Below are positions 1 to 58,424 of a DNA stretch of 58,424 nt, one piece after another (the first letter of the stretch is position 1; each line of letters opens with the position of its first letter). The position numbers were made by a program, and so were the translations under genes. The DNA lies in the NCBI GenBank assembly GCA_044892505.1, contig CM097883.1:403439577-403498000 (forward strand), written 5' to 3'. The stretch is from Schmidtea nova (lineage: Eukaryota). The notes beneath the pieces were generated by a model that did not search any database, was not told the origin of the DNA, and saw only the letters and a list, made by a program, of their open reading frames with translations.

Positions 1-13
1 TATTATTAATATC

Positions 14-197
14 GATAATGCCCATAATGGATGACTAAAGATCAAAATTTTTTTAAATAAGTGCACAATATTTCGGCACAGCCTTTATCAAGTGTGTATT
101 TCAAATACACACTTGATAAAGGCTGTGCTGAAATATTGTGTTATTGTTTATAAAAAATATTGTGATCTATAGTCATCATTATGAGAATAATAAATTA
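14..197. repeat. Foldback (palindromic) MITE
   Basis: Arms atatttcggcacagcctttatcaagtgtgtattt / aaatacacacttgataaaggctgtgctgaaatat, outer arms atgactaaagatca / tgatctatagtcat. Related copies at about 1018-1137, 32025-32150, 42385-42480, 46085-46170 and 50679-50800. Confidence 0.85.
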
Positions 198-545
198 NNN
201 NNNNNNNNNNNNNNNNNNNNNNNNNNNNNNNNNNNNNNNNNNNNNNNNNNNNNNNNNNNNNNNNNNNNNNNNNNNNNNNNNNNNNNNNNNNNNNNNNNNN
301 NNNNNNNNNNNNNNNNNNNNNNNNNNNNNNNNNNNNNNNNNNNNNNNNNNNNNNNNNNNNNNNNNNNNNNNNNNNNNNNNNNNNNNNNNNAAGAGAATGA
401 CGAGAAATGCTGAAACTATTGTGAACAATTTTGAAGACAAATGATGAATTTTCGTAAAAAAATTTATCCCTTGTGCCAGGTACATTCAGCTAGTTTGGTT
501 ACTTATTAGGTGCAATAGATTAATATATGAATAAAATGTGTTTAC

Positions 546-2209
546 TTGCAACTGTGAACGTAACATTCTTCTCTGTGGTCTTCTGCACCTTCACAATTGT
601 GCTTTTCATTGAGCATTTCCATTTCCACACGGATCCGACCGGGGCGTTTGAATTGATGTATATTTGGGATCGGTTTCCTCTGGTCTCATAATATTCGGTT
701 GCTTTTGGTGGTCCTTTGATAAGGTGGAGACGTATATGTGGCGGAGGATAGCCATTTGGGACGTAGCATTGGATGGTTCGGTTTGCTTGCAATATCTCAT
801 TAATATCTGGCCTTATGCGGATATCAGAGGGGTGNNNNNNNNNNNNNNNNNNNNNNNNNNNNNNNNNNNNNNNNNNNNNNNNNNNNNNNNNNNNNNNNNN
901 NNNNNNNNNNNNNNNNNNNNNNNNNNNNNNNNNNNNNNNNNNNNNNNNNNNNNNNNNNNNNNNNNNNNNNNNNNNNNNNNNNNNNNNNNNNNNNNNNNNN
1001 NNNNNNNNNNNNNNNNNATAATGACTATAGATCAAAATTTTTTTTATATGTTTATTGTTATTGTTTATAAAAAAAAATTTTGATCTATAGTCATTATGAG
1101 AATTATTGATAATAATAATAAAAAAAGATCAAAGGTGNNNNNNNNNNNNNNNNNNNNNNNNNNNNNNNNNNNNNNNNNNNNNNNNNNNNNNNNNNNNNNN
1201 NNNNNNNNNNNNNNNNNNNNNNNNNNNNNNNNNNNNNNNNNNNNNNNNNNNNNNNNNNNNNNNNNNNNNNNNNNNNNNNNNNNNNNNNNNNNNNNNNNNN
1301 NNNNNNNNNNNNNNNNNNNNNNNNNNNNNNNNNNNNNNNNNNNNNNNNNNNNNNNNNNNNNNNNNNNNNNNNNNNNNNNNNNNNNNNNNNNNNNNNNNNN
1401 NNNNNNNNNNNNNCATACGATGAATCCGTATTGTGAACGTTTCCGTCACATTTCCGGCGGTGCAGCTCAAATTAGTGAGATGGTCACTGAGAGATGCACG
1501 GAAAGTCATGCTGATCTCATTGGCCGTTTCATTATATTTGGTATCTGTCATGTTCACGTGCCCATCAAATCTCGGTTTATCCTGTGGAATTCCATCAAAT
1601 GCGCTGCAGGATGCCATTACAAGATCATCAATCAGGATCTCCTTCCTATCAACCTTGATAAGGATCACTGACATTGCCAAAGTCGGTGGGATCAACAATT
1701 CGATCAGTTCATGAAATAACCGTTTGCCCAACGACAAATTCTTTAAATATTTTCTCCGTTGGAATTTATCCGGAGCAGAAAAGTAAAATATTTCCAGATA
1801 TTTCTTATGGGCCCCTCGCTTGAACATTATAGATATATTCATTTGTGTTGATGAGGGATTCTTTTCCCATACTTTGATGTCCATCAGTTTCCCTTGGATC
1901 TCCTCATCAATTGCGTCTTGCACTCCATAAATCAGCAACCCTTTATCCTCCTTATTAAAGTTCAGATCAACAATACGGATCACCATCGTATCTGACGGAT
2001 CAGCACTCAATTTGCTGTCGTTAGCTAGAGCTTGGATTCGGATGGAAAAGGAACTACCAAAGAAATGCGGAAATGTCGACGCGTATGAGACGGATAAAAT
2101 CTCTTGCGTTTCCGTCAGTGATAACCGTAGAATGAGATCTAGAAGGTTCATTTAGAAATTAGTTGAACGCAATAGAATAAGAATTACAAATGATTGCCAC
2201 TGTTTTCAT
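546..2209 (-). CDS. Multi-exon Ig-superfamily secreted/cell-surface protein, paralog 1 (continues off the left end or into gaps)
   Basis: Exon 2209-2188 (MKTVAII, 22 nt), 49-nt GT-AG intron 2187-2139, exon 2138-1419 (signal-peptide end, N-terminal domain, then C2-set-like domain SCSAFDGIP...LSCTAGN), exon ~834-546 (HPSDIRI..CYVPNGYPPP..WKWKC). Phase-1 introns, typical of Ig exons. Confidence 0.8.
1018..1137. repeat. Foldback MITE (deleted copy) in the Ig gene intron
   Basis: atgactatagatcaaaattttttt ... aaaattttgatctatagtcat inverted arms between two N-gaps. Confidence 0.8.
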
Positions 2210-3123
2210 TGTCACAATCGAATGAATAAACCCGCGGAATCGCGCAATATATAAGTAAGGATGTACAGTTGAACTGCATAAATATTTATCACGGTGGTCA
2301 TGCAAGGGTCAGCAGAACGGTCCAGACCAGTAGCAATTCAAGTCATACCAAACGTGTATACAATCCGAAGACGATAATCATAATAATATACATTATTATA
2401 TTAATAAGTCTGGTGTGTTTATATATAATTTCGGTTGCTCGGGCGCCATCGCAATATTTGCACTTCCTGCACTTCCTGCACTTCCTGCCTTGATGAATTG
2501 ACGGCATAAACTTTGTATTGAAATGATATGAACCCTTCAATCATACTGAGGCCCCTCGCAAAATTAAAGATTCTGTACAAACTGTTACCTCCTTGTGACC
2601 GTTTGGGGGGGATTACCCTTAATTAGGTCATAATGTGCCGCGGCTTGTCCAATTTGAATGTATTTGCAAATATTCACTCGCTGTCTCATAAGATGCTAGA
2701 GTGCAATATCGGCTCTCACCAATTCTGGCGAGGGCTGTCAAAGTACGGGTTGCAGGATGAGTTTAGATGGGTTGCGAAAATTTTAAAAATATTTGCACCA
2801 AGAAATGAGCATTGGAAACGTAGTATATTCATATATAATTTACTATTTATACTCGGAGGCCTATTACAAGGAGGCCTTACCACTAAATTAAGCAACAAAC
2901 ATGCCAAAGAATGCTTGAGTTAAATTTTTACTAGATCGCGAAAAGTCTCCACATTTAAACGTTTGCCGCGATATCCAAGAGTTTGAGAACCCTCGTATAA
3001 AGGTGATTGACTTTCATTTGATTGTGTTGATTTTATATTCTTATTATAAATAAATATACGACTAAAACTTGACCGTCGCCATATAGGTGAATACAAAATG
3101 TGTACGATGCCATGGTATGCGAT

Positions 3124-3762
3124 AGGGGGTGCCAGCCAGCAGTGCCCAGGGCGCCTACGAAATGCCGCCCTAATCACAGGACTATAGCCTCAGGGCGCAA
3201 ACCTTTTGGAGCGGCAATTTTTATTTGCGATGTATGTTTTTTTGTTATTATTAGTTATTTAGTTATTAGTTTTATAAAAATTAGTTTTTCATTTTATTAG
3301 TTTTCACGTATTTTTAAATTAAAACAATTTCTTAGAAATTTAACTGATTTTATATTGAAATGTCCTGGAATGACAACCGATATTACAATTATTTATGATG
3401 TCAAGACGTCGAGACGACTCAAATGAGAGCTGACCACCTCTGTGTACTCGCCGCCGGCAGAGCAGATTGAATGAACTAAGTATTTTATCAGTTAAACGAG
3501 ACCTATTTGATAACCTATTAAGTTACTTTTGTTTGTTGTTTGCATTTAAGTTTGTTTTTGTTCTTAATGTTTTTTAATTTAATTTAATTCAATTTTGTGT
3601 TTTTGTTTTGTATATATGTAATAAATTGATTTTTTTAGTTCTGGCACTTTTGTATAACTTTGCCGGACAACCCGCTCTCGCTTGTCATTCTGTGAATTTT
3701 CTTACGAAGAGGGCGCATTATATTTACTAGCACACGGGCGCCGAATTTCTTAAGACGGCCCT
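3124..3762. mobile_element. Degenerate hAT-like MITE
   Basis: Right end reads agggccgtcttaag..ggcgccc on the minus strand, typical of CAGGGCCG-type MITE termini. The left end is GC-rich but poorly matching. Confidence 0.35.
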
Positions 3763-6129
3763 TCAAAGACGCCATTGTATAACTTTTGTTATAATTTCAA
3801 AATCGAGTTGGCAATTTGAAAATTTAAACAACTCTCCTTCTGACGAATTTAGGTATTTCCCTCGACAGTGCTGAATTGATATAAATACGTATATTGCTTG
3901 ACTACTAAATTAAATTATAAATTACTTGGATAGATTTGTATTTTTAATTTATTCATAATTTATTGTAAATATGGAACAGAATTTAGTGAGAATTAATTTA
4001 ATATAAGTACGAATGCCCTTATGACAATACAAGAACATCTCGAATACATTTCATTTACTAAGGAAGATTAACAGAAAAGACAATTTGCATGTAACAAATA
4101 CCCCTATAGAAGGGTCCCGTTGACATGTCTTTCTCCACACCAAGTGGACCGCATTAGTCCTCTCTAAACTTGGAAGTTGACGTTTGATGAATGATCGATG
4201 TAAGTTTATTTGTGAAAGGAAGAGTTGGTGATGGTGCAAGGTGACCAACGTTTGTAAAGGTCACCCACAGTACAACTATTTGTCCAAATAAGACATAAGG
4301 TTTTATTAATTGCGATAAGTGCATGCCAAAATGCTTGACAACTGTGGACAATTGTCCATTATTAAGCTTTGTTAAATTAGAAGGTATTTCATGCCACCAA
4401 ATATAATACTTTATAAGTTTATTTTTCTATTAAAGGGTCAAAAGTAAATTAGCCCCTTAACACGGAATTGCGCTCTCCGTTTGTTGTAAGCAATTCCCAA
4501 TGAATATCGCCATTTTGTGTTCCCTCGGCGATGCGTTCAAATTAAAATATATTAGAAACAGTTTAAACAATCCACTAGGCAAAAAACGCAAAAATTTAAG
4601 ATAACTGGCAAATTGTGAAATTCCAGATAAATATTCCCTCTCACACGAGTGTTTACTGTTGACATAAATCCCACGCTAAGGGATTAATAATGTAAGTAGA
4701 AAAGGAATTTTAATAAAAAATTAAAAACTATAAATGTCGGACCTTATTTCCGCCATTTGAGTGGTCTATAGGAACAGACATCAGTGCGACTCTTGTAAAG
4801 GACACTTAAAAATAAAATTTTAGACTCTATTTAATTTGTCAACAAAATTAAAAAAAAATTTTTTTTAATTTTTTAAAATGTTTTTAAAAGAAATTTATTT
4901 AAAATAAAATTTCCTTGAAAAAGTACGCGAATACTAGTGTTTAAGAATTGTTTAGTTATTTCGCAAACAAATCAATTATTCATGTACAAATATACTGTGA
5001 AATAGCCTGCTATATTCAGTTTAGTTATTTCGATTAAAAATATTAATGCTATACGTATTTACTAAAAAACATATTTTAAAAGTCTACCAGTTACATTCAG
5101 TTTTCAATCTGTTCAATAAGTGAAAACATTGTTTCAATAAAATAAAAAATATAAAAAAATAAAACCCGTATTTCAGTTGAAAAAGAATTACTAATTTTTT
5201 AATGTTTTTATTAAAAATTTAACATTGCCAATTGAATTAAGTTAAGTCTAAAAGACCAATATAGGATCAACATTCACATCACAAACACCGAAAATTTCTA
5301 ATTAACGATCCTGGATATCAGATGGAGAATATCAATAATTTTATTGATAAAAATTGATTTGATTTTATTCTGATTTATCTGATGTGAATGACAATGGGGA
5401 TTTTGATTTATTTGAATTTAATTATATATTATTTTTGTTGATATATATATGGCAGAAGTCCTCAACCGGAGGTGCGCGTATCCTTAAGGCTGTGCAAGAC
5501 AAAATATCTAACATATTTATAGAGAAAAGACAAAAATCGAAAACAAATTATTTCCAATTCAACTAATTTGGTTAGAATAAATAATTTTTTTACTTGGTGC
5601 AACATAAAATAGGTTGAGAAGCTCAAGATGTGAGAATAATAAAATAATAAAACTGAGGTATTTCACAATAGGTTTAAACAAATATAGGATCAACATTCAC
5701 AGCACAAATAACGAAAAATCAAATTCACGATCCTGGAAATATTTAATGTTAATGTCGCATGGATTTATATTAACAATTGATTTTATTGAGTTGATCATGA
5801 TTTGTCTGATCTTGATGGCAATGGATTCTGATTATTTTGAAATTTTTTTTATTTACTTATTTTATTTAATTATTAATTTATTTAATTTGTAGATTTTAGT
5901 TTATTTTGATCTATGTTTATTTGATGTTATTTTTATGTTTCATAAGATTTTCGATAAAGGTCTTAGTGTCATTGATAGATATTTCAAATGTTAGCCATAA
6001 TGGCAGCTTTGGTTTCCTCACCATTTATATTGACATTAGATTATAATAAAATCACTTTTGAAATAAATAATGTTATCGAATCCCCTCCTGCACTGACATA
6101 GTGATTCAAAATACTACAAAATGCCAGGC

Positions 6130-6506
6130 CAGTGTTGTCCAAGATGCGTGCCGCGGAAAAAATCTGCAAACATTTAAAATCACTAAGGTTTTAGTACCTT
6201 CGAGTTGTATAGGAAATTGTATAGTTGTATAGGATTTTCTGTCCTCATAGAAATTCAAACAAAAAAACGTGAAAGATTAAAGATGATCGGCAGCGAATTC
6301 AGAGTGTCCCTATCAAGCAACGAGCCGCATTTTGAGTTCATATGCTCAAACTAAAATGTCCAAATATCTCATTAATAAATATTGAATGTGAACTATTTTT
6401 CAAGTAAATCGTTTTTCTTAAAAAATATTATAAGTTTTTTCGAAAGTGCCGCGGGATTTTGAGTTTGTTTAGTGTGCCGTGCGCCATTTTCAGTTGGACA
6501 ACACTG
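6130..6506. mobile_element. hAT-type MITE
   Basis: 13-bp perfect TIR cagtgttgtccaa / ttggacaacactg. The 8-bp flanks only partly match (tgccaggc / ccttaggc). Confidence 0.75.
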
Positions 6507-6563
6507 CCTTAGGCTGAAACATAAAATGAAAAGAAGGGACGTGAGTAGAGAGGGACAGGGTTA

Positions 6564-8210
6564 TCAGTGTTGTGAAAGACAATCAGTTTTTCCCACATCC
6601 CATTTGTGTTTCATAAAAACATTGTCGTATTTGTTTATTAGGTTATTAATTACCATATCTTCAACTTTCCTTTCCGTAAATCCTTTTTCTATGAAATTTA
6701 CTGATAATTTCGATAACTTTGTCGTACGAATCAGACTGTCATTTATACAATCCTCGATATTCAACCGGATACCAAATGCATCCAGGAAGTTCATTCCATC
6801 AATTAGTTGAGGTCTAATTTCATCTGCTATATAAAATTGTATATCTTTACTTTCTTTTATTCCTTGAATTTTAATGTTTATCGTAATAGTTCCAACAATA
6901 TTAAGGGGGCTTTCATCTGCACATTTTACTTTCATATCACTCTTTTTGACATTATTCATTTAACATTTCTCAATCATATTGTGATCTATGACGCTGATTT
7001 TTGCTCCTGTGTCAAGCAAACATCTTAAACATTTACCATTCATAGTAACATCAACGCTCGGTCTGCCTCCCATAGCTATCATATCTGATAATTGAATCCC
7101 TGTCATTCATCAAACACATACTTGAATCAAGTGTTAGTAATCTTTCTTCACTACTACTTCCACTTGCATCATAGTGGCTGTTAATTTCATTTAGTAAACT
7201 TATACACTCGCTATTTTGAGAGTTATATTCAGATATACTATTTCTATTTAATTCACAAATATTTATATTAAAAAATTATTATTTAAATATTTACAAGAAT
7301 CAAACATACAATCACAATCATTCGCATACATACAGTTTCTGTCAAGAATATTACATAATTTTAGTCCTGTGCTTTTGTGCTCTCCTCCATCATAAAAGCT
7401 TTGGCATTTGGGGTCGGTATCTGGTCTTCGTAGTTGTCATCCACCTAGTCTTCTTCCATACCGGCAACCTGTCCTCTGAATCTGTAGTTATTCATCGCAA
7501 AACATTGATGTTTGAAATGTCCTTGTTTATGACAGTGTGTAAATTGTACATTTGAACATTTGAACATTCGAGTCTTCTATGACCCCATTCTCTGCATGCC
7601 CAGCACTGGTATGTTCTCGGTTGGCCAGCTTCCTCATCTTTATATTGTTTTTTTTTCTGGTCGTTGCTATATCTGTTGTAGTTATATCCTTTATATGGAT
7701 TATCTTGTAACCGATTTCCTTGATGTTAACCATTTTTCCTTCGGTAAAAACTTTGTTTATTACCCTCCCAGCGTTTACCTTGTCGCCTAATGATATTTTG
7801 ATTTGAAAAATTACTTCTTGCACCAAGCATATTGTTTTCAGTATTCTGAATTTAAACTGTATTAGCAAATGTTCTCCTTGAAATCACTGCAATTGGTCTG
7901 TAGGTTTTTGTAACTCGTCTTAAATACTTTCTAATTTCCCCATTCTCACTTTTATTTCTCCGATAGGCTTTATGTCTTGGATTTTGAGATCGTATTTCAT
8001 CTCCTTATCATCCAATGTGTGGAACAATAGAAACTTATTTAACGTATCTTTATCCATCTTATGTTTGAGGATACCATCTGTTAATTTTTCCAGTTTTCTC
8101 CAATAATCGTTAAATCTATCTTCTCCTTTCGTATAATTCAGAGCTTCTTGTAGATCTTCGATTAACATTGGTTTTGAAAACGCTTTAATAAGTTTTTCTT
8201 TATATCCCAT
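6564..8210 (-). mobile_element. Ty3/Gypsy gag-protease remnant (decayed)
   Basis: Gag-like ORF 8210-7920, CCHC-like knuckles (HCHKQGHFKHQC near 7500), aspartic protease LLDTGA (~7015) followed by an in-frame TAA, then the pre-RT linker KYDNVF..DVGKT truncated near 6564. Confidence 0.85.
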
Positions 8211-8435
8211 TTCTGATGTTATTTCATCGTATAGTTCGATAATAGTTCGATAATAGTTCGATTATAGGTCGATAACAAAATAATTTAAAAAACAAACTAT
8301 GTGTCGATTGATTTTTTGGTTAATAAATGTATTTCGTGGTTTTCTCTCAAGTCATTATCTTTCTCACTTAGCATCAAATAGATTATTTAACTTATATAAA
8401 TGGTCGACGTTAAATGTTCTACCTCGTTAATTATA

Positions 8436-9060
8436 GAGATTCGCGAATGGATGCAGTAAAAATCTCCAACATCTTCAATCACAATCGATAGGATCGCCTG
8501 CTAAGAGAATAACAGCGGTCGATCCAACGGCTGACGGCTACCAACGAGCAGCTCAAGCAGAAATGGTTTGCTCCAGACGAATGAAGAATCAAATAATGAA
8601 AACCACTCGGACACAGAAAGCTCTAACAGAAACTAAAGCGGAATTGGATGCAGTGCAACGAGAACTACGAAGTTGTCTAAACTCCATAACCAGGCTCTAC
8701 ATCGATATGGAGCTTCGAGCCATCATTAGGCCGATTACAGCCCAAAGATGGACTTCAACCGAATTACAGAACCCCTCAGTCGGAACCGAATGCAACGATC
8801 TGCTGTCTACACACACAGCCCAAATCCAGCCACTGTCAACTTACCTACCAAATCCTGTGGCCATCTCGAGAAAGAGACGATCATGGTCGAAACAGTGGCG
8901 ATGTAAATGAGGATTTGCGCAACAACTAGCCGCGCAAGTAGACCGCTTAGCGATCTGTCCGAATTCGAATAGTGAGACAGTTTGTATTTATGTATGGTTA
9001 TGGACGAGGCATCCCTAGCATACCTACGTAATTATTTAAAACCCACCCATAAACCCAGCA
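8436..9060 (+). mobile_element. Family X 3' fragment (copy a): frameshifted ORF B plus terminal block
   Basis: QLKQKWFAP/(frameshift)RRMKNQI..ELRSCLNSIT..LRAIIRPIT..SVGT..RKRR matches ORF B. Ends aacccacccataaacccagca like the other copies. Confidence 0.8.
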
Positions 9061-9689
9061 CCTCTATTAAAACAAAAATACAAATAAATACCATAACAGG
9101 TCAGACTCATATACAATATAACTCATAATCACATTTACTTCATCGATAAAATAATAGTCAAATAATTAAATGAAAGAATCAAATAAAATTGTTAATAATC
9201 AATCAGAATCATATAACTTATTATCACTGTCATTTTGAATTGTTGACTTTTCTTTTATTGGTGCTCTTTATCCACATTTTTATCCCTATTCTATAATCTT
9301 CGCTTATCTCAAATGTATCCGTTAATTTCCATGTATCTAACATATGGACAGATAGGTCCACTGGCAACCTTTCCACTTCGCCTGCCGACCACCCTTACCA
9401 AATAGTACGAAAGGACCTCAACAAAACTTCGATGTAAATAACCGTGAAAAAGGAGATTCGAGTTTTTTATACACGATGTTTTCGATATTCGTAAAAGTTA
9501 TCAATAAAAACGTATTTTTGTTTGTTATTTTTCTTAGCAAGATTATTATGCGGATCCTATTAATATTATTTAATTAGGGCAAAGAGGGTTAAGGGTAATT
9601 ATTTACCCAGGTTAAATGATTTTCGACAATTTTATAAACCTTAAGGCTCTTACTGCGACCTATTTAAGGATAGTAAAGTCATGAATTTA

Positions 9690-10555
9690 ATTTTCTAGTA
9701 TGGCAGCTGAAATTAATGGAAAATGAATCAAAGTCTGCAAATGAGTGTGCCGAAACCATAAGTGCCATTAGGCAGAAATAGGGGTTCTCAAGAAGAGAAT
9801 CATTCAAATGGAGGCACATGAAAAAAACTAGAGCGAGCACAATGGACAGGAGTCAATTTACCGCTGGAATTGGATGCGGTTCGATTAGAATTAAGGAACT
9901 GCCGTAAGAGCATGACGCAAGAGTTTATCGACGCCAACCTACGAGAACGGATCCGGCCGTTTACCTACGACGAATGGACAAAACCGTCATCCTCAACCGA
10001 AGCTAATAAAACCCCGCCAACGTATCCACAGGTACTGGATTGAAGCCAAAACGAAACCAAATTGGATCTAGACAACGAAGTCACCAACAAAGAGGGACGT
10101 TCGTTCGACAAAATTACGACACAATTAACATGATGGACCTATTGGCAGAAATCGTCGTATTATAAATTCTGTGTTGTAATAAAGCTAAATATACCCTTGC
10201 AGCGCTTTATGTACTTTCTTGATATAATTCAGTACTGTTCATTTTGTTTCGTCCCGTACATTAAATGCTGTAAATAAGATAGTTGAGAGAAAAGGATGTC
10301 TCAAAAATTAGTGACCGGCGACGGGATGTGAAAAGATTTAGAAATTGTCTTTCATTGACCGAGGAGAAGCCGTAGTAGAGGCAAGCCGGGAGGAGTTGGC
10401 CTCGAGATTGCTCATCTGCCAACTTGATCTATGCCGAAGTGTACAGCACTAACATGAGAACAAAAGAGTCTCCTGGGTACACACTCGTTAAGGAAGTATT
10501 TATGACGGTGTCCACAACAAAATGCGCTAAGACAAATCAACTGGTACACCCAACA
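9690..10555 (+). mobile_element. Family X 3' fragment (copy b): decayed ORF B, structured RNA and right terminus
   Basis: ELRNCRKSMTQEFIDANLRERIRPFTYDEW..MDLLAEIVVL*, then AATAAA, RNA motif at ~10360-10485, terminus cccaaca at 10549-10555. Confidence 0.8.
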
Positions 10556-11799
10556 GGTTCGAAGATTTTGTTCTCATTACTTTGACTCGCGTAAACAGCT
10601 GATTCTAATGTTTTTTGCGCAAGAAAATTTGACATTTAGATCAAAAGATATATGCATTTAAAATACGTCTTTTTATTTTTTACATTTAAGTTTTGAAGGC
10701 TTCATAGGACAGGGAAGTATATGGAAGTATATGCTTGATCAGAGTACCTTAGAATTTCAAGGGCTTTCAAAGAATACCACTTTTGAAGAATTTGGAGGAG
10801 ATTTATTTTCATGTTAAAAACTTCGGACTTTTTAGTCTATGATGAATTATGATCCAATTCAGTTCATTTACGAATGGACTTATGCTAGATTTCTATTTAT
10901 GCTGGATCCTTTTATGCAGGACGTTTTGGCGATTTTTCCTTTTATTATCCACTCAGTATGAAGATTTGGAAAGGATAGTAGAACATATTTCTACTACCTC
11001 TCAAAAGTTCATTGTGGATGGAATAAACATCATGAAAGATAAATTCATTTTTTAATTTTTTAGAAAAATTAAATTAAATATAAGATAATTTTTTGTTAAA
11101 TTTATTTTTTTACGTTTATTCTGAAAGAAATATTTTGAAAAAGAATTTTTATAATAAATTATAAATATGCAAAAATTAATTTAAATGATTATTGTGAGTT
11201 TGCGGTAAATATTATTAGGCAAAATGTTAATATTGCCATTACTTCAATATTTTGCTTATTAATATTTACTCAGTTAAATTGGTGTATTTGATTCCCACTC
11301 AATATGTAGACGCCATATTGAAAGGAAATTCATAGAAAAAACATCAAAAATATCAACCAATCAAATCAAATAAAACCGCTTACGGCGTAAGCCGACTTCT
11401 ATTAATAAATATTTATACAGACATAATCAAGCATAGAATTTGATGAGATTAAGATTTGGGAAAGATAGATGTTTGATTGATGAATGAAAATGTTAATTAA
11501 TTTAAAAGCTTCCATTTTTAAATAGTAGCGGCAAATTGCCGGTTTGACGTCACTTGGTAAAAAAGGTATATTTCTGATCGTATCAAACGGAATGAGTGAG
11601 TTGAGATTTGAAAACTCGATCATTTCGTTTTGGGTGATCAGAAATATGCCTATTTTTCCAGGTGGCGTCAAACCGCCAATTTGTCAGTACTAAGATGTCA
11701 TTAGGAACGTCAATGCAAACTCGATCGAAAATCCACCTAACTAAGAATATCACTGAGCAGAAAGAAAATTCGAGTTGGATGTATATATTAAGACAGTAA

Positions 11800-12498
11800 T
11801 ACAATTTGTTAAGTAGTATGAATGCTCTTAATGGGTTTCGTTGTTGATTTATGTAAATGTAACTCCTAGTAATGAAGGGGTTTAAGCAAAGGTTTCTGAC
11901 AAACCGAGAGTTAAATAACGACACTAGGTGAAAGATTTAGAGAATTGAGAAGGAGAGTTAAGCATGATATGACTCGTGGAGTTTGAATTAATGATAATAT
12001 AAAATTCTCTTTTAGACATGCCCCCTTTCTCCTTGGAAACCAGTAAAGAAATCGGGGCGAAGTCAGAAACAAAGGAGGAAACGCCATCAACTTAGGAATA
12101 CGCAATTTCAGACTCAGTTAATGAATCAAGTCAACTGATTAGACAAATTGAGTGAACTGGAACTGACCGATGAAATTGTAATCCTGTGAAATGTGTATGT
12201 GTGTAATTATTTGTGTTTTAATATATTTTGGCGCTAAAGTTCTGTTGTACAGAATTTGTGTTTATCTCTTATCGACCGAAACGAACCCAGTAAAAGAGGT
12301 GGTCAACAGAGAGTGGTTTTGGAAAAGGAGCTCACCTGCTTGTTGAGTCTCAGACCACGGTATACAGTACCAACGCAATCATCTATAGAATGATTGCGAG
12401 TATGTACATGGGGGTCATTCCTAGTGTCCATATTCGTTTTCTTGTGTGGTGTATGGATGACAGTGAGTCCTTAGCGAAGAGAGTCTAAATCACCCATC
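11800..12498 (+). mobile_element. Divergent family X 3' fragment (copy c)
   Basis: Stop-riddled ORF B-like frames (ELRRRVKHDMTRG..; KLSELELTDEIVIL*), RNA motif at 12265-12410, possible terminus cccatca at ~12492-12498. Confidence 0.6.
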
Positions 12499-13879
12499 AC
12501 ACCACAAGACACAACAGAAATTGTTCAACAGTATAAGTATAAGTATAAGTATATTGTATAGTAATAATTTATGTGAATACTCCTTCGAATACGCAAATGA
12601 AGAGGCTAGAAGTTATCTGAAAATTTGATTTCATTCATCACAAAAAAATATAATTTAATATTTTAGGTTTAATTCTACAACCGGTATCGACGGAAACGCA
12701 AGTGTTACTGCCTGTCAAATCCGTGTCGACATTTCGGCATTTTATTCAGTTTATGCGCACCCAATAGATGAAGAATATTTAACGGAAAATACAAGGATTT
12801 TACGCACAGTTGGTGCTCCCGATCCCTGTTCCACGGTAAGAAACAATAAATAATGATTTGGTTATGGCATCATGCAGAGAATCTTTTGAGATTTCACAGA
12901 ATGAGCAGAAATTAAATAATCAGCTCAAGTAAATTTGACTGATAAAACATAATAAAACAGCCAATGAGATCACAAAGTACTTCCTCTTATCTGTCAGTGA
13001 CCAACTCACTAATTGCATCAATAATTTTACGGGTGTGCATGGTGTGCACGGTGTGCATCACACACGGACACGTGATGCCTACTACCTCGCGAGTAATAAT
13101 ATTCGTCACTATTTTTATCATTTTCTGTGCATTTTTTAACTGAAATTTTCGTTTGTTTTCATTTCATCTTTAAATAATATTGTATTTTCTAATAAGAATG
13201 TAATAATTATAAATGTTTAAAGGTACACAAATTGTTTTTGTTACTTTTATTACTATTAGTTTGTGAATTTATTTTAATTATTTTTAGATCTAAAAATGTA
13301 TCCATTTATTTGCGCGCACAGCTTCACCAAACCGCAGGACTGACACTGCGTAAAAAATTTACAATCTTTAGTTTATTTTCAAAATTTTCATTTAAACTAA
13401 ATTTAATAATTATTTCAAACAGGTGAAACGTGCTTATCAGCTACATGGATATTTGTCGGTCCATATAAGCTCAAGGCAGACCATAAATAAAAGTTAAGAC
13501 CATTTCATGGTTGTATATATATATATATATATATTCTTGGGTCTACCAAAGATCTAAAAAGCACAAAAACATAATAACAATCAAAACAAGATAATGAAAA
13601 AGTAAACTATTAAAACATAGAAAACCTAATGAAAAGGATAAAAACAAAAAATTATGTAAATAATAAATTACCAATAAGAATAAAATAAGCCGAATTGATG
13701 GAGAATAGGCCGAAAGAAGATCTAGAATAGAAATATGGAAAATTCGCATAAAATTAAGAAAATAATAGTACAATTTATTAAATAATTATTTGGAAAAATA
13801 AGACCACCAGGCGAGAAAATCTAAAACTGAACTAGAATCAGGTAACAATTAATTAAAAATAATGAACTAACTTTGAAGG

Positions 13880-13950
13880 GCGGCCTGATCCTGATTGGTC
13901 AATCCAACCAACGCGATCAGTATAAATACCGACCCGAAAATCAGATTTTT
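13880..13950 (+). promoter_or_regulatory. Family X Pol II promoter (GC box, CCAAT box, TATA, Inr-like TCAG)
   Basis: gggcgg..ctgATTGGtc..(about 27 nt)..TATAAATA..aaaTCAGa. Same spacing in six copies (13890, 17500, 26038 plus; 27945, 30392, 31514 minus). Confidence 0.8.
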
Positions 13951-14899
13951 AGAATTTTTTAAGTTTTAAACTTGGAGACTTAAAATGACTTAACAGTTTT
14001 TAAGCGCTCACTAATTCAACTAATATTTTTCAAGAAGCACGTTGACATTGAAAGAAAAAGTAAACATTTTGTTATTGTTTCGAATAATTGTTCCCCGTGA
14101 TTTCGTTTTTATGTTAATATATGTTTTTAAGTTGCTCATTATTTTATTTTATAATATTTAATTATTTTAAATATAAATATGCTTCCTCAGTAGCTCACGC
14201 TGCGAGGGCGCAAGCCGTCTTCGTGGGGCTTTTTAGATCCACGAGATGGTGAGTGAGATAATATTTATAGGCTTAATAGAAGTTGCACGTAGAGACAATG
14301 TTTGTTGAATAAACGTTTTTATATAACCGTTTTGACTACCTACTTCACATAGGGACAATTTTTATACACAGTTTATTTTTGATAGCTTGATTTCGTATTG
14401 CACACAGTGACAGTGTTTTGAAATATCTTTTTAGATCGACAAGTTTGATTTCAATATCGCTCATAGGGATAGTTTTGTGCTAAGCATTTTAATACCAATA
14501 GTCCTGATAGCGACAGTTTTAATAAAGCGCTTTGATGCCGATTGAATTTGATCGATTCCAACTAGTAAAGAGTTTTGATAAGACATTGTGACCGGTTGCA
14601 CTTCGTAAATAGTTTCGATAAAAGTATTTTGATCCATGCACGTAGAGATAATTTGACTAGACATTTTTGATAACTCTGATCGCTGCACATAGCGACAGTT
14701 TTAATAAAACATTTTTTTATATCAATAGTTCCGATAAACATTTTACATAGCAACAATTTTCCGATAAGCATTCGTCGATGGTTTTGACTTCATAGTTTTC
14801 AAAGCGACCATTTTTTAATAAACTACTTCTATCCCGATTAAATTCTGATCGTTGTACATTGTTTCGTCGCGTCCAGCTCCAATTGATTTTCTGATTCCT

Positions 14900-15793
14900 G
14901 GCATAGCGCTCAGTGTCAGCTGTCATCTCTGGAATGTCTCCTCTCAGTGGCAATGAATCGTTTCCTTTCGATTTTATAAAATCTTTCGAGGCCGAGACGA
15001 GAATCCCGAAAGCTTTTGACTCACGATTGATATCCATTTGACGAGGATCCTCTAAAAGGGTCCTGACGCTGATTAGAAGCTCCAAAAGAAAAACAGTCCT
15101 TGGAATTGACTTCATTGCTTCTCCAAAACTCTCTAATAATCGTGACAGAGGTAAGTCCTCTTTTGAGGAGCATAATTTTAGATAATTCTTGCGTCCTTTA
15201 TTGATCATTTCCCTCAGATATGGTCTGTCTTTAGACGAAATTGGCCATTGTTCGAACTGAGATTGGAATGAAGTGATTAAATTGTCTTTTTGATTTGCGA
15301 GCATCGATTTTATATTATCAATTTTATTAGCATCATTGCCTTCAAGTGTATCTTCTATATCATCAATCATAAGTTTGGGGTTGGACAAAATGCTCATTCG
15401 GAACTTATAACAAAGTTTACAAATTGGAGAATTTTGGAGTTTTTCTGTAAGAGGTGTTCCACCAACATTCAATTTGCACCAATAATCACTGTCAGGTATC
15501 ACTGAATTAAATTGTAGCTTTTCTATAATTACTGACGATCGCACTTTATCAGAAATGATTGAATCTCGCGAAGACAACACATTAATTAAATCATCTACAA
15601 AAGAGCTCTCGATTCCATTGACCACATTCGAATTAGGATTCTCTTCATAACAAGCAGCTTTAACCAGGCTCTTTATAAAGGGAACTCCCAAGATACTGAG
15701 AAAGTCAGCACTTTCCCATAAACTATAATTTGAACCGCTATCAGAATATAGTTCGTTATCAAATTTCATTTCACCATTCATATTTAAATACAT
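14900..15793 (-). pseudogene. NAE1: 3'-truncated NEDD8-activating enzyme regulatory subunit (NAE1/APPBP1-like) fragment
   Basis: AFGILVSASKDFIKSKGNDSLPLRGDIPEMTADTERY matches the NAE1 segment FWILARALKEF..GNLPVRGTIPDMIADS.KY. Homology stops there and the frame runs on into family X intron repeats. Confidence 0.75.
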
Positions 15794-16134
15794 AGACTAA
15801 CAAAACTCTCCTTCACAAAACATTTATTCAATAATTTTCATAAAATTATTAATACATTTTCAAATCTTTTTTAAATCCCCAACTCAAAATATCTTTATAT
15901 TCTAAAAACCCACACAGGCAAAATAATCAAAATAGCCCAGATAAACAATTCGTCAAAAGCCACTTTTCAAATCAAAAAACCCCAATAATCCTTAAAAACT
16001 GAAACAGTAAAACAACACTGTTTTTAAACAAAACTTTTTAGATAAATTCCAAAACCTTCCATCGATCACTTTTTAATTTTTTAAGCGAAAATCAACATCA
16101 TCGCGTCTGTGTGTGCACACCAAGAAATCATGAC

Positions 16135-16902
16135 AACCAACCTGCCAGGGGTCGACACAAGTATATCGCAGCGATACAATTTGTTCATTGATGCTCTCAT
16201 TTCGACTCCACCGTACGAATAGCTGCATTTGACTTATGAATCACGGCACAATCTGTTGGCTACAGTGAATATTTGTCGGCACAATTCCCGTGTTGGGACT
16301 AGAATCACACATTTCGGGGAATTTGTATTAATTTTTTCACCAATATTTTCTACTATATCCTTGATTATTGGCACAAGAATTGCTACTGTTTTACCACTTC
16401 CGGTTTGCGCACATGCCATTAGATCTCTCTTTAATGTTATCATCGGAATTGTGTATTTCTGTACCGGCGTTAACTTTTTATAATCGAAATTGCGGATATT
16501 TGCCAGTAGGAATTCGGGTAGTTGTAATTCCTCAAATGATGTTATCGATTCTGGGATGTTTCTGCCGGTTACGTGGACTTGAATGTTGTCATAATTGTCG
16601 AAATTAATCCCACTATTCACGTGGAGTTGATAATCTTCAGCGTTGTCATCGGGAATGTAGCTAACTCGGGGGATTGTCATAGGAATATCTCCATCTTCGA
16701 TGAGTTTCACACGATTATTATTGTTATTGCTATATTCACGGACGGATTGGGAGAAATTCTCTTTGTTAGCGTTGATATTTAGCTTGTCAATTGAGAGGTC
16801 TTCTTGCTCTACTTCGTGGGAATTATTATTAGGTGTATTAATGACATTGTTCAACCTCCGTCCCCGTCCACGTCCAATTTCATTGAATTTACTGGTATCC
16901 AT
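16135..16902 (-). pseudogene. vasa: 3'-truncated Vasa/DDX4-like DEAD-box helicase fragment with a premature stop
   Basis: SYIP..GINFDNYDNIQVHVTG, Q motif TPVQKYTIP, AQTGSGKT, PTRELCRQI, TAA at 16236-16234, then in-frame YGG..CDILVSTPGRL. No DEAD motif follows. DDX3/PL10 is not excluded. Confidence 0.8.
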
Positions 16903-17487
16903 TTATAAGTATCGATAATAAATCACTTTATCTTATTAAAATTTTGCCTTTAACTTTTCTATGTAAGATTTATATAGATTTCGATAAGACCGTCTAACGG
17001 CTTCCGGCTTCCAGGCACGCCCACATCTCTCATAGCAATCAAGCCCCCAATTAATTATTTTAAATATTATTTAATTATTTTTAAAAATATTTTAAAAGCG
17101 GGCGCGACCATACATAATGATAGTTTTATTGCGGATCGTACCTAGTAATAGTGTTGGGCCCGCCAAATAGGCTAGAACAACAACAATAGAACGAAAGTTT
17201 AAAATAATAATGAAATAATAAACATAAAAATAGCAATAAAGACAAATTAAAAATAGGAATAAAATAGCAAATAATATTTAATAAGTTTCCAGTAAAAGGA
17301 AATTTTAAAAATAAACCGGTAAATAACAGCAAAAGGGGGCCTGAAATAAGAAAATTAAGAATTTAATAAACTAATAGTACAAATAATTAATTAATTACTC
17401 GAAAAACCAGGACCACCCAGCGAGAAACCGGAAAAGGAAATAAAATAATGTTTAGATTTAAATAAAATAATAAAAATACTTTGATGG

Positions 17488-17550
17488 ACGGTCTGATCCT
17501 GATTGGTCAATCCGACCAGCCGGATCAGTATAAATACCGATCCGAAAATC
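17488..17550 (+). promoter_or_regulatory. Family X promoter (CCAAT + TATA)
   Basis: ctgatcctgATTGGtcaatccgaccagccggatcagTATAAATAccga, itself an imperfect inverted repeat. Confidence 0.8.
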
Positions 17551-18606
17551 ACAACTTTAACTGTTATTTTTTAACAAAACTCGTTCAAGGAAACACACAC
17601 TTTTTATCAAAACTAAACTTTGATTTTAAAAAAACTCGTTCACTGTTAGAAACACATTTTGAAATTTTACTCTCACACAAGCCACCAGGAGATACCTACG
17701 AAGTAAATTTTGTTTTGTTTTAAATTGTGTATTTTCTATTGATATGTACCATGATTTTATCCATTAAAATTTATTTATTCTTGCCTTTAATTATCATTAT
17801 CATTATTGTTTATCATGCATATAGTCATACTTCCTAGGCTGCTCACGCGGCGAGGGAGTCCAAGTCGTCGTTGTGGGGCTTCACGGCCTCACATGGCGGT
17901 TCAACCTTTTTATTTTTTGTAATTTAGTAATTTGGAAAAGTTGGTTTAAATCAGGAAATGTCGAAAATTCGAATTAAATCCGGACGATTTATTGGCGAGA
18001 ATAAAGGGTTGTAATGTTCAATTATTTCCATACTTATTTAGGTTGATAAAATTTTAATCACGAAATGTCAATAATTCGACTAAGTCCAGACGATTTTCTG
18101 GCGATAAGTAAAATATCATTTGTTCGGTTGCACAAAGGGCGTAACGTGGTGAGCCGTGGGAAAGGTTTAGAGAGATGTCGGAAGGTGTGAAGCACCCAAG
18201 GGGTGGTAGGTATCAGCCTCCGAGGTATTAATATTCTAGGATAACTTTTGAACTCAGGAGCGCAAGCGAGGTGCTATAAGTTTATAGAAATTTTCGATAG
18301 AATCGATTGAAACTATCAGTTCATTTGGGGTCAAAGTGCAGGCATTAGAATATCAATCTGAATAACATAGACGAATTACGTCACAAAATTCCAAATCAAA
18401 TAAATTTAACATGTAACCAATTCTATAAATATCTTTATGCCGATCGCTGTATATAGCGCGGTAATTCAAATAAATCTTATCCTGATCGTCGTACATACTA
18501 TCCGACCGTGGTATATCGCGGCGATGATGTAACGTTAAAATTTCCTTACCCGAAAAGTATTCATGTCTAATAAAATTTATTTAAAATTCTTTAAATGAAA
18601 TAATAG

Positions 18607-19083
18607 ATGTCGACAGCTTGGAGTGAAAAGTTAACTCGGATCCGGAATTCAGGAAAGGAGGACATGGCGAATAGATGGGCTAATCAACTCAAGGAGTTGC
18701 CCCCGCCGATTTTACGTACCCTCAACGCCCAGGTATATAAGTGGCGACGCGGATTCAATCGGATATGCCCGTTTTCCATCTGGAGTGGAGGAAAAGATCG
18801 AATTCTCTATCACGGAGGACCTGATTGGCCACTCTCGGGAAAAAGCTACCCTCGCAAGTTCGGACGACTGATTATCGTAATCCGAGATGGCAATGATCAA
18901 CCCTGCCGAATTATCTACTGGGGACACATCCCTCGCAAGGAACTATGCAGGCTAGGTTTACAGGAGTTCCTACCACGGAAATCGTTTGGCAAAGAATGCC
19001 AGGAGGGACAACCTCCATTTTCGTGGGCTCAACTTCGGCAAATGCCAATTAACCATGAGTTACATAGCCTGTTTCGGCGATGA
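18607..19083 (+). CDS. Family X ORF A, 158 aa, unknown Trp/Gly/Pro-rich protein
   Basis: Intact ORF. AG acceptor immediately before the ATG (18605-06), AATAAA about 25 nt after the stop. Paralogs at 20935, 29328 (minus) and 27002 (minus). Confidence 0.8.
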   Translation: MSTAWSEKLTRIRNSGKEDMANRWANQLKELPPPILRTLNAQVYKWRRGFNRICPFSIWSGGKDRILYHGGPDWPLSGKSYPRKFGRLIIVIRDGNDQPCRIIYWGHIPRKELCRLGLQEFLPRKSFGKECQEGQPPFSWAQLRQMPINHELHSLFRR

Positions 19084-19248
19084 AATTTTGTTGACAGTGA
19101 TGATTAGTGAATAAAATCTTATTATTAATTAGTGGTCTTTGTTCTGGTTTTATCGTATTTTGACATAACAATAATTCACTTATATTGTAAATATAAACAT
19201 GTTTTAACATAAAAGCGGCAAATCATTGAATTTAAATCAATTACAGAA

Positions 19249-19845
19249 ATGAATATAGAAACAGCGCAAAGAGAACTCGAAAAGATGTGGAGAATCCGGA
19301 GAGCCCAGGACAAGGAATTGGGTCTCCTCAAGGAACAATTATCCAAGGCCGAGGCGCAAATCGCCTATTTGCGCAAAAGCTGGTTCGCTCCAGCTCGAAT
19401 GAAGGAACAGATTGGTAAAACGGAGCGTGCACAACGAACAGCAGAGGACTAAAAAATGGAATGGGAAGCTACGAAAATCGAGCTTCGGAAGTGCCTACAT
19501 TCCGTGACAGCCTCCTACATCGAACGGGAGCTGCGGGATCAAATCCGACCGGTAACTTATCAAGAATGGACGGCGGAGAAGAAGAGTGTAACTTCGATTG
19601 GCACAGACGTCGACGACCTTAGCGAAATTTGCAACGGGCCAGTTCCAGAAATCAAAGCGGCCACCCAAACTGCCAATACTCATCAGAAACGTAAGCGCAT
19701 AGGGCAGAAAAGGCGCCGTCAAAGAAAGCTGTTCGCTCAACGGATGCAGAACCAAGTCGACGATCTGCACAAATTGACAGAGAAGGAACTATTGGAAGAA
19801 ATATTTCCCCCAGCCGGAATTTTTACCGATTTGATTGGAAAATAA
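19249..19845 (+). pseudogene. Family X ORF B (coiled-coil + basic motif) with one in-frame TAA
   Basis: The two listed ORFs are one frame split by TAA at 19450-52, at the position where the paralog has Tyr (AEEYLVKWE). Acceptor at 19245-46. Confidence 0.85.
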
Positions 19846-20021
19846 ATACGAATTTCAAATTTTGGTCATTCTTGTTGTTTCATTAATTTAGTTTTTATTA
19901 ATAAGTAATAAGCAAATAAATAATTATGAGAGCGCTAGTTTAGGAAGCTTCCTGTAGAATAAATGATATCAAAGACCAATGTTCCGAAAGTTTATTGTGG
20001 ATTACATAGTATGTCATTAAA

Positions 20022-20170
20022 GCGTAAGTCCTTCTAACGGCAGCAATGAACCCGTAAACATAAATGGGGAGTAGTACTAGCAATAGTGCTCACCTGCCCA
20101 TCATTGTTTAACCACACTGCGAATCACCAACTTGATTACCCAGGGAAATAATCAAGGGCGCTTGAGTGTA
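20022..20170 (+). ncRNA. Family X conserved structured RNA (copy R3)
   Basis: AGTACTA-GCAA-TAGTGCT hairpin, GGAGT/CACCTG core, and a second domain with an ATCACCAA loop and a cttgatta/taatcaag stem. Covaries with five other copies. Confidence 0.8.
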
Positions 20171-20934
20171 TAATTGCACATTTTATGTATGATCATGGAT
20201 GATGGATTAGTCATTGTTAGAACATTTTTCGTCTAACCCCTCCATGAACCCAGCAATAGTTTCGATTTCATATTTTATAGCACTAGTGTGGATTTCACCG
20301 TTTATAGCGATAGTTGACGACACCTTATTCTTAATATTAGTTTGAGTTTTTAACATTTATTTTTGCACAGTGAGGATTGTGAGCCACACAATTTTATATC
20401 AACCAAGAGGACGATGTTAGCGTTGGTCTCGCCAAATAATGCTTTGTTACCCGTATAAAGTTCCATCCAGAGGACTAATGCTACAATCAACATCAGTTTA
20501 ATGATTATATTAGATATATCTAGCGTACGTCGGTATGCCTAATTACTAGTTGGCATTAGATAAGTCACCCATAGATATAACAGGGGTGTTAGACAAATTG
20601 ATTTAGAAATACCTGTGTGATATTTAGACGGGGTTCTAGGTAGAGTTTTATGGGGAACTGCAATTCACGTATGCTCAGTCACGACTATTAAATAAGAATG
20701 CACAAAGTATCATCGCCACACCTATATAATATAAAATTTATAAAACCATAGTTCACCTGAATCAATTTACAAATCAGTCATACCCGATAATATCAGGCTT
20801 AATTATACTGTATAATAAGAATTTTCCAAGAATGGAATTATCACCTAAAATTTTCATACCGAGGATTGAGGCGAAAATATTCGACAAAAGATTTAAATAA
20901 TGATTATATAACTATTTGGTGTTTTCCAATGCAG

Positions 20935-21459
20935 ATGGAACCTAAATCAATAGAACAGTGCGGGGCAGCTCAGAGAGGGATAACTAATCCAACTGGCATT
21001 TCATCAAGGAGGACCAGTCAAGGGATGAAAAATCTACCACCCCCGATTCTGAGGACGGTGAATGCACAAATGTTCAAATGGAGGCGGGCATTCGGGGAGA
21101 AAAGCCCATTTTCTGTTTGGGAAACCGGTCGAGACAAGGTGATCTATCGAGGAGGCCCCGGTTGGCCAATCTCAGCAAACCAATGTTATTCGTCTAAATT
21201 CGGGAGAATCATCATCATTGTCTACAATCACAATCAGGAGCCGCAAAGAGTGATATATTGGGGACACATCCCTCAAGGCAAACTCGCCGAACAAGGCCTA
21301 AATTTGTTTACTTCGCCGCGCCCTCTCGGAAAAACGCATGAGAAAAGGATGCCAGATTTTTCACTCGCGGGACTTCGTCAAACCTCCATCGATGCGGGCC
21401 TCCACGTTGTCCATGTGTTTACCAAACTATGGCATAATATTGTGATTGATACCCAGTAG
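20935..21459 (+). CDS. Family X ORF A paralog, ~174 aa
   Basis: cag|ATG start, LPPPILRTVNAQMFKWRR..PFSVW..YRGGPGWP..IYWGHIP, AATAAA just after the stop. Confidence 0.8.
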   Translation: MEPKSIEQCGAAQRGITNPTGISSRRTSQGMKNLPPPILRTVNAQMFKWRRAFGEKSPFSVWETGRDKVIYRGGPGWPISANQCYSSKFGRIIIIVYNHNQEPQRVIYWGHIPQGKLAEQGLNLFTSPRPLGKTHEKRMPDFSLAGLRQTSIDAGLHVVHVFTKLWHNIVIDTQ

Positions 21460-21623
21460 TCAATGAGAATAAATTTGTACCTAAATTTGTTTTTTGTTTG
21501 TCTTAGCAAAGTATTGTTTATTTTACTCATAAAACATCTAGATATTTTACTATGAGTATTGTTAAAAAGCAATTAAATTTCTACTCCTATTTTTCCAAAA
21601 CCTAATTATCTTATTTGTGCAGA

Positions 21624-22217
21624 ATGATCCGAGAGACAGATCCCCAAGCCGAACGAGAGAAAGCTTTGAGAATACGAATTAGTTTAGAAAAAGAAATTAA
21701 GCAAGTAAAAACCCAATTAGCTCAAGCAGAGGCACAAATCCAATATCTAAGTAAGAGCTGGTTTGCGCCAGCGCGGATGAAAAATCAGCTGACTTGTACG
21801 GAACGCGTCCAGCGAACAGCGGAAGAATACCTGGTCAAGTGGGAGGCAAATAAAATCGAGCTCCGAAAATGCCTCCACTCAGTGACGACCTCATTTATTA
21901 ACACTGAACTCAGAGCACAGATCAGGCCCATCACGTATGAAAATTGGGTGGGATATAAGAAACCCGCATGTTCAGTAGGAACTGATGTCAAGGGTTTGGA
22001 GGCCGTAACCGTTTTAACTCCACCACAGGTCACGGAAATCGCTGCAAGTTCCAACAGCATTAAGAAGAGAAAGCGAATAGGATTCAAGCGCCGAAGACAG
22101 AAGAAACTGTTCGCTCTGCAGTTGCAGGAACATGTCGAACGAATGGCCGATATGAGCGAGATGGATTTGCTAGCTGAGATTCTCACACTCAACAGAGATT
22201 TTCAAGAATTATTATAA
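21624..22217 (+). CDS. Family X ORF B paralog, ~197 aa, intact
   Basis: cag|aATG start, heptad-like N-terminus, WFAPARMKNQ, ELRKCLHSVT, KRKRIGFKRRR, LLAEIL, AATAAA after the stop. Confidence 0.8.
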   Translation: MIRETDPQAEREKALRIRISLEKEIKQVKTQLAQAEAQIQYLSKSWFAPARMKNQLTCTERVQRTAEEYLVKWEANKIELRKCLHSVTTSFINTELRAQIRPITYENWVGYKKPACSVGTDVKGLEAVTVLTPPQVTEIAASSNSIKKRKRIGFKRRRQKKLFALQLQEHVERMADMSEMDLLAEILTLNRDFQELL

Positions 22218-22355
22218 TTAAATAAATTTCGACGCCATAACGCATTTTTCTTTTGTCTTATATAGTTTAAGGAGTTTGTAATCTGATTAAATCCCTATTT
22301 AAAAGACGTTTTTATTTATTTTTGAAATTTGAGCATAAATATTGCGAACATAATA

Positions 22356-22500
22356 GCGTAAGACCTTCTAGCGGCAGCAGGAACCCGTGAAAATAAATGG
22401 GGAGTAGTTCCAGCAATGGAGCTCACCTGTCCATCATTTTTCAATCACCTTGTGCATTTCCAACCTAACTGTATGGGGAACAGTTAGGGGCGCTCGATTG
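22356..22500 (+). ncRNA. Family X conserved structured RNA (copy R4)
   Basis: AGTTCCA-GCAA-TGGAGCT and cctaactgt/acagttagg, compensatory relative to R3. Confidence 0.8.
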
Positions 22501-23659
22501 ATATAGTGTATGTTTATGCATGATTATGCATAGGGTCTCCCTAGCATAGTTACATATCATTTTCTCAACCCTTCCATAAACCCAGGAATAAATAAATATA
22601 TTATAAATTTTTAATTTACTGTAAAATTAAATTAGTATAAAGCAGCTTATGCCGTTCCCGTCAAAGAATAGGTAACCCTCACGAATAGTATATTTATTGG
22701 ATATTTGGCACTGGAAACGGGAAACAAATCTTGCAAAACGTAAAAAGGAAGAATACGTGATAGTGGCGAGTGTCACTCTGTTTTTATTTTAAATTTGTAT
22801 TTTTCTAATCATAATTTGGGGAAAAAAAGTTTTTTGTAATTTTTATTGCCAATTTTCGTAAATTTATTTTGGCAATTACTTTTAGATTTGAAAAAAATGT
22901 ATCCATTTATTTTTGTCACCACAAACCTTAGGACCCACCATTATCGTAATCCAAGCAATTTATATAACTATTTTAAATATGCTAAAAAATATCAGGAAAA
23001 CTAATCTTTGTTCTAGTAATTTTAACTACCATTAATTTTTTGTGATGCTTTTGTCTTTCATTATTATTTATTCATTTTATATTATTATTTCATTTATTAT
23101 TTGTTTTGTTGGATTGGTTATATATTGTTTTTTTCAAATAATTGAGTGAACCTGTGCCGAACCTCCAAGCAGTTCTCAAGGTTACGAATCACTGCAGTAG
23201 TAGTATCTGCGGAAGAATCGAATCGAAGAAAGACAAACACAAGTTCATTATTGCAAGAACCTAATATAACTGACGTTGAGACTTTCGATATTCTAGCACG
23301 TCGGCCTTATGAATGACAATGACGTCGAGAGATTTGGATTTAGTTATTGATATGTTACAATAAAAGTATGAATTTCAGTAAATGAATAAATTTAACTAGT
23401 AAAGTATAAACACTTTTGCTAGAAAATGACGGAAATGATTTCAGTGGTTAACCTTACAAAATTTGACCTAAGTAATTACGCTAAATTTAGTGAAGGGTTT
23501 ATTATAATTATTATTACAATTGTTGTGTTCTGATATAAAAATGATGGATCTTAAAAACAAGGAAAACCAAAAACATAGTTAAAAATCATCGAAATATTTA
23601 AAGTCCGAAAATTAATTGAAATTTCAGAAAAATTAATATTTACCGGGAGAAACAGATAT

Positions 23660-25620
23660 GGTTGAACGCCGACTCGAGAAACGAACCCAAATATATTAAT
23701 AAAAATTTAGTGAGGGGTCTCTAAGAAAAGTAATAAGAAAAAACAAATTAATTAATCCCTTAATGGAAAACACGAGCTAATGAAAAGCCTGAGCAGTGTG
23801 GTAAACCGGGATGTGAAGAAAGCCGAGCCGTATGAAAAAGCCCGGGTATTCAAAATAATTAATGTCATTTTTAGTAAATCATCTAAATAGTCAGCCGGTG
23901 AAATTCCTCCGGAATTACCGAAATAATTGTCAAGCAGTGATTAAAATGTTTTGACAGCAACAGTATAAAAAGAGCTGTTGAAAGACCAGGCGCCCAAAAA
24001 CCTGCTAACAGAATCGGAGCGTATACTATTGATATACAACGAGCTAGAGGTTAGTAAAGTTAGAAGAGAAACAAATTTTTATGTAAAATATTAACTATGT
24101 TAATGTCCAAAAAAGGTGATTTCCCCTTGAGTAACCCGCCTTAAGTCAATAAACCTTGTTATTGAAAGAGGAGTGCAAATACAGTGAAAATTGTGATTTG
24201 TTTTTGAAAAGTCAATAAATTTATTCTGTGTTGGCTTTTTGTCAATTAATTAATAAGGAAAGGACATAGGAAGTCAGAGATTAACCGACCATTCCATTAT
24301 AATCCAACTTTTTGGTAAGCCCGGCGTGATTATAGTCGGTGAAACGAAAATAAATTGGTGAAAATTGAAATAGTAAAAACGAGATAAATTTTAGTGCTGA
24401 AAATAAAAAAAAATTGAAAAAAAATTGTGGTGATTGAAACAAAACAAAAATAAAAAATTGAAAGAGGATATTGACGATAATCAGTTCAAGATTAAAAAAA
24501 GGCAATATTAATAATTGTAATATTTGAAAATTTAGACGAGAAAGAGTTGTGCCAAAGAAAGTTTACAATCTGTGAAATAAGAAATATTTGGAAAATATGA
24601 TAAGCAATCCCAACAGTAATGATGAAATAGTAATGTCTATTATCTAGACAAACAATGGCAACGGCTTTGGGAGCTGTCAGAAACTGCAGTTGATCAAGAT
24701 GGAGGATATCCGGTTGAATTCATTGATTTCATGGAGAATTATTTAAAATACGCATAAGCTTACGGATGGAGTCAGACGATCATGGTACAGCGGTTACCAC
24801 TTCATTTAAAGAGAACAGTAAGAAATGCCTGGCAACAAATTGACAAAAGAAAATGATTTGAGAAGGCTGAAAGATGCATTGACAGCAAATTTGATCGAAG
24901 GTGACATTAAAAGAATAATACGTTAGAAATTCTACAATTGAATACAAAAGCCAGATGAGTCGGTAAGCGAATTTCCACATAATTTAACTACTCTTGCAGA
25001 AAAAGCTTTTGAAGTAAAAATTGGACAAGCTGAGGTTGTGAAACAAGTGAAAGAATTATTACAAGATCAATTTTTAACAGGAGTTAAATGAGATCAAGAA
25101 AGCATTACGCTTTGTTGACTACAATAATTTTGATGAATTGATCAAAAAGGCCATGAAAATTGAATTGAATTTAAAAACTACTCAGTAAAAAGCTGAATTC
25201 TTTGCAACTATAAGTGAAACAAGAAGAAAAATCAATAACTCCAATTCGAAATAACGAACTTCAAAAATCAACCAGCCCATCGCCGAAGCTCAGAGTGAAA
25301 TCTGAATCGAGAAAGTCAACAGAAGGTTTGAAAAATGAGAATGCAGTCATTGTCAAAGAATGGGACATAACATAAATAAATGTTGGTTTAAAAACGTTTT
25401 ATTAAAATGAACACCAATAGTCAGCGGGCTAATGACAACATACAGTGTTGCAATTGAAGAAGAAAAGGACATGTTTCACGAAATTGTTTAGCAAGATCAA
25501 GATCTCCATCAACGTCTCCATCACAGCAAAGAAGTAGAGTAAATCTCCGAAGTCAAATCCAATGCCACTCTTGGCACCTTTTTATTTTGCTTATTATAAA
25601 TTTGCACTATTCAGCCAGAA
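23660..25620 (+). mobile_element. Ty3/Gypsy 5' LTR, PBS and decayed gag
   Basis: LTR end near 24308, PBS tggtaagcccggcgtgat at 24312 (tRNA-Trp-like), retrotransposon gag motifs (YGWSQ..ESVSE), knuckle CSHCQRMGHNINKC. The LTR start is approximate. Confidence 0.8.
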
Positions 25621-25672
25621 ATGAGTTTGGTTGGTCGATGACAGGAAAGAGGTAAAGATAAATGTGTGTAAA

Positions 25673-26835
25673 TGTTGGGACAGCAAAACATCTAAATAGG
25701 CAAAAACATTTACGATTAATTAAAACAAAAAGTTAAAAAGTTAATTAAATTTAGTCCTAAAGGCCAACCAGAACTAAAAATAAATAAAGTAAAGCCTCAT
25801 AAAGGAAATAATAAATTACCAATTATAGGATTATACCCAAAACGTCAGGAACCACGGGATAAAGAAAATATAGAATGGAAAATATAGAAATAATAACAAA
25901 TTTAATAAATAAAAGTACTTTTTATTAAATAATTGACCAAAAAATTGGACCACCGAGGTAGGAATGGTAATCTGAAAATAAAATAAGATAAAATTAATTA
26001 AAATAATGAGATCTACTTTGAAGGGCGGCCGGATCCTGATTGGTCGGTTCAGCCAGAGTAAACAGTATATATACTGATCCAAATCTCGTATAAGAGCAAT
26101 TTTTTTAAACTGTTCACACTGTGAAATTGTCGACTCAACATACATTTTACAAACATTAAACTATTCAAAACTATAAATTGAAGCTTTGCCGAAGAATTTC
26201 GAAGTAATTTTTTTCCGTTTGATTGCCTATGATTTCATCTATTATGATTGTAATGTTATTGTATATATGATTTTGTTATGATAATATGATTTTTACTATG
26301 AATTATTATATATTGTTTTATATATTTATATGATAATTCCTTAAAGATTTTTGAGCGCTACCTTAAGAGCTAAATGCTACGAGGGCGCAATCCGTGGTCG
26401 TGGAGCTCAGTAGTTACACGCCATGGTGAGTGAATTTAAATATATGATTTTAACAAATTTTAACTATCTGAGCGAACAGACGAAAATTCGTAGAGATTTG
26501 CACATGGGACAGTCAACATAGCGTTAGATCGTGCTATATAAAACATTCAAAATAGCGTCATGCATATTCCACACACAACACATTAGCACTGCAGTAGAGT
26601 GACACACGGGCAGTTGAATCGAATTGCAGCAGTTCGATAACTAGATCCTTCCAGTGGTATAATATTGATTGCACCACATAAATCGCGACTAGAACACTCA
26701 AAGGGCATCAAAGTGGCACAAATATCCAAATGACATCGTATTAATGCGACCGTAGAGTAACAACGAAAATGTCAGATCAGTTCAACATATAGACTAGCAA
26801 ATAGCGCAACACAGACAGACAGAGCGAGTTCTAAT
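25673..26835 (+). mobile_element. Family X 5' fragment (copy f)
   Basis: TGTTGGG start, promoter 26025-26075, leader hairpins 26357-26425, ATG|GTGAGT donor, cacatgggac intron motif. Confidence 0.8.
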
Positions 26836-26839
26836 TAAT

Positions 26840-28329
26840 CGGTAAACCACCTGTTGACCACCTGAATGATTTCGAATGGTGCTGGTTTTAGAGGGCTGAT
26901 CCGCACTCGGTTTCGTTTGAGTTGCCCGTTTTTCTATCCCCGCTGATTCTCTTTCCTTTTATATACTTTCGGTTTTCTCTTTAGTAGCTTCATATTTGAC
27001 ATTTTGTCTAGACAATGACACAAAAAAAATCATTTATTATTTTGGAAAACGTATTTGTGAAATATAATATTCTCTCTCCTCGCACATTGTATTTTATTAC
27101 ACGCTTTCCCTTTATGTACTGGGTCGAGTTTACGATGAGAAACTGTCGATCTAAGTTAGTAAAAAACATATATTACTGGTATCTGCTCTCTAACCTTTGA
27201 TTGTTCTAAATGAGCCTATTTGTTTGGAATTACTGTTGAAAATCTACAGTTTGTAGTTATTCTGCAGTGATATTACTTCGGTGCATGTTGGAAAAAGGTT
27301 TTCGTTCGAAAAACTTCGGGTACCTTCTAATAACGCATCTCATGTCTACTCTGGGTTAGGCTGTTTCAGTACTTAGAAAAATTCAGTAGAATTGTGCCTT
27401 CATCACAACACTTTTGTGTAATTTCTCGCCCCTTGATTTCATTGTCCCATGTGCAACTCTGAAAAAACTTTATTATATTTTAGACATTATTGACTTCTCT
27501 ACCGGGTGTAAGGCCTCTAAGCACCACGACGCGGACTTAGACCCTGGGAACATGTAGCTCCCATTTGGCGCCCTAATATCTATAGTTATAATATAGTGTA
27601 AAATCATCAAAATTCAACAAATTATAAAATATAATGATATAAAACATGATTACAATTATACGGCATAAATCATATAGCAATAAAATATTAATACACATAA
27701 ACCAAAGTACCTAAATTTGATCCGCAATTTTCGGTAAAAATTCTGTCTAAAATATGCTTGTCTGTTGTCCTGAAAATCAGTCTAAATCGAATCAAGTTCA
27801 AATTGAATTCACTCAAGTAAATGCAGTGCAATGGCATATAAGGCATGTTTTCAACTAAATTCTGATCAGTATATATAGTATATTGGTCAGTCTAGACCAG
27901 ACAGATCAGTATATATTATATACTGATCTGTCTGGTCTAGACTGACCAATCAAGTTTGGCCGCTTCCATGGTAGGTCTCATTATTATTTTGTTTTACCTA
28001 ATTAATTTTTATTTTTTCAGGTTGAACTCTCTCTAGGTGGTCCTAATTTTGGATCAATTATTCAATAAAAAGTACTTTTATTTTGTTTAATTTGTTTAAT
28101 ATTCTACATTTTATTTGGTTTTAGATTCCTTATTCAATGACAAATTTATGATTTCTCTTGGCCACTCTATTCCCTAATTTATAAATTTATCTATAATTTA
28201 TTTATAATTTATTTATAATTTATTTATGTCTTTTAAATCCAAAATTTAAATTTCTTAATCTACGTTTTTCTTTTTTGTTTTAATTATCACTAATTTTTTT
28301 CCTTTTTACTCTTTTTAGCTGGCCCAACA
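26840..28329 (-). mobile_element. Family X 5' fragment (copy g) with truncated ORF A (ATG 27002)
   Basis: TGTTGGG at 28329, promoter palindrome, hairpins 27503-27575, acceptor 27008-10, MSNMKLLKRK..LKPAPFEIIQ. Confidence 0.8.
27882..27950. repeat. Perfect 33-bp-arm palindrome duplicating the CCAAT-TATA promoter
   Basis: attggtcagtctagaccagacagatcagtatat-tat-atatactgatctgtctggtctagactgaccaat. Confidence 0.95.
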
Positions 28330-28803
28330 AACTTATAAAACCTAGTTAATTTCGGACCGGATTCAAAATGGTATCCGACAAAAATAAGAGATTTGAGAGA
28401 ATGGGGTAACTTTTAAAAGGGGAAAAACCAGAAATCGAGCCGGGGCAAAATTTATCGGGGCATTATAACGACTCTCTCATCTGATTTGATTTAGGATAGA
28501 CCCCAGAGGGACGTTCCCGTCACGTTTATGAAGGATATAAAGCATGAATTATATAAAGCATGTATTCAACTTATTACAACGGTAAATTTATCGGTGGCTT
28601 ATATTTTACTTAAATAATATAATATTATAATGTAGGAAAATGAGCACTATTAATTCTAATACAAGTATTGACTGAATTTTTATGAATTTGTTGAAACTTT
28701 ATCATCGCCGCTTCAAGAATTTTAGAGGTTTAATTTATTGTGCTGAATTACTAACAAAATGACTAAAAGAACTTGCATTTACTAAAACATTTATTGAATT
28801 AAA

Positions 28804-29328
28804 TTATTCGCTGGACATTTTTCCTCGATAGGAAAATATGGTCCGGATTTGCAGATTCATTTTGACTTCGGTGGGAAGGTTGGCAGTAGTTTTCAGCCGT
28901 TCTTTTTCGGCTTCCCGGAGTGGTCGGATTGCGACATTGAAGATGATCCCCAGCTCCTTGAATGTTGAGACAGGAATATAACCCCAATAAATTACGAAAT
29001 TCGGGAATCCGTTTTCGACCAGCATTAGGATAAACCACTCCGAGTGTCATCGTTCGAATTCTTCACCCGGAATTATGGGCCAGTTAGCACATCCTCGGTA
29101 CCATACGTGATGGCGTGGGTGATCCCACACGGTGAAGGGACATGCAGTATCTAATTCCCTCCTCCAGGCCCACATCTTCTGGTGAACCTACTGGATGATA
29201 TCGAAAGGAGCGGGCTTTAGACGACTGATCCGTACTATATTTCGCTTGAGCTGACCGTTTTTCCATCCCCACTGATTCTCTGGTTTGACTGCTCTCCGTT
29301 TTCTCTTTAGCACATTTACATTTGACAT
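28804..29328 (-). pseudogene. Family X ORF A with two in-frame stops
   Basis: LKPAPFDIIQ*VHQKMWAWRK..CPFTVW..YRGCANWP..ER*HSEWFILM..VIYWGYIP in one frame. Confidence 0.85.
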
Positions 29329-29600
29329 TTTTCCTGGACAAACACAAAAATTTTATCATTTATTATTTCAAATAATAGTCAGGTTAAATTTAATATTCTC
29401 TCTCCTCGCTCGTTGTAGTTTAACACGCTTATACCCTTGATGCTCTGGGTCGTTGTTATGATGAGGAAAACTGTCGAACTGAGATGGTAGAAACTTATAT
29501 CTTTACTTATGTCTAGTCTCCGATTTTTATTGTTTTAATTGCGCTTATTCGTTCGTCTATCACTGTTGCCAATTTACGGGGTGTAATTACTCTGTAGCGA

Positions 29601-29927
29601 TGTATGCAAAAAATGCTTTTGACCCAAAAAATTCATTCTCATGGCGCCTCTCATGTCTATACCGGGGTCGGCTGTCTCAATAATATAATTCTCTCACTTC
29701 AACTAATTCGTGTGATTTGCTGACCCTTAATTTCATCTGTCCCATGTGCGAACCTCTAAAAAATGTATGCAAAAAATGCTTTTGACCCAAAAAATTCATT
29801 CTCATGGCGTCTCTCATGTCTATACCGGGGTCGGCTGTCTCAATAATATAATTCTCTCACTTCAACTAATTCGTGTGATTTGCTGACCCTTAATTTCATC
29901 TGTCCCATGTGCGAACCTCTAAAAAAT
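29601..29927. repeat. 162-bp near-perfect tandem duplication in the family X intron
   Basis: Units start at 29601 and 29763. One visible substitution (gcgcctc / gcgtctc). Confidence 0.9.
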
Positions 29928-30771
29928 GTTATTATAGCTTAGATGTTACTAGTTTTCCTGAAAACTTTAATATATTTTAAACGTTTCCAACTCTCATACC
30001 GGGTGTGGAGCCTCTAAGCACCACGACGCGGATCTACACCCTGGGAACTTGTAGCTCCCATTTGGCGCAATAATTATATATGACACTGATTAAAATTATT
30101 AATATATAACATATAATTATTATAACAAAATTTACAGCAAAAATCATGAGCGACAGCATTAAAATAATAAAACCAAAGTACCTAATTCACAATTCTGGTT
30201 TCGAAATTCTAGATACGGTAATACTAGGTCCAACTATAGTCTAGTTTCAATTGATCGGCTGGATAGTTGTATTGAAAAAAATCAGTCAAGTTAGATTGAA
30301 TCAAAGTCTAGTCTAACTCAAGTCAAAATTTGTTCATGTTTTTAACTGAATTTCAATCGGTATTTATATCGATTTGGCTGGATCAGACTAACCAATCAGG
30401 TTTGATCGTCTCCACCGTAGGTCTCATTATTTATTTTATTTACCTAATTAATTTTTTGTTTTTCAGATTCAATACTCTCTAGGTGGTCCAGTTTTCCAAC
30501 CAATTTTCCAATTACAAGTACTTTTATTTTATTAAATTGTTAATTTTCTACATTTTATTTGTCTTAGGTACCTCTTATGACGGCTAATTTTAAGATCCAT
30601 CTAAAACTTCTCTATAATTTATTTATAATTAAATAGTAATTTATTTATCTTTTATTTATATTATCCTTTTTTTTTACATTTAACATTCGCATTTCTTAGC
30701 TTATATTTTTTCCTTTTGTTTTAATTGTTATTCATTTATTTTCCTTTTTTCTCTGTTTAGCTGGTCCAACA

Positions 30772-31875
30772 CTATGTACAGCTCTAACTTCGTTTAGCAG
30801 ATGTATTACTACAGTATCTTAATACCAATTTGTACATCTAATTCTCTCACGAATAAGAATGGCTTTGGTTGAACTCTGTTTTTACCAATATGCCAAACGA
30901 TGCCTATGTGAGAAAAATTTCATTCAACTTATGAAGCGAAAACTTCGTTACTATGTGGAATATTAATCACAATCCCTACAGCGGGTATAAACTGTTTTCT
31001 ACGGGATTCTAGTTTATTGCGTATAATATTGCTCCTATAAAATCAAAACTCGTGCAACATAATACCTCAACAGCCTATCACTATGTGCCTCAAACAACTG
31101 TGCAAAATGTCTCTATGTGCAACTCTAATCAACAAAACCAAAAAACTTTCTCACTCACCGTCTCGTGGCGCTGAAAAGTCCCACGACGATGGCTGGCTCC
31201 CTCGCAGCGCTAGTTACCGAGGAAACATATCTATTAAAAATCAATAAATGAAAATTTATATGGTTAAAATAATGCATAAATAGAATTCATTATATCATAA
31301 AAACAAAATCATGAGGAGGAATCAAAATATACTAATACAAAACAATGAATAACATTACTTTCACTTCCAATTGCCAAAGATTCAAATTTCTAATAAATCA
31401 GTAGGTGCTCAAAACAGTTGAATAGTTTCAAGTCACACAAATTTGAAAATATAAAAATTCTAAAGTTCTGATTTTTGGGTCGGTATTTATACTGATCTCG
31501 TTGGTCAGATTGACCAATCAGGATCAGGCTGCCTTCAAAGTATACTCATTATTTTTAATTAATTTATACCATATTTTATTTCAGCTCTAAATTTCTCTCC
31601 GGGTGGTCTCCATTTTTTAAAGTAATTATTCAATTAATTGCACATTTATTTGATAATTTTTAGGCAAATTTTGCTGTTTTTTAGTTTTAGATTTGTTGTT
31701 GGCCTGTTCCTCATTTATTCGAATTATTTTATACTTACAGGTTATTTATTATTACTTAATTATTTATTTTTATCCTTTTTCTTTAGGTTTTCCTGTTTCA
31801 ATAAAATTATTTTTATTATTTTGTTTTAATGATTGTTAAGTTTTTACATTTTTAAGTCTTATGGTGGGCCCAACA
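30772..31875 (-). mobile_element. Family X 5' fragment (copy i), interrupted by copy h
   Basis: TGTTGGG at 31875, promoter 31484-31518, hairpins 31159-31226, ACG|GTGAGT donor, cacatag repeats. Confidence 0.8.
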
Positions 31876-33129
31876 TTATTATATTAACAATAATAATAAT
31901 AATAATAAATAATATTAATAATATTAATAATAAATTTAAATAATATTAACATTAAATAATAATAACAATAATAAATAATAACAATAATACATAATTATAA
32001 TAATATTAATATCAATATCAATAATTCCCATAATAGACTATAGATCGAAATTTCTTTAAATATTGTGTATTTATTTAAAGAAATTTTGATCAATAGTCTT
32101 TTCATTGTGGGAATTATTAATATAAATATTAAAAAAAGATCAAATGTGAAACAAAAAGATAATTATAATAATAACAATAAATAATAATATTAATAAAATA
32201 ATGATATTANNNNNNNNNNNNNNNNNNNNNNNNNNNNNNNNNNNNNNNNNNNNNNNNNNNNNNNNNNNNNNNNNNNNNNNNNNNNNNNNNNNNNNNNNNN
32301 NNNNNNNNNNNNNNNNNNNNNNNNNNNNNNNNNNNNNNNNNNNNNNNNNNNNNNNNNNNNNNNNNNNNNNNNNNNNNNNNNNNNNNNNNNNNNNNNNNNN
32401 NNNNNNNNNNNNNNNNNNNNNNNNNNNNNNNNNNNNNNNNNNNNNNNNNNNNNNNNNNNNNNNNNNNNNNNNNNNNNNNNNNNNNNNNNNNNNNNNNNNN
32501 NNNNNNNNNNNNNNNNNNNNNNNNNNNNNNNNNAAATAATTATAACAATAGTAAAGATTGTTTATATTTATTTTAATAAAATGTTAAAAATAAAATATTT
32601 GTTCAAGGACAAAAGAAATACTGAATTATCAAAATAAAAATAATAAATAAATCAGAGGAATTTCTAGAAATCGGAATATCAATTGATGGATTAATCAATT
32701 ATTATCAGCCAATCAAAACAATTTGCAGCTAAGAGCATCCACGTGTGTAATAAACATTAAAAGCAATGATTGTCGCATACAAAAAGTGCCCAATTGAAGC
32801 ATTATTTAGTGAGGAAAGGTATTCTACGACCATTTATGCATTGAATCATTTTGATTTTACAATTGTTGACCTGCTTCATTTTTCTCTCAAAATATATAAT
32901 TTTATCTTTGATCAGCAGAGCAAGGTTATGGATTAACAACATACACTTCATGGGGAAATATCTCCTGAAAGATGCACCCCAGGAACACGGAGAGATGACA
33001 AGTGCAATAGGAGTTTATATTATCAACACAAGCTAACAATAACCGGACAATGCAATAATAAAATGGCGTCTCCTTTAATGGAAACAGTTTCAACCCGATT
33101 AAAATGGCAAATTTGCAAATATAATGAAT

Positions 33130-33250
33130 AATATGCAATCAAGGCCAATTGGAAATTACCTGACCGGGGGGGCATTCAATTCTCAATTTATTTCTTGGTC
33201 CGGATATCCATAGGAACGGCAAATTCCAATTGAGCATTTCACCTATTCAG
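33130..33250 (-). pseudogene. Decayed Ig-domain exon of the same gene family
   Basis: CRSYGYPDQEIN*ELNAPP versus CYTSDGYPDPEINWQLIEGPP (53700-53775). The Trp codon has become TGA. Confidence 0.6.
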
Positions 33251-34899
33251 AAGATATAATTGAAATTATTCATTTCCAAGTATAATTTACGTGGCCATAT
33301 TGAATGGAGACGTCCTTCGCCATTTAAAATTGTCATGTGAATATCATGTGGACACGGATTCATAGACGCTAACAGTACGCATTTGTCAATGGAGAGATCT
33401 GGAATATTGGTTATGCAGTAAATTGATATGAAAACAAATTCAAAACTCAATTTGTACCTATAAACCGTATCCGTGTCTTTCAAATTTGCAAATGAGATAA
33501 TAACCTATAGTCATTCCAATATATACAACTGATTACAGTTTCCAAAGTTCGTAAACCGCTTGGTAAATTCTGCATGATTTGTAATCCTTTCTGATAGTTT
33601 CACCTCATTCACAAAGGTTACAAAAGGTCAAACTTGTCTGACTCATTATAGTATGAAACTTGGCACAATCGAATTTCTGTGACATTTCCCACGAATTTTT
33701 AACTGATTTTTTTAAGCAAATTTCTACACACTTTTATTATTATTTTTGGTCTTCCTTACCTTGATTCGATTAATTTTGTTTTCGACTGTAATTACATTTT
33801 TGAACTTGATAAAATTGAAAGAATTACAATCAATAAAAACCGATTGGTTGAGAATTAAAAATTCATGAATGAAAAAATAAACAAAGTAAAGTCCACGAAA
33901 AAACTACGACCTTGTTTGCATGTATGTAATCGAGTATGCGTCCAATCAAATCGCAAATGTCTACAAAAAATTACAAGCTTTAGTTTCACTGAATAATCTC
34001 ATCCATAATGCATGCGAGTGTGACGCGGCCGAGGTTATTGCGACATTATTTTGTAATCATTATTAAAATTTTCATGCATTAGCCATTTTAAAATGGCTTC
34101 CAGGTAATTTAATTTATTAGGATAACTTTTAAGGCTTTTATTTTGATCTGATAATGATATGAGATCACTATAAAAGCTTTAATAAATTATCTGTGCTCTA
34201 CAATTTTACTTTTAATCACTTTGTAGGAAATTATGACTTAAAAAGAAAAATTATGATTTATCTGCAAATAAAGTAAATTAAAATCAATTTCTAATATTTA
34301 TTTCTATTGATTTTTTATTTTCTGAATTCCCAATAGTAAGTTGGCAAGGTACTTACTGTAGGGAGTTAAGGACTACATGATCACAAGCATTGGGGGGGAA
34401 GAGGTGGAGATAATAAACATATGGCTAATGAATAATAAAATAACAATAACTACATAAAAATATTAATTTGATCACATAACTACTTCCCCCTTTAAACCGG
34501 AGGTTAACATGATAAGTAAAAAATGAGTACAGCCGATCTACAATATACACCAAAGCGCATAAATTAAGGGCCAGACAGGCAAAATTTAAAGTTTCTATAA
34601 TAACAAATTATTTTATATATAGAAAAAATATACATACCTACTGCAGATTAGGACAAAGTAAAAAAGCACGGTCATAAATTACGGGCCTACACTATAGAAA
34701 ATAAGAAAAATTAATTAGGTCAAAAAAACACACTTACACAACACACAAAAAACCTATAATGAAAAATACAAACACATGGACATAATTTAAGGGACAGTCT
34801 TTAATTAAGGGATTTTAAAATTTTAAAAAATCATGATTTATGATGATATTTCAGAAACGTTTTTGGAATCAACTGTACCATTTATTGGAGAGGACTAAG

Positions 34900-35450
34900 A
34901 AGAAATGTAAACTTACAATTATATTAAAAAAATTTAAAAAAATATTTTTAGAAATGCAGAAAATGAAGCTATATTGCCTCAAACGGCCGAAACTGTAGAA
35001 AGAAAACATCGAAAAACGTAAAACAAATTTGAATTTTTAATTTTTAACTTAAAATTTTATAGATAATCTGAACATGACAAAAAATTATTAAAAGAAGTAA
35101 TGAAACGGCGTGAAAATTATGAAGAATTCGGCAGGTAAATAGGTTTTGAACCTAGGATTATTAAAGACATAGAGACGAGGTAGAAAAACTGGCATTCTTA
35201 CAGCAGGGAAAAGAGGCAAATAAAATGTTAGCCTAATAATTGAAGAAAATGGAATACAATGAATTAATTGTGGACCAAAATTATTGGATTACTTTGGAAG
35301 AAATTAAAAACTTCTTAAATACAATTAGCTACAACGTATACACAAAAACAATATCCAAATGTTTAAAAAATAAGCTGATAAAATTACAAAGACTTGGGAG
35401 ACATGTAAATAAGGAAATGTAATTTTATTACCGAATAAAAATTATAATTA
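34900..35450 (+). mobile_element. Possible Tc1/IS630-like transposase remnant
   Basis: ITLEEIKNFL..VYTKTISKCL resembles the transposase HTH region. Many stops. Confidence 0.3.
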
Positions 35451-35722
35451 CTTACCTCTTTCTGAATTTCATAAATATCTAAAAAATATCTATATGAAAT
35501 AAATAAGTATTTAACATAAAATATTAAATAAACTTAAAATATGTTAAAGTAATTTAAATACATAGATAAAAAATTTAATTAAAAAAAATAAGTAAAAAAT
35601 AAGTAATAATAAATACCAATTGACTGCAATAAGTGTCTTTATGGCCCTTAATTGCAGACTGTTGGTGTATTAACAAAAAATGTGTTGTGTGTTTCTTCTG
35701 TTTTGTGTTTGCTACAACGACG

Positions 35723-36128
35723 TGTTGGTGTTCTGGTGTGGACATCGGAAAATTTTTGAACGTGACCTGGGGATGGATGTCACTCACACCACAACATAAA
35801 TGTATATCTATCAAGTTCGCACACCCATGGTGATTCCCCGGATAACCATGTTGGAACTGTGTACGACGGTGAGAGGATGGAGGACAGGTGAGCCCCTTTA
35901 CAAAGACTACTCCCCCACGCTCCCTTCAACGGGTTCTGGCGGCCGTTAGAAGGTCTTACGCTTCTCATCTGTTTCTCTGTCTTGCACTACACTCTAGTTT
36001 TCGAAATTTAAATTATTATAAAAAACACGAATCATTTGTTTAATTATTATCTTAATTAAAATCTTCCATTTGCTTTTTACTTGAATACGAAATAAACACA
36101 AGTCGGAGAGAAAATACATTTATTATTC
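35723..36128 (-). mobile_element. Family X 3' fragment (copy j) with RNA motif R5
   Basis: Minus strand gcgtaagaccttctaacgg..gaacccgt..GAGT AGTCTTT-GTAA-AGGGGCT CACCTG..acac AGTTCCAA catggt/accatg g gtgt, ending accaaca at 35723. Confidence 0.85.
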
Positions 36129-38040
36129 TGTTGGGGTTAGGCTGAAGTTGCGCAAGTAAAATGAGAGTGCGACGGGATTGAAGGAAAATCAATAAAAAGG
36201 CTGAAAAGCATTAAATTCACAATTAATAAATAAGTACAAAAGAATTCATGAAAAATTTGAAAAATTAAAAATAAAAGATTTAACGGGGAAATTGGTATGT
36301 ACGGATGGCAAATGGAGAGATGAGTACGAATATGATAATATAATATCAGTGTGGAGTCCCCAGAAAAAGATATTCAGTAAATAGAAATTAATTAAAAATT
36401 TATGAATAATTTATTAGCCATGTAGAAAGCCCGAATCAAGGGTAAGCTCGAGTGCATGGGAGATCCGGGCTAGTGAAGAGCCTGAACAAAGGGAAACAAG
36501 AGAGGAAATCGAATTAACAATAGCGCGGATCAAAGAAATCAAATTAGAGCAAATTATAATTAGAAAATTCCAATTACAGAAGATCATAATCGAATTTGAC
36601 CGCAAGTTTGGAAAACATAACCAATTTGTTGAAAAATTGGTAAATTATAAAAGCCGCAAAAAAACAGAAAATTGCCAGTTTTATCGAAGAAAATTACCAG
36701 TGTTTAACAGAGTGGGTAAGTGAAAAGGAGATAATTGTAAAGAAAACATTAGCCAATCAAGCTTTTCAGAAAGGGCAATCTACTCTTGGTAGACCTACCC
36801 CTATAGCTTAGAAAAGAGTGCAGAAATAGAGTTTAGAAACAACAAAGATTGTACTGATTTTAGTTGTCGTAAATTGTCAAATTTGAATAAATAAAATTTA
36901 TTGTGTTGGGTCTCAGTTATATCATTATTAAAGGAGCACGAGGAGTCAGAAACTAGACCGACTCAAATTATTTAACTCAACATTTTGGTGAGCCCAGCGT
37001 GATCAGAGTCGATGAAACGTTGCAAAAAATTAATTAAAAGAAATTTATTGATTAATTCCGACGTGATCAGAGTCGATGAAACGTTGAAAAGAAATTTATT
37101 GAAAGAAATTTATTGATTAATTCTGAGTCGGTGGAAGTCGTTTAAAAGGAATTAAAAGTCAATTGTGAAATTTAAAAAGGTGTAAATTTGTGCAAAGTGA
37201 TTAAAAGTTGGTGAAATACTACAGGAAAATTTGAAAATAAATTAATTGATTGAAGTAAAAATTTATATAAATATATTTATTATTAAAGTCGGACGTGAGC
37301 AAAAGTTCAGAAAATTGTGAGAAAATTTATAAAATAAATCTATTGTCAAAAATTAAAACAAAAAGTAAATTTTATAATTGATATAGTAAAGTTTAGACAC
37401 ATAAAAGTTGTACCAACCCGAACCATTTTACAATTTAAGAAGTAACAAACAATCAGAAACCAAAATGAGCAACTCAAACGGTCTTGATGACACGCCCATG
37501 TTAACAAGCAACGAAAATGGCAATGGCTATGCTAGCTGCCATAAACTGCCAGTAAATACATATGGAGGGGATCCAATAGAATTCGTTGATTTTATGGCGG
37601 ATTACTACATGTATGCCACGTACTATGGATGGAGCCAAGTGAAATGATACAAAAGCTGTCATTGTATTTAAAGGGGCTGCAAGGGAAGCCTAGCAACAAA
37701 TCGATAAAAGAACTATTGTCAATGACTGGACGAAACTGAAAGATGCCTTAGCCGAGAAGTTAATTGGAGGAGATATAAAACGGATAATGCGGCAGAAATT
37801 TTATAACCAGTATAAAAATCAGATGAATCGGTAAGTGAATCTGCGTACCACTTGACAACTCTTGCAGAAAAGGCATTCGAGGTAAAACCGGAACAGATTT
37901 AGGGGGCAAAGCAGGTAAAGGAATTGTTACAAGACCAGTTCTGATCGGGTGTCAAAAAGGAGATAAAAAAAAGCTTTTTGTTATGTGGACTTCAATAACT
38001 TTGATGAATTGATAGAAAAAGGCGATGAAAATCGAGCCTA
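36129..38040 (+). mobile_element. Ty3/Gypsy 5' LTR (36129-36982), PBS and decayed gag
   Basis: TGTTG...CAACA, PBS tggtgagcccagcgtgat at 36986, gag LPVNTYGGDP..YGWSQ..WTKLKDAL..DESVSE. U5/PBS homologous to 24200-24335. Confidence 0.85.
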
Positions 38041-38126
38041 TATCAACATGATGTGGTGAATCGGCGAAATTCATTGAAAACAAAATTATTGATAATATAT
38101 TTCAGTACATAATAAAAGTTGTCTCT

Positions 38127-38238
38127 GTCCACGACCATACTAGTCTGGGTTCATCCGATCTCGGAAGTTAAGCAGGCTAAGGCCTCGTTAGTACTTGGAT
38201 GGGTGACCGCCTAGGAATACGAGGTGTTGTGGACTTTT
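38127..38238 (+). rRNA. 5S: 5S rRNA copy with an internal deletion of about 10 nt (likely pseudogene)
   Basis: Helix I GTCCACGAC/GTTGTGGAC, helix II TAGTCTG/CAGGCTA, box A AGTTAAGC, box C TGGATGGGTGACC, T4 terminator. The loop B/helix III region is shortened. Confidence 0.9.
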
Positions 38239-38329
38239 GTTTCGACTATAAATTCGAATTTAATTATTCGATAAATATTCAATTCGATAAGATGCCATGA
38301 CTAATTAATTTTTTACTTTATTTAGCCTA

Positions 38330-39938
38330 TCTCAACATATTGTGCCTAATGGTGAAAGAAGTACATTTGAAGATGAACAATGTGTTCTCTCCTCTCGTGT
38401 GGATGAGCTTGATGCTTCATTCAAGAAAATTATTAGTAAGCTTGATTTAATTGAAAATATTTAAAATTATTCTAACACTGAAACACGATTTTTAATAAAA
38501 ATAATGTTTCGTTTTTTGATAATCTTGCGAAATGGCAACGATTAGATGAGATTGGCAATGCTGATAGCCTTCAATCTGCGGATCAGCACCCAAATCTTGA
38601 TGAATTTACTTTAGGAGATAATAGGAGGATTTTTCTGGCCGGGGACTTGAAAGGGGATAAAATTGAGCCGTCTCAGATAAAAATTAATCTTTCTAAAAAT
38701 GATGGGAATAATTCTAAATTAATTTCAGCAGATCAAGAAAAAGTTGATTTGACAATGATTAAACTGGACGGTTTGGTCAATGGCAAATCAAATGAAACCT
38801 TTGCTATTACAAAGGATGTAGATAGGAAGTCTACTGAACTTAATAAATCTAATTCTTTAGTTAGGACTAAGCTTGATGGGAAAAATTTTAATAAAAATGT
38901 TAGAAAAGAGTTTTCAAAACGTGAACGTTTTTTTAACAAGTTTCCCACGTCACTTGTATAAAAGAGAAAAACAAAAACCTTTTGACATATCCCGCAACTT
39001 TCTCAATTAATTAAATTAAGAGAATCAGCGCAGAAATTTAGTAAAATAAATGACTTATTAGATATAATTCTGAGAACGGACAACCTGCTGGGTATCGCTG
39101 GGTTTATAACATTATTTTATCGCCATCGGCATATTTGTGTCCTGATTGAGCTTGGGCCAACTGGTTATAAACCGGCTGTTCATGATGTCAAAAAGACAAA
39201 AAACCACCTACCTAATAGGCTCTAAAATCATTGAACCCTTAAGGTAACCAAAATAATTTTATTCCTGCATCTCTTTGCATAAAGAAGTTTTCAAGAACGG
39301 TTACGATAAAAGATGTTAAGGATAGCGAGATCCGAATTAATAAAATTCTAGGTGAACTCAAACGACGTGGAGGGATCCCGAACTTCTTGCTTCAATCACA
39401 GAATAAATATTTGAATGGGGAATTTCTTTTGTTGGACCTTTTTAATACCGATGGGTTGTTTGGCGATAGCACTGATCCAAACCAAACCGATCTTTCCCGT
39501 TCTGAATTGGAAGAGTTGACAAGATCTTTTCATGAGATTCCGAAGCCCTACTTTATGGAAAACGTGGACAGGTATCCTAATATATTAATTAATTTAATTA
39601 AAGAATTAAAAACTAAAAAAGAATTTCCTAGTGAGATCTCATTTGGGGGGGGGGGTAAATTTGTAAAAAATAAAGTTTTTCAAAACTCTGTTAGACTGTG
39701 CGATAATGGTGCGTCTGATGTAATGTTTAATCTTGAGTTACTAGACTTTGTTGAGATATCAAATGTGGACACTGAGTTTGATCATTTTTTAAAACCGCCT
39801 CAAACACCTGAAAAATTAATTAACATAATATTTTACTTAAATCACCTAAACTTGCAGAGATCTCTAAAATGCAAAATGAATTTATCATTTAATATATATG
39901 TTTATAATTACTTTCTTAACTGCTTCCTAATGCACTAG
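38330..39938 (+). pseudogene. Degenerate coding region of unknown product
   Basis: Several consecutive open segments (38647-38961, ~39030-39230, ~39250-39938) broken by stops or frameshifts. No motif recognised. Confidence 0.35.
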
Positions 39939-39994
39939 ATTGTGAACCTTGAAACTGTTGACTCCTTATCCGGAGATAATATCAAATCTTGGGC

Positions 39995-40431
39995 CAGTGG
40001 CGTCACTAGGGGTGCGGGGTTGCGGACCACACCGGGTGACACCATTATAAGCGGTGACACTAAAATGCAAAATATCACTGTCTATGATTCTATGTCACTC
40101 CATGAAATTATTCTTATGAATTGTTTCAACTGAGCCGGCCCAGCGCCTAGCAACAGAAATGTATTATATTATTGAAATATAAAAATATATCTGTGTCGAT
40201 GCTCTTGACAACTGTCAAAAACATCGACTTTTGGACCGTCTTTAGGCTCCCCGGCACTCCACTGCGGCTTTTTTTCGCACAGTTAGCTAGTTCATGTCTA
40301 ACATAACCTGTAATAGTGTTTGTTTTGCCCACTACATGTGCTTAAATACGCTTTGTTTTTATCGTTGTATTGGATGTTGGTGGTTTTGAATTTGTTGTTA
40401 GGTGGGGTGACACCATGAGTTACCGCACCGG
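39995..40431. mobile_element. hAT-type MITE (CAGTGGCGTCACTAGG family), right end truncated
   Basis: Left terminus cagtggcgtcactaggggtg; subterminal ggtgacacc / accgcaccgg motifs at both ends. Confidence 0.55.
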
Positions 40432-41469
40432 TATATATAATAATACGGCACAAATATAATACGTGACCCTTAAATATGGTTCACTGATGGTGACAATGAT
40501 AACTACGTCGAATGTCACATCAATGACCCTAAATTTGCTCCAATAAAATGCTTTCAAATCGAGATTTTACGAGCAAATCTTTGCGAAACCATTTTTCGAA
40601 TGCCAGACAGAGCACTGTCTGCACAAATTCAATTATGTCCCATCAACATTTATCAAACGCATTGGATTCTTTTTGGATTCTTCCTCTTTTCAACAACCGC
40701 CATTCGTTGAGCAATAAAGCCGACGCTCTTCAAATACAATCGCTTTGAATCTTATTTTTAACCTTAAAGCTGCACTATTTTTCCTCTCAAACAAAAACTT
40801 TGTCTACCAAAATAATTTTTATTTATATAAAGTTTTTCTGCTTTACACTAAATTTAGCTGATATAATTATTTTTTTTTATTTTTTTTATTTTCTTTTAAT
40901 TTTTTATCATTATTAAAATTAAAATAACTAATCGTAAAATTCTTTGAATTTTTCTAATGTATCGTTTTACCTAGTTTCTTTGTTATATTTATGTTTCTTC
41001 GTGTTTACTTCTTGCTTTTTTGTTCAGTTTAATTTTAATTTTTCGTTTTACTTAAATTTTTCTTATGTGTATTTTTTGTTTATATTGGAATTTAGTTCAA
41101 TTATTTAAATACATTTCTTTCACGGTCCCTACATGCTTTATTAGTACTTGCTTGAAATAAGAAGTGGCTGGGTTCAGTTTGCGACTAACATTTCTAACAT
41201 TCAATATCAATAATGAAGGCAGCAACATCCTCCATGTTGTCTTCATTTATTATTAATCTAAAATATTTTAAGATATAAATTAAAAAGTAAAAAATTCTAT
41301 TTTTTTTAAAAATTTTTTTTAAATTATATTTTTTTAAAATTTTATTTCAGTTACCAAACATAATTGGCATAAATAAATAAATGTTAATTTACCATTAAAA
41401 ATTCAATAAAACTTAAAAATACAAAAAAAAAGATTTTTTCTAAATTTTTTTTATAGGATTATTCTAAAG

Positions 41470-42676
41470 CAGGCCTGGCCAACTCAAATCGTTCCGCGGG
41501 CCAATCTGATGATTCTTTTTTTTGGTGGGTCACACAAGAAAATTAGAAGGTGAAATGCTATAGTTGTATTTATTTTAATAATTTTAAATATTTTTTTAAA
41601 TTTTAAAATAAGTTTAAATACCGTTCGAGGAATAAAAAAAACAAAAATTTAAATTAAGATGATTTATTTTAAAAACTAATTAAACTATTTCATTGGGTAT
41701 ATTAACTTATAAGTAATTTCATTCACAAAACCTAAAAAATTTATAAAAAAACTGTAATTCTATCCATTTTAATCAAATATACATATATCATCTTTTGATG
41801 CACACATGCATCAGTGCGAGCTTTGCTTTTCTTTGCCTTTGCTCAGTTCTCCCAAATCTGCTTGTATATTTGTAGTCGCACATCTTAATTGGTTTCCCAA
41901 GTTCGCATCATTTAAAGAAGCTCGATATTTATTTTTGTAATATTTCATTTTCGAGAAGAAAGTTTCACAAATATATGTGCTTCCACTTACTAGTTTTGTG
42001 CAAAATTCTTGATTTGGGATATTTTTCTTCCTTCACGCATGTGTTATAAAAATCGGTTTTCGATATTGTTTTGAAAATATTTTTTGTTTGGCTGTTACAT
42101 TGTAATTCAATTACTTCCATCTGCAGAGTTTCTGATAATGTAGAATTGTCCACTTGAAATGGGGAACAAAATAACTCAAACGATTTTTNNNNNNNNNNNN
42201 NNNNNNNNNNNNNNNNNNNNNNNNNNNNNNNNNNNNNNNNNNNNNNNNNNNNNNNNNNNNNNNNNNNNNNNNNNNNNNNNNNNNNNNNNNNNNNNNNNNN
42301 NNNNNNNNNNNNNNNNNNNNNNNNNNNNNNNNNNNNNNNNNNNNNNNNNNNNNNNNNNNNNNNNNNNNNNNNNNNNNNNNNNNNTTTGATCTTTTTTCAT
42401 TATTAATATCAATAATTCCCATAATGAATGACTATAGATCAAAATTTCTTTAAATAAGTACACGATATTTCGGCACAGCCTTTATATGTATATGTACGAG
42501 TAGTACTTAAGTAAAATAAAAAATGAAATTGTAGAATTGCATATAAACTTTATGATGAGTTTTAGTATTTTATATTTTATTAGTTACATACATTTTTTTG
42601 TAAAATTAAAATCATTTAGCGTGTTGCATTTTCAAACGTCTTGGGCCACATGTGACCCGCGGGTTGGCCATTGCTG
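41470..42676 (-). mobile_element. Internally deleted hAT (Buster/SPIN/GTF2IRD2-like) transposon
   Basis: TIRs caggcctggccaac / gttggccattgctg, TSD ttctaaag / atctaaag, transposase C-terminus GSTYICETFFSKMK..RASLNDANL..LRCATT..KQSSH* at 42180-41811. Confidence 0.9.
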
Positions 42677-43315
42677 ATCTAAAGTATTATTTTGCAGTAG
42701 ACTCGAATGTTGTTTGCAGCCATTAAAACAAATTAGCAATAACTGGCATCCATTTGTCCTATTTTTCGTTAACCAATTTTGGGGTATGTTAATTTTATAT
42801 TTCTACGTATGTACTTATTTATAGATACTCTCTTCCATATATGAAAAATCTCATAATTCACATACCCCCTCCCCCCTTAAAGCACAGGTAATATACGGCT
42901 TGACTCCTACGATAAATATTTCATTCAAAAAATGTATTCTTAAAGTTTTCAATTTTTACAAATAAAAAACGAAATTTACTTTTTTTGTTTTAAAAATTAT
43001 TTTGTAATGATTCATCCATTTCAATTATTTTTATTTTTAAGAAATTCAAAAAATTGAGAGTTTGCTCAATATTTTTGTAGAATTATTTCTACAATTTGAA
43101 TAAAATGCATTTCCATTTTTTTGGAATTTTTCGTAACATTTGTTTTTTTTATTTCTAACGCAAATAAGATTAATATTTTTCGGTAAAATTTATTTTTAAT
43201 AATTATCAATTTGTTTTAATTTAAATATTTTTAACCAATAAATGTAATGTAAAAATATTTTTATTAATTGATTTTTTCAATAAATTTATTTCGATTGAAT
43301 TATATTTGTTTTGAA

Positions 43316-44701
43316 ATGGAAATCGATCAAGAATGTTCGATATGCTATTCACCAATCAGCAGCGAGATGAGTATTATGTTTGGTAGTTGTAGGCATTTGT
43401 TCTGCAGGGATTGCGTGAAAGAATGGTTGGTAATTAATAGAAGTTGCCCGTTAGACAGAGTCCTTGTTACTGAGGTGACAGTATTCAACGGACTTACCAG
43501 CAAGTCCGTTAATGCTAGTGATTTAATAAATATTTTGACTTTCATTAGTTGGTTTAATTCAAATATTCATGAGTTTTCAAACTATTTCACCCCAGTTAAT
43601 TCTTTTCCGGATTTCCGCTCGGTGAATCTAGAAACCCCAGAAGCCGAATTCGATGAAATGATTGCAAATATTTACAACAAATCTCAATTAGAGTTTGATT
43701 TCATAAATGATCTAGATGAAAACATTGAGACCCTATCCAACATCATTGCCCAGTATGGATCAGCCGATCAAAACATTCATCGGCTGCTGGTCTACGAATT
43801 TAAACTGAAATCTTCAACTATCTGTAATGATAGGATCAAAAGGGTCTCTACCTTGAAATTGGCAGACAAGTGCATTAACCAATATATTAACTGTTTAATC
43901 AACCGAGCACAACTTATTGATTATTTGCACAATATATCCGATAGAATCAAAAAATTTCACGAGCAATATAATTATGATTATTATTTATTAGTATGGGTAA
44001 CAAGACAACTTTTTATTTATTTCGATAACGTTTTGTCGGAACAAATTATAGGAATTTTCTCATCCCCCTCTTTCGATTACAGTCGGGTTGAGGTGATCTC
44101 CTCTTTTTTTGTTTACGGAAACCTACAAACAATAAACAGAAGAAAGGCAATTGAAGCCTTGATAATGGAGAGCGCGGATGAAGATGTCGGTCTATATATT
44201 TTTAATGATGTATTAGAAGAAGTCATTGGCTTGCTGGAAAGATTTCTCGAATCAGTGGAAAAGATGTTGAAAATTCGTACGGATCTAGAATGTCCGTCCT
44301 TTGTGCAAGAAATGATTTGGTTAGACATGAATTCGTTTGATATACTTTCTGTGGGTTCGTTAGAATACTTCGATGTGCTCACGGCAAGATATGGCTCCCC
44401 GTCCCTCAATTTGATGACTGAAACCGCCCTAAATCTCATGAAGGGAGTTTTCGATAAGATTTACTATTTGACAAAATATTACAAGTACAACAGTAGGAAT
44501 ATTTCCCCCGAAAATGACAAAACTCAAAAGGATAAAGTCAAAGAAATTTGGATTAAAGAATTGGAATCTCTACGAAATGTCTGTAAAAATATGAATAAAA
44601 GTGAAAAATTTTTAAAAATTGAAAAATTAATAGCAAATTTTATGTCAGTCATCCTTAATTACGGAGAGTGTTTATTTAACATAATAAAATGTTGTTCTTG
44701 A
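43316..44701 (+). CDS. Intronless RING-finger protein (C3HC3D-type), ~461 aa, putative E3 ligase
   Basis: MEIDQECSICY..GSCRHLFCRDC..CPLDR followed by a long helical region, with no stops. Confidence 0.85.
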   Translation: MEIDQECSICYSPISSEMSIMFGSCRHLFCRDCVKEWLVINRSCPLDRVLVTEVTVFNGLTSKSVNASDLINILTFISWFNSNIHEFSNYFTPVNSFPDFRSVNLETPEAEFDEMIANIYNKSQLEFDFINDLDENIETLSNIIAQYGSADQNIHRLLVYEFKLKSSTICNDRIKRVSTLKLADKCINQYINCLINRAQLIDYLHNISDRIKKFHEQYNYDYYLLVWVTRQLFIYFDNVLSEQIIGIFSSPSFDYSRVEVISSFFVYGNLQTINRRKAIEALIMESADEDVGLYIFNDVLEEVIGLLERFLESVEKMLKIRTDLECPSFVQEMIWLDMNSFDILSVGSLEYFDVLTARYGSPSLNLMTETALNLMKGVFDKIYYLTKYYKYNSRNISPENDKTQKDKVKEIWIKELESLRNVCKNMNKSEKFLKIEKLIANFMSVILNYGECLFNIIKCCS

Positions 44702-44767
44702 CTTGTTTACTGTCCCCTCTTGAGATGTCTTATTAGGTTTTGTGATTAAATGTATATTTGGGGGGTT

Positions 44768-45073
44768 ATAACCGGATCGGAACAAGGGTGAGACAAACGA
44801 GGCACTGCCTCAGGTGACCAGCGGTAAAGGACGTCGGAATGATAAAAAATGAAAAGAAAAAAACGTCAAATGTTCGTCAAGTACTTTAAGCAAACTAACG
44901 ATTTACTTTGAGCGCTCTTGCTTGATACGTTTGTCTCCTTGCATGATAGCTCCCTAGTAAGGGGTTTGGTACGAATTTGTCTAAACTTGTTGTTGTTTAA
45001 TACTTATAAGAAATAAACAATTATAAACATACCGGCGTACACCTATCTTGTGACCCAGCTATGGGTTTAAACA
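44768..45073 (+). mobile_element. Probable 3'/solo LTR
   Basis: G-rich tract then tataacc (TG mutated?), AATAAA inside, ends ggtttaaaca. Confidence 0.35.
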
Positions 45074-48052
45074 TGCTGGCCATTCACTCTACATTTGTTC
45101 TATGAGTTGTGTGATTCATCTCTTAGTAAAGATATATTTTTCATATATGATTTTTATTATATTATTGTTGGGTTATTTGGTTGTTGGTGAAATTTGAAAT
45201 TTGCTATTAAATTCTCCGACTCCAAAGCGTGCTTTATCTAATCCACAAAATTCCAATTTTCAAACAATATACACCTTTATTGATTATCACAGTTGGTTAC
45301 ACAATTTATAATAACACGATCAATTCAACACCAAATAGGCAAATATACAGAGCTTATTACAACAATTTGCGAGGAATAGCCCTAATGTATAATACATAGA
45401 ATACAACATTCGATGACCACTGATTTAGATTCAATTATTGGCAATATATTTCGCTTGTTATCGTTCTTTGACTATCTTTTAATTTTCGTTTACTTCATTA
45501 ACCTATTCATTAACTCTTCTCAATCTAAACCTCTCATTCAACTACTGTGGATTTCCTTTTATAGATGGTAATTTTATGGCTCTCGAGATAAACTTTGCTT
45601 TTCCCGTTTTTGGATCCAGCATACTTCTTATTTTTCCTCTGACATCTGTCAAGATATTCCGTTTCTACTTTTTGTTATTCTCCTCTTTTATTTTATGTAT
45701 TCCTGATATCTCTGACAAACTGTCAAGTTATGAACTTTCCTCTTGTTTTTTGTTTTACAATTTTGGATTTCACTTTTCCTTTTTATATTTCCTAATTGGG
45801 AATAAACTTTTCTTGGTGATAGTTCAATTTCTTTTATTTCGCTGCCATCTTCTCATTTCTCAATTTTTGCTCTTCCTTCTTTCTTCTCTAAATTTCAGAG
45901 GATCGTGTCATTTACCCTATCAATTTTCACAAATTATTTTATTTATTTTGAGGTTATTCAATTCTATTATTCAGGTATCCTCAACATAATTATTTTATAT
46001 ATACTTTTGCAAATTACACAAAATAAAGAAATTCGCTTAGGGATCACAAAATATTTTTAAAACAATATTTTTAATATTAATAATTGTATGACTAGATATC
46101 AAAATTTGTTTTTTGTTATTAGGTACTCGATATTTCGGCACAGTCTTTATCACATGTGTATTTTAACATTACGACAGGGCCGCCGTAACCCTTTCACAAA
46201 ACCTAGACACAATTCAACGGATTAAGATAATAACCCGTTGTAATTCCAATTACTATAACTGCTATTTTCATAATATACTTTTTTGGTCAACCCTTGCGCA
46301 TTTCATTTATCTCAAATTTAAGAAGTTAATTTTTCGAAAAAAACTTTTCTTTTTAAAATTAAATTCTTACAATATATTTTAAAAATATTCCTAACAATTT
46401 TATAATTTAACTAATTTCTTATTTGTTTTGCCAAATTATTAATTTTATTTTAATGTTTCCATTTTTAAATTTTCATTATAAATATCATTATAAGCTATTT
46501 TTAAATTAACTTTTATATTTTATAATAACTATCTTGTTTTTCATGTTCTCTGCTTGCTCGTGGTCGTCTAGGTTTATCGTGTTGTTTTCTATGTAAATTC
46601 ATGTTTACTTCTTGCAATTCTTTGCTATGTTTTATATTTGATAGCGATGTTACTTTAATTATGTACAAGAATATTTTATGGGATTTATTAGGCGCTTGTG
46701 TCAAATTTTAAGCTGACTTCGTGCGCGTGTTCATTTTTAGGGTTATCCAGTTAGTTAAACCAATTGTGTAAATTTTAGATTTTCCCAACAGATATTTGCA
46801 ATATAATAATCGCCATATGTTTCCAAGGTAACCACTAACCAGAGACTTACCTAGCCCTTTTATTACCCCGCAAGAGTGATGTAGGAAGTGGGTGTGCCAA
46901 GAATTAGTGAAATACAACTGACTGTCTTGGGCTCCCAGTGTAATTTATTAACGTCCAGAATAAATTTTCATACAAATTATTGTTGTCTTTGTGCCCTAAA
47001 CACGTGCTAATTCTAATTACTAGTTAATCTAACCCCAAAATCCGCCAAAATTATTATTCAAATAGTTGGCTTTTAGGACTTTACTTTTAAATTTCATCTT
47101 TATTAGCTTTTTAAATCAAGGGCCCCAAGAAATACTCCGCATAGAGCTACATGAGTTCTAGTTATGCCACTGCCGAGTTGCCGAATTATATTGCAAAAAT
47201 ATATTTGATCACTTTTAACCAGCATTGAATAAAAATATATTTCCGAAAATAAAAAAAATTACCAAAAAAAAGTTTTTGTTTTCTTCACATTTGTAAAATT
47301 ATTTGACATTAGGAACTTCGAGCATAAAATTGAGCATCTGGTTAATTCCTATAAACAACAAATATCTTTGTTATTTAGTTTGGGTTTATTAATAATTTTG
47401 GCAGGGTACTTTGACTCTGACCATGGGAGCCCACGGCACCTTTCACTGGGTGGGACAGTTTGTCATTTTGCTGAATAATAAAATGGCATAGGATTTCGTC
47501 TATCATTTTATTTCTTTTGTTGTCCATAACTCTTAATAAGGTTTGTTAGTGTTTCGGCAGGAGGAAATAATAACTCATCACGACTTGACAATGTGAAAAT
47601 TTTATTTGTATAAGCTGTCATGTCGACCTGTTGGTACCTAAACTGTTTCAAAAATGTTTAGCTTTTTTCTTTTTCTGCTTTCTTTTCACCCTATGACCAG
47701 GAATTACAGATAACTTAAAATAAACAAGTTTACTACACAAGACAATTATTTTCTTGAATTTCCTTCGGCATCCTCTGGGTTCCTTGACCTTCGCACCCTT
47801 ATCCGTCAATTTGTTTATAGAATGCAGAATCCGCAAATATAAATATGTGATAGAAGTGTAAACAATTATTGCCACAACAATTAGGCAGGCCTGGAGCTTG
47901 CTATGAAGGTATAATTGTATTGTTTATCATATCCAAAATTGCAACTGGCAGAATAAGGGTTAGTTGACCCTTGACCTCCAGTCGGTTCATGCTGGATTAT
48001 CCATGATTATATATTGCGGCGGCTGCCATAAGCGTTCCATTTGAATCTGGTA

Positions 48053-48926
48053 ATGCAAAGGCTAACGGTTATCTGTAAGTTCTCTTTATACTATTTATGC
48101 TTACCAACATCCATTTGTTTTAGGCATCCTTTTACCGTTGGTTATGACGGAAGCGCAAATACTTTTATCGGTCAAATCCGTCTCAGGATTTCCACATTTT
48201 ATTGGAAACGCGTTTACTATGGATATCCGATCACGATCTGAGAGCGGCAAGTTGAGTTCTGATCCGTCAGATACGATGGTCATACGAATTGTGGATTTTA
48301 ATAACACGGAGACTGAAAGAGTGTATCTTATTTATGGCGTACAATATTTCATTGATGATGAGTACAAGGGGAAACTCATGGACATCAAAGTATGGGAAAA
48401 GAATCCCTCATCAACAGAAATGATGATATCAATAATGTTCAAGCGAGGGGCCCAAAAGAAATATCTAGAAATATTTTACTTTTCTGCTCCGGATAAATTC
48501 CAACGGAGAAAATACTTAAAGAATTTGTCGTTGGGCAAACGGTTATTTCACGAACTGATAGAATTGTTGATCCCACCGACCTTGGCTATGTCAGTGACCC
48601 CTATCAAGGTTGATAGGAAGGAGACCCTGAATAATGATCTAGTAATGGTATCCTGCAAAGCATATGATGGGATTCCACAGGATAAACCGAGATTTGATGG
48701 GCACGTGAACGTGACGGATACCAAATATAATGAAACGGCCAATGAGATCAGCATGACTTTCCGTGCATCTCTCAGTGACCATCTCACTAATTTGAGCTGC
48801 ACCGCCGGAAATGTGACGGAAACGTTAACAATGAATATTTATCGTAAGTTATTAAGTTATTATTAAATAAAACATTACAATAATAGCAAAAACAAAACTT
48901 AACATTTATGCCAAACGAACAAATTA

Positions 48927-49001
<75 letters not shown>

Positions 49002-52000
49002 TCTAAATATAAATATAAAAATCCTCTTTTACATTTCCTGTTCAGACCACCCCTCGGAGATCCGCATAAGGCCAGATATTAATGAGATATTGCAAGCAAA
49101 CCGAACCATCCAATGCTACGCCCCAAATGGATATCCTCCGCCAGATATACGTCTCCACCTTATCGAAGGACCACCAAACGCAACCGAATATTATGAGACC
49201 AGAGGAAACGGATCCCAAATATACATCAATTCAAACGCCCCGGTCGGGTCCGTGTGGAAATGGAAATGCTCAATGAAAAGCACAATTGTGAAGGTGCAGA
49301 AAACCGAAGAAAAGGAAGTCACATTTAATATTGCCGGTAGGATTTACTCCATTGTAAACCTTAATAATATTTAAACCCGTCAAAAACTTTCATTTATTTA
49401 TCGTATTTTTATGAGTTAGCTTTATTCTTCTATATTCCGTACAAGGAGAGAGACATCCTTGAGCCCTTTTGAATTATGGAGCCCGTCCTTACCGATAGTG
49501 ATTTGTAATAAAGATGTATAAAATCAAGTTTTGATGGCATTCAGAAACGTATTTTAGGATCGTAAAACTTTGTAACTGTGAATGGGTCAGAATTTACCTT
49601 AGGATCCAGTAAAGACATTTCTCGAAGGACAGTCAATTATATCCATGTTATAATNNNNNNNNNNNNNNNNNNNNNNNNNNNNNNNNNNNNNNNNNNNNNN
49701 NNNNNNNNNNNNNNNNNNNNNNNNNNNNNNNNNNNNNNNNNNNNNNNNNNNNNNNNNNNNNNNNNNNNNNNNNNNNNNNNNNNNNNNNNNNNNNNNNNNN
49801 NNNNNNNNNNNNNNNNNNNNNNNNNNNNNNNNNNNTATCAATAATTTCCATAATGGAAAGAATAGACCAGCGGTTCCCAACCTGTGGGTCGTGAGCCCAA
49901 CAGGGGTCGCGTGACAGTTTGTCAGGGGTCACCTGAGACCTTCTGAAAAAGTAATTTTTACGCGAGTCAGTGATTCCTTACTATCATTTTAAATTTAAGC
50001 GATACTTCTACTGACCTACTCTGACTACACTGGCACTACAGTCACAACACTGAAGCGACGTACAATACTATGATTCATTCTACAGATGTCAGGAGCCTAT
50101 ATGATTTAATAATTTTAGCCATTTAAATTCTTGCAACTTCAACTCTTTACGAAATTACCTACGTACTTAGTGAAGTAAAATGAAATCATATTCTGTTTGC
50201 GGCAAAACAGTATTTTCAGCTGTTATTAAAACTAGTCATGCACGTGCTTCATATACTCTAATTATAAAAGTCAACTAAACTAAAAGTTTTATTATAAAAT
50301 TTTGTATTGATAAAATTTGCACGCCCCTGATAATGAATCAGCGAGATACAAGTGTTAGGAAAAGAAAATATAGTGATGAATTTTTAAAGTATGGCCTTAC
50401 TTTCATAGTTGCAGCAGGAATTGAAAAATGATTATGATTCAATTATATTATTCGAAATTCGAATTTTATTCAAAATTTGTAATAAAGAAATATGGTGCAT
50501 ATAAAAGTATAAAATAAAATAAAATCAGATAATTAGAAGCCAAAACATAATTATCATAATATTTGGCTGCAAAAATGCTGTAACTGAAGTGCAACCCTAT
50601 TGGTTTTATTGTTTGGGTCGCCACAAATCGGCAAATGTTATCATGGCGTCACAGCACCAAAAAGGTTGTGAACCGCTGCTATAGATCAAAATTTCTTTAA
50701 ATAAATACACAATAAATACACACTTGATAAAGGCTGTGCCGAAATATTGTGTACTTATTTAAAGAAATTTTGATCTATAGTCATTCATTATGGGAATTCC
50801 GAGAACCTCAACTTGATGTTATATAAATAAAAAACAAAACTGGTTCTTTGAAATTTTATTTAAATAAACAATTAGAAATTTGATAAAAAATCACAATTAC
50901 CTCAAAAATAGTAATTTGTATATATTTTATATGTATGTGTGTAAGAGCTTGCAGTTTCCTAAGCTCGGATGCGCAAATTCCGTATGCTCTAATTTAAGTT
51001 ATAAATATCGTCTACCGAATTTAATTCTTCTTAGAATCTAAGGTTTAATGGGTGATTATACTGAGATTTTGCTCAGCTTATATAGTAATAATTTTTGTTG
51101 TTTAATTAAAAGTCAATTTATTTGTGTGTATTTTCTATTTTGCTAACAACCTGTCAACAACTGAAACGCGGAACCCATTGACAACCGAGTGGTCGTCTAG
51201 CTAATAACTAGTCAATGGGAACCGGTCTTTTCACTCTTGTGATTTTTTGAATATTTTGTAAACAACAATGTTTGATTTGTATTCGAACAACAATTTGCGT
51301 TGCCGTTCGGTAAATAATTCAACACTCGCATACTTACAAGCAGCATCTGAAAGCACAAAAATTTGTAATAATCTTTTGGAAAAATTAAAAGTTAATTATG
51401 TTGAATTCTGATTTGAGGAATGTTGAGAAATGTTAATTCTGCCCCTTTCGGCGCAAATGGCTCAATATATACAATGGGAAATAAAATGTGTAAAAATTGA
51501 ATATTAATATTGTACGGTAAAATTCATTGTCGTGTCACCATACACCGTATAACGACGAGCAGCACCTCCTATAATATAAGATGAGATTATACTATAGAAA
51601 TTTCAAACACTCACCTGTGTGTTATCAGTGTGCTAACATTGAGTAACATTTTTTATTATGTGGTAGACAAAAAGGAAAGAAAAACTTTGTAAACCACAAA
51701 AAGGCATTATATAGTAAAAACTTTTAATGGGTGCAAAGTTAATCAATCACTAGAATCCAATAATAAATCTTACACACACAAAAAATTGGTATCTCCTTCC
51801 TTTTAATTATTTTTTTATCGATTTTTAAAATGAAATAAAAAGCAAAATCATTGAAAAAAATATCTTTCAAGAGGGCATATTGTAAGATTTATTTTTCATT
51901 TAATAATTAATTTAATTTCTTTATAGCAATTCCAATAATTCTGAAGGCTCAACGTTAAGCTTTCCGAAAAATAACCAGCTAAATTTGTAAAAATTATTTT

Positions 52001-53935
52001 TTGTAATATATAATTAAATCAAAATTTTTATAGGATATCATTTAATGAAGGGCAATCAAGTTCTGTAGGGCTTGGTTTGGAAAGAAAAGCTAGAAAAAAG
52101 TAGGTTTTATTGGCTAAAATTTTAAAAATGTTATTACAATTGGATTCAGCACCATGATTTTGCAAAAAAGATTTGGCCTTATAAAATCAGCACTGGATAA
52201 TGAATTAGAATAAGATGGATACAAAAATCTCAAAAATTATTATCAGCATATCCATCGCTTTTTTCCAAAATGCTGCAAAGAAATAGACATCTTTGGAGAT
52301 TAATGTTATTAATGTAATAAAATAATAAATTTTACTTTAGTTTCTTACTTTATGCGAATATAAATCTTTTTTATGTTGATAAATTCCTAAAAAAGTCATA
52401 TTTAAATGATAAATTTAAGTAAATTTCTTACTTAAAACAAAGAAAATTCATGAGTAATTGTGAATTCGCACACCAACTACTATTATAGAAAATGCTAGTC
52501 ATCGCTATACGGTGTTTTGTTGAAAAATTATGTTTAATCATTAATTTCTTAGAAAAGTAAAATAAGTTCTAAAAAATCAATATTGTTAGCATAGTTATTT
52601 TCTGAGGATAGTTTTTGTGATGGTGACAAGGAATTTTTCGAAATATTTAAATTAAACGGCATTTCTCTTTAATTAAATCGTTGCCAAGTATATACATACT
52701 TATTTTTGTATCATATACATCTATTAAATTAATCCTATCAAAATCTAAAATTAATAAAAAGTAAATCACATAAACTAAATTGATACTACAAGGATATCAT
52801 CCTGATTTTTTAAGATAAAATAGATTGAACAAAGAGAAAATAAAATAAATTTATCACATAATAAAATTGTCAGCATATAAAATAGATTATACCTGAATAC
52901 ACAAAGTTGAATGGATTTGTCACACAATAGAATTGTAATCTGAATCACATCTTTTCATCAGGAGATATATTGTTAGATGATGTATCAATATGTATATTAA
53001 GCCTATATCTATTTGTCCCTAAGCTCTAGTCTTCATCTAACTCAAATGTTTCTACCATTTTCCCTGTATCTAACATTGATAATNNNNNNNNNNNNNNNNN
53101 NNNNNNNNNNNNNNNNNNNNNNNNNNNNNNNNNNNNNNNNNNNNNNNNNNNNNNNNNNNNNNNNNNNNNNNNNNNNNNNNNNNNNNNNNNNNNNNNNNNN
53201 NNNNNNNNNNNNNNNNNNNNNNNNNNNNNNNNNNNNNNNNNNNNNCAGACCATCCGACATCAATCCGTATCATGCCAATGCCAGACGGGATAATGGAACC
53301 AAGTTCCACAATTGATTGTGCTCCCTCTGACGGATATCCGGTTGCAGCAGCCCAATGGGAAATTATTGAGGGGCCAGAAAGCGCATCAGCATATTATAAT
53401 ATCGTGCGCAACGGAACGCAAATTCACCTAAACGGAAATTGCCCGACCAAATCTGAATGGAAGATCAAATGCGTCATTCAAAGTTGCATAGAAAATGTTT
53501 GTGAAATCCTGAATAAGACGATCTCATTCAGAATAGCAAGTAAATATTATTTATATTCTTTATTGTCTTTTTATATGAAACGTCTTTCAAATTCATTGAT
53601 AAATATCCCAATTTCATTGGATTTGATCCATTCCCCCATTCCAGATCACCCGACCGCATTATATATCCATCCAATCATCAACAAGAGATTCCGATCAAAC
53701 TCTACCATAAAGTGCTACACCAGTGATGGATATCCAGATCCAGAAATAAATTGGCAACTGATTGAAGGCCCCCCAAATGCGGAACGGTTCTACAATATCA
53801 CCAGGGAAGGTCACCAAATCCATATCCATAGCAACAGCCCGGCCGGTTCAAAATGGTCATTCAAATGCACAATGAAAAGCATTCTAGTGAATACCAAGAA
53901 AATGCTGAATAGAACAATTTCATTTGCTATTGCTA
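48053..53935 (+). CDS. Multi-exon Ig-superfamily protein, paralog 2
   Basis: Exons 48053-48074 (MQRLTVI), 49-nt intron, 48124-48843, ~49046-49337, 53249-53539, 53645-53935. Repeated phase-1 Ig exons DHPxxI..C..GYP..W..EGP..WxxKC. More exons may lie in gaps or downstream. Confidence 0.85.
48932..48994. repeat. (TA)n microsatellite
   Basis: Pure TA run in intron 2. Confidence 0.95.
49868..50678 (+). mobile_element. Internally deleted hAT (Buster/Charlie-like) element inserted in a foldback MITE
   Basis: TIRs cagcggttcccaacct / aggttgtgaaccgctg; RKRKYSDEFLKYG transposase N-terminal motif at ~50360. Confidence 0.8.
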
Positions 53936-53942
53936 GTAAGCT

Positions 53943-54085
53943 TTTGATTGGATAATATTTCTTGATTTTGATTGGATAATATTTGTTGATTTTGATTGGA
54001 TGATATTTCGTGGTTTTGATTGGATGATATTTCTTGGTTTTGATTGGATGATATTTCTTGGTTTTGATTGGATAATATTTTTTTG
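53943..54085. repeat. 24-bp minisatellite, about 6 units
   Basis: Unit tttgattggat(a/g)atatttcttg(a/g)t immediately after an Ig exon donor. Confidence 0.9.
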
Positions 54086-55642
54086 TTTTTATTAAATGTT
54101 ATTTCAAAACTTCATTGATAAATAGTTTTTTTAGTTTATTTTATCTAGCTTTATCATAAACTTTAGCTCTTTAATGTCAGATCTTTAGATATACTATTCA
54201 AGTGTAATTATTATTCACGATGCATGAACGTAAATAGATATGAGTTCAACAGTGTGACGGTTCTCACTTTTTATTTTTATCCTTACTTCCAATTTAGAAA
54301 TCATTTTTAATCAGGATTATTTTTTAACAATCTAATTTAATTTTTTATCATCAAATATTTTTATTTATGTCCATTATTCGTAAGTTCCAGTTGTTTCTTC
54401 GCAGATTTAGAATCTTTACATGATAAAAACGGGTCATACAACCTATTTTTCAATGATACTTTTATAGTTTCTACAATTTCATCTAAACTAACAATATCCG
54501 CTGCATCATCCCGAGTATCATGATCTACTATTTCCGTATTATTTATACTCATTTTGCATTTTTGTATTGTTATATTCTTTTTAAGTTTAAACGATTTATA
54601 TTATTTTAGCGGATATGCTTATTGAATATATAGCAAGGCTGACTAAATAATGAGAGTTGTTAATTAAAGTAACTACTGAGCATTATCAATTAAATTAGAC
54701 CGATTTAAATTAATTCTGTTGATTATTTATTAAATTATACTAACTAAAATTAATTCTGATTTCGATAAATTAAATTAGGTTAAAAAATTAAATTGGGGTG
54801 TTAAATGATTATTTTTAGAAATAAAAATAATAGTACCAATTTTAATATGTTTTAATTACAAATTTAACACAACCAGTTGAATAATGTCAAGTCCAAAATA
54901 TCAATAAATAATACTCATAGAAAATGGGCGTCTAAAATGAGTTTCGCACCGAGGCGCTACTAATGCTAGAGCCGGCCTTGTATAAACACAATTAAAGTTT
55001 GTATTGGCAGCCAATAGCAGTAAGGATTAAATAATATACACTAGCAATTTTACGCAAAAGATAAAAACAAACGTTTGTGACACATGAAATACAAAATAAA
55101 CGCAGAAACTTATTTGATTATTAAAATAATTACATATTCCACATGGAATATCGATTACAATACAAATTACCAATATAATCAATTAAAATCAATTCAGATG
55201 AATTTTATAATTTAAATGAAATGTGTCAATATAAATATAAATGCGGGTGTGCAATGTAAATAAATAATAATTACAACAAAAATTACTTGTAGAAATTGGT
55301 CAAATTATGCATCATTCAATAAAAGACAACTTCTGAGACATTATTGGAACAAAAACGCCATTGTCGATTAAAATTAAAATTTATGATAAATTTTTAATTT
55401 TTAATTTTGTATTTATATTTTATTATTATCCGTTGAAGTCGGGAGGAGATTTATGAAATTATAATAGGAATGCCATAAATGGAAAGGCCATTTCACTTCC
55501 TTCTTTAGAGTTGACTGATGGGAGCTCGTCTCTGATGAGGACCTTTAGTAAGTGGTAAATAATTCAAATTGTTCTCCGTAGGGGAGCATGAAGGTCATTG
55601 CTATTTTAAACTTACTGTTAATATTCTGAATTATTTCATTTC

Positions 55643-56254
55643 ATGCTAGGGAATCCGACGGGAATTTGCGGGGAGAAATGTCAGAATTCGAGGATTTCTG
55701 CAATTGAGGAATCGGTCGAGGAGAATGGCAAGTTGCACGAGGAGATCAGATCAGTATTGAATATCACAGATCAGATCAGAAAAGAAATTTTTATTCTCAG
55801 TAAATCATTGAAAACGGAAAAGGAGGAATCCCGCAAATTAACAAATTCTGTAGAAAGTGTATTCAAATCCTTAAGATCAAATTTTCATTATATTTTCAAT
55901 GGGGTCTCCGAGGAGGCAAAAACAAGTCAAAAGTTTATTTCCAAGCAATCGTTAACTGTGCAGTTCTGGATGAGGAAGTCGAGTGATTATAATAATAATA
56001 ATAATTTTTATAGTTCTTTGAGATTCGAGTGTGGCCTGATCCTAGCAAGTGAGGTACCGATTGCCGTTGACCTTGAGGTGAAATACGAGTGCCTCGTTGG
56101 CCTGCCATCTAGCCACAAATATGAATCTGTACCATTTAATATACAGTTCAAAGGCACCAAATACGAATCGCAGCCAGTTAAAATGAGCATCCGTAATAAT
56201 GGTTATAATTATGATAACCAAAATATTCTCGTGAAATGCTCCCTGCTAAATTAG
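55643..56254 (+). CDS. Coiled-coil plus beta-rich (possibly TRAF/MATH-like) protein, 203 aa
   Basis: Heptad-like N-half, beta-strand-like C-half. Family assignment is tentative. Confidence 0.4.
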   Translation: MLGNPTGICGEKCQNSRISAIEESVEENGKLHEEIRSVLNITDQIRKEIFILSKSLKTEKEESRKLTNSVESVFKSLRSNFHYIFNGVSEEAKTSQKFISKQSLTVQFWMRKSSDYNNNNNFYSSLRFECGLILASEVPIAVDLEVKYECLVGLPSSHKYESVPFNIQFKGTKYESQPVKMSIRNNGYNYDNQNILVKCSLLN

Positions 56255-56383
56255 CCCCCCCCTGCATCAAATGGCAGCAATAAATTGTAGAAATAACAAT
56301 TGAAACTGATCTAAAATTCGTTTGATCTATATTTGCTAATAAATTTGATTTGCCTTATATTGTTATTTATACGCCTCAATGAC

Positions 56384-57060
56384 TGTCGGGCACCGAGTCA
56401 TGGCCCCATGGCCCTCGGGTTATGCAATATGTTACCGTTAAACTAGCTATTCTATGAAATAGCTTCATTATACACAGCGTTTTTGGTGCTTATTTAAATT
56501 TTGTTTATCTAGTCGCAATGCAACACATAAAAAGCTTACTGTCCATGTACCAGTAAATAACCAATGTACTTACGTTGGTAATGTACATGACAGGCGAATG
56601 TGAATAGACAGGTGAGCTTCTTTGCAAAAGCTACTCCTGATTCTACCATTCTCGCGGGTTCCCTAGTGACCGATAGAAGGTCTTCACTTGATCCCGTCTC
56701 ACCCTTTGTCACTGGTCACTAATTTTAAGGTGCATTCTCTGTGATTTTATATTCACTATTTACATGCGCATTTACAAATTTACCCTATATGATCCTGTTT
56801 ACTTTTGTTTTTAATTTCAAAGCAAAAAGAGTCAACACAATGGAATACATTTATTTATGATCCTTATTTACAATACAAATTTTATTGCACATTCTGGGAT
56901 TCTATCATCTTTTGCATCAATTGTCTATTCTTTCGTTGACGTTTCTGCGAGCTAATCCTCTTACGCTTTTTACCCTTTACTGGCGGCTTAATTGATGTAG
57001 TGTCTTAGCTTTCAATTTCACGTGGTGTAGGGTACCATTTTGACAACGAATTTTGCGATG
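56384..57060 (-). mobile_element. Family X 3' fragment (copy k): ORF B C-terminus and RNA motif R6
   Basis: KGKKRKRISSQKRQRK, AATAAA, then aagaccttctatcgg..gaacccg..GAGT AGCTTTT-GCAA-AGAAGCT CACCTG..catgtac ATTACCAA..gtacatg. The end may be cccgaca at 56384. Confidence 0.8.
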
Positions 57061-57269
57061 NNNNNNNNNNNNNNNNNNNNNNNNNNNNNNNNNNNNNNNN
57101 NNNNNNNNNNNNNNNNNNNNNNNNNNNNNNNNNNNNNNNNNNNNNNNNNNNNNNNNNNNNNNNNNNNNNNNNNNNNNNNNNNNNNNNNNNNNNNNNNNNN
57201 NNNNNNNNNNNNNNNNNNNNNNNNNNNNNNNNNNNNNNNNNNNNNGATAATACCCCAAATAAAATAATT

Positions 57270-58424
57270 AAATTAAATGAAATAGTTTTTCTTTCTGACG
57301 ACGAACCCATCATAGATGTTCAATATGGTGGTTCCCTTCTTCCTAATGTTAAGTTTGATTTAAGAAAATCACACGCCATTGTGAAAATGGTTGTTTCTAA
57401 TTTGGCTTTAAAAACTGTAATTTTACCAGATATTTTAATCAATAAATTAAATGATGTTATTAATGAAATGGGGTCTGTCAAAATACAATTTTGTGTTGAC
57501 GTAGAGTTTGAAAAAGATAGTGAATTCCAATCATTCATCATTTCAAACTCTGCAAGACCAATGAGTGATAACTTTTTGATGAAGATATCCCTCTTTTATA
57601 TAAAAAAATATCTTTAATAAATGAAAAGGGAAGTAATTGGGTTATCAACAAACTCAACGAAATCCATTTTGTATTAACTAAATTTGCTGAAATAAGTAGA
57701 TTGAGTGGCAGAGGTCATATAAATACTCCAATTTCTTTATTGCCAAAACATTGTACAGTAAATGTAATTAATTCCGATGATTTATGTTTCATTTATAGCA
57801 TTTTGGCTATTTTGAAATATGATGAGGTAGATAATAGTAGAAATAGAGCAAATAATTATAATCTTTCTGATCTTGTCTTTAACCCTTCAGAAATGCCCAT
57901 GAGACTCTGTAATATTCCAAAATTTGAGGCTAAAAACCCTGGTTTTGCTATTAATGTTCTTTCTTATAATGAAGATGCTTTGCTTGATACTTTGTCAAAT
58001 CCTGAAGTTTTTAAACTTCCCTGTGTTGACATTATCCACCGGTCGAAATTTGTTGGTGGTACTCCTATTAACTTGATTTTGTTGGAAAGTGATGACGCAT
58101 ATCATTATATTGCAATCACCGATCTTGATAGGCTTTTGAATCTTGATGATCTTACAACTTCCAATACTCGCATTCAAAGTATATAGTGTCATCGATGCTT
58201 GAATGGATTTCGAAAACAGGAAGCATTCGATTGTCATCAACAGTTGTGTGCTAAAAATCAATTAGGCACAACTCTTTATACTCTGCCTAGAAATAAAAAT
58301 TTGAAATTTAGTAATTGGGGCAAAACAATTACCCCACCTTTTGTTGTTTACGCTGATTTTGAGGCTGTCTTACCTGTAGATGATAAATACTTTCAAATAC
58401 ATGTCCCAATATCTGCCGGTCTTT
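57270..58424 (+). pseudogene. Decayed Polinton/adintovirus-type protein-primed PolB N-terminal region
   Basis: VNVINSDDLCFIYSILAIL, *CHRCLNGF..HQQLC zinc finger (TAG at a Trp position), PPFVVYADFE exonuclease motif I. Runs off the window. Confidence 0.8.

What the first reader, a model, noticed from the sequence alone, without database searches (positions are those of the whole stretch)
17152..20255. Unassigned TG...CA mobile element carrying its own spliced two-gene cassette but no RT, integrase or transposase
Seen: 3104 bp with 7-bp inverted ends (TGTTGGG/CCCAGCA) and an exact 4-bp ATAG duplication. Inside, in order: A-rich arm, CCAAT+TATA promoter, leader, intron, ORF A, ORF B, structured RNA. 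About 11 diverged copies or fragments lie in this 58 kb. Known: TG..CA ends with a 4-bp TSD are the footprint of Gypsy/retroviral-type (or Ginger) integrases. Inference: either a giant gene-encoding solo LTR or a stand-alone non-autonomous element moved in trans. No copy here is followed by a PBS or preceded by a PPT, which favours the second.
Basis: partly seen in the sequence, partly recalled or inferred. Interest (0 to 1): 0.95.

Follow-up and report, generated by a model that had tools for sequence, protein, structure and literature searches.

The report
Gene-carrying LTR-type mobile unit family
A real 3.1-kb mobile unit with retrovirus-style ends carries its own promoter, two conserved orphan genes and two conserved RNA folds but no replication enzyme, so it is either an unusually gene-laden solo LTR or a new kind of dependent element.

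Summary
17152-20255 is a sharply bounded unit (TGTTGGG...CCCAGCA) flanked by an exact ATAG duplication. Its two ends are shared with ten other diverged copies or fragments in the window.

All six 5' ends carry the same A-rich arm, inverted CCAAT box and TATA box. Synonymous sites are saturated while pN is 0.26-0.38, so the proteins have been under purifying selection.

Two sense-strand RNA folds are supported by compensatory changes: one in the leader and one just inside the 3' end, downstream of the poly(A) signal. Copy 1 is nested in the long intron of copy 2, and another copy is nested in the same way. Both sit at ATAG inside a repeat array that these introns carry.

No RT, integrase or transposase domain turned up in any ORF scanned. 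Neither protein has a relative in very large protein sets, and neither fold matches Rfam.

One window cannot separate the two readings. The promoter - poly(A) - structured-tail layout leans towards a giant gene-bearing solo LTR (about 0.5) over a stand-alone unit moved in trans (about 0.3).

The parts
17148..17151 (.). left copy of the 4-bp target-site duplication (ATAG)
   Evidence: read; chance of a match 0.006
17152..20255 (+). copy 1, the complete 3104-bp unit of the finding
17152..17167 (+). conserved 5' terminus (TGTTGGG...), shared by six copies
17168..17490 (+). A-rich arm (54% A)
   Evidence: alignment
17490..17560 (+). core promoter: short palindrome around an inverted CCAAT (17502-17506), TATAAATA (17529-17536), and an Inr-like TCA about 20 nt downstream
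   Evidence: invariant columns in six copies; the transcription start itself is inferred
17561..17702 (+). predicted leader exon, ending at a GT donor (17703)
   Evidence: donor position shared by six copies; no RNA data
17703..18606 (+). predicted intron from the leader donor to the AG directly before the ATG of gene A; poorly conserved, holds a 107-nt tandem duplication and array-like motifs
   Evidence: homology between copies is lost here
17831..17899 (+). leader two-hairpin RNA module (GC-rich); in three other copies it is followed directly by GGTGAGT
   Evidence: 24 pairs, 8 with compensatory changes, 85% paired against 38-47% when slid
18607..19083 (+). gene A (158 aa), intact; orphan protein
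   Evidence: no relatives
19958..19963 (+). AATAAA poly(A) signal, with ATTAAA at the aligned place in two other copies
   Evidence: use is inferred
20015..20175 (+). 3' structured RNA domain (three hairpin arms, 39 pairs)
   Evidence: 22 pairs with compensatory changes, 87% paired against 36-43% when slid, 0/500 shuffles; the covariance model finds six copies
20235..20255 (+). conserved 3' terminus (...CCATGAACCCAGCA)
20256..20259 (.). right copy of the target-site duplication (ATAG)
13535..14300 (+). copy 2, 5' part (TCTTGGG end, arm, promoter, leader, hairpin module, GGTGAGT donor); abuts a (TA)10 microsatellite
14286..14760 (+). array of about 55-nt units (core ...CACATAG.GACAGTTTT) in the intron of copy 2; the motif recurs at 17111-17127 and 20252-20314, on either side of copy 1
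   Evidence: 11 matches against 1.0 expected
20256..22587 (+). copy 2, 3' part: rest of the intron, gene A2 (20935-21459), gene S/B2 (21624-22217, intact), structured domain (22349-22508), end ...CCCAGGA
8315..9060 (+). 3' fragment with an S/B-like reading frame (one stop inside the aligned stretch) and a 3' terminus; lacks the structured domain
9806..10555 (+). 3' fragment: S/B-like stretch, structured domain (10333-10495), end ...CCCAACA
12250..12418 (+). isolated copy of the structured domain
25673..26419 (+). 5' part of another copy
26420..28329 (-). copy R: 5' end at 28329, reaching to the start of the gene A region
28330..30771 (-). copy Q: 5' end at 30771 and a gene A-like frame with two in-frame stops; inserted directly after ...ACATAG of an array unit in P's intron
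31100..31875 (-). copy P: 5' part; its intron (31100 down to 30772) carries array units
35723..36083 (-). 3' fragment with the structured domain (35806-35968) and end ...CACCAACA
56451..56749 (-). 3' fragment with the structured domain (56532-56695)

Best explanation
The unit belongs to an old, diversified family of mobile DNA that is inserted by a retroviral-type (DDE) integrase. Most likely each unit is the long terminal repeat of a Ty3/Gypsy-like retrotransposon with giant LTRs, seen here only as solo LTRs and LTR fragments.

On this reading:
- The first roughly 400 nt (A-rich arm, inverted CCAAT, TATA) are U3.
- The stretch from the start site to the poly(A) signal is a greatly expanded R. 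It has become a self-contained Pol II transcription unit: a leader with a two-hairpin module and a splice donor, spliced either to an acceptor just before gene A or to one just before gene S/B.
- The last roughly 275 nt, holding the three-armed RNA fold and the CA end, are U5.

Integration makes the 4-bp duplication. It repeatedly hits the ATAG core of a repeat array that the family carries in its own intron, so copies nest in one another.

Shown: the boundaries, the duplication, the nesting, the conserved promoter, the selection on both proteins, and the two RNA folds.

Inferred: the transcription start, the splicing, the poly(A) site, the integrase, the existence of full-length partners with gag-pol elsewhere in the genome, and the roles of the proteins. 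S/B, with its coiled coil, arginine-rich helix and acidic/leucine tail, could be an RNA-binding regulator or chaperone. A is unknown.
For: - TG...CA ends, a 7-bp imperfect inverted repeat and an exact 4-bp duplication. The TGTNR start and the 4-bp duplication are the Gypsy/Ginger pattern (PMC2836005).
- Termini are conserved across copies whose synonymous sites are saturated. Copy 2 has the symmetric variant TC...GA at both ends.
- The order is promoter, then 2.4 kb, then AATAAA/ATTAAA, then structured tail, then CA, which is the U3-R-U5 order.
- The 3' fold lies downstream of the poly(A) signal. It is still selected as a sense-strand RNA, with many G.U pairs and 22 compensated pairs. That fits U5 at the 5' end of a genomic RNA.
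- There is no terminal direct repeat inside the unit, and its own transcript would lack both ends, so a single unit cannot be copied through RNA.
- Nested insertions are typical of LTR elements.
- Precedent from memory, not retrievable here: the Gypsy-class element Woot of Tribolium has 3.6-kb LTRs (PMID 8722793, cited in PMC2397513).
Against: - No paired copy, PBS, PPT, gag, RT, RNase H or integrase remnant was found anywhere in 58 kb that holds 11 copies or fragments.
- An R region of about 2.4 kb holding introns and two genes has no precedent that I know of. The known LTR-borne gene (MMTV sag) lies in U3, upstream of the start site.
- Eleven copies of deeply diverged lineages within 58 kb, with no other RT-bearing element in the window, is unusual for LTR retrotransposons.
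- The organism could not be identified, so no catalogue could be consulted.
Confidence: 0.5

Rival explanations
1. Stand-alone, LTR-less, non-autonomous element. The 3.1-kb unit is the whole element. It is moved as double-stranded DNA by an integrase or transposase of the Gypsy/Ginger type supplied by another element. Its two genes and RNA folds serve its own expression or its dealings with the host, not replication.
For: - Two units (copies 1 and 2) have both ends and both genes and no enzyme gene.
- None of the termini seen faces a PBS or PPT.
- No pol or gag remnant was found in the window.
- Both proteins are under purifying selection, as expected if the unit itself is what is selected.
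- Strong local clustering and self-nesting.
- The inner variable region of copy 2 holds host-gene-like ORFs, as happens in the interiors of cut-and-paste elements.
Against: - No element class with 7-bp LTR-type ends, no LTR pair and no enzyme is known.
- A conserved sense-strand RNA fold downstream of the poly(A) signal has no role in this model.
- No partner integrase is in the window.
Confidence: 0.3
2. Internally deleted derivative of a Ginger2-like cut-and-paste DNA transposon. The lost transposase gene would have lain where the variable 'intron' now is.
For: - TGTNR start, 4-bp duplication and AT-rich targets: copy 2 abuts (TA)10, and flanks read ATAG, ATAT, ATAA (PMC2836005).
- The only poorly conserved part of the unit is the stretch after the leader donor.
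Against: - Ginger2 has 50-180-bp terminal inverted repeats; here only 7 bp match.
- No DDE domain was found in any copy.
- The RNA-level constraints are not explained.
Confidence: 0.08
3. Not mobile: a locally duplicated host gene family whose units merely look bounded.
For: - The copies are clustered.
- The genes are conserved and have a canonical promoter and splice sites.
Against: - Homology stops exactly at TG and CA, with unrelated flanks.
- Both orientations occur.
- An exact 4-bp duplication flanks copy 1.
- One unit sits inside the intron of another, twice.
Confidence: 0.03

Closest known systems
Solo LTRs of Ty3/Gypsy retrotransposons with giant LTRs (Woot of Tribolium castaneum, 3.6-kb LTRs; from memory, PMID 8722793)
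   Same: TG...CA (TGTNR) ends, short inverted repeat, 4-bp duplication, kilobase size, promoter near the 5' end, poly(A) signal and tail near the 3' end, nesting.
   Different: No paired copy or gag-pol interior is seen here. The unit holds two selected, apparently spliced genes between the promoter and the poly(A) signal. Whether the Woot LTRs encode anything could not be checked, because the paper is not held.
MMTV LTR carrying the sag gene
   Same: A protein-coding gene lies inside an LTR.
   Different: sag lies in U3, upstream of the LTR start site, and is a single ORF. Here both genes lie downstream of the unit's own promoter and have their own acceptors. There is no sequence relationship.
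Ginger2/TDD DNA transposons (PMC2836005)
   Same: TGTNR ends, 4-bp duplication, AT-rich targets, integrase-type insertion without reverse transcription.
   Different: Ginger2 has 50-180-bp inverted repeats and a DDE transposase. Here the repeats are 7 bp and there is no transposase.
Non-autonomous LTR derivatives (LARD, TRIM, TR-GAG)
   Same: They depend on a partner's enzymes. TR-GAG elements keep a structural gene.
   Different: All of them keep a pair of LTRs with PBS and PPT. This unit has no internal direct repeats.

Membership tests
LTR of an LTR retrotransposon (solo LTR) | 5'-TG...CA-3' ends with a short inverted repeat | tested here: met
   TGTTGGG...CCCAGCA. Six 5' ends and the 3' ends are conserved.
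LTR of an LTR retrotransposon (solo LTR) | 4-6-bp target-site duplication | tested here: met
   ATAG/ATAG for copy 1 (chance 0.006). Copy 2 has ATAT/ATAA, 3 of 4.
LTR of an LTR retrotransposon (solo LTR) | The same unit occurs as a direct pair around PBS - gag-pol - PPT | tested here: not met
   No pair, PBS, PPT or pol/gag domain in this window. The rest of the genome could not be searched, so the test is only local.
LTR of an LTR retrotransposon (solo LTR) | U3-R-U5 order: promoter, then poly(A) signal, then a short tail | tested here: inconclusive
   The order is right, but promoter and poly(A) signal are 2.4 kb apart with two genes between them, and there are no RNA data.
Ginger2/TDD DNA transposon | Terminal inverted repeats of 50-180 bp | tested here: not met
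   Only 7 bp (6 matching) are inverted; criterion from PMC2836005.
Ginger2/TDD DNA transposon | TGTNR ends and 4-bp duplication at AT-rich sites | tested here: met
   TGTTG; ATAG; flanks ATAT, ATAA, TAAA.
Ginger2/TDD DNA transposon | DDE integrase-like transposase in autonomous copies | tested here: not met
   No such domain in any of the 149 ORFs scanned. The genome outside the window was not testable.
LARD / TRIM / TR-GAG | Pair of LTRs flanking an interior with PBS and PPT | tested here: not met
   No direct repeat between the two ends of the unit.
Known RNA families (Rfam 15) | Match of either structured module to a curated model | tested here: not met
   No match even at E <= 1 over 17152-22600.
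Known protein families (Pfam, PDB, 1.84 billion representatives) | Sequence or fold relative of gene A or gene S/B | tested here: not met
   The only hit (P0001) is a low-complexity chance match (hhalign probability 9.8%).

The most novel reading that the evidence does not exclude
The 3.1-kb unit is a complete element of a kind not yet described. It would be an LTR-less gene cassette with retroviral-type ends that encodes no replication or integration enzyme. It would be inserted by a borrowed integrase, would keep two proteins and two RNA folds under selection, and would carry in its intron an array of the very motif (core ATAG) into which new copies of the family insert.
Probability: 0.3. 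Interest if true: 0.85.

Novelty: new variant of a known kind. Interest (0 to 1): 0.62.

Why it matters
If these are LTRs, they show that an LTR can evolve into a complete, spliced, two-gene transcription unit that stays expressed after the interior is lost. LTRs are normally treated as non-coding, so such units are masked and their genes go unannotated.

If they are stand-alone units, they are a new way of being a parasite of integrase-bearing elements.

On either reading:
- The two proteins and two RNA folds are orphan families with clear signs of selection.
- Insertion into an array carried by the family's own intron would be a tidy example of a 'safe haven' that an element provides for its relatives.

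Tried and rejected
Searches that came back blank:
- Exact-sequence look-ups of five window proteins.
- Word-based homologue searches with gene A, an S/B alignment and the RING ORF.
- A full HMMER scan of 1.84 billion representatives with a gene A profile gave one hit, rejected as low-complexity chance.
- Back-translated scans of metagenome and viral contigs and DNA motif scans of viral contigs (the single hit is a chance match in a 45-kb viral contig).

Because of these blanks the organism was not identified and no catalogue of its repeats could be consulted.

Structure and family searches:
- The AlphaFold model of gene A was too poor to use (pLDDT 39.8).
- The S/B model is all-helical and has no fold match.
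- PDB profile searches gave only coiled-coil noise.

Ideas rejected:
- Short 'mini-LTRs' inside the unit: none found.
- The GC-rich leader block as a primer-binding site: the positions after its TGG vary between copies, and the conserved GGTGAGT fits a splice donor.
- Helitron, Polinton, DIRS and LINE readings: rejected on ends, duplication length, and the absence of a poly(A) or simple-repeat tail.

Literature: searches for LTR-borne genes gave only MMTV sag. The Woot paper is not held.
Full report
**1. The observation**

The window is AT-rich eukaryotic DNA (about 31-33% G+C). It has eight N blocks, which I left alone.

At 17152 the sequence reads TGTTGGG and at 20249-20255 it reads CCCAGCA. 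ATAG stands immediately outside on both sides. The inverted ends match at 6 of 7 positions. The chance that two fixed 4-mers agree at this composition is 0.006.

The boundaries are not chosen to fit. Six copies align from the TG inwards and are unrelated before it. The 3' ends align up to the CA and are unrelated after it.

**2. The family in the window**

blastn, single-sequence nhmmer searches with every copy, tblastn and a covariance model give 11 copies or fragments.

- 5' ends lie at 13535, 17152 and 25673 on the plus strand, and at 28329, 30771 and 31875 on the minus strand.
- 3' regions lie at 8315-9060, 9806-10555, 12250-12418, copy 1 and copy 2 (to 22587) on the plus strand, and at 35723-36083 and 56451-56749 on the minus strand.

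Two old 3' ends read ...CCAACA, the exact complement of TGTTGG.

Copy 2 has TC at the 5' end and GA at the 3' end, the same change on both sides. This argues that one protein reads both ends, and that 13535 and 22587 belong together.

**3. Anatomy**

*5' side.* All six 5' parts share three things: a 16-nt terminus; an arm with 52-56% A against 34% in the window; and, in invariant columns, GGACCACC, an inverted CCAAT box and TATAAATA, followed about 20 nt later by an Inr-like TCA.

*Leader.* A GT donor follows the leader in all six copies. Further on comes a GC-rich block that folds into two hairpins:
- 24 pairs, 8 with changes on both sides;
- 85% of cells paired against 38-47% when the partners are slid;
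- 0/500 shuffles reach the observed value for three of five measures (cells paired, cells changed on both sides, covariation score) and 12-13/500 for the other two.

In three copies the block runs straight into GGTGAGT.

*Variable stretch.* Homology between copies then fails until the genes. That is what one expects of an intron.

*Acceptors.* In copies 1 and 2 an AG preceded by a pyrimidine- or AT-rich run stands 0-2 nt before the ATG of gene A, and again before the ATG of gene S/B. This arrangement is kept although synonymous sites between the copies are saturated. It suggests one leader spliced alternatively to two acceptors. That is inference; there are no RNA data.

**4. The genes**

Gene A is 158 aa in copy 1 and 174 aa in copy 2, with 47% identity.

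Other copies are more broken. The gene A-like frame of copy Q has two in-frame stops, and the S/B-like stretch at 8315-9060 has one.

Comparing the pieces apart gives pS 0.86-0.89 (saturated) and pN 0.26-0.38. Both proteins have therefore been under purifying selection over a long divergence.

S/B is predicted all-helical (mean pLDDT 72). It has two long helices, a disordered linker, an arginine/lysine-rich helix and an acidic, leucine-rich tail. No fold match was found. The model of A is unusable.

Neither protein has a Pfam, PDB or database relative. Neither has a relative in metagenome or viral contigs.

**5. The 3' structured RNA**

AATAAA in copy 1, and ATTAAA at the aligned place in two other copies, lies 40-60 nt upstream of a roughly 160-nt domain.

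RNAalifold predicts 39 pairs in three arms:
- 22 pairs show changes on both sides;
- 87% of cells pair against 36-43% when slid;
- 0/500 shuffles reach the observed value for four of five measures.

A covariance model built from five copies finds a sixth at full length (E 1.5e-10) that was not used to build it. Frequent G.U pairs mean the fold is read on the sense strand.

No further poly(A) signal lies between the domain and the end of the unit. Rfam has nothing like it, even at E <= 1.

**6. Nesting**

The intron of copy 2 carries an array of about 55-nt units, with 8 matches to the core motif at 14286-14760. The window holds 11 matches against 1.0 expected.

The motif reappears at 17111-17127 and 20252-20314, that is, on either side of copy 1. 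Compared separately, the right flank of copy 1 starts with the 11 nt that also occur in the array, and the left flank holds the GATAGTTTT core.

So copy 1 sits in the intron of copy 2, which then runs from 13535 to 22587.

On the other strand, copy Q begins directly after ...ACATAG of an array unit in the intron of copy P. These are two independent insertions, each at ATAG in the family's own intron array.

**7. What is absent**

No RT, RNase H, integrase, protease, gag or transposase domain was found. I scanned all 75 stop-to-stop ORFs of at least 75 aa in the window and 74 further ORFs of 48-74 aa around the cluster.

There is no tRNA gene. No TGG... follows a 3' end and no purine run precedes a 5' end. 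The unit has no internal direct repeats that could be short LTRs.

**8. Mechanism and weighing**

The ends and the duplication point to a retroviral-type integrase. TGTNR ends with a 4-bp duplication are shared by Gypsy LTRs and Ginger transposons (PMC2836005).

The unit's own transcript, from the TATA box to the poly(A) signal, would lack the first roughly 400 nt and the last roughly 275 nt. A single unit therefore cannot renew itself through RNA. Either it is one of two LTRs of a larger retroelement, or it moves as DNA.

For the LTR reading:
- the U3-R-U5 order;
- the 7-bp inverted repeat;
- a sense-strand RNA fold beyond the poly(A) signal, which makes sense as U5 at the 5' end of a genomic RNA;
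- the precedent, from memory, of 3.6-kb LTRs in the Gypsy-class element Woot (cited in PMC2397513; the original paper is not held).

Against it:
- no partner, PBS, PPT or pol trace among 11 copies;
- an unprecedented 2.4-kb gene-bearing R;
- dense clustering of deeply diverged lineages in a window with no other RT-bearing element.

I put the solo-LTR reading at about 0.5, the stand-alone trans-mobilised unit at about 0.3, a Ginger2-like deletion derivative at about 0.08 and a non-mobile gene family at about 0.03.

**9. Novelty**

On the favoured reading this is a new variant of a known kind: an LTR that is itself a spliced two-gene unit with two orphan proteins and two orphan RNA folds. Known LTR-borne genes such as MMTV sag lie in U3.

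**10. Slips and limits**

- I noticed this later, have deleted nothing, and do not repeat it here.
- Short degenerate patterns (21 nt at most) were used to search for termini and motifs.
Broken genes were compared in pieces.
- The organism remains unidentified, so I could not check whether the family is already in a repeat catalogue.

Noticed in passing
window 14717-16902 (-), inside the intron of copy 2: Two long ORFs lie on the opposite strand. One (222 aa) has an N-terminal part and the first motifs of a Vasa/DDX4-like DEAD-box helicase: the best PDB match is Bombyx Vasa, E 1.9e-31, and only the first 69 of 167 Pfam DEAD positions are present. The other (358 aa) has 83 residues resembling the NEDD8-activating enzyme regulatory subunit (E 7e-10). 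These host-gene-like fragments sit in intact ORFs inside a mobile unit. They could be captured cargo, a nested element or a chimeric gene.
   Followed up: partly
window 38127-38235 (+): A complete 5S rRNA gene (86 bits). About 700 bp upstream of it (37349-38035) is 68% identical to 24488-25163, next to the element cluster.
   Followed up: no
window 15-191, 1018-1097, 11523-11692, 32006-32132, 50679-50780; also 2-88 and 42399-42485: A family of short palindromic, MITE-like repeats, 82-98% alike, several of them directly beside the masked N blocks. The N blocks were left untouched.
   Followed up: no
window 1416-2117 (+) and 48145-48846 (-); 557-834 and 49048-49325: A second repeat family (85-94% identity) holding ORFs of 240-340 aa with no Pfam match.
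   Followed up: no
window 29600-29925 and 27882-27950: A 163-bp tandem duplication at 99% identity lies inside copy Q. A 69-nt near-perfect palindrome lies over the promoter of copy R.
   Followed up: no
window 43316-44701 (+): A 461-aa single-ORF protein with an N-terminal RING-H2 finger (E 7e-11). It has no relative at E <= 0.001 among the sequences sharing words with it.
   Followed up: partly
window 13514-13534: A (TA)10 microsatellite lies directly against the 5' end of copy 2. This fits the alternating AT-rich target preference reported for Ginger2 integrases.
   Followed up: no

Follow-up and report, generated by a model that had tools for sequence, protein, structure and literature searches.

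To our knowledge, Burro-type elements are the largest LTR retrotransposons known, and they may be proviruses. The described elements closest to the one analysed here are Burro/GYPSM1 of dugesiid planarians, which share with it a length of ~30 kb, LTRs, one polyprotein of ~5,000 aa or more, accessory ORFs, a CCHC gag, an in-frame env-like fusion domain before the protease, the order PR-RT-RH-IN, ankyrin repeats and TRAF/MATH (PMC6431247; here, as for the other papers cited by accession, our statements refer to the excerpts consulted). The excerpts of that account make no mention of ORFs in the LTR or of the expression of the accessory ORFs. BURRO1 RNA has been shown to increase upon smedwi-2 RNAi (PMC8532177). 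Our literature search found no paper on ORFs in Burro LTRs; the primary element descriptions, which lay outside its reach, may annotate them.

Coding sequence within an LTR has precedents in MMTV sag and HIV nef, both in U3, and the adenovirus major late unit combines one leader with several acceptors and several poly(A) signals, an analogy to the LTR unit and not a homology. Foamy viruses carry a donor inside the LTR, upstream of the poly(A) signal (PMC3694450). Unlike these retroviruses, the LTRs described here hold two complete ORFs with acceptors and poly(A) signals of their own, downstream of the LTR's TATA promoter. Cer1 of C. elegans is likewise a gypsy-type LTR element in an animal with spliced leader (SL) splicing; it makes a spliced subgenomic mRNA with and without SL1 (PMC3315495), which encodes CERV, a regulator required for export of the genomic RNA (PMC10309623). 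CERV arises from a multi-exon mRNA and shares peptides with GAG, whereas the ORFs considered here are single-exon and lie in the LTR, and no sequence relation is suggested. Flatworm SL operons offer a further parallel, with same-strand ORFs less than 300 nt apart and SL RNA genes in the genome (PMC12582326); the difference is that the present ORFs lie inside a retroelement, behind cis donors, where SL addition is putative.

The window analysed here, a 58,424-nt stretch of Schmidtea nova DNA, contains a solo LTR of a ~30-kb retrotransposon with two ORFs, A and B, inside the repeat (Table 1).

The solo LTR and its full-length relatives

As the segment has the same ends as young LTRs of the genome and is flanked on both sides by ATAG (17148-17151 and 20256-20259), a 4-bp target duplication, it is a solo LTR. 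It is an old copy, 85-89% identical in DNA to the close relatives fetched and 71% to the nearest young lineage, and an identical 4-bp duplication is found in 16 of the 18 relatives with both ends located. The first-pass annotation of this DNA, which described a virus-like unit, had missed its LTR nature; the remaining coordinates given there belong to the heads or tails of similar, older LTRs. An Rfam search returned 5S rRNA as the only match in the window and no credible family for the LTR. The solo LTR adjoins an SL-bearing element, 41 nt beside that element's end.

Table 1. Features of the solo LTR and of related LTR segments in the window
Feature	Position	Strand	Remark
Solo LTR, Burro-type giant gypsy element	17152..20255	+	ends TGTTGGG...CCCAGCA (TG...CA)
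CCAAT-type box (17501) and TATA (17529)	17501..17536	+	
Predicted leader exon 1	17559..17702	+	ATG-free (36/40 copies)
Predicted short T-rich intron	17703..17837	+	GAA/GTAAAT...YAG at 17822-24 or 17835-37; holds upstream ATGs
GC-rich two-hairpin block, predicted exon 2	17831..17898	+	last ATG in frame with ORF A if joined at 17899
Predicted intron 2	17899..18606	+	second donor to acceptor A
ORF A	18607..19083	+	158 aa, open; no known family
AATAAA after ORF A	19110..19115	+	then GT/T-rich tract; 136 nt before acceptor B
ORF B	19249..19845	+	behind AG 19245-46; broken by in-frame TAA at 19450
AATAAA overlapping ORF B stop	19841..19846	+	
YAG (20007-09) and 18-nt motif (20024-41)	20007..20041	+	motif antisense to SL nt 1-18, 16/18 paired
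Conserved structured RNA block, LTR 3' end	20022..20255	+	234 nt
Older LTR, same kind	13535..22587	+	likely one LTR split by insertions
Older LTR, head	13535-14300	+	
Older LTR, ORF A	20935-21459	+	
Older LTR, ORF B	21624-22217	+	
Older LTR, end block	22356-22587	+	
LTR head (promoter and leader), related lineage	25673..26430	+	
Truncated LTR	26700..28329	-	broken ORF A
Truncated LTR	28800..30771	-	ORF A with two in-frame stops
LTR head (promoter and leader)	31108..31875	-	

A search of the 1.25-Gb genome with ORF B gave 150 scored places (9,011 candidates), many of them same-strand pairs ~26.4 kb apart, and the search with ORF A showed a similar pattern (4,073 candidates). Each of the five pairs fetched is a full element with the ends TGTTGGG...CCCAGCA, and 3.0-kb LTRs that are 99.8-100% alike, both of which contain A and B. 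The young lineage nearest to the window copy is a second one, represented by four elements whose paired LTRs (3.14-3.16 kb) show 1-4 differences, so that the 99.8-100% likeness holds for 5/5 and 4/4 young elements with LTRs of 3.0-3.2 kb. The 4-bp target duplication is perfect in all four elements of this closest lineage and present in three of the five of the other.

Full elements measure 29,485 and 29,778 nt, and the polyprotein (5,491 and 5,495 aa) is open in two of the five. Its Pfam domains are zf-CCHC, RVP, RVT_1, RT_RNaseH and rve, followed after the integrase by Ank_2, and a viral fusion (env-like) domain (PF24664, E 1.5e-70, residues 1926-2266) sits in frame between gag and protease (RVP at 2453). 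The body further carries an accessory ORF C (C3HC4 RING) and four more, D-G, downstream of pol, of which E is a TRAF/MATH protein (MATH and zf-TRAF); the element thus differs from Burro/GYPSM1 in encoding TRAF/MATH separately, in one of the four ORFs behind pol. Pfam at E 0.001 detected no BIR or BCL2-like motifs. Compared by description, this domain anatomy fits the published one (PMC6431247), and the element is a Burro-type giant gypsy. Along 22.5 kb of the body the two young lineages share 93.8% identity, yet their LTR middles hardly align as DNA, so the LTR has either been exchanged or is evolving much faster.

Genes A and B

Nei-Gojobori dN/dS values for unsaturated pairs are 0.08-0.15 for A and 0.04-0.10 for B; between the main lineages synonymous sites are saturated, and protein identity is 33-38% for A and 55-65% for B. 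Judged from these sequence comparisons, A and B are real genes under purifying selection. Open copies of ORF B elsewhere encode 196-206 aa and the focal copy is dead for B. Besides B at 19249, the A copies at 29328 and 27002 contain stops.

No Pfam family matches A or B, and a homologue search returned none of near length and no solved relatives; a weak match found in the search for function (E 3.7e-4, 41 positions of an unrelated-looking protein of 2,025 aa) was rejected. The model of A predicts an alpha+beta fold at low confidence (pLDDT 60), with a best fold-search Z of 3.0 and no viral match in that search. Atlas leads for A to families of the primase N-terminal type scored below 0.9, were unsupported by the fold search and were not retained. 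For B the model (pTM 0.29) is helical; the protein is predicted to combine long helices with a disordered linker, an Arg/Lys-rich motif that is conserved, and a tail of acidic-hydrophobic character. The Arg/Lys-rich motif may resemble the basic domains of Tat and Rev.

Promoter, splice sites and poly(A) signals

The promoter motifs expected upstream of the leader are present, and TATA spacing predicts a start site at ~17559. The TCAG initiator proposed in the first-pass annotation is only ~22 nt away from the TATA and not common to the copies, and the ~300-nt leader, described there as non-coding, contains ATGs: 4 in the focal copy, and 4-9 in each of the 41 copies that have a promoter. An unspliced RNA would present 14 upstream ATGs before A and 27 before B, so some RNA processing is needed.

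A donor at 17703 with a short leader intron, absent from the first-pass annotation, may remove part of this burden. GAA/GTAA(A/T)T is found 120-175 nt after the TATA in five of six aligned lineage representatives, and the sixth has a similar site. In the 40 copies surveyed (4 of 44 were without promoter or block), predicted intron 1, from this donor to the YAG before the hairpin block, spans 109-155 nt (82 in one copy) and holds 3-6 ATGs, and predicted exon 2 is 55-74 nt long, its last ATG being in frame with ORF A in every copy. The T-richness after the 17703 donor is partly circular, because the rule by which the donor was selected prefers T-rich sequence after it. Host donors, of which five were read (GTAAAT, GTAATC, GTAAGT, GTATGC and GTGAGA), include the same sequence, and the 17703 donor therefore fits the host pattern. 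Taken together, the leader likely hides a short intron at 17703-17837. Covariation in the two-hairpin block is weak (4/17 pairs); a ribozyme was also considered for the block on visual inspection and then discarded.

The donor GT reported earlier as conserved is indeed present at all six sites and reads GTGAGT in three (14249, 26426 and 31158), but the focal GCG/GTTCAA is poor. Four lineages have GTGAGC or GTGAGT at this second site, and GTTCAA, unlike all five host donors read, is found throughout the focal sub-lineage and the nearest young lineage.

The acceptors fared better. An AG precedes the ATG at each of the six sites listed in the earlier annotation (18606, 19246, 20934, 21622, 29334 and 27008) by 0, 2, 0, 1, 5 and 5 nt. 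Among 53 aligned LTR copies (the ATG was not located in 3 for A and 2 for B), the ATG follows an AG within 0-6 nt in 49/50 copies for A and 51/51 for B, compared with 29% of the 1,904 ATGs of the window, and a YAG in 48/50 and 51/51, compared with 14%; as the copies represent only about five lineages, these counts are not independent. The distance from AG to ATG is 0 in 48 copies for A and always 1 or 2 for B, and the YAG is kept across lineages while the bases upstream vary freely. The description of these acceptors as pyrimidine-rich is not confirmed: the pyrimidine fraction is 0.47 at both focal ones and 0.65-0.76 at the other four, and over all copies the upstream tracts are AT-rich (A 0.41-0.45, T 0.42-0.44, C 0.05-0.07). 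Host splice sites, read by comparing SL-bearing retrocopies with the intron-containing parent genes, likewise end in AT-rich AGs (three trans-splice and five cis acceptors, from three parent genes), and the AT-rich tracts are therefore no objection to an acceptor role. In the body of both young lineages, the ATGs of ORFs D-G are likewise preceded by an AG at a distance of 0-3 nt, so that A, B and D-G each have a private acceptor-like AG, and ORF C has one ahead of its second ATG.

That AATAAA follows each complete ORF, as claimed earlier, is borne out at 19110 and 19841, at 21468 and 22221 behind the ORFs of the older LTR, and, with a GT/T-rich tract behind it, in nearly all older copies, but the signal is lost in some young lineages. 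Scored within -9..+60 nt of the stop, it follows A in 20/21, 10/10, 0/4, 5/9 and 9/9 copies by lineage and B in 20/21, 10/10, 4/4, 3/9 and 4/9. After A it is missing from 4/4 copies of the young lineage closest to the focal LTR and from 4/9 of the other young lineage, which also lacks it after B in 6/9. These counts stand against a background of three AATAAA per kb in the window (10-24% per 42 nt, and higher for the 69-nt scoring window), and four further AATAAA occur between donor 17899 and ORF A. As only ~41% of planarian sites have a canonical signal according to the excerpt of PMC5068929, loss of AATAAA is compatible with a poly(A) site. The poly(A) signals lie downstream of the LTR's own promoter, and therefore full-length RNA must solve the problem of read-through; foamy viruses pass the LTR poly(A) signal via U1 binding to the LTR donor (PMC3694450), which we regard as a lead only.

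Cis- and trans-splicing readings of the element

We infer all splicing readings from conserved anatomy. Separate spliced mRNAs for A and B from the TATA promoter near the 5' end of the LTR are likely, in agreement with the central proposal of the first-pass annotation, which fits the upstream ATGs and the conserved acceptors; its single leader and donor were too simple, as there are two donor-like sites and the one named is weak. Trans-splicing of an SL, offered there as a secondary alternative, appears at least as likely for B, given the SL RNA genes and spacers of 79-183 nt.

The genome contains SL RNA genes, with three copies at C2:409.01 Mb; each has a 42-nt exon that ends in ATG and is followed by a GT donor, and a single-stranded U-rich segment flanked by hairpins. 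SL-bearing loci in the genome number 867. In the young elements A and B are separated by 183 nt, and the successive spacers of pol-D-E-F-G are 126, 92, 111 and 79 nt; in the window A and B are 165 nt apart. Most of the spacers contain AATAAA and none holds a GTRAG donor. Flatworm operon candidates are defined by a spacing of 300 bp or less, and at operon-resolution sites cis-splicing is strongly depleted, while being common at first-gene sites (PMC12582326). Against this, an upstream cis donor can out-compete the SL at an acceptor, the 'donor first' rule, which favours cis-splicing for B (PMC4558846).

Weighing the operon-sized spacers, the SL genes and the Cer1 precedent against 'donor first', we propose, with a probability of about 0.4, that A is cis-spliced to the leader and that B, with D-G, is SL trans-spliced. 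Transcription would start at ~17559, removal of the short intron 17703-17837 would eliminate the upstream ATGs, and the leader would be joined to acceptor A. Less well supported is a further step, in which cleavage at the poly(A) signal behind A may leave an uncapped RNA that receives the 42-nt SL at acceptor B in an operon-like manner, and the tightly packed ORFs D-G behind pol may be resolved likewise. More speculatively, B could bind viral RNA in the nucleus via its Arg-rich motif and let full-length RNA escape the splice and poly(A) sites, in analogy to Rev or CERV. Several points go against this reading, namely the absence of AATAAA after A in part of the young copies, the poor second donor of the focal lineage, the 'donor first' rule, and the need for full-length RNA to pass all these signals, for which we found no mechanism.

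Nine genomic probes for spliced copies (SL-A, donor 2-A in two versions, donor 1-A, donor 1-B, SL-B, SL-end block and donor 1-exon 2 in two versions) had 0 matches each, whereas positive-control probes of natural sequence had 480 and 50; the blanks weigh little, as a single probe represents one or two lineages and few retrocopies would be expected. In four sequencing runs inspected over one 10-kb stretch, no predicted junction was among the 15 joints listed (366 more exist); the contigs were DNA-like, cover was flat with host repeats deepest, and joints were swamped by the flanking repeat, so that these runs carry no information on splicing.

The close rival of the mixed reading is that the whole set is cis-spliced, with a one- or two-exon leader joined alternatively to A or B, perhaps also to C and D-G, each with its own poly(A) site. 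The two donor-like sites, each followed by T-rich sequence, the GTGAGC/GTGAGT second donor of four lineages and the in-frame exon-2 ATG of all 40 copies are as this arrangement would have them, and both the 'donor first' rule (PMC4558846) and the wide sharing of flatworm acceptors between cis and trans splicing (PMC12582326) agree with it. However, the second donor is GTTCAA in the focal and the nearest young lineage, introns to D-G would exceed 20 kb, and the spacers have operon dimensions, so we hold purely cis-spliced expression to be possible and somewhat doubtful.

Another arrangement would include the genomic RNA itself in an SL operon: after cleavage behind B in the 5' LTR, the RNA downstream would acquire the SL at the YAG that immediately precedes the structured end block, with the anti-SL motif folding back on this SL, an arrangement that implies an R-U5 of only ~250 nt with A and B in U3. 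Of 62 motif copies, 43 pair with the SL at 16-17 of 18 positions, and the remaining 19, all of one lineage, have a 1-nt deletion. It forms the best SL duplex in the LTR, by a narrow margin (-24.1 kcal/mol compared with -16.3 to -22.4 for 30 shuffles), and 43 of 46 distinct copies have a YAG at most 16 nt upstream of it, against a background of 0.29. In the end block 24 of 49 pairs are changed on both sides among 10 sequences, a value reached by 0 of 500 shuffles and compared with 2-5 for slid controls, with the structure derived from the same sequences as were tested. An SL operon of this extent would also need neither a 2.6-kb strong-stop DNA nor poly(A) suppression in the 5' LTR. Yet the motif is a post hoc finding in about five independent lineages; it is also part of a short internal helix and, in the majority of lineages, can be read as a GTAAG donor. 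One young lineage has ATAAG, which abolishes the donor reading and preserves the SL pairing. Furthermore, AGs are present in the region upstream as well, read-through of the 3' LTR would still be needed, a search of the end block found no poly(A) signal, and a second LTR family of the genome, with the SL ~105 nt into LTRs of 1.5-2.6 kb, suggests that a long R-U5 is tolerable. On balance we judge inclusion of the genomic RNA improbable.

Unspliced or separately initiated RNAs, in which the AGs would be initiation context or part of an arrangement with internal promoters or internal ribosome entry, could account for the lack of a pyrimidine tract and the A-rich context of many starts but are quite unlikely, given an AG-ATG distance that varies by lineage (0-5 nt) with the YAG kept, host acceptors that look alike, the 14-27 upstream ATGs and a pattern search that found no second TATA/CCAAT module.

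The element family is already known; within the literature searched, what appears to be new are LTR genes under selection with acceptors of their own, the likely leader intron and the anti-SL motif. The anatomy defines exact junctions, those of two LTR genes with their private acceptors, of a likely leader intron and, for four further genes, of spacers of operon size. If SL trans-splicing is at work, as in the mixed reading we prefer, this would be a retroelement using operon logic, which would explain an LTR motif antisense to the leader of its host. Were the whole element an SL operon, one LTR promoter would give rise to a polycistron from which host trans-splicing releases the mRNAs of two proteins encoded in the LTR and of several internal accessory ones, and the genomic RNA would be capped by the host SL, which the antisense motif of the LTR would then fold away.

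Burro-type relatives and the duplication of element-bearing DNA

The window holds distant relatives both of the structured RNA block at the 3' end of the Burro-type LTR (the end block) and of its ORF B (Table), showing that several older families are present. Within the Burro-type LTR (window 17501-17546 and 27882-27950) one imperfect palindrome surrounds the CCAAT-type box and another surrounds the TATA box, and in one copy the CCAAT/TATA region forms a near-perfect palindrome of 69 nt. At two fetched genomic loci, L011 (7350-7370) and L014 (780-800), the primer site TGGGGGCTCAGCCGGGA, which we take to be tRNA-Pro-like, lies 6 nt past the LTR end, and the purine run of the plus-strand priming region ahead of the 3' LTR is impure.

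At C1:590.83-590.96 Mb and C1:239.38-239.43 Mb, on a sequence of the same genome, and in the L011/L014 flanks, element copies recur every 33 kb, the 5' LTR is repeated together with an identical flank, and a 611-nt flank is present in duplicate on both sides of one element; these arrangements are duplications of element-bearing DNA.

Other features of the window

The remnants of other gypsy elements carry a differing primer-site-like sequence, TGGT(A/G)AGCCC, at about 24313 and 36985, and a gag remnant is broken up by the isolated 5S rRNA copy. The RING protein and the Ig-like domain exons are accompanied by an inverted duplication (1416-1947 vs 48315-48846) that is 91% identical.

Features of the window (SL, 42-nt host spliced leader; anti-SL motif, 18-nt LTR motif antisense to SL nt 1-18)
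Feature	Position	Strand	Remarks
End block, distant relative	35725-35973	-	anti-SL motif 17/18
ORF B, distant relatives	8563-9061; 9825-9977	+	42-43% identity
SL-bearing non-autonomous LTR family	14717-17110	-	also loci L091-L120, L138-L143
vasa/PL10-type DEAD-box mRNA, 5' fragment	16234-16902	-	SL at 16960-17001
Decayed gag and protease, other gypsy elements	24217-25500; 36894-38035	+	
Decayed gag and protease, other gypsy elements	6500-8250	-	
5S rRNA, isolated copy	38127-38235	+	
RING protein	43316-44701	+	461 aa, single exon
Ig-like domain exons	1129-2151 (-); 48144-48866 (+); 53272-53955 (+)		

A second LTR family bearing the spliced leader

A non-autonomous LTR family, distinct from the Burro-type, carries the host SL ~105 nt inside its LTR. 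The same upstream head precedes the SL in all 30 loci fetched, fragments of numerous different host mRNAs lie downstream of it, and an SL 25-mer has 867 exact matches in the genome. The DEAD-box fragment behind the SL is without introns, and similar copies are found at C1:10.97 Mb. Six paired loci were looked at, part of them in detail; the latter have LTRs that begin with TG, end with CA and measure 1.5-2.6 kb, along with a polypurine tract, the presumably initiator-tRNA-like primer site TGGTAGCAGAGC, (TAA)n targets and mosaic ORFs composed of fragments of ubiquitin, HSP90 and FHA. Intron-containing parent genes were identified for three of three captured pieces. We propose that the 5' ends of trans-spliced mRNAs were likely captured by strand transfer through the SL that both partners share. 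The novelty of this mRNA-capturing family may exceed that of the virus-like expression plan proposed for ORF A and ORF B.

What the first reader, a model, noticed from the sequence alone, without database searches (positions are those of the whole stretch)
20022..20170. Two-domain structured RNA with covariation across six copies; partly twister-ribozyme-like
Seen at ~10360, 12265, 20022, 22356 (plus) and 35961, 56688 (minus). Domain 1: AAGACCUUCUA-NCGG..GAACCCG, an A-rich linker, GGAGU, a 7-bp hairpin with a GNRA loop (AGUACUA/UAGUGCU, AGUUCCA/UGGAGCU, AGUCUUU/AGGGGCU, AGCUUUU/AGAAGCU; loops GCAA, GUAA, GAAA), then CACCUG. Domain 2: a covarying helix (gtgtac/gtacac, gtatac/gtatgt, gtgc/gcgc, gtacac/gtgtgc, catgtac/gtacatg) enclosing a fixed 8-nt A(N3)C(C/U)AA loop and a variable stem. 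The order stem, A-rich linker, GGG-GA-GUA, hairpin, U-N-A, CCU recalls type-P3 twister. However, the putative cleavage site is UCA rather than UAA and the T1 pseudoknot is incomplete.
Basis: partly seen in the sequence, partly recalled or inferred. Interest (0 to 1): 0.88.

Follow-up and report, generated by a model that had tools for sequence, protein, structure and literature searches.

The report
Conserved structured RNA module, probably intronic
Six diverged copies of a roughly 230-base non-coding RNA module with two covarying hairpin domains close a repeated two-gene unit in an AT-rich animal genome. The structure is real, under selection and matches no known RNA family, but nothing supports the twister-ribozyme reading.

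Summary
A covariance model built from the six copies scores them at 104-154 bits, and the next best hit in the window scores 8.9 bits. There are two covarying hairpin domains. One is an irregular hairpin with a 7-bp tip, a GNRA loop and an invariant 1x3 internal loop. The other is a hairpin with a fixed 9-nt asymmetric internal loop. In total 80.5% of pair cells are paired, against 34-54% in slid controls, and 14 of 25 pairs show double changes.

The twister reading is not supported. Three Rfam scans at E<=10 returned no ribozyme family, and the twister loop letters, pseudoknots and U-A cleavage site are absent.

Each copy lies on the sense strand, 3' of an orphan two-ORF unit (ORF1 about 175 aa, ORF2 about 197 aa). 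Five of six copies keep an ORF2 remnant. Units A and B are saturated at synonymous sites and random in their spacers, yet 74-77% identical across the module (z = 22).

The conserved island starts at a 5'-splice-site-like GUAAGU/GUAAGA and ends at a C-rich tract plus CAG.

Best reading: a selected, non-catalytic, protein-recognised RNA module in the 3' non-coding part of the unit, possibly a structured spliceosomal intron. No relatives were found outside the window.

The parts
20024..20253 (+). Module copy A, the copy in the finding. It runs from a 5'-splice-site-like GU to a C-rich tract plus CAG and is 230 nt long.
   Evidence: R1 scores 153.5 bits over 20012-20176. The copy is 74-77% identical to copy B, z = 22.4 against shuffles.
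20055..20110 (+). Domain 1 of copy A, a long irregular hairpin. It has a 6-bp lower stem, a 3x3 loop, a 5-bp stem, a G/G mismatch and an AG/CU step. It then has an invariant 1x3 internal loop (U against CAC) and a 7-bp tip with loop GCAA.
   Evidence: Minimum-free-energy and centroid folds; consensus fold with 14 pairs, 6 of them with double changes; lower-stem compensations between copies A and B read.
20115..20168 (+). Domain 2 of copy A. The outer helix is GCG/CGC plus CACU/AGUG. The 5' internal loop ends in ACCAAC. The inner stem is 7 bp (20132-20138 with 20149-20155), and the 3' side is G-rich.
20171..20253 (+). Tail of copy A. It contains the motif U-N-UAUG, which is invariant in all six copies and in the tail-only copy, then a CUAAC branch-like site, a C-rich tract and CAG.
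   Evidence: tail A against tail B gives z = 8.2.
22358..22585 (+). Module copy B, 228 nt. An AATAAA starts 2 nt after its CAG.
   Evidence: R1 scores 154 bits.
35767..35959 (-). Module copy at 35961, 193 nt, with a shorter tail. No ORF2 remnant was recognised upstream.
   Evidence: R1 scores 144.2 bits.
56414..56687 (-). Module copy at 56688. The donor-like site reads GUGAAG and the end reads CCCGAG. The upstream region runs into an N run at 57061-57245, which was left untouched.
   Evidence: R1 scores 128.8 bits.
12248..12517 (+). Module copy at 12265, which is diverged. The donor-like site and the 5' hairpin are lost. Domain 2 is perfect (8-bp inner stem, 6-bp outer helix).
   Evidence: R1 scores 125 bits.
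10331..10556 (+). Module copy at 10360, the most decayed. The tip of domain 1 is disturbed, and one invariant letter of the 3' strand is changed.
   Evidence: R1 scores 104.2 bits.
8973..9058 (+). Tail-only copy. The tail follows an ORF2-like stretch directly; the spacer and both hairpin domains are absent.
   Evidence: 72.7% identical to 22499-22585; alignment.
18607..19083 (+). ORF1 of unit A, 158 aa, open.
19249..19845 (+). ORF2 of unit A. It is broken by one in-frame stop and has no frameshift.
20935..21459 (+). ORF1 of unit B, 174 aa from the ATG that follows an AG. It is open.
21624..22217 (+). ORF2 of unit B, 197 aa, open. It has a coiled-coil-like N-terminal part, a conserved core and a basic K/R run.
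8437..8950 (+). ORF2-like pseudogene piece, with one stop in the homologous stretch.
9780..10180 (+). ORF2-like pseudogene upstream of copy 10360, with several stops and at least one frameshift.
12040..12185 (+). Remnant of the ORF2 C-terminus upstream of copy 12265. It has one stop and its 5' part is missing.
28807..29226 (-). ORF1-like pseudogene piece, with one stop and the N-terminal part missing. No module lies next to it.

Best explanation
The six copies are paralogues of one non-coding module, 190-275 nt long. The module closes a lineage-specific, locally amplified two-ORF unit, on the same strand as the ORFs. It acts as RNA. Two hairpin domains, whose stems change by compensation, hold a small set of invariant unpaired letters in fixed positions. 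These are a 1x3 internal loop under a GNRA-capped tip, and a 9-nt asymmetric internal loop. That is the anatomy of a protein-recognition (RNP) platform, not of a catalytic core. The module is bounded by a 5'-splice-site-like GU and by a C-rich tract plus CAG. It is therefore most likely a conserved, structured spliceosomal intron, or an RNA released from one, in the 3' non-coding part of the unit. The structure would then govern a post-transcriptional step in cis, such as splicing coupled to 3'-end formation, export, stability or localisation. Shown here: the copies, the structure, its strand, purifying selection, the position after ORF2, and the absence of any known family. Inferred: protein binding, the intron status, and the step that is controlled.
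For: Structure and covariation. Strand: 23 G-U cells against 10 A-C cells, and GNRA loops only on this strand. Selection: units A and B are saturated at synonymous sites (pS 0.87) while pN is 0.32-0.36. The ORF2-to-module spacer, the ORF1-to-ORF2 spacer and the 200 nt after the module align no better than shuffles (z 0.0, -0.4, -0.4). The module gives z = 22.4, its core 22.5 and its tail 8.2. Position: five of six copies have an ORF2 or ORF2 C-terminal remnant upstream. Boundaries: AGC followed by GUAAGU or GUAAGA in three copies and CAA followed by GUGAAG in a fourth; a C-rich tract plus (C)AG at the end in all six; a CUAAC-type site in the tail. The A/B similarity block (20015-20258 against 22349-22590) overruns these sites by only 9 and 5 nt. 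The conservation pattern (loops fixed, stems variable) is the reverse of a miRNA precursor. No Rfam family matches.
Against: There are only six sequences, all from one window, and no copy was found elsewhere. There are no transcript data, so splicing and even transcription are unproven. An AATAAA sits within 30 nt of the ORF2 stop and 125-190 nt upstream of the module in five copies. If that signal is used, the module is not part of the ORF2 mRNA. The two most decayed copies lack the donor-like site. A terminal exon that starts 2 nt before AATAAA (copy B) would be very short. The unit's proteins have no relatives and no confident fold, so no partner protein can be named.
Confidence: 0.5

Rival explanations
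1. The module is a 3'-end recognition signal of a non-autonomous retroposon family. In this reading it is the tail that a reverse transcriptase encoded elsewhere in the genome binds to start copying, as in stringent-type LINE/SINE pairs. The covariation would have arisen among active subfamilies before each copy inserted.
For: Many diverged copies lie on both strands within 58 kb, next to unrelated genes. The ORFs are decayed while the 3' ends are well kept. One copy (35961) has no recognisable ORF upstream. Both the hairpins and the extreme tail are conserved. Stringent LINEs are recognised through a 3' stem-loop with an internal loop (PMC4176376, PMC1636434).
Against: No reverse transcriptase, endonuclease or other transposon domain was found in any ORF tested. 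The last ORF before the module is a 197-aa protein, not a reverse transcriptase. No terminal A-run or microsatellite and no target-site duplications were seen. The units lie head to tail in two arrays (8.4-12.5 kb and 18.6-22.6 kb) with saturated divergence, which looks like old tandem duplication. ATG contexts and AATAAA positions are conserved as in ordinary genes.
Confidence: 0.2
2. The module is a separate stable non-coding RNA, snoRNA-like or of a new class. It would be processed from the intron or from a downstream non-coding cistron, and it would act in trans.
For: The island of conservation is surrounded by randomised 'exon' sequence, as in snoRNA host genes. An AATAAA right after the ORF2 stop could end the mRNA before the module. 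The fixed single-stranded letters could serve as guide or binding sites.
Against: By eye, no C/D or H/ACA box arrangement sits at conserved positions, and no two-sided pocket is present (own reading). No Rfam hit was found. The module always travels with the two-ORF unit.
Confidence: 0.15
3. The module is a self-cleaving ribozyme, either a degenerate type-P3 twister or a new class.
For: The order of elements recalls a permuted twister: a short CGG/CCG stem, an A-rich linker, a G-rich strand, a hairpin, a 3-nt strand and a C-rich strand. Invariant internal-loop letters are common in ribozymes. Natural twisters are reported to tolerate imperfections (bioRxiv 10.1101/2024.07.11.603121, listed).
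Against: Three Rfam scans at E<=10 found no ribozyme family. The loop letters that form T1 and T2 and the U-A cleavage step in the twister table of PMC8501958 are absent. The would-be L1 strand is one nucleotide. The would-be P4 stem shows no covariation and is broken in two copies (and reading). The would-be P3 has no partner strand.
Confidence: 0.05
4. The module has no RNA function. It would be a slowly decaying DNA repeat, or a DNA-level signal, whose apparent pairing is an effect of shared ancestry.
For: There are only six related sequences, and shuffle controls ignore relatedness (caveat stated by the tool). Thermodynamic z-scores are weak.
Against: Slid-partner controls keep relatedness and fall to 34-54% paired, against 80.5% observed. 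The inner stem of domain 2 has a different sequence in every copy yet still pairs. The G-U excess is strand-specific. The flanks of A and B are randomised while the module is not.
Confidence: 0.05

Closest known systems
Twister ribozyme, type P3 permutation (Rfam twister families; domain table in PMC8501958)
   Same: The linear order is the same: a short stem, an A-rich linker, a G-rich strand, a closing hairpin, a 3-nt strand and a C-rich strand that pairs back to the G-rich strand.
   Different: No covariance-model match was found at E<=10. The loop equivalent to L4 and the strand equivalent to L1 lack the conserved twister letters, so neither pseudoknot can form. The site has an invariant CAC instead of a U-A step. 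No P3 partner exists. The second domain has no counterpart in twister.
3' tails of stringent-type LINEs and their partner SINEs (zebrafish and eel elements; PMC4176376, PMC1636434)
   Same: Both are conserved 3'-terminal hairpins whose internal loop and loop letters are fixed while the stems vary. Both are shared by many diverged copies on both strands.
   Different: No reverse-transcriptase partner, terminal repeat or target-site duplication was found. The module follows a small orphan ORF, is far larger than those tails, and is bounded by splice-site-like signals.
Introner-like elements, which are multi-copy spliceosomal introns with stable predicted structure (PMC3609843)
   Same: Both are families of related, longer-than-usual intron-like sequences with predicted stable secondary structure and canonical GU...AG ends.
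   Different: Introner-like elements sit in many unrelated genes and are near-identical when young. Here every copy belongs to the same paralogous unit, the copies are old, and the structure is kept by compensation.
Intron-hosted small RNAs in non-coding host genes (snoRNA host genes; own knowledge)
   Same: Both are conserved structured RNAs inside an intron whose flanking exon sequence is not conserved.
   Different: No C/D or H/ACA boxes or pockets are present, and no Rfam match was found. The module fills nearly the whole intron, from 8 nt after the GU.
Retroelement RNA export or packaging hairpins near a splice donor or the 3' end (constitutive-transport-element type; own knowledge, not tested here)
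   Same: Both are extended irregular hairpins with fixed internal loops, act in cis on an RNA that carries small ORFs, and lie next to a splice-donor-like site.
   Different: No retroelement genes are present and no sequence or model match was found. This is a likeness of anatomy only.

Membership tests
Twister ribozyme | A match to the family covariance models (types P1, P3, P5, and twister-sister) in Rfam | tested here: not met
   cmscan at E<=10 on 19950-20300, 22330-22600 and 35740-35990 returned no ribozyme family at all. The gathering-threshold scan of the whole window returned only 5S rRNA.
Twister ribozyme | Conserved loop nucleotides (L4, L1, L2) that form pseudoknots T1 and T2 | tested here: not met
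   Compared with the domain table in PMC8501958. The would-be L4 is 10-12 nt with only its last four letters fixed. The would-be L1 3' strand is a single U. No complementary partners were found.
Twister ribozyme | A cleavage step U-A in the 3-nt strand next to P1 | tested here: not met
   The 3-nt strand is CAC in five copies and CAU in the sixth.
Twister ribozyme | Self-cleavage | not testable with these tools
   This needs in vitro transcription of the natural RNA.
Spliceosomal (U2-type) intron | A GU at the 5' end in a donor-like context and an AG at the 3' end after a pyrimidine tract, with a branch-like site | tested here: met
   GUAAGU or GUAAGA after AGC in three copies and GUGAAG in a fourth. 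A C-rich tract plus (C)AG is present in all six, with a CUAAC-type site in the tail. Two decayed copies lack the donor. The consensus signals come from own knowledge.
Spliceosomal (U2-type) intron | Removal from the transcript (junction reads, lariat) | not testable with these tools
   No transcript data are available.
LINE/SINE 3' tail | An autonomous partner encoding a reverse transcriptase that carries the same tail | tested here: inconclusive
   None was found in the window. The rest of the genome could not be searched.
LINE/SINE 3' tail | A terminal A-run or short tandem repeat, and target-site duplications | tested here: not met
   None was seen at the ends of the six copies. The ends of the older copies are imprecise.
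Box C/D or H/ACA snoRNA | Box motifs at fixed places, with a terminal stem or two-sided pockets | tested here: not met
   No Rfam hit. No boxes sit at conserved columns of A3/A5. The box definitions come from own knowledge.
miRNA precursor | Conserved arms and a variable loop | tested here: not met
   The pattern is the opposite one. The Rfam miRNA hits at 14-15 bits lie far below their gathering scores.
SECIS, histone stem-loop and other curated 3'-UTR elements | A match to an Rfam model | tested here: not met

The most novel reading that the evidence does not exclude
The module is a new class of structured spliceosomal intron or intron-borne RNP RNA. It would have co-evolved for a very long time with an orphan two-ORF unit, perhaps bound by the unit's own basic ORF2 protein. 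Less likely, it is a new self-cleaving motif.
Probability: 0.2. Interest if true: 0.7.

Novelty: new member of a known kind. Interest (0 to 1): 0.42.

Why it matters
Conserved, covarying RNA structures in animal nuclear genomes that match no curated family are uncommon. This one is unusually clear. It is an island of strong constraint whose ends coincide with splice-site-like signals, inside a gene family with no relatives among 1.8 billion representative proteins. If it is a structured intron or an intron-borne RNA, it offers a compact model for how RNA structure steers splicing, 3'-end choice or RNP assembly in an under-sampled animal lineage. If it is a retroposon tail, it defines a new recognition signal. 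Either way, the twister label should not be carried forward.

Tried and rejected
1. Rfam. The gathering scan of the window and three E<=10 scans gave nothing but 5S rRNA and chance hits.

2. Search for copies elsewhere. The first IMG/VR pattern scan used a wrong spacer length (N18 instead of N13), which was my error. Its 15 hits were chance. The corrected pattern gave 2 viral and at least 120 metagenome stretches. Of these, the 2 viral and the 80 metagenome stretches returned as loci were scanned, and none matched the model. The contigs of the nearest helicase relative were also blank.

3. Proteins. ORF1 and ORF2 have no Pfam, PDB or word-index relatives and no IMG/VR relatives. The exhaustive HMMER search with ORF2 gave one weak coiled-coil hit. 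The exact look-up was blank. The AlphaFold model of ORF1 was too poor (pLDDT 49) to use for a fold search.

4. Host identity. The RING ORF had no relatives. The best helicase hit was only 59% identical.

5. tRNA-, 5S- or 7SL-derived SINE head. ARAGORN found no tRNA and Rfam found nothing.

6. Spliced-leader RNA gene. Rejected because the 30-40 nt before the GU are not conserved between copies.

7. A long-range helix between the CUUCU stretch and the GGGAG stretch. It pairs in several registers, so it is uninformative.

8. A loop-loop contact inside domain 2. It is seen in three copies only and is sterically doubtful, so it was dropped.

9. A micro-ORF at the invariant AUG of the tail. The peptides are not conserved (own reading).

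10. Literature search for the motif letters. It returned only primers.

Full report
THE WINDOW. The window is AT-rich (24-41% G+C) and eukaryotic. It holds the N-terminal half of a Vasa/DDX3-type DEAD-box gene, a RING-finger ORF and an Ig C2-set ORF. It also holds a 5S rRNA gene and many repeats. Eight N runs are present; they were left untouched.

THE OBSERVATION. A covariance model built from that alignment, using the two hairpin domains as structure, was run over the whole window with filters off. It scored the six copies at 104-154 bits, and the next best hit at 8.9 bits. So there are exactly six copies, at the stated places and on the stated strands. A 29-nt pattern with 16 fixed letters from the flanks of the tip hairpin occurs four times, against 0.00 expected.

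THE STRUCTURE.
- Domain 1 is a long irregular hairpin. In copy A it spans 20055-20110. It consists of a lower stem, a 3x3 loop, a 5-bp stem and a G/G mismatch, followed by two invariant pairs and a 1x3 internal loop (U against CAC). It ends in a 7-bp tip closed by a GNRA loop.
- Domain 2 spans 20115-20168 in copy A. It has an outer helix of 3 to 8 bp and a 9- or 10-nt 5' internal loop. The last five letters of that loop are CCAAC in five copies and CUAAC in the sixth. Then come an inner stem of 6 to 9 bp and two or three purines on the 3' side.
- On the model alignment, 80.5% of pair cells are standard pairs, against 33.6-53.7% when the partners are slid by 1-3 columns. Fourteen of 25 pairs show changes on both sides, including all 7 pairs of the inner stem, and no shuffle out of 500 reaches the observed score. 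One copy (56688) is misaligned by two columns in domain 2, so these numbers understate the support.
- There are 23 G-U cells against 10 A-C cells, and the GNRA loops exist only on this strand.
- A 5' hairpin (CGG/CCG with a 10-12-nt loop) is possible. It never varies in four copies and is broken in the other two, so it is not established.
- Folding energies of single copies are unremarkable. The case rests on covariation.

THE TWISTER READING.
- Rfam 15 gave no ribozyme family for three copies, even at E<=10 with the lax filters used for short stretches.
- I compared the module with the domain-by-domain table of natural twisters printed in PMC8501958.
- The linear order of elements is similar, but the loop that would be L4 does not carry the twister letters.
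- The strand that would be the 5-nt L1 is one U.
- The 3-nt strand at the would-be cleavage site is CAC without a U-A step.
- No T1 or T2 partner exists, and no P3 partner strand exists.
- The resemblance is therefore one of layout only.

THE CONTEXT.
- Copies A (20022) and B (22356) each lie 3' of a pair of ORFs on the same strand: ORF1 at 18607-19083 and 20935-21459, and ORF2 at 19249-19845 and 21624-22217.
- The two units share 44-52% of their residues.
- Further ORF2-like pieces lie at 8437-8950 and at 9780-10180, the latter followed by copy 10360.
- ORF2 C-terminal remnants (a basic run plus an acidic-leucine motif) precede copies 12265 and 56688.
- An ORF1-like piece lies at 28807-29226 on the minus strand.
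- Five of six copies are thus tied to ORF2. None was recognised upstream of copy 35961.

BREAKS IN THE ORFs.
- ORF2 of unit A has one stop.
- The 8437 piece has one stop.
- The 9780 piece has several stops and at least one frameshift.
- The 12040 remnant has one stop and has lost its 5' part.
- The ORF1-like piece has one stop and has lost its N-terminal part.
- Both ORFs of unit B and ORF1 of unit A are open.
- The places of the breaks are deliberately not listed.

THE TAIL-ONLY COPY. At 8973-9058 the tail follows an ORF2-like piece directly and lacks both hairpin domains.

THE ARRAYS. The units form two head-to-tail arrays, at about 8.4-12.5 kb and 18.6-22.6 kb, plus two single copies on the other strand.

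SELECTION.
- Between units A and B, synonymous sites are saturated (pS 0.87) while pN is 0.32-0.36.
- The spacers after ORF1 and after ORF2, and the 200 nt after the module, align no better than shuffled sequence (z -0.4, 0.0, -0.4).
- The module aligns at 74-77% identity with z = 22.4; the core gives 22.5 and the tail 8.2.
- The module is therefore an island of strong purifying selection in old paralogues.

THE BOUNDARIES.
- The A/B similarity block (20015-20258 against 22349-22590) starts 9 nt before a GU. That GU reads GUAAGU or GUAAGA after AGC. The same holds in copy 35961, and copy 56688 has GUGAAG.
- The block ends 5 nt after a CAG that follows a C-rich tract and a CUAAC-type site.
- All six copies end in a C-rich tract plus (C)AG.
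- The lengths are 230, 228, 193 and 274 nt.
- By textbook splice signals (own knowledge), this is what a spliceosomal intron looks like.
- In copy B an AATAAA begins 2 nt after the CAG.
- An AATAAA also lies within 30 nt of the stop of ORF1 and of ORF2 in both units, and 125-190 nt upstream of the module in five copies. The base rate in the window is 3.07 per kb.
- The ATG of each ORF in units A and B directly follows an AG: after a pyrimidine-rich stretch for ORF1 and ORF2 of unit B and ORF2 of unit A, after a weak one for ORF1 of unit A.
- These signals suggest a compact, possibly polycistronic or trans-spliced unit, but that is inference.

RELATIVES ELSEWHERE.
- No relatives were found outside the window.
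- The corrected pattern gave only chance matches in IMG/VR and, among the 80 of at least 120 metagenome stretches that were returned and scanned, no match to the model.
- An earlier scan used a wrong spacer length by my mistake.
- ORF1 and ORF2 have no Pfam or PDB match, no word-index relatives and no IMG/VR relatives.
- An exhaustive HMMER search with ORF2 against 1.84 billion representatives gave one weak coiled-coil hit.
- No reverse transcriptase or other transposon domain was found in any ORF tested.
- The host lineage is poorly sampled: the best helicase relative is 59% identical.

INTERPRETATION. The anatomy is variable stems holding a few invariant unpaired letters, a GNRA cap, the sense strand, strong constraint and no catalytic-family signature. 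This fits a protein-recognised cis-acting RNA module. I put about 0.5 on that reading, with the intron form as the most likely setting (about 0.4 on its own).
- Retroposon 3' tail read by a reverse transcriptase in trans: 0.2. It is supported by the number, orientation and decay of the copies. It is weakened by the absence of any retroelement hallmark and by the tandem arrays.
- Separate intron-borne stable RNA: 0.15.
- Ribozyme: 0.05.
- No RNA function: 0.05.

NOVELTY. This is a new RNA family of a known general kind, a conserved structured non-coding module attached to a gene or element family. It is not a member of any curated family. Interest is moderate: the structure is clean and the intron-like bounds are unusual, but the evidence comes from six copies in one window and there are no transcripts.

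- Early in my reasoning I began to write the sequence of a known ribozyme from memory. I stopped, sent it to no tool, and it plays no part in the argument.
- Short textbook signals (splice sites, poly(A) hexamer, snoRNA and Sm boxes, tRNA promoter boxes) were recalled from my own knowledge and are marked as such.

Noticed in passing
window 38127-38235 (+); 37349-38035 and 24488-25163: A 5S rRNA gene scores 86 bits in Rfam. The roughly 680 nt just upstream of it are a 68%-identical repeat of 24488-25163, which has no 5S gene after it.
   Followed up: partly
window 16123-16902 (-): Only the N-terminal half of a Vasa/DDX3-type DEAD-box helicase is present (RGG-like start, Q motif, motif I). No helicase-C part was found anywhere in the window, so this is a gene fragment or has a distant or diverged second half.
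   Followed up: partly
window 1-191, 1018-1137, 32006-32148, 42385-42485, 46066-46166, 50679-50798: A palindromic, MITE-like repeat family has copies up to 98% identical. Several copies abut N runs. The N runs were not touched.
   Followed up: no
window 1416-2117 (-), 48145-48846 (+), 12849-13014: A repeated ORF family (85% nucleotide identity between the two long copies) has no Pfam match. A fragment lies about 430 nt downstream of module copy 12265.
   Followed up: partly
window 26862-28329 and 29191-30771; 29600-29929: A diverged 2.4-kb tandem duplication (about 70-74% identical) flanks the ORF1-like pseudogene piece. Inside it, a 163-nt unit is duplicated at 99% identity.
   Followed up: no
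window 20252-20314: A 27-nt tandem repeat (2.3 copies) begins exactly at the 3' end of module copy A.
   Followed up: no
window 18604-18609, 19244-19251, 20930-20937, 21618-21626: The ATG of ORF1 and of ORF2 in units A and B directly follows an AG; a pyrimidine-rich stretch precedes it in three of the four, a weak one before ORF1 of unit A. An AATAAA follows each stop within 30 nt. This is the layout seen in trans-spliced polycistronic units, but that reading is inference only.
   Followed up: partly
window 53272-53955 (+) and 53942-54105: An ORF with an Ig C2-set domain ends in a 24-nt tandem repeat of 6.8 copies.
   Followed up: no
window 43268-44701 (+): A 477-aa ORF with an N-terminal RING-H2 finger had no relative at E<=0.001 in the word-index protein search.
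   Followed up: partly
window 8973-9058 (+): A copy of the module tail is joined directly to an ORF2-like pseudogene piece, without the spacer and the two hairpin domains. This is an internal deletion, not a precise loss of the putative intron.
   Followed up: yes
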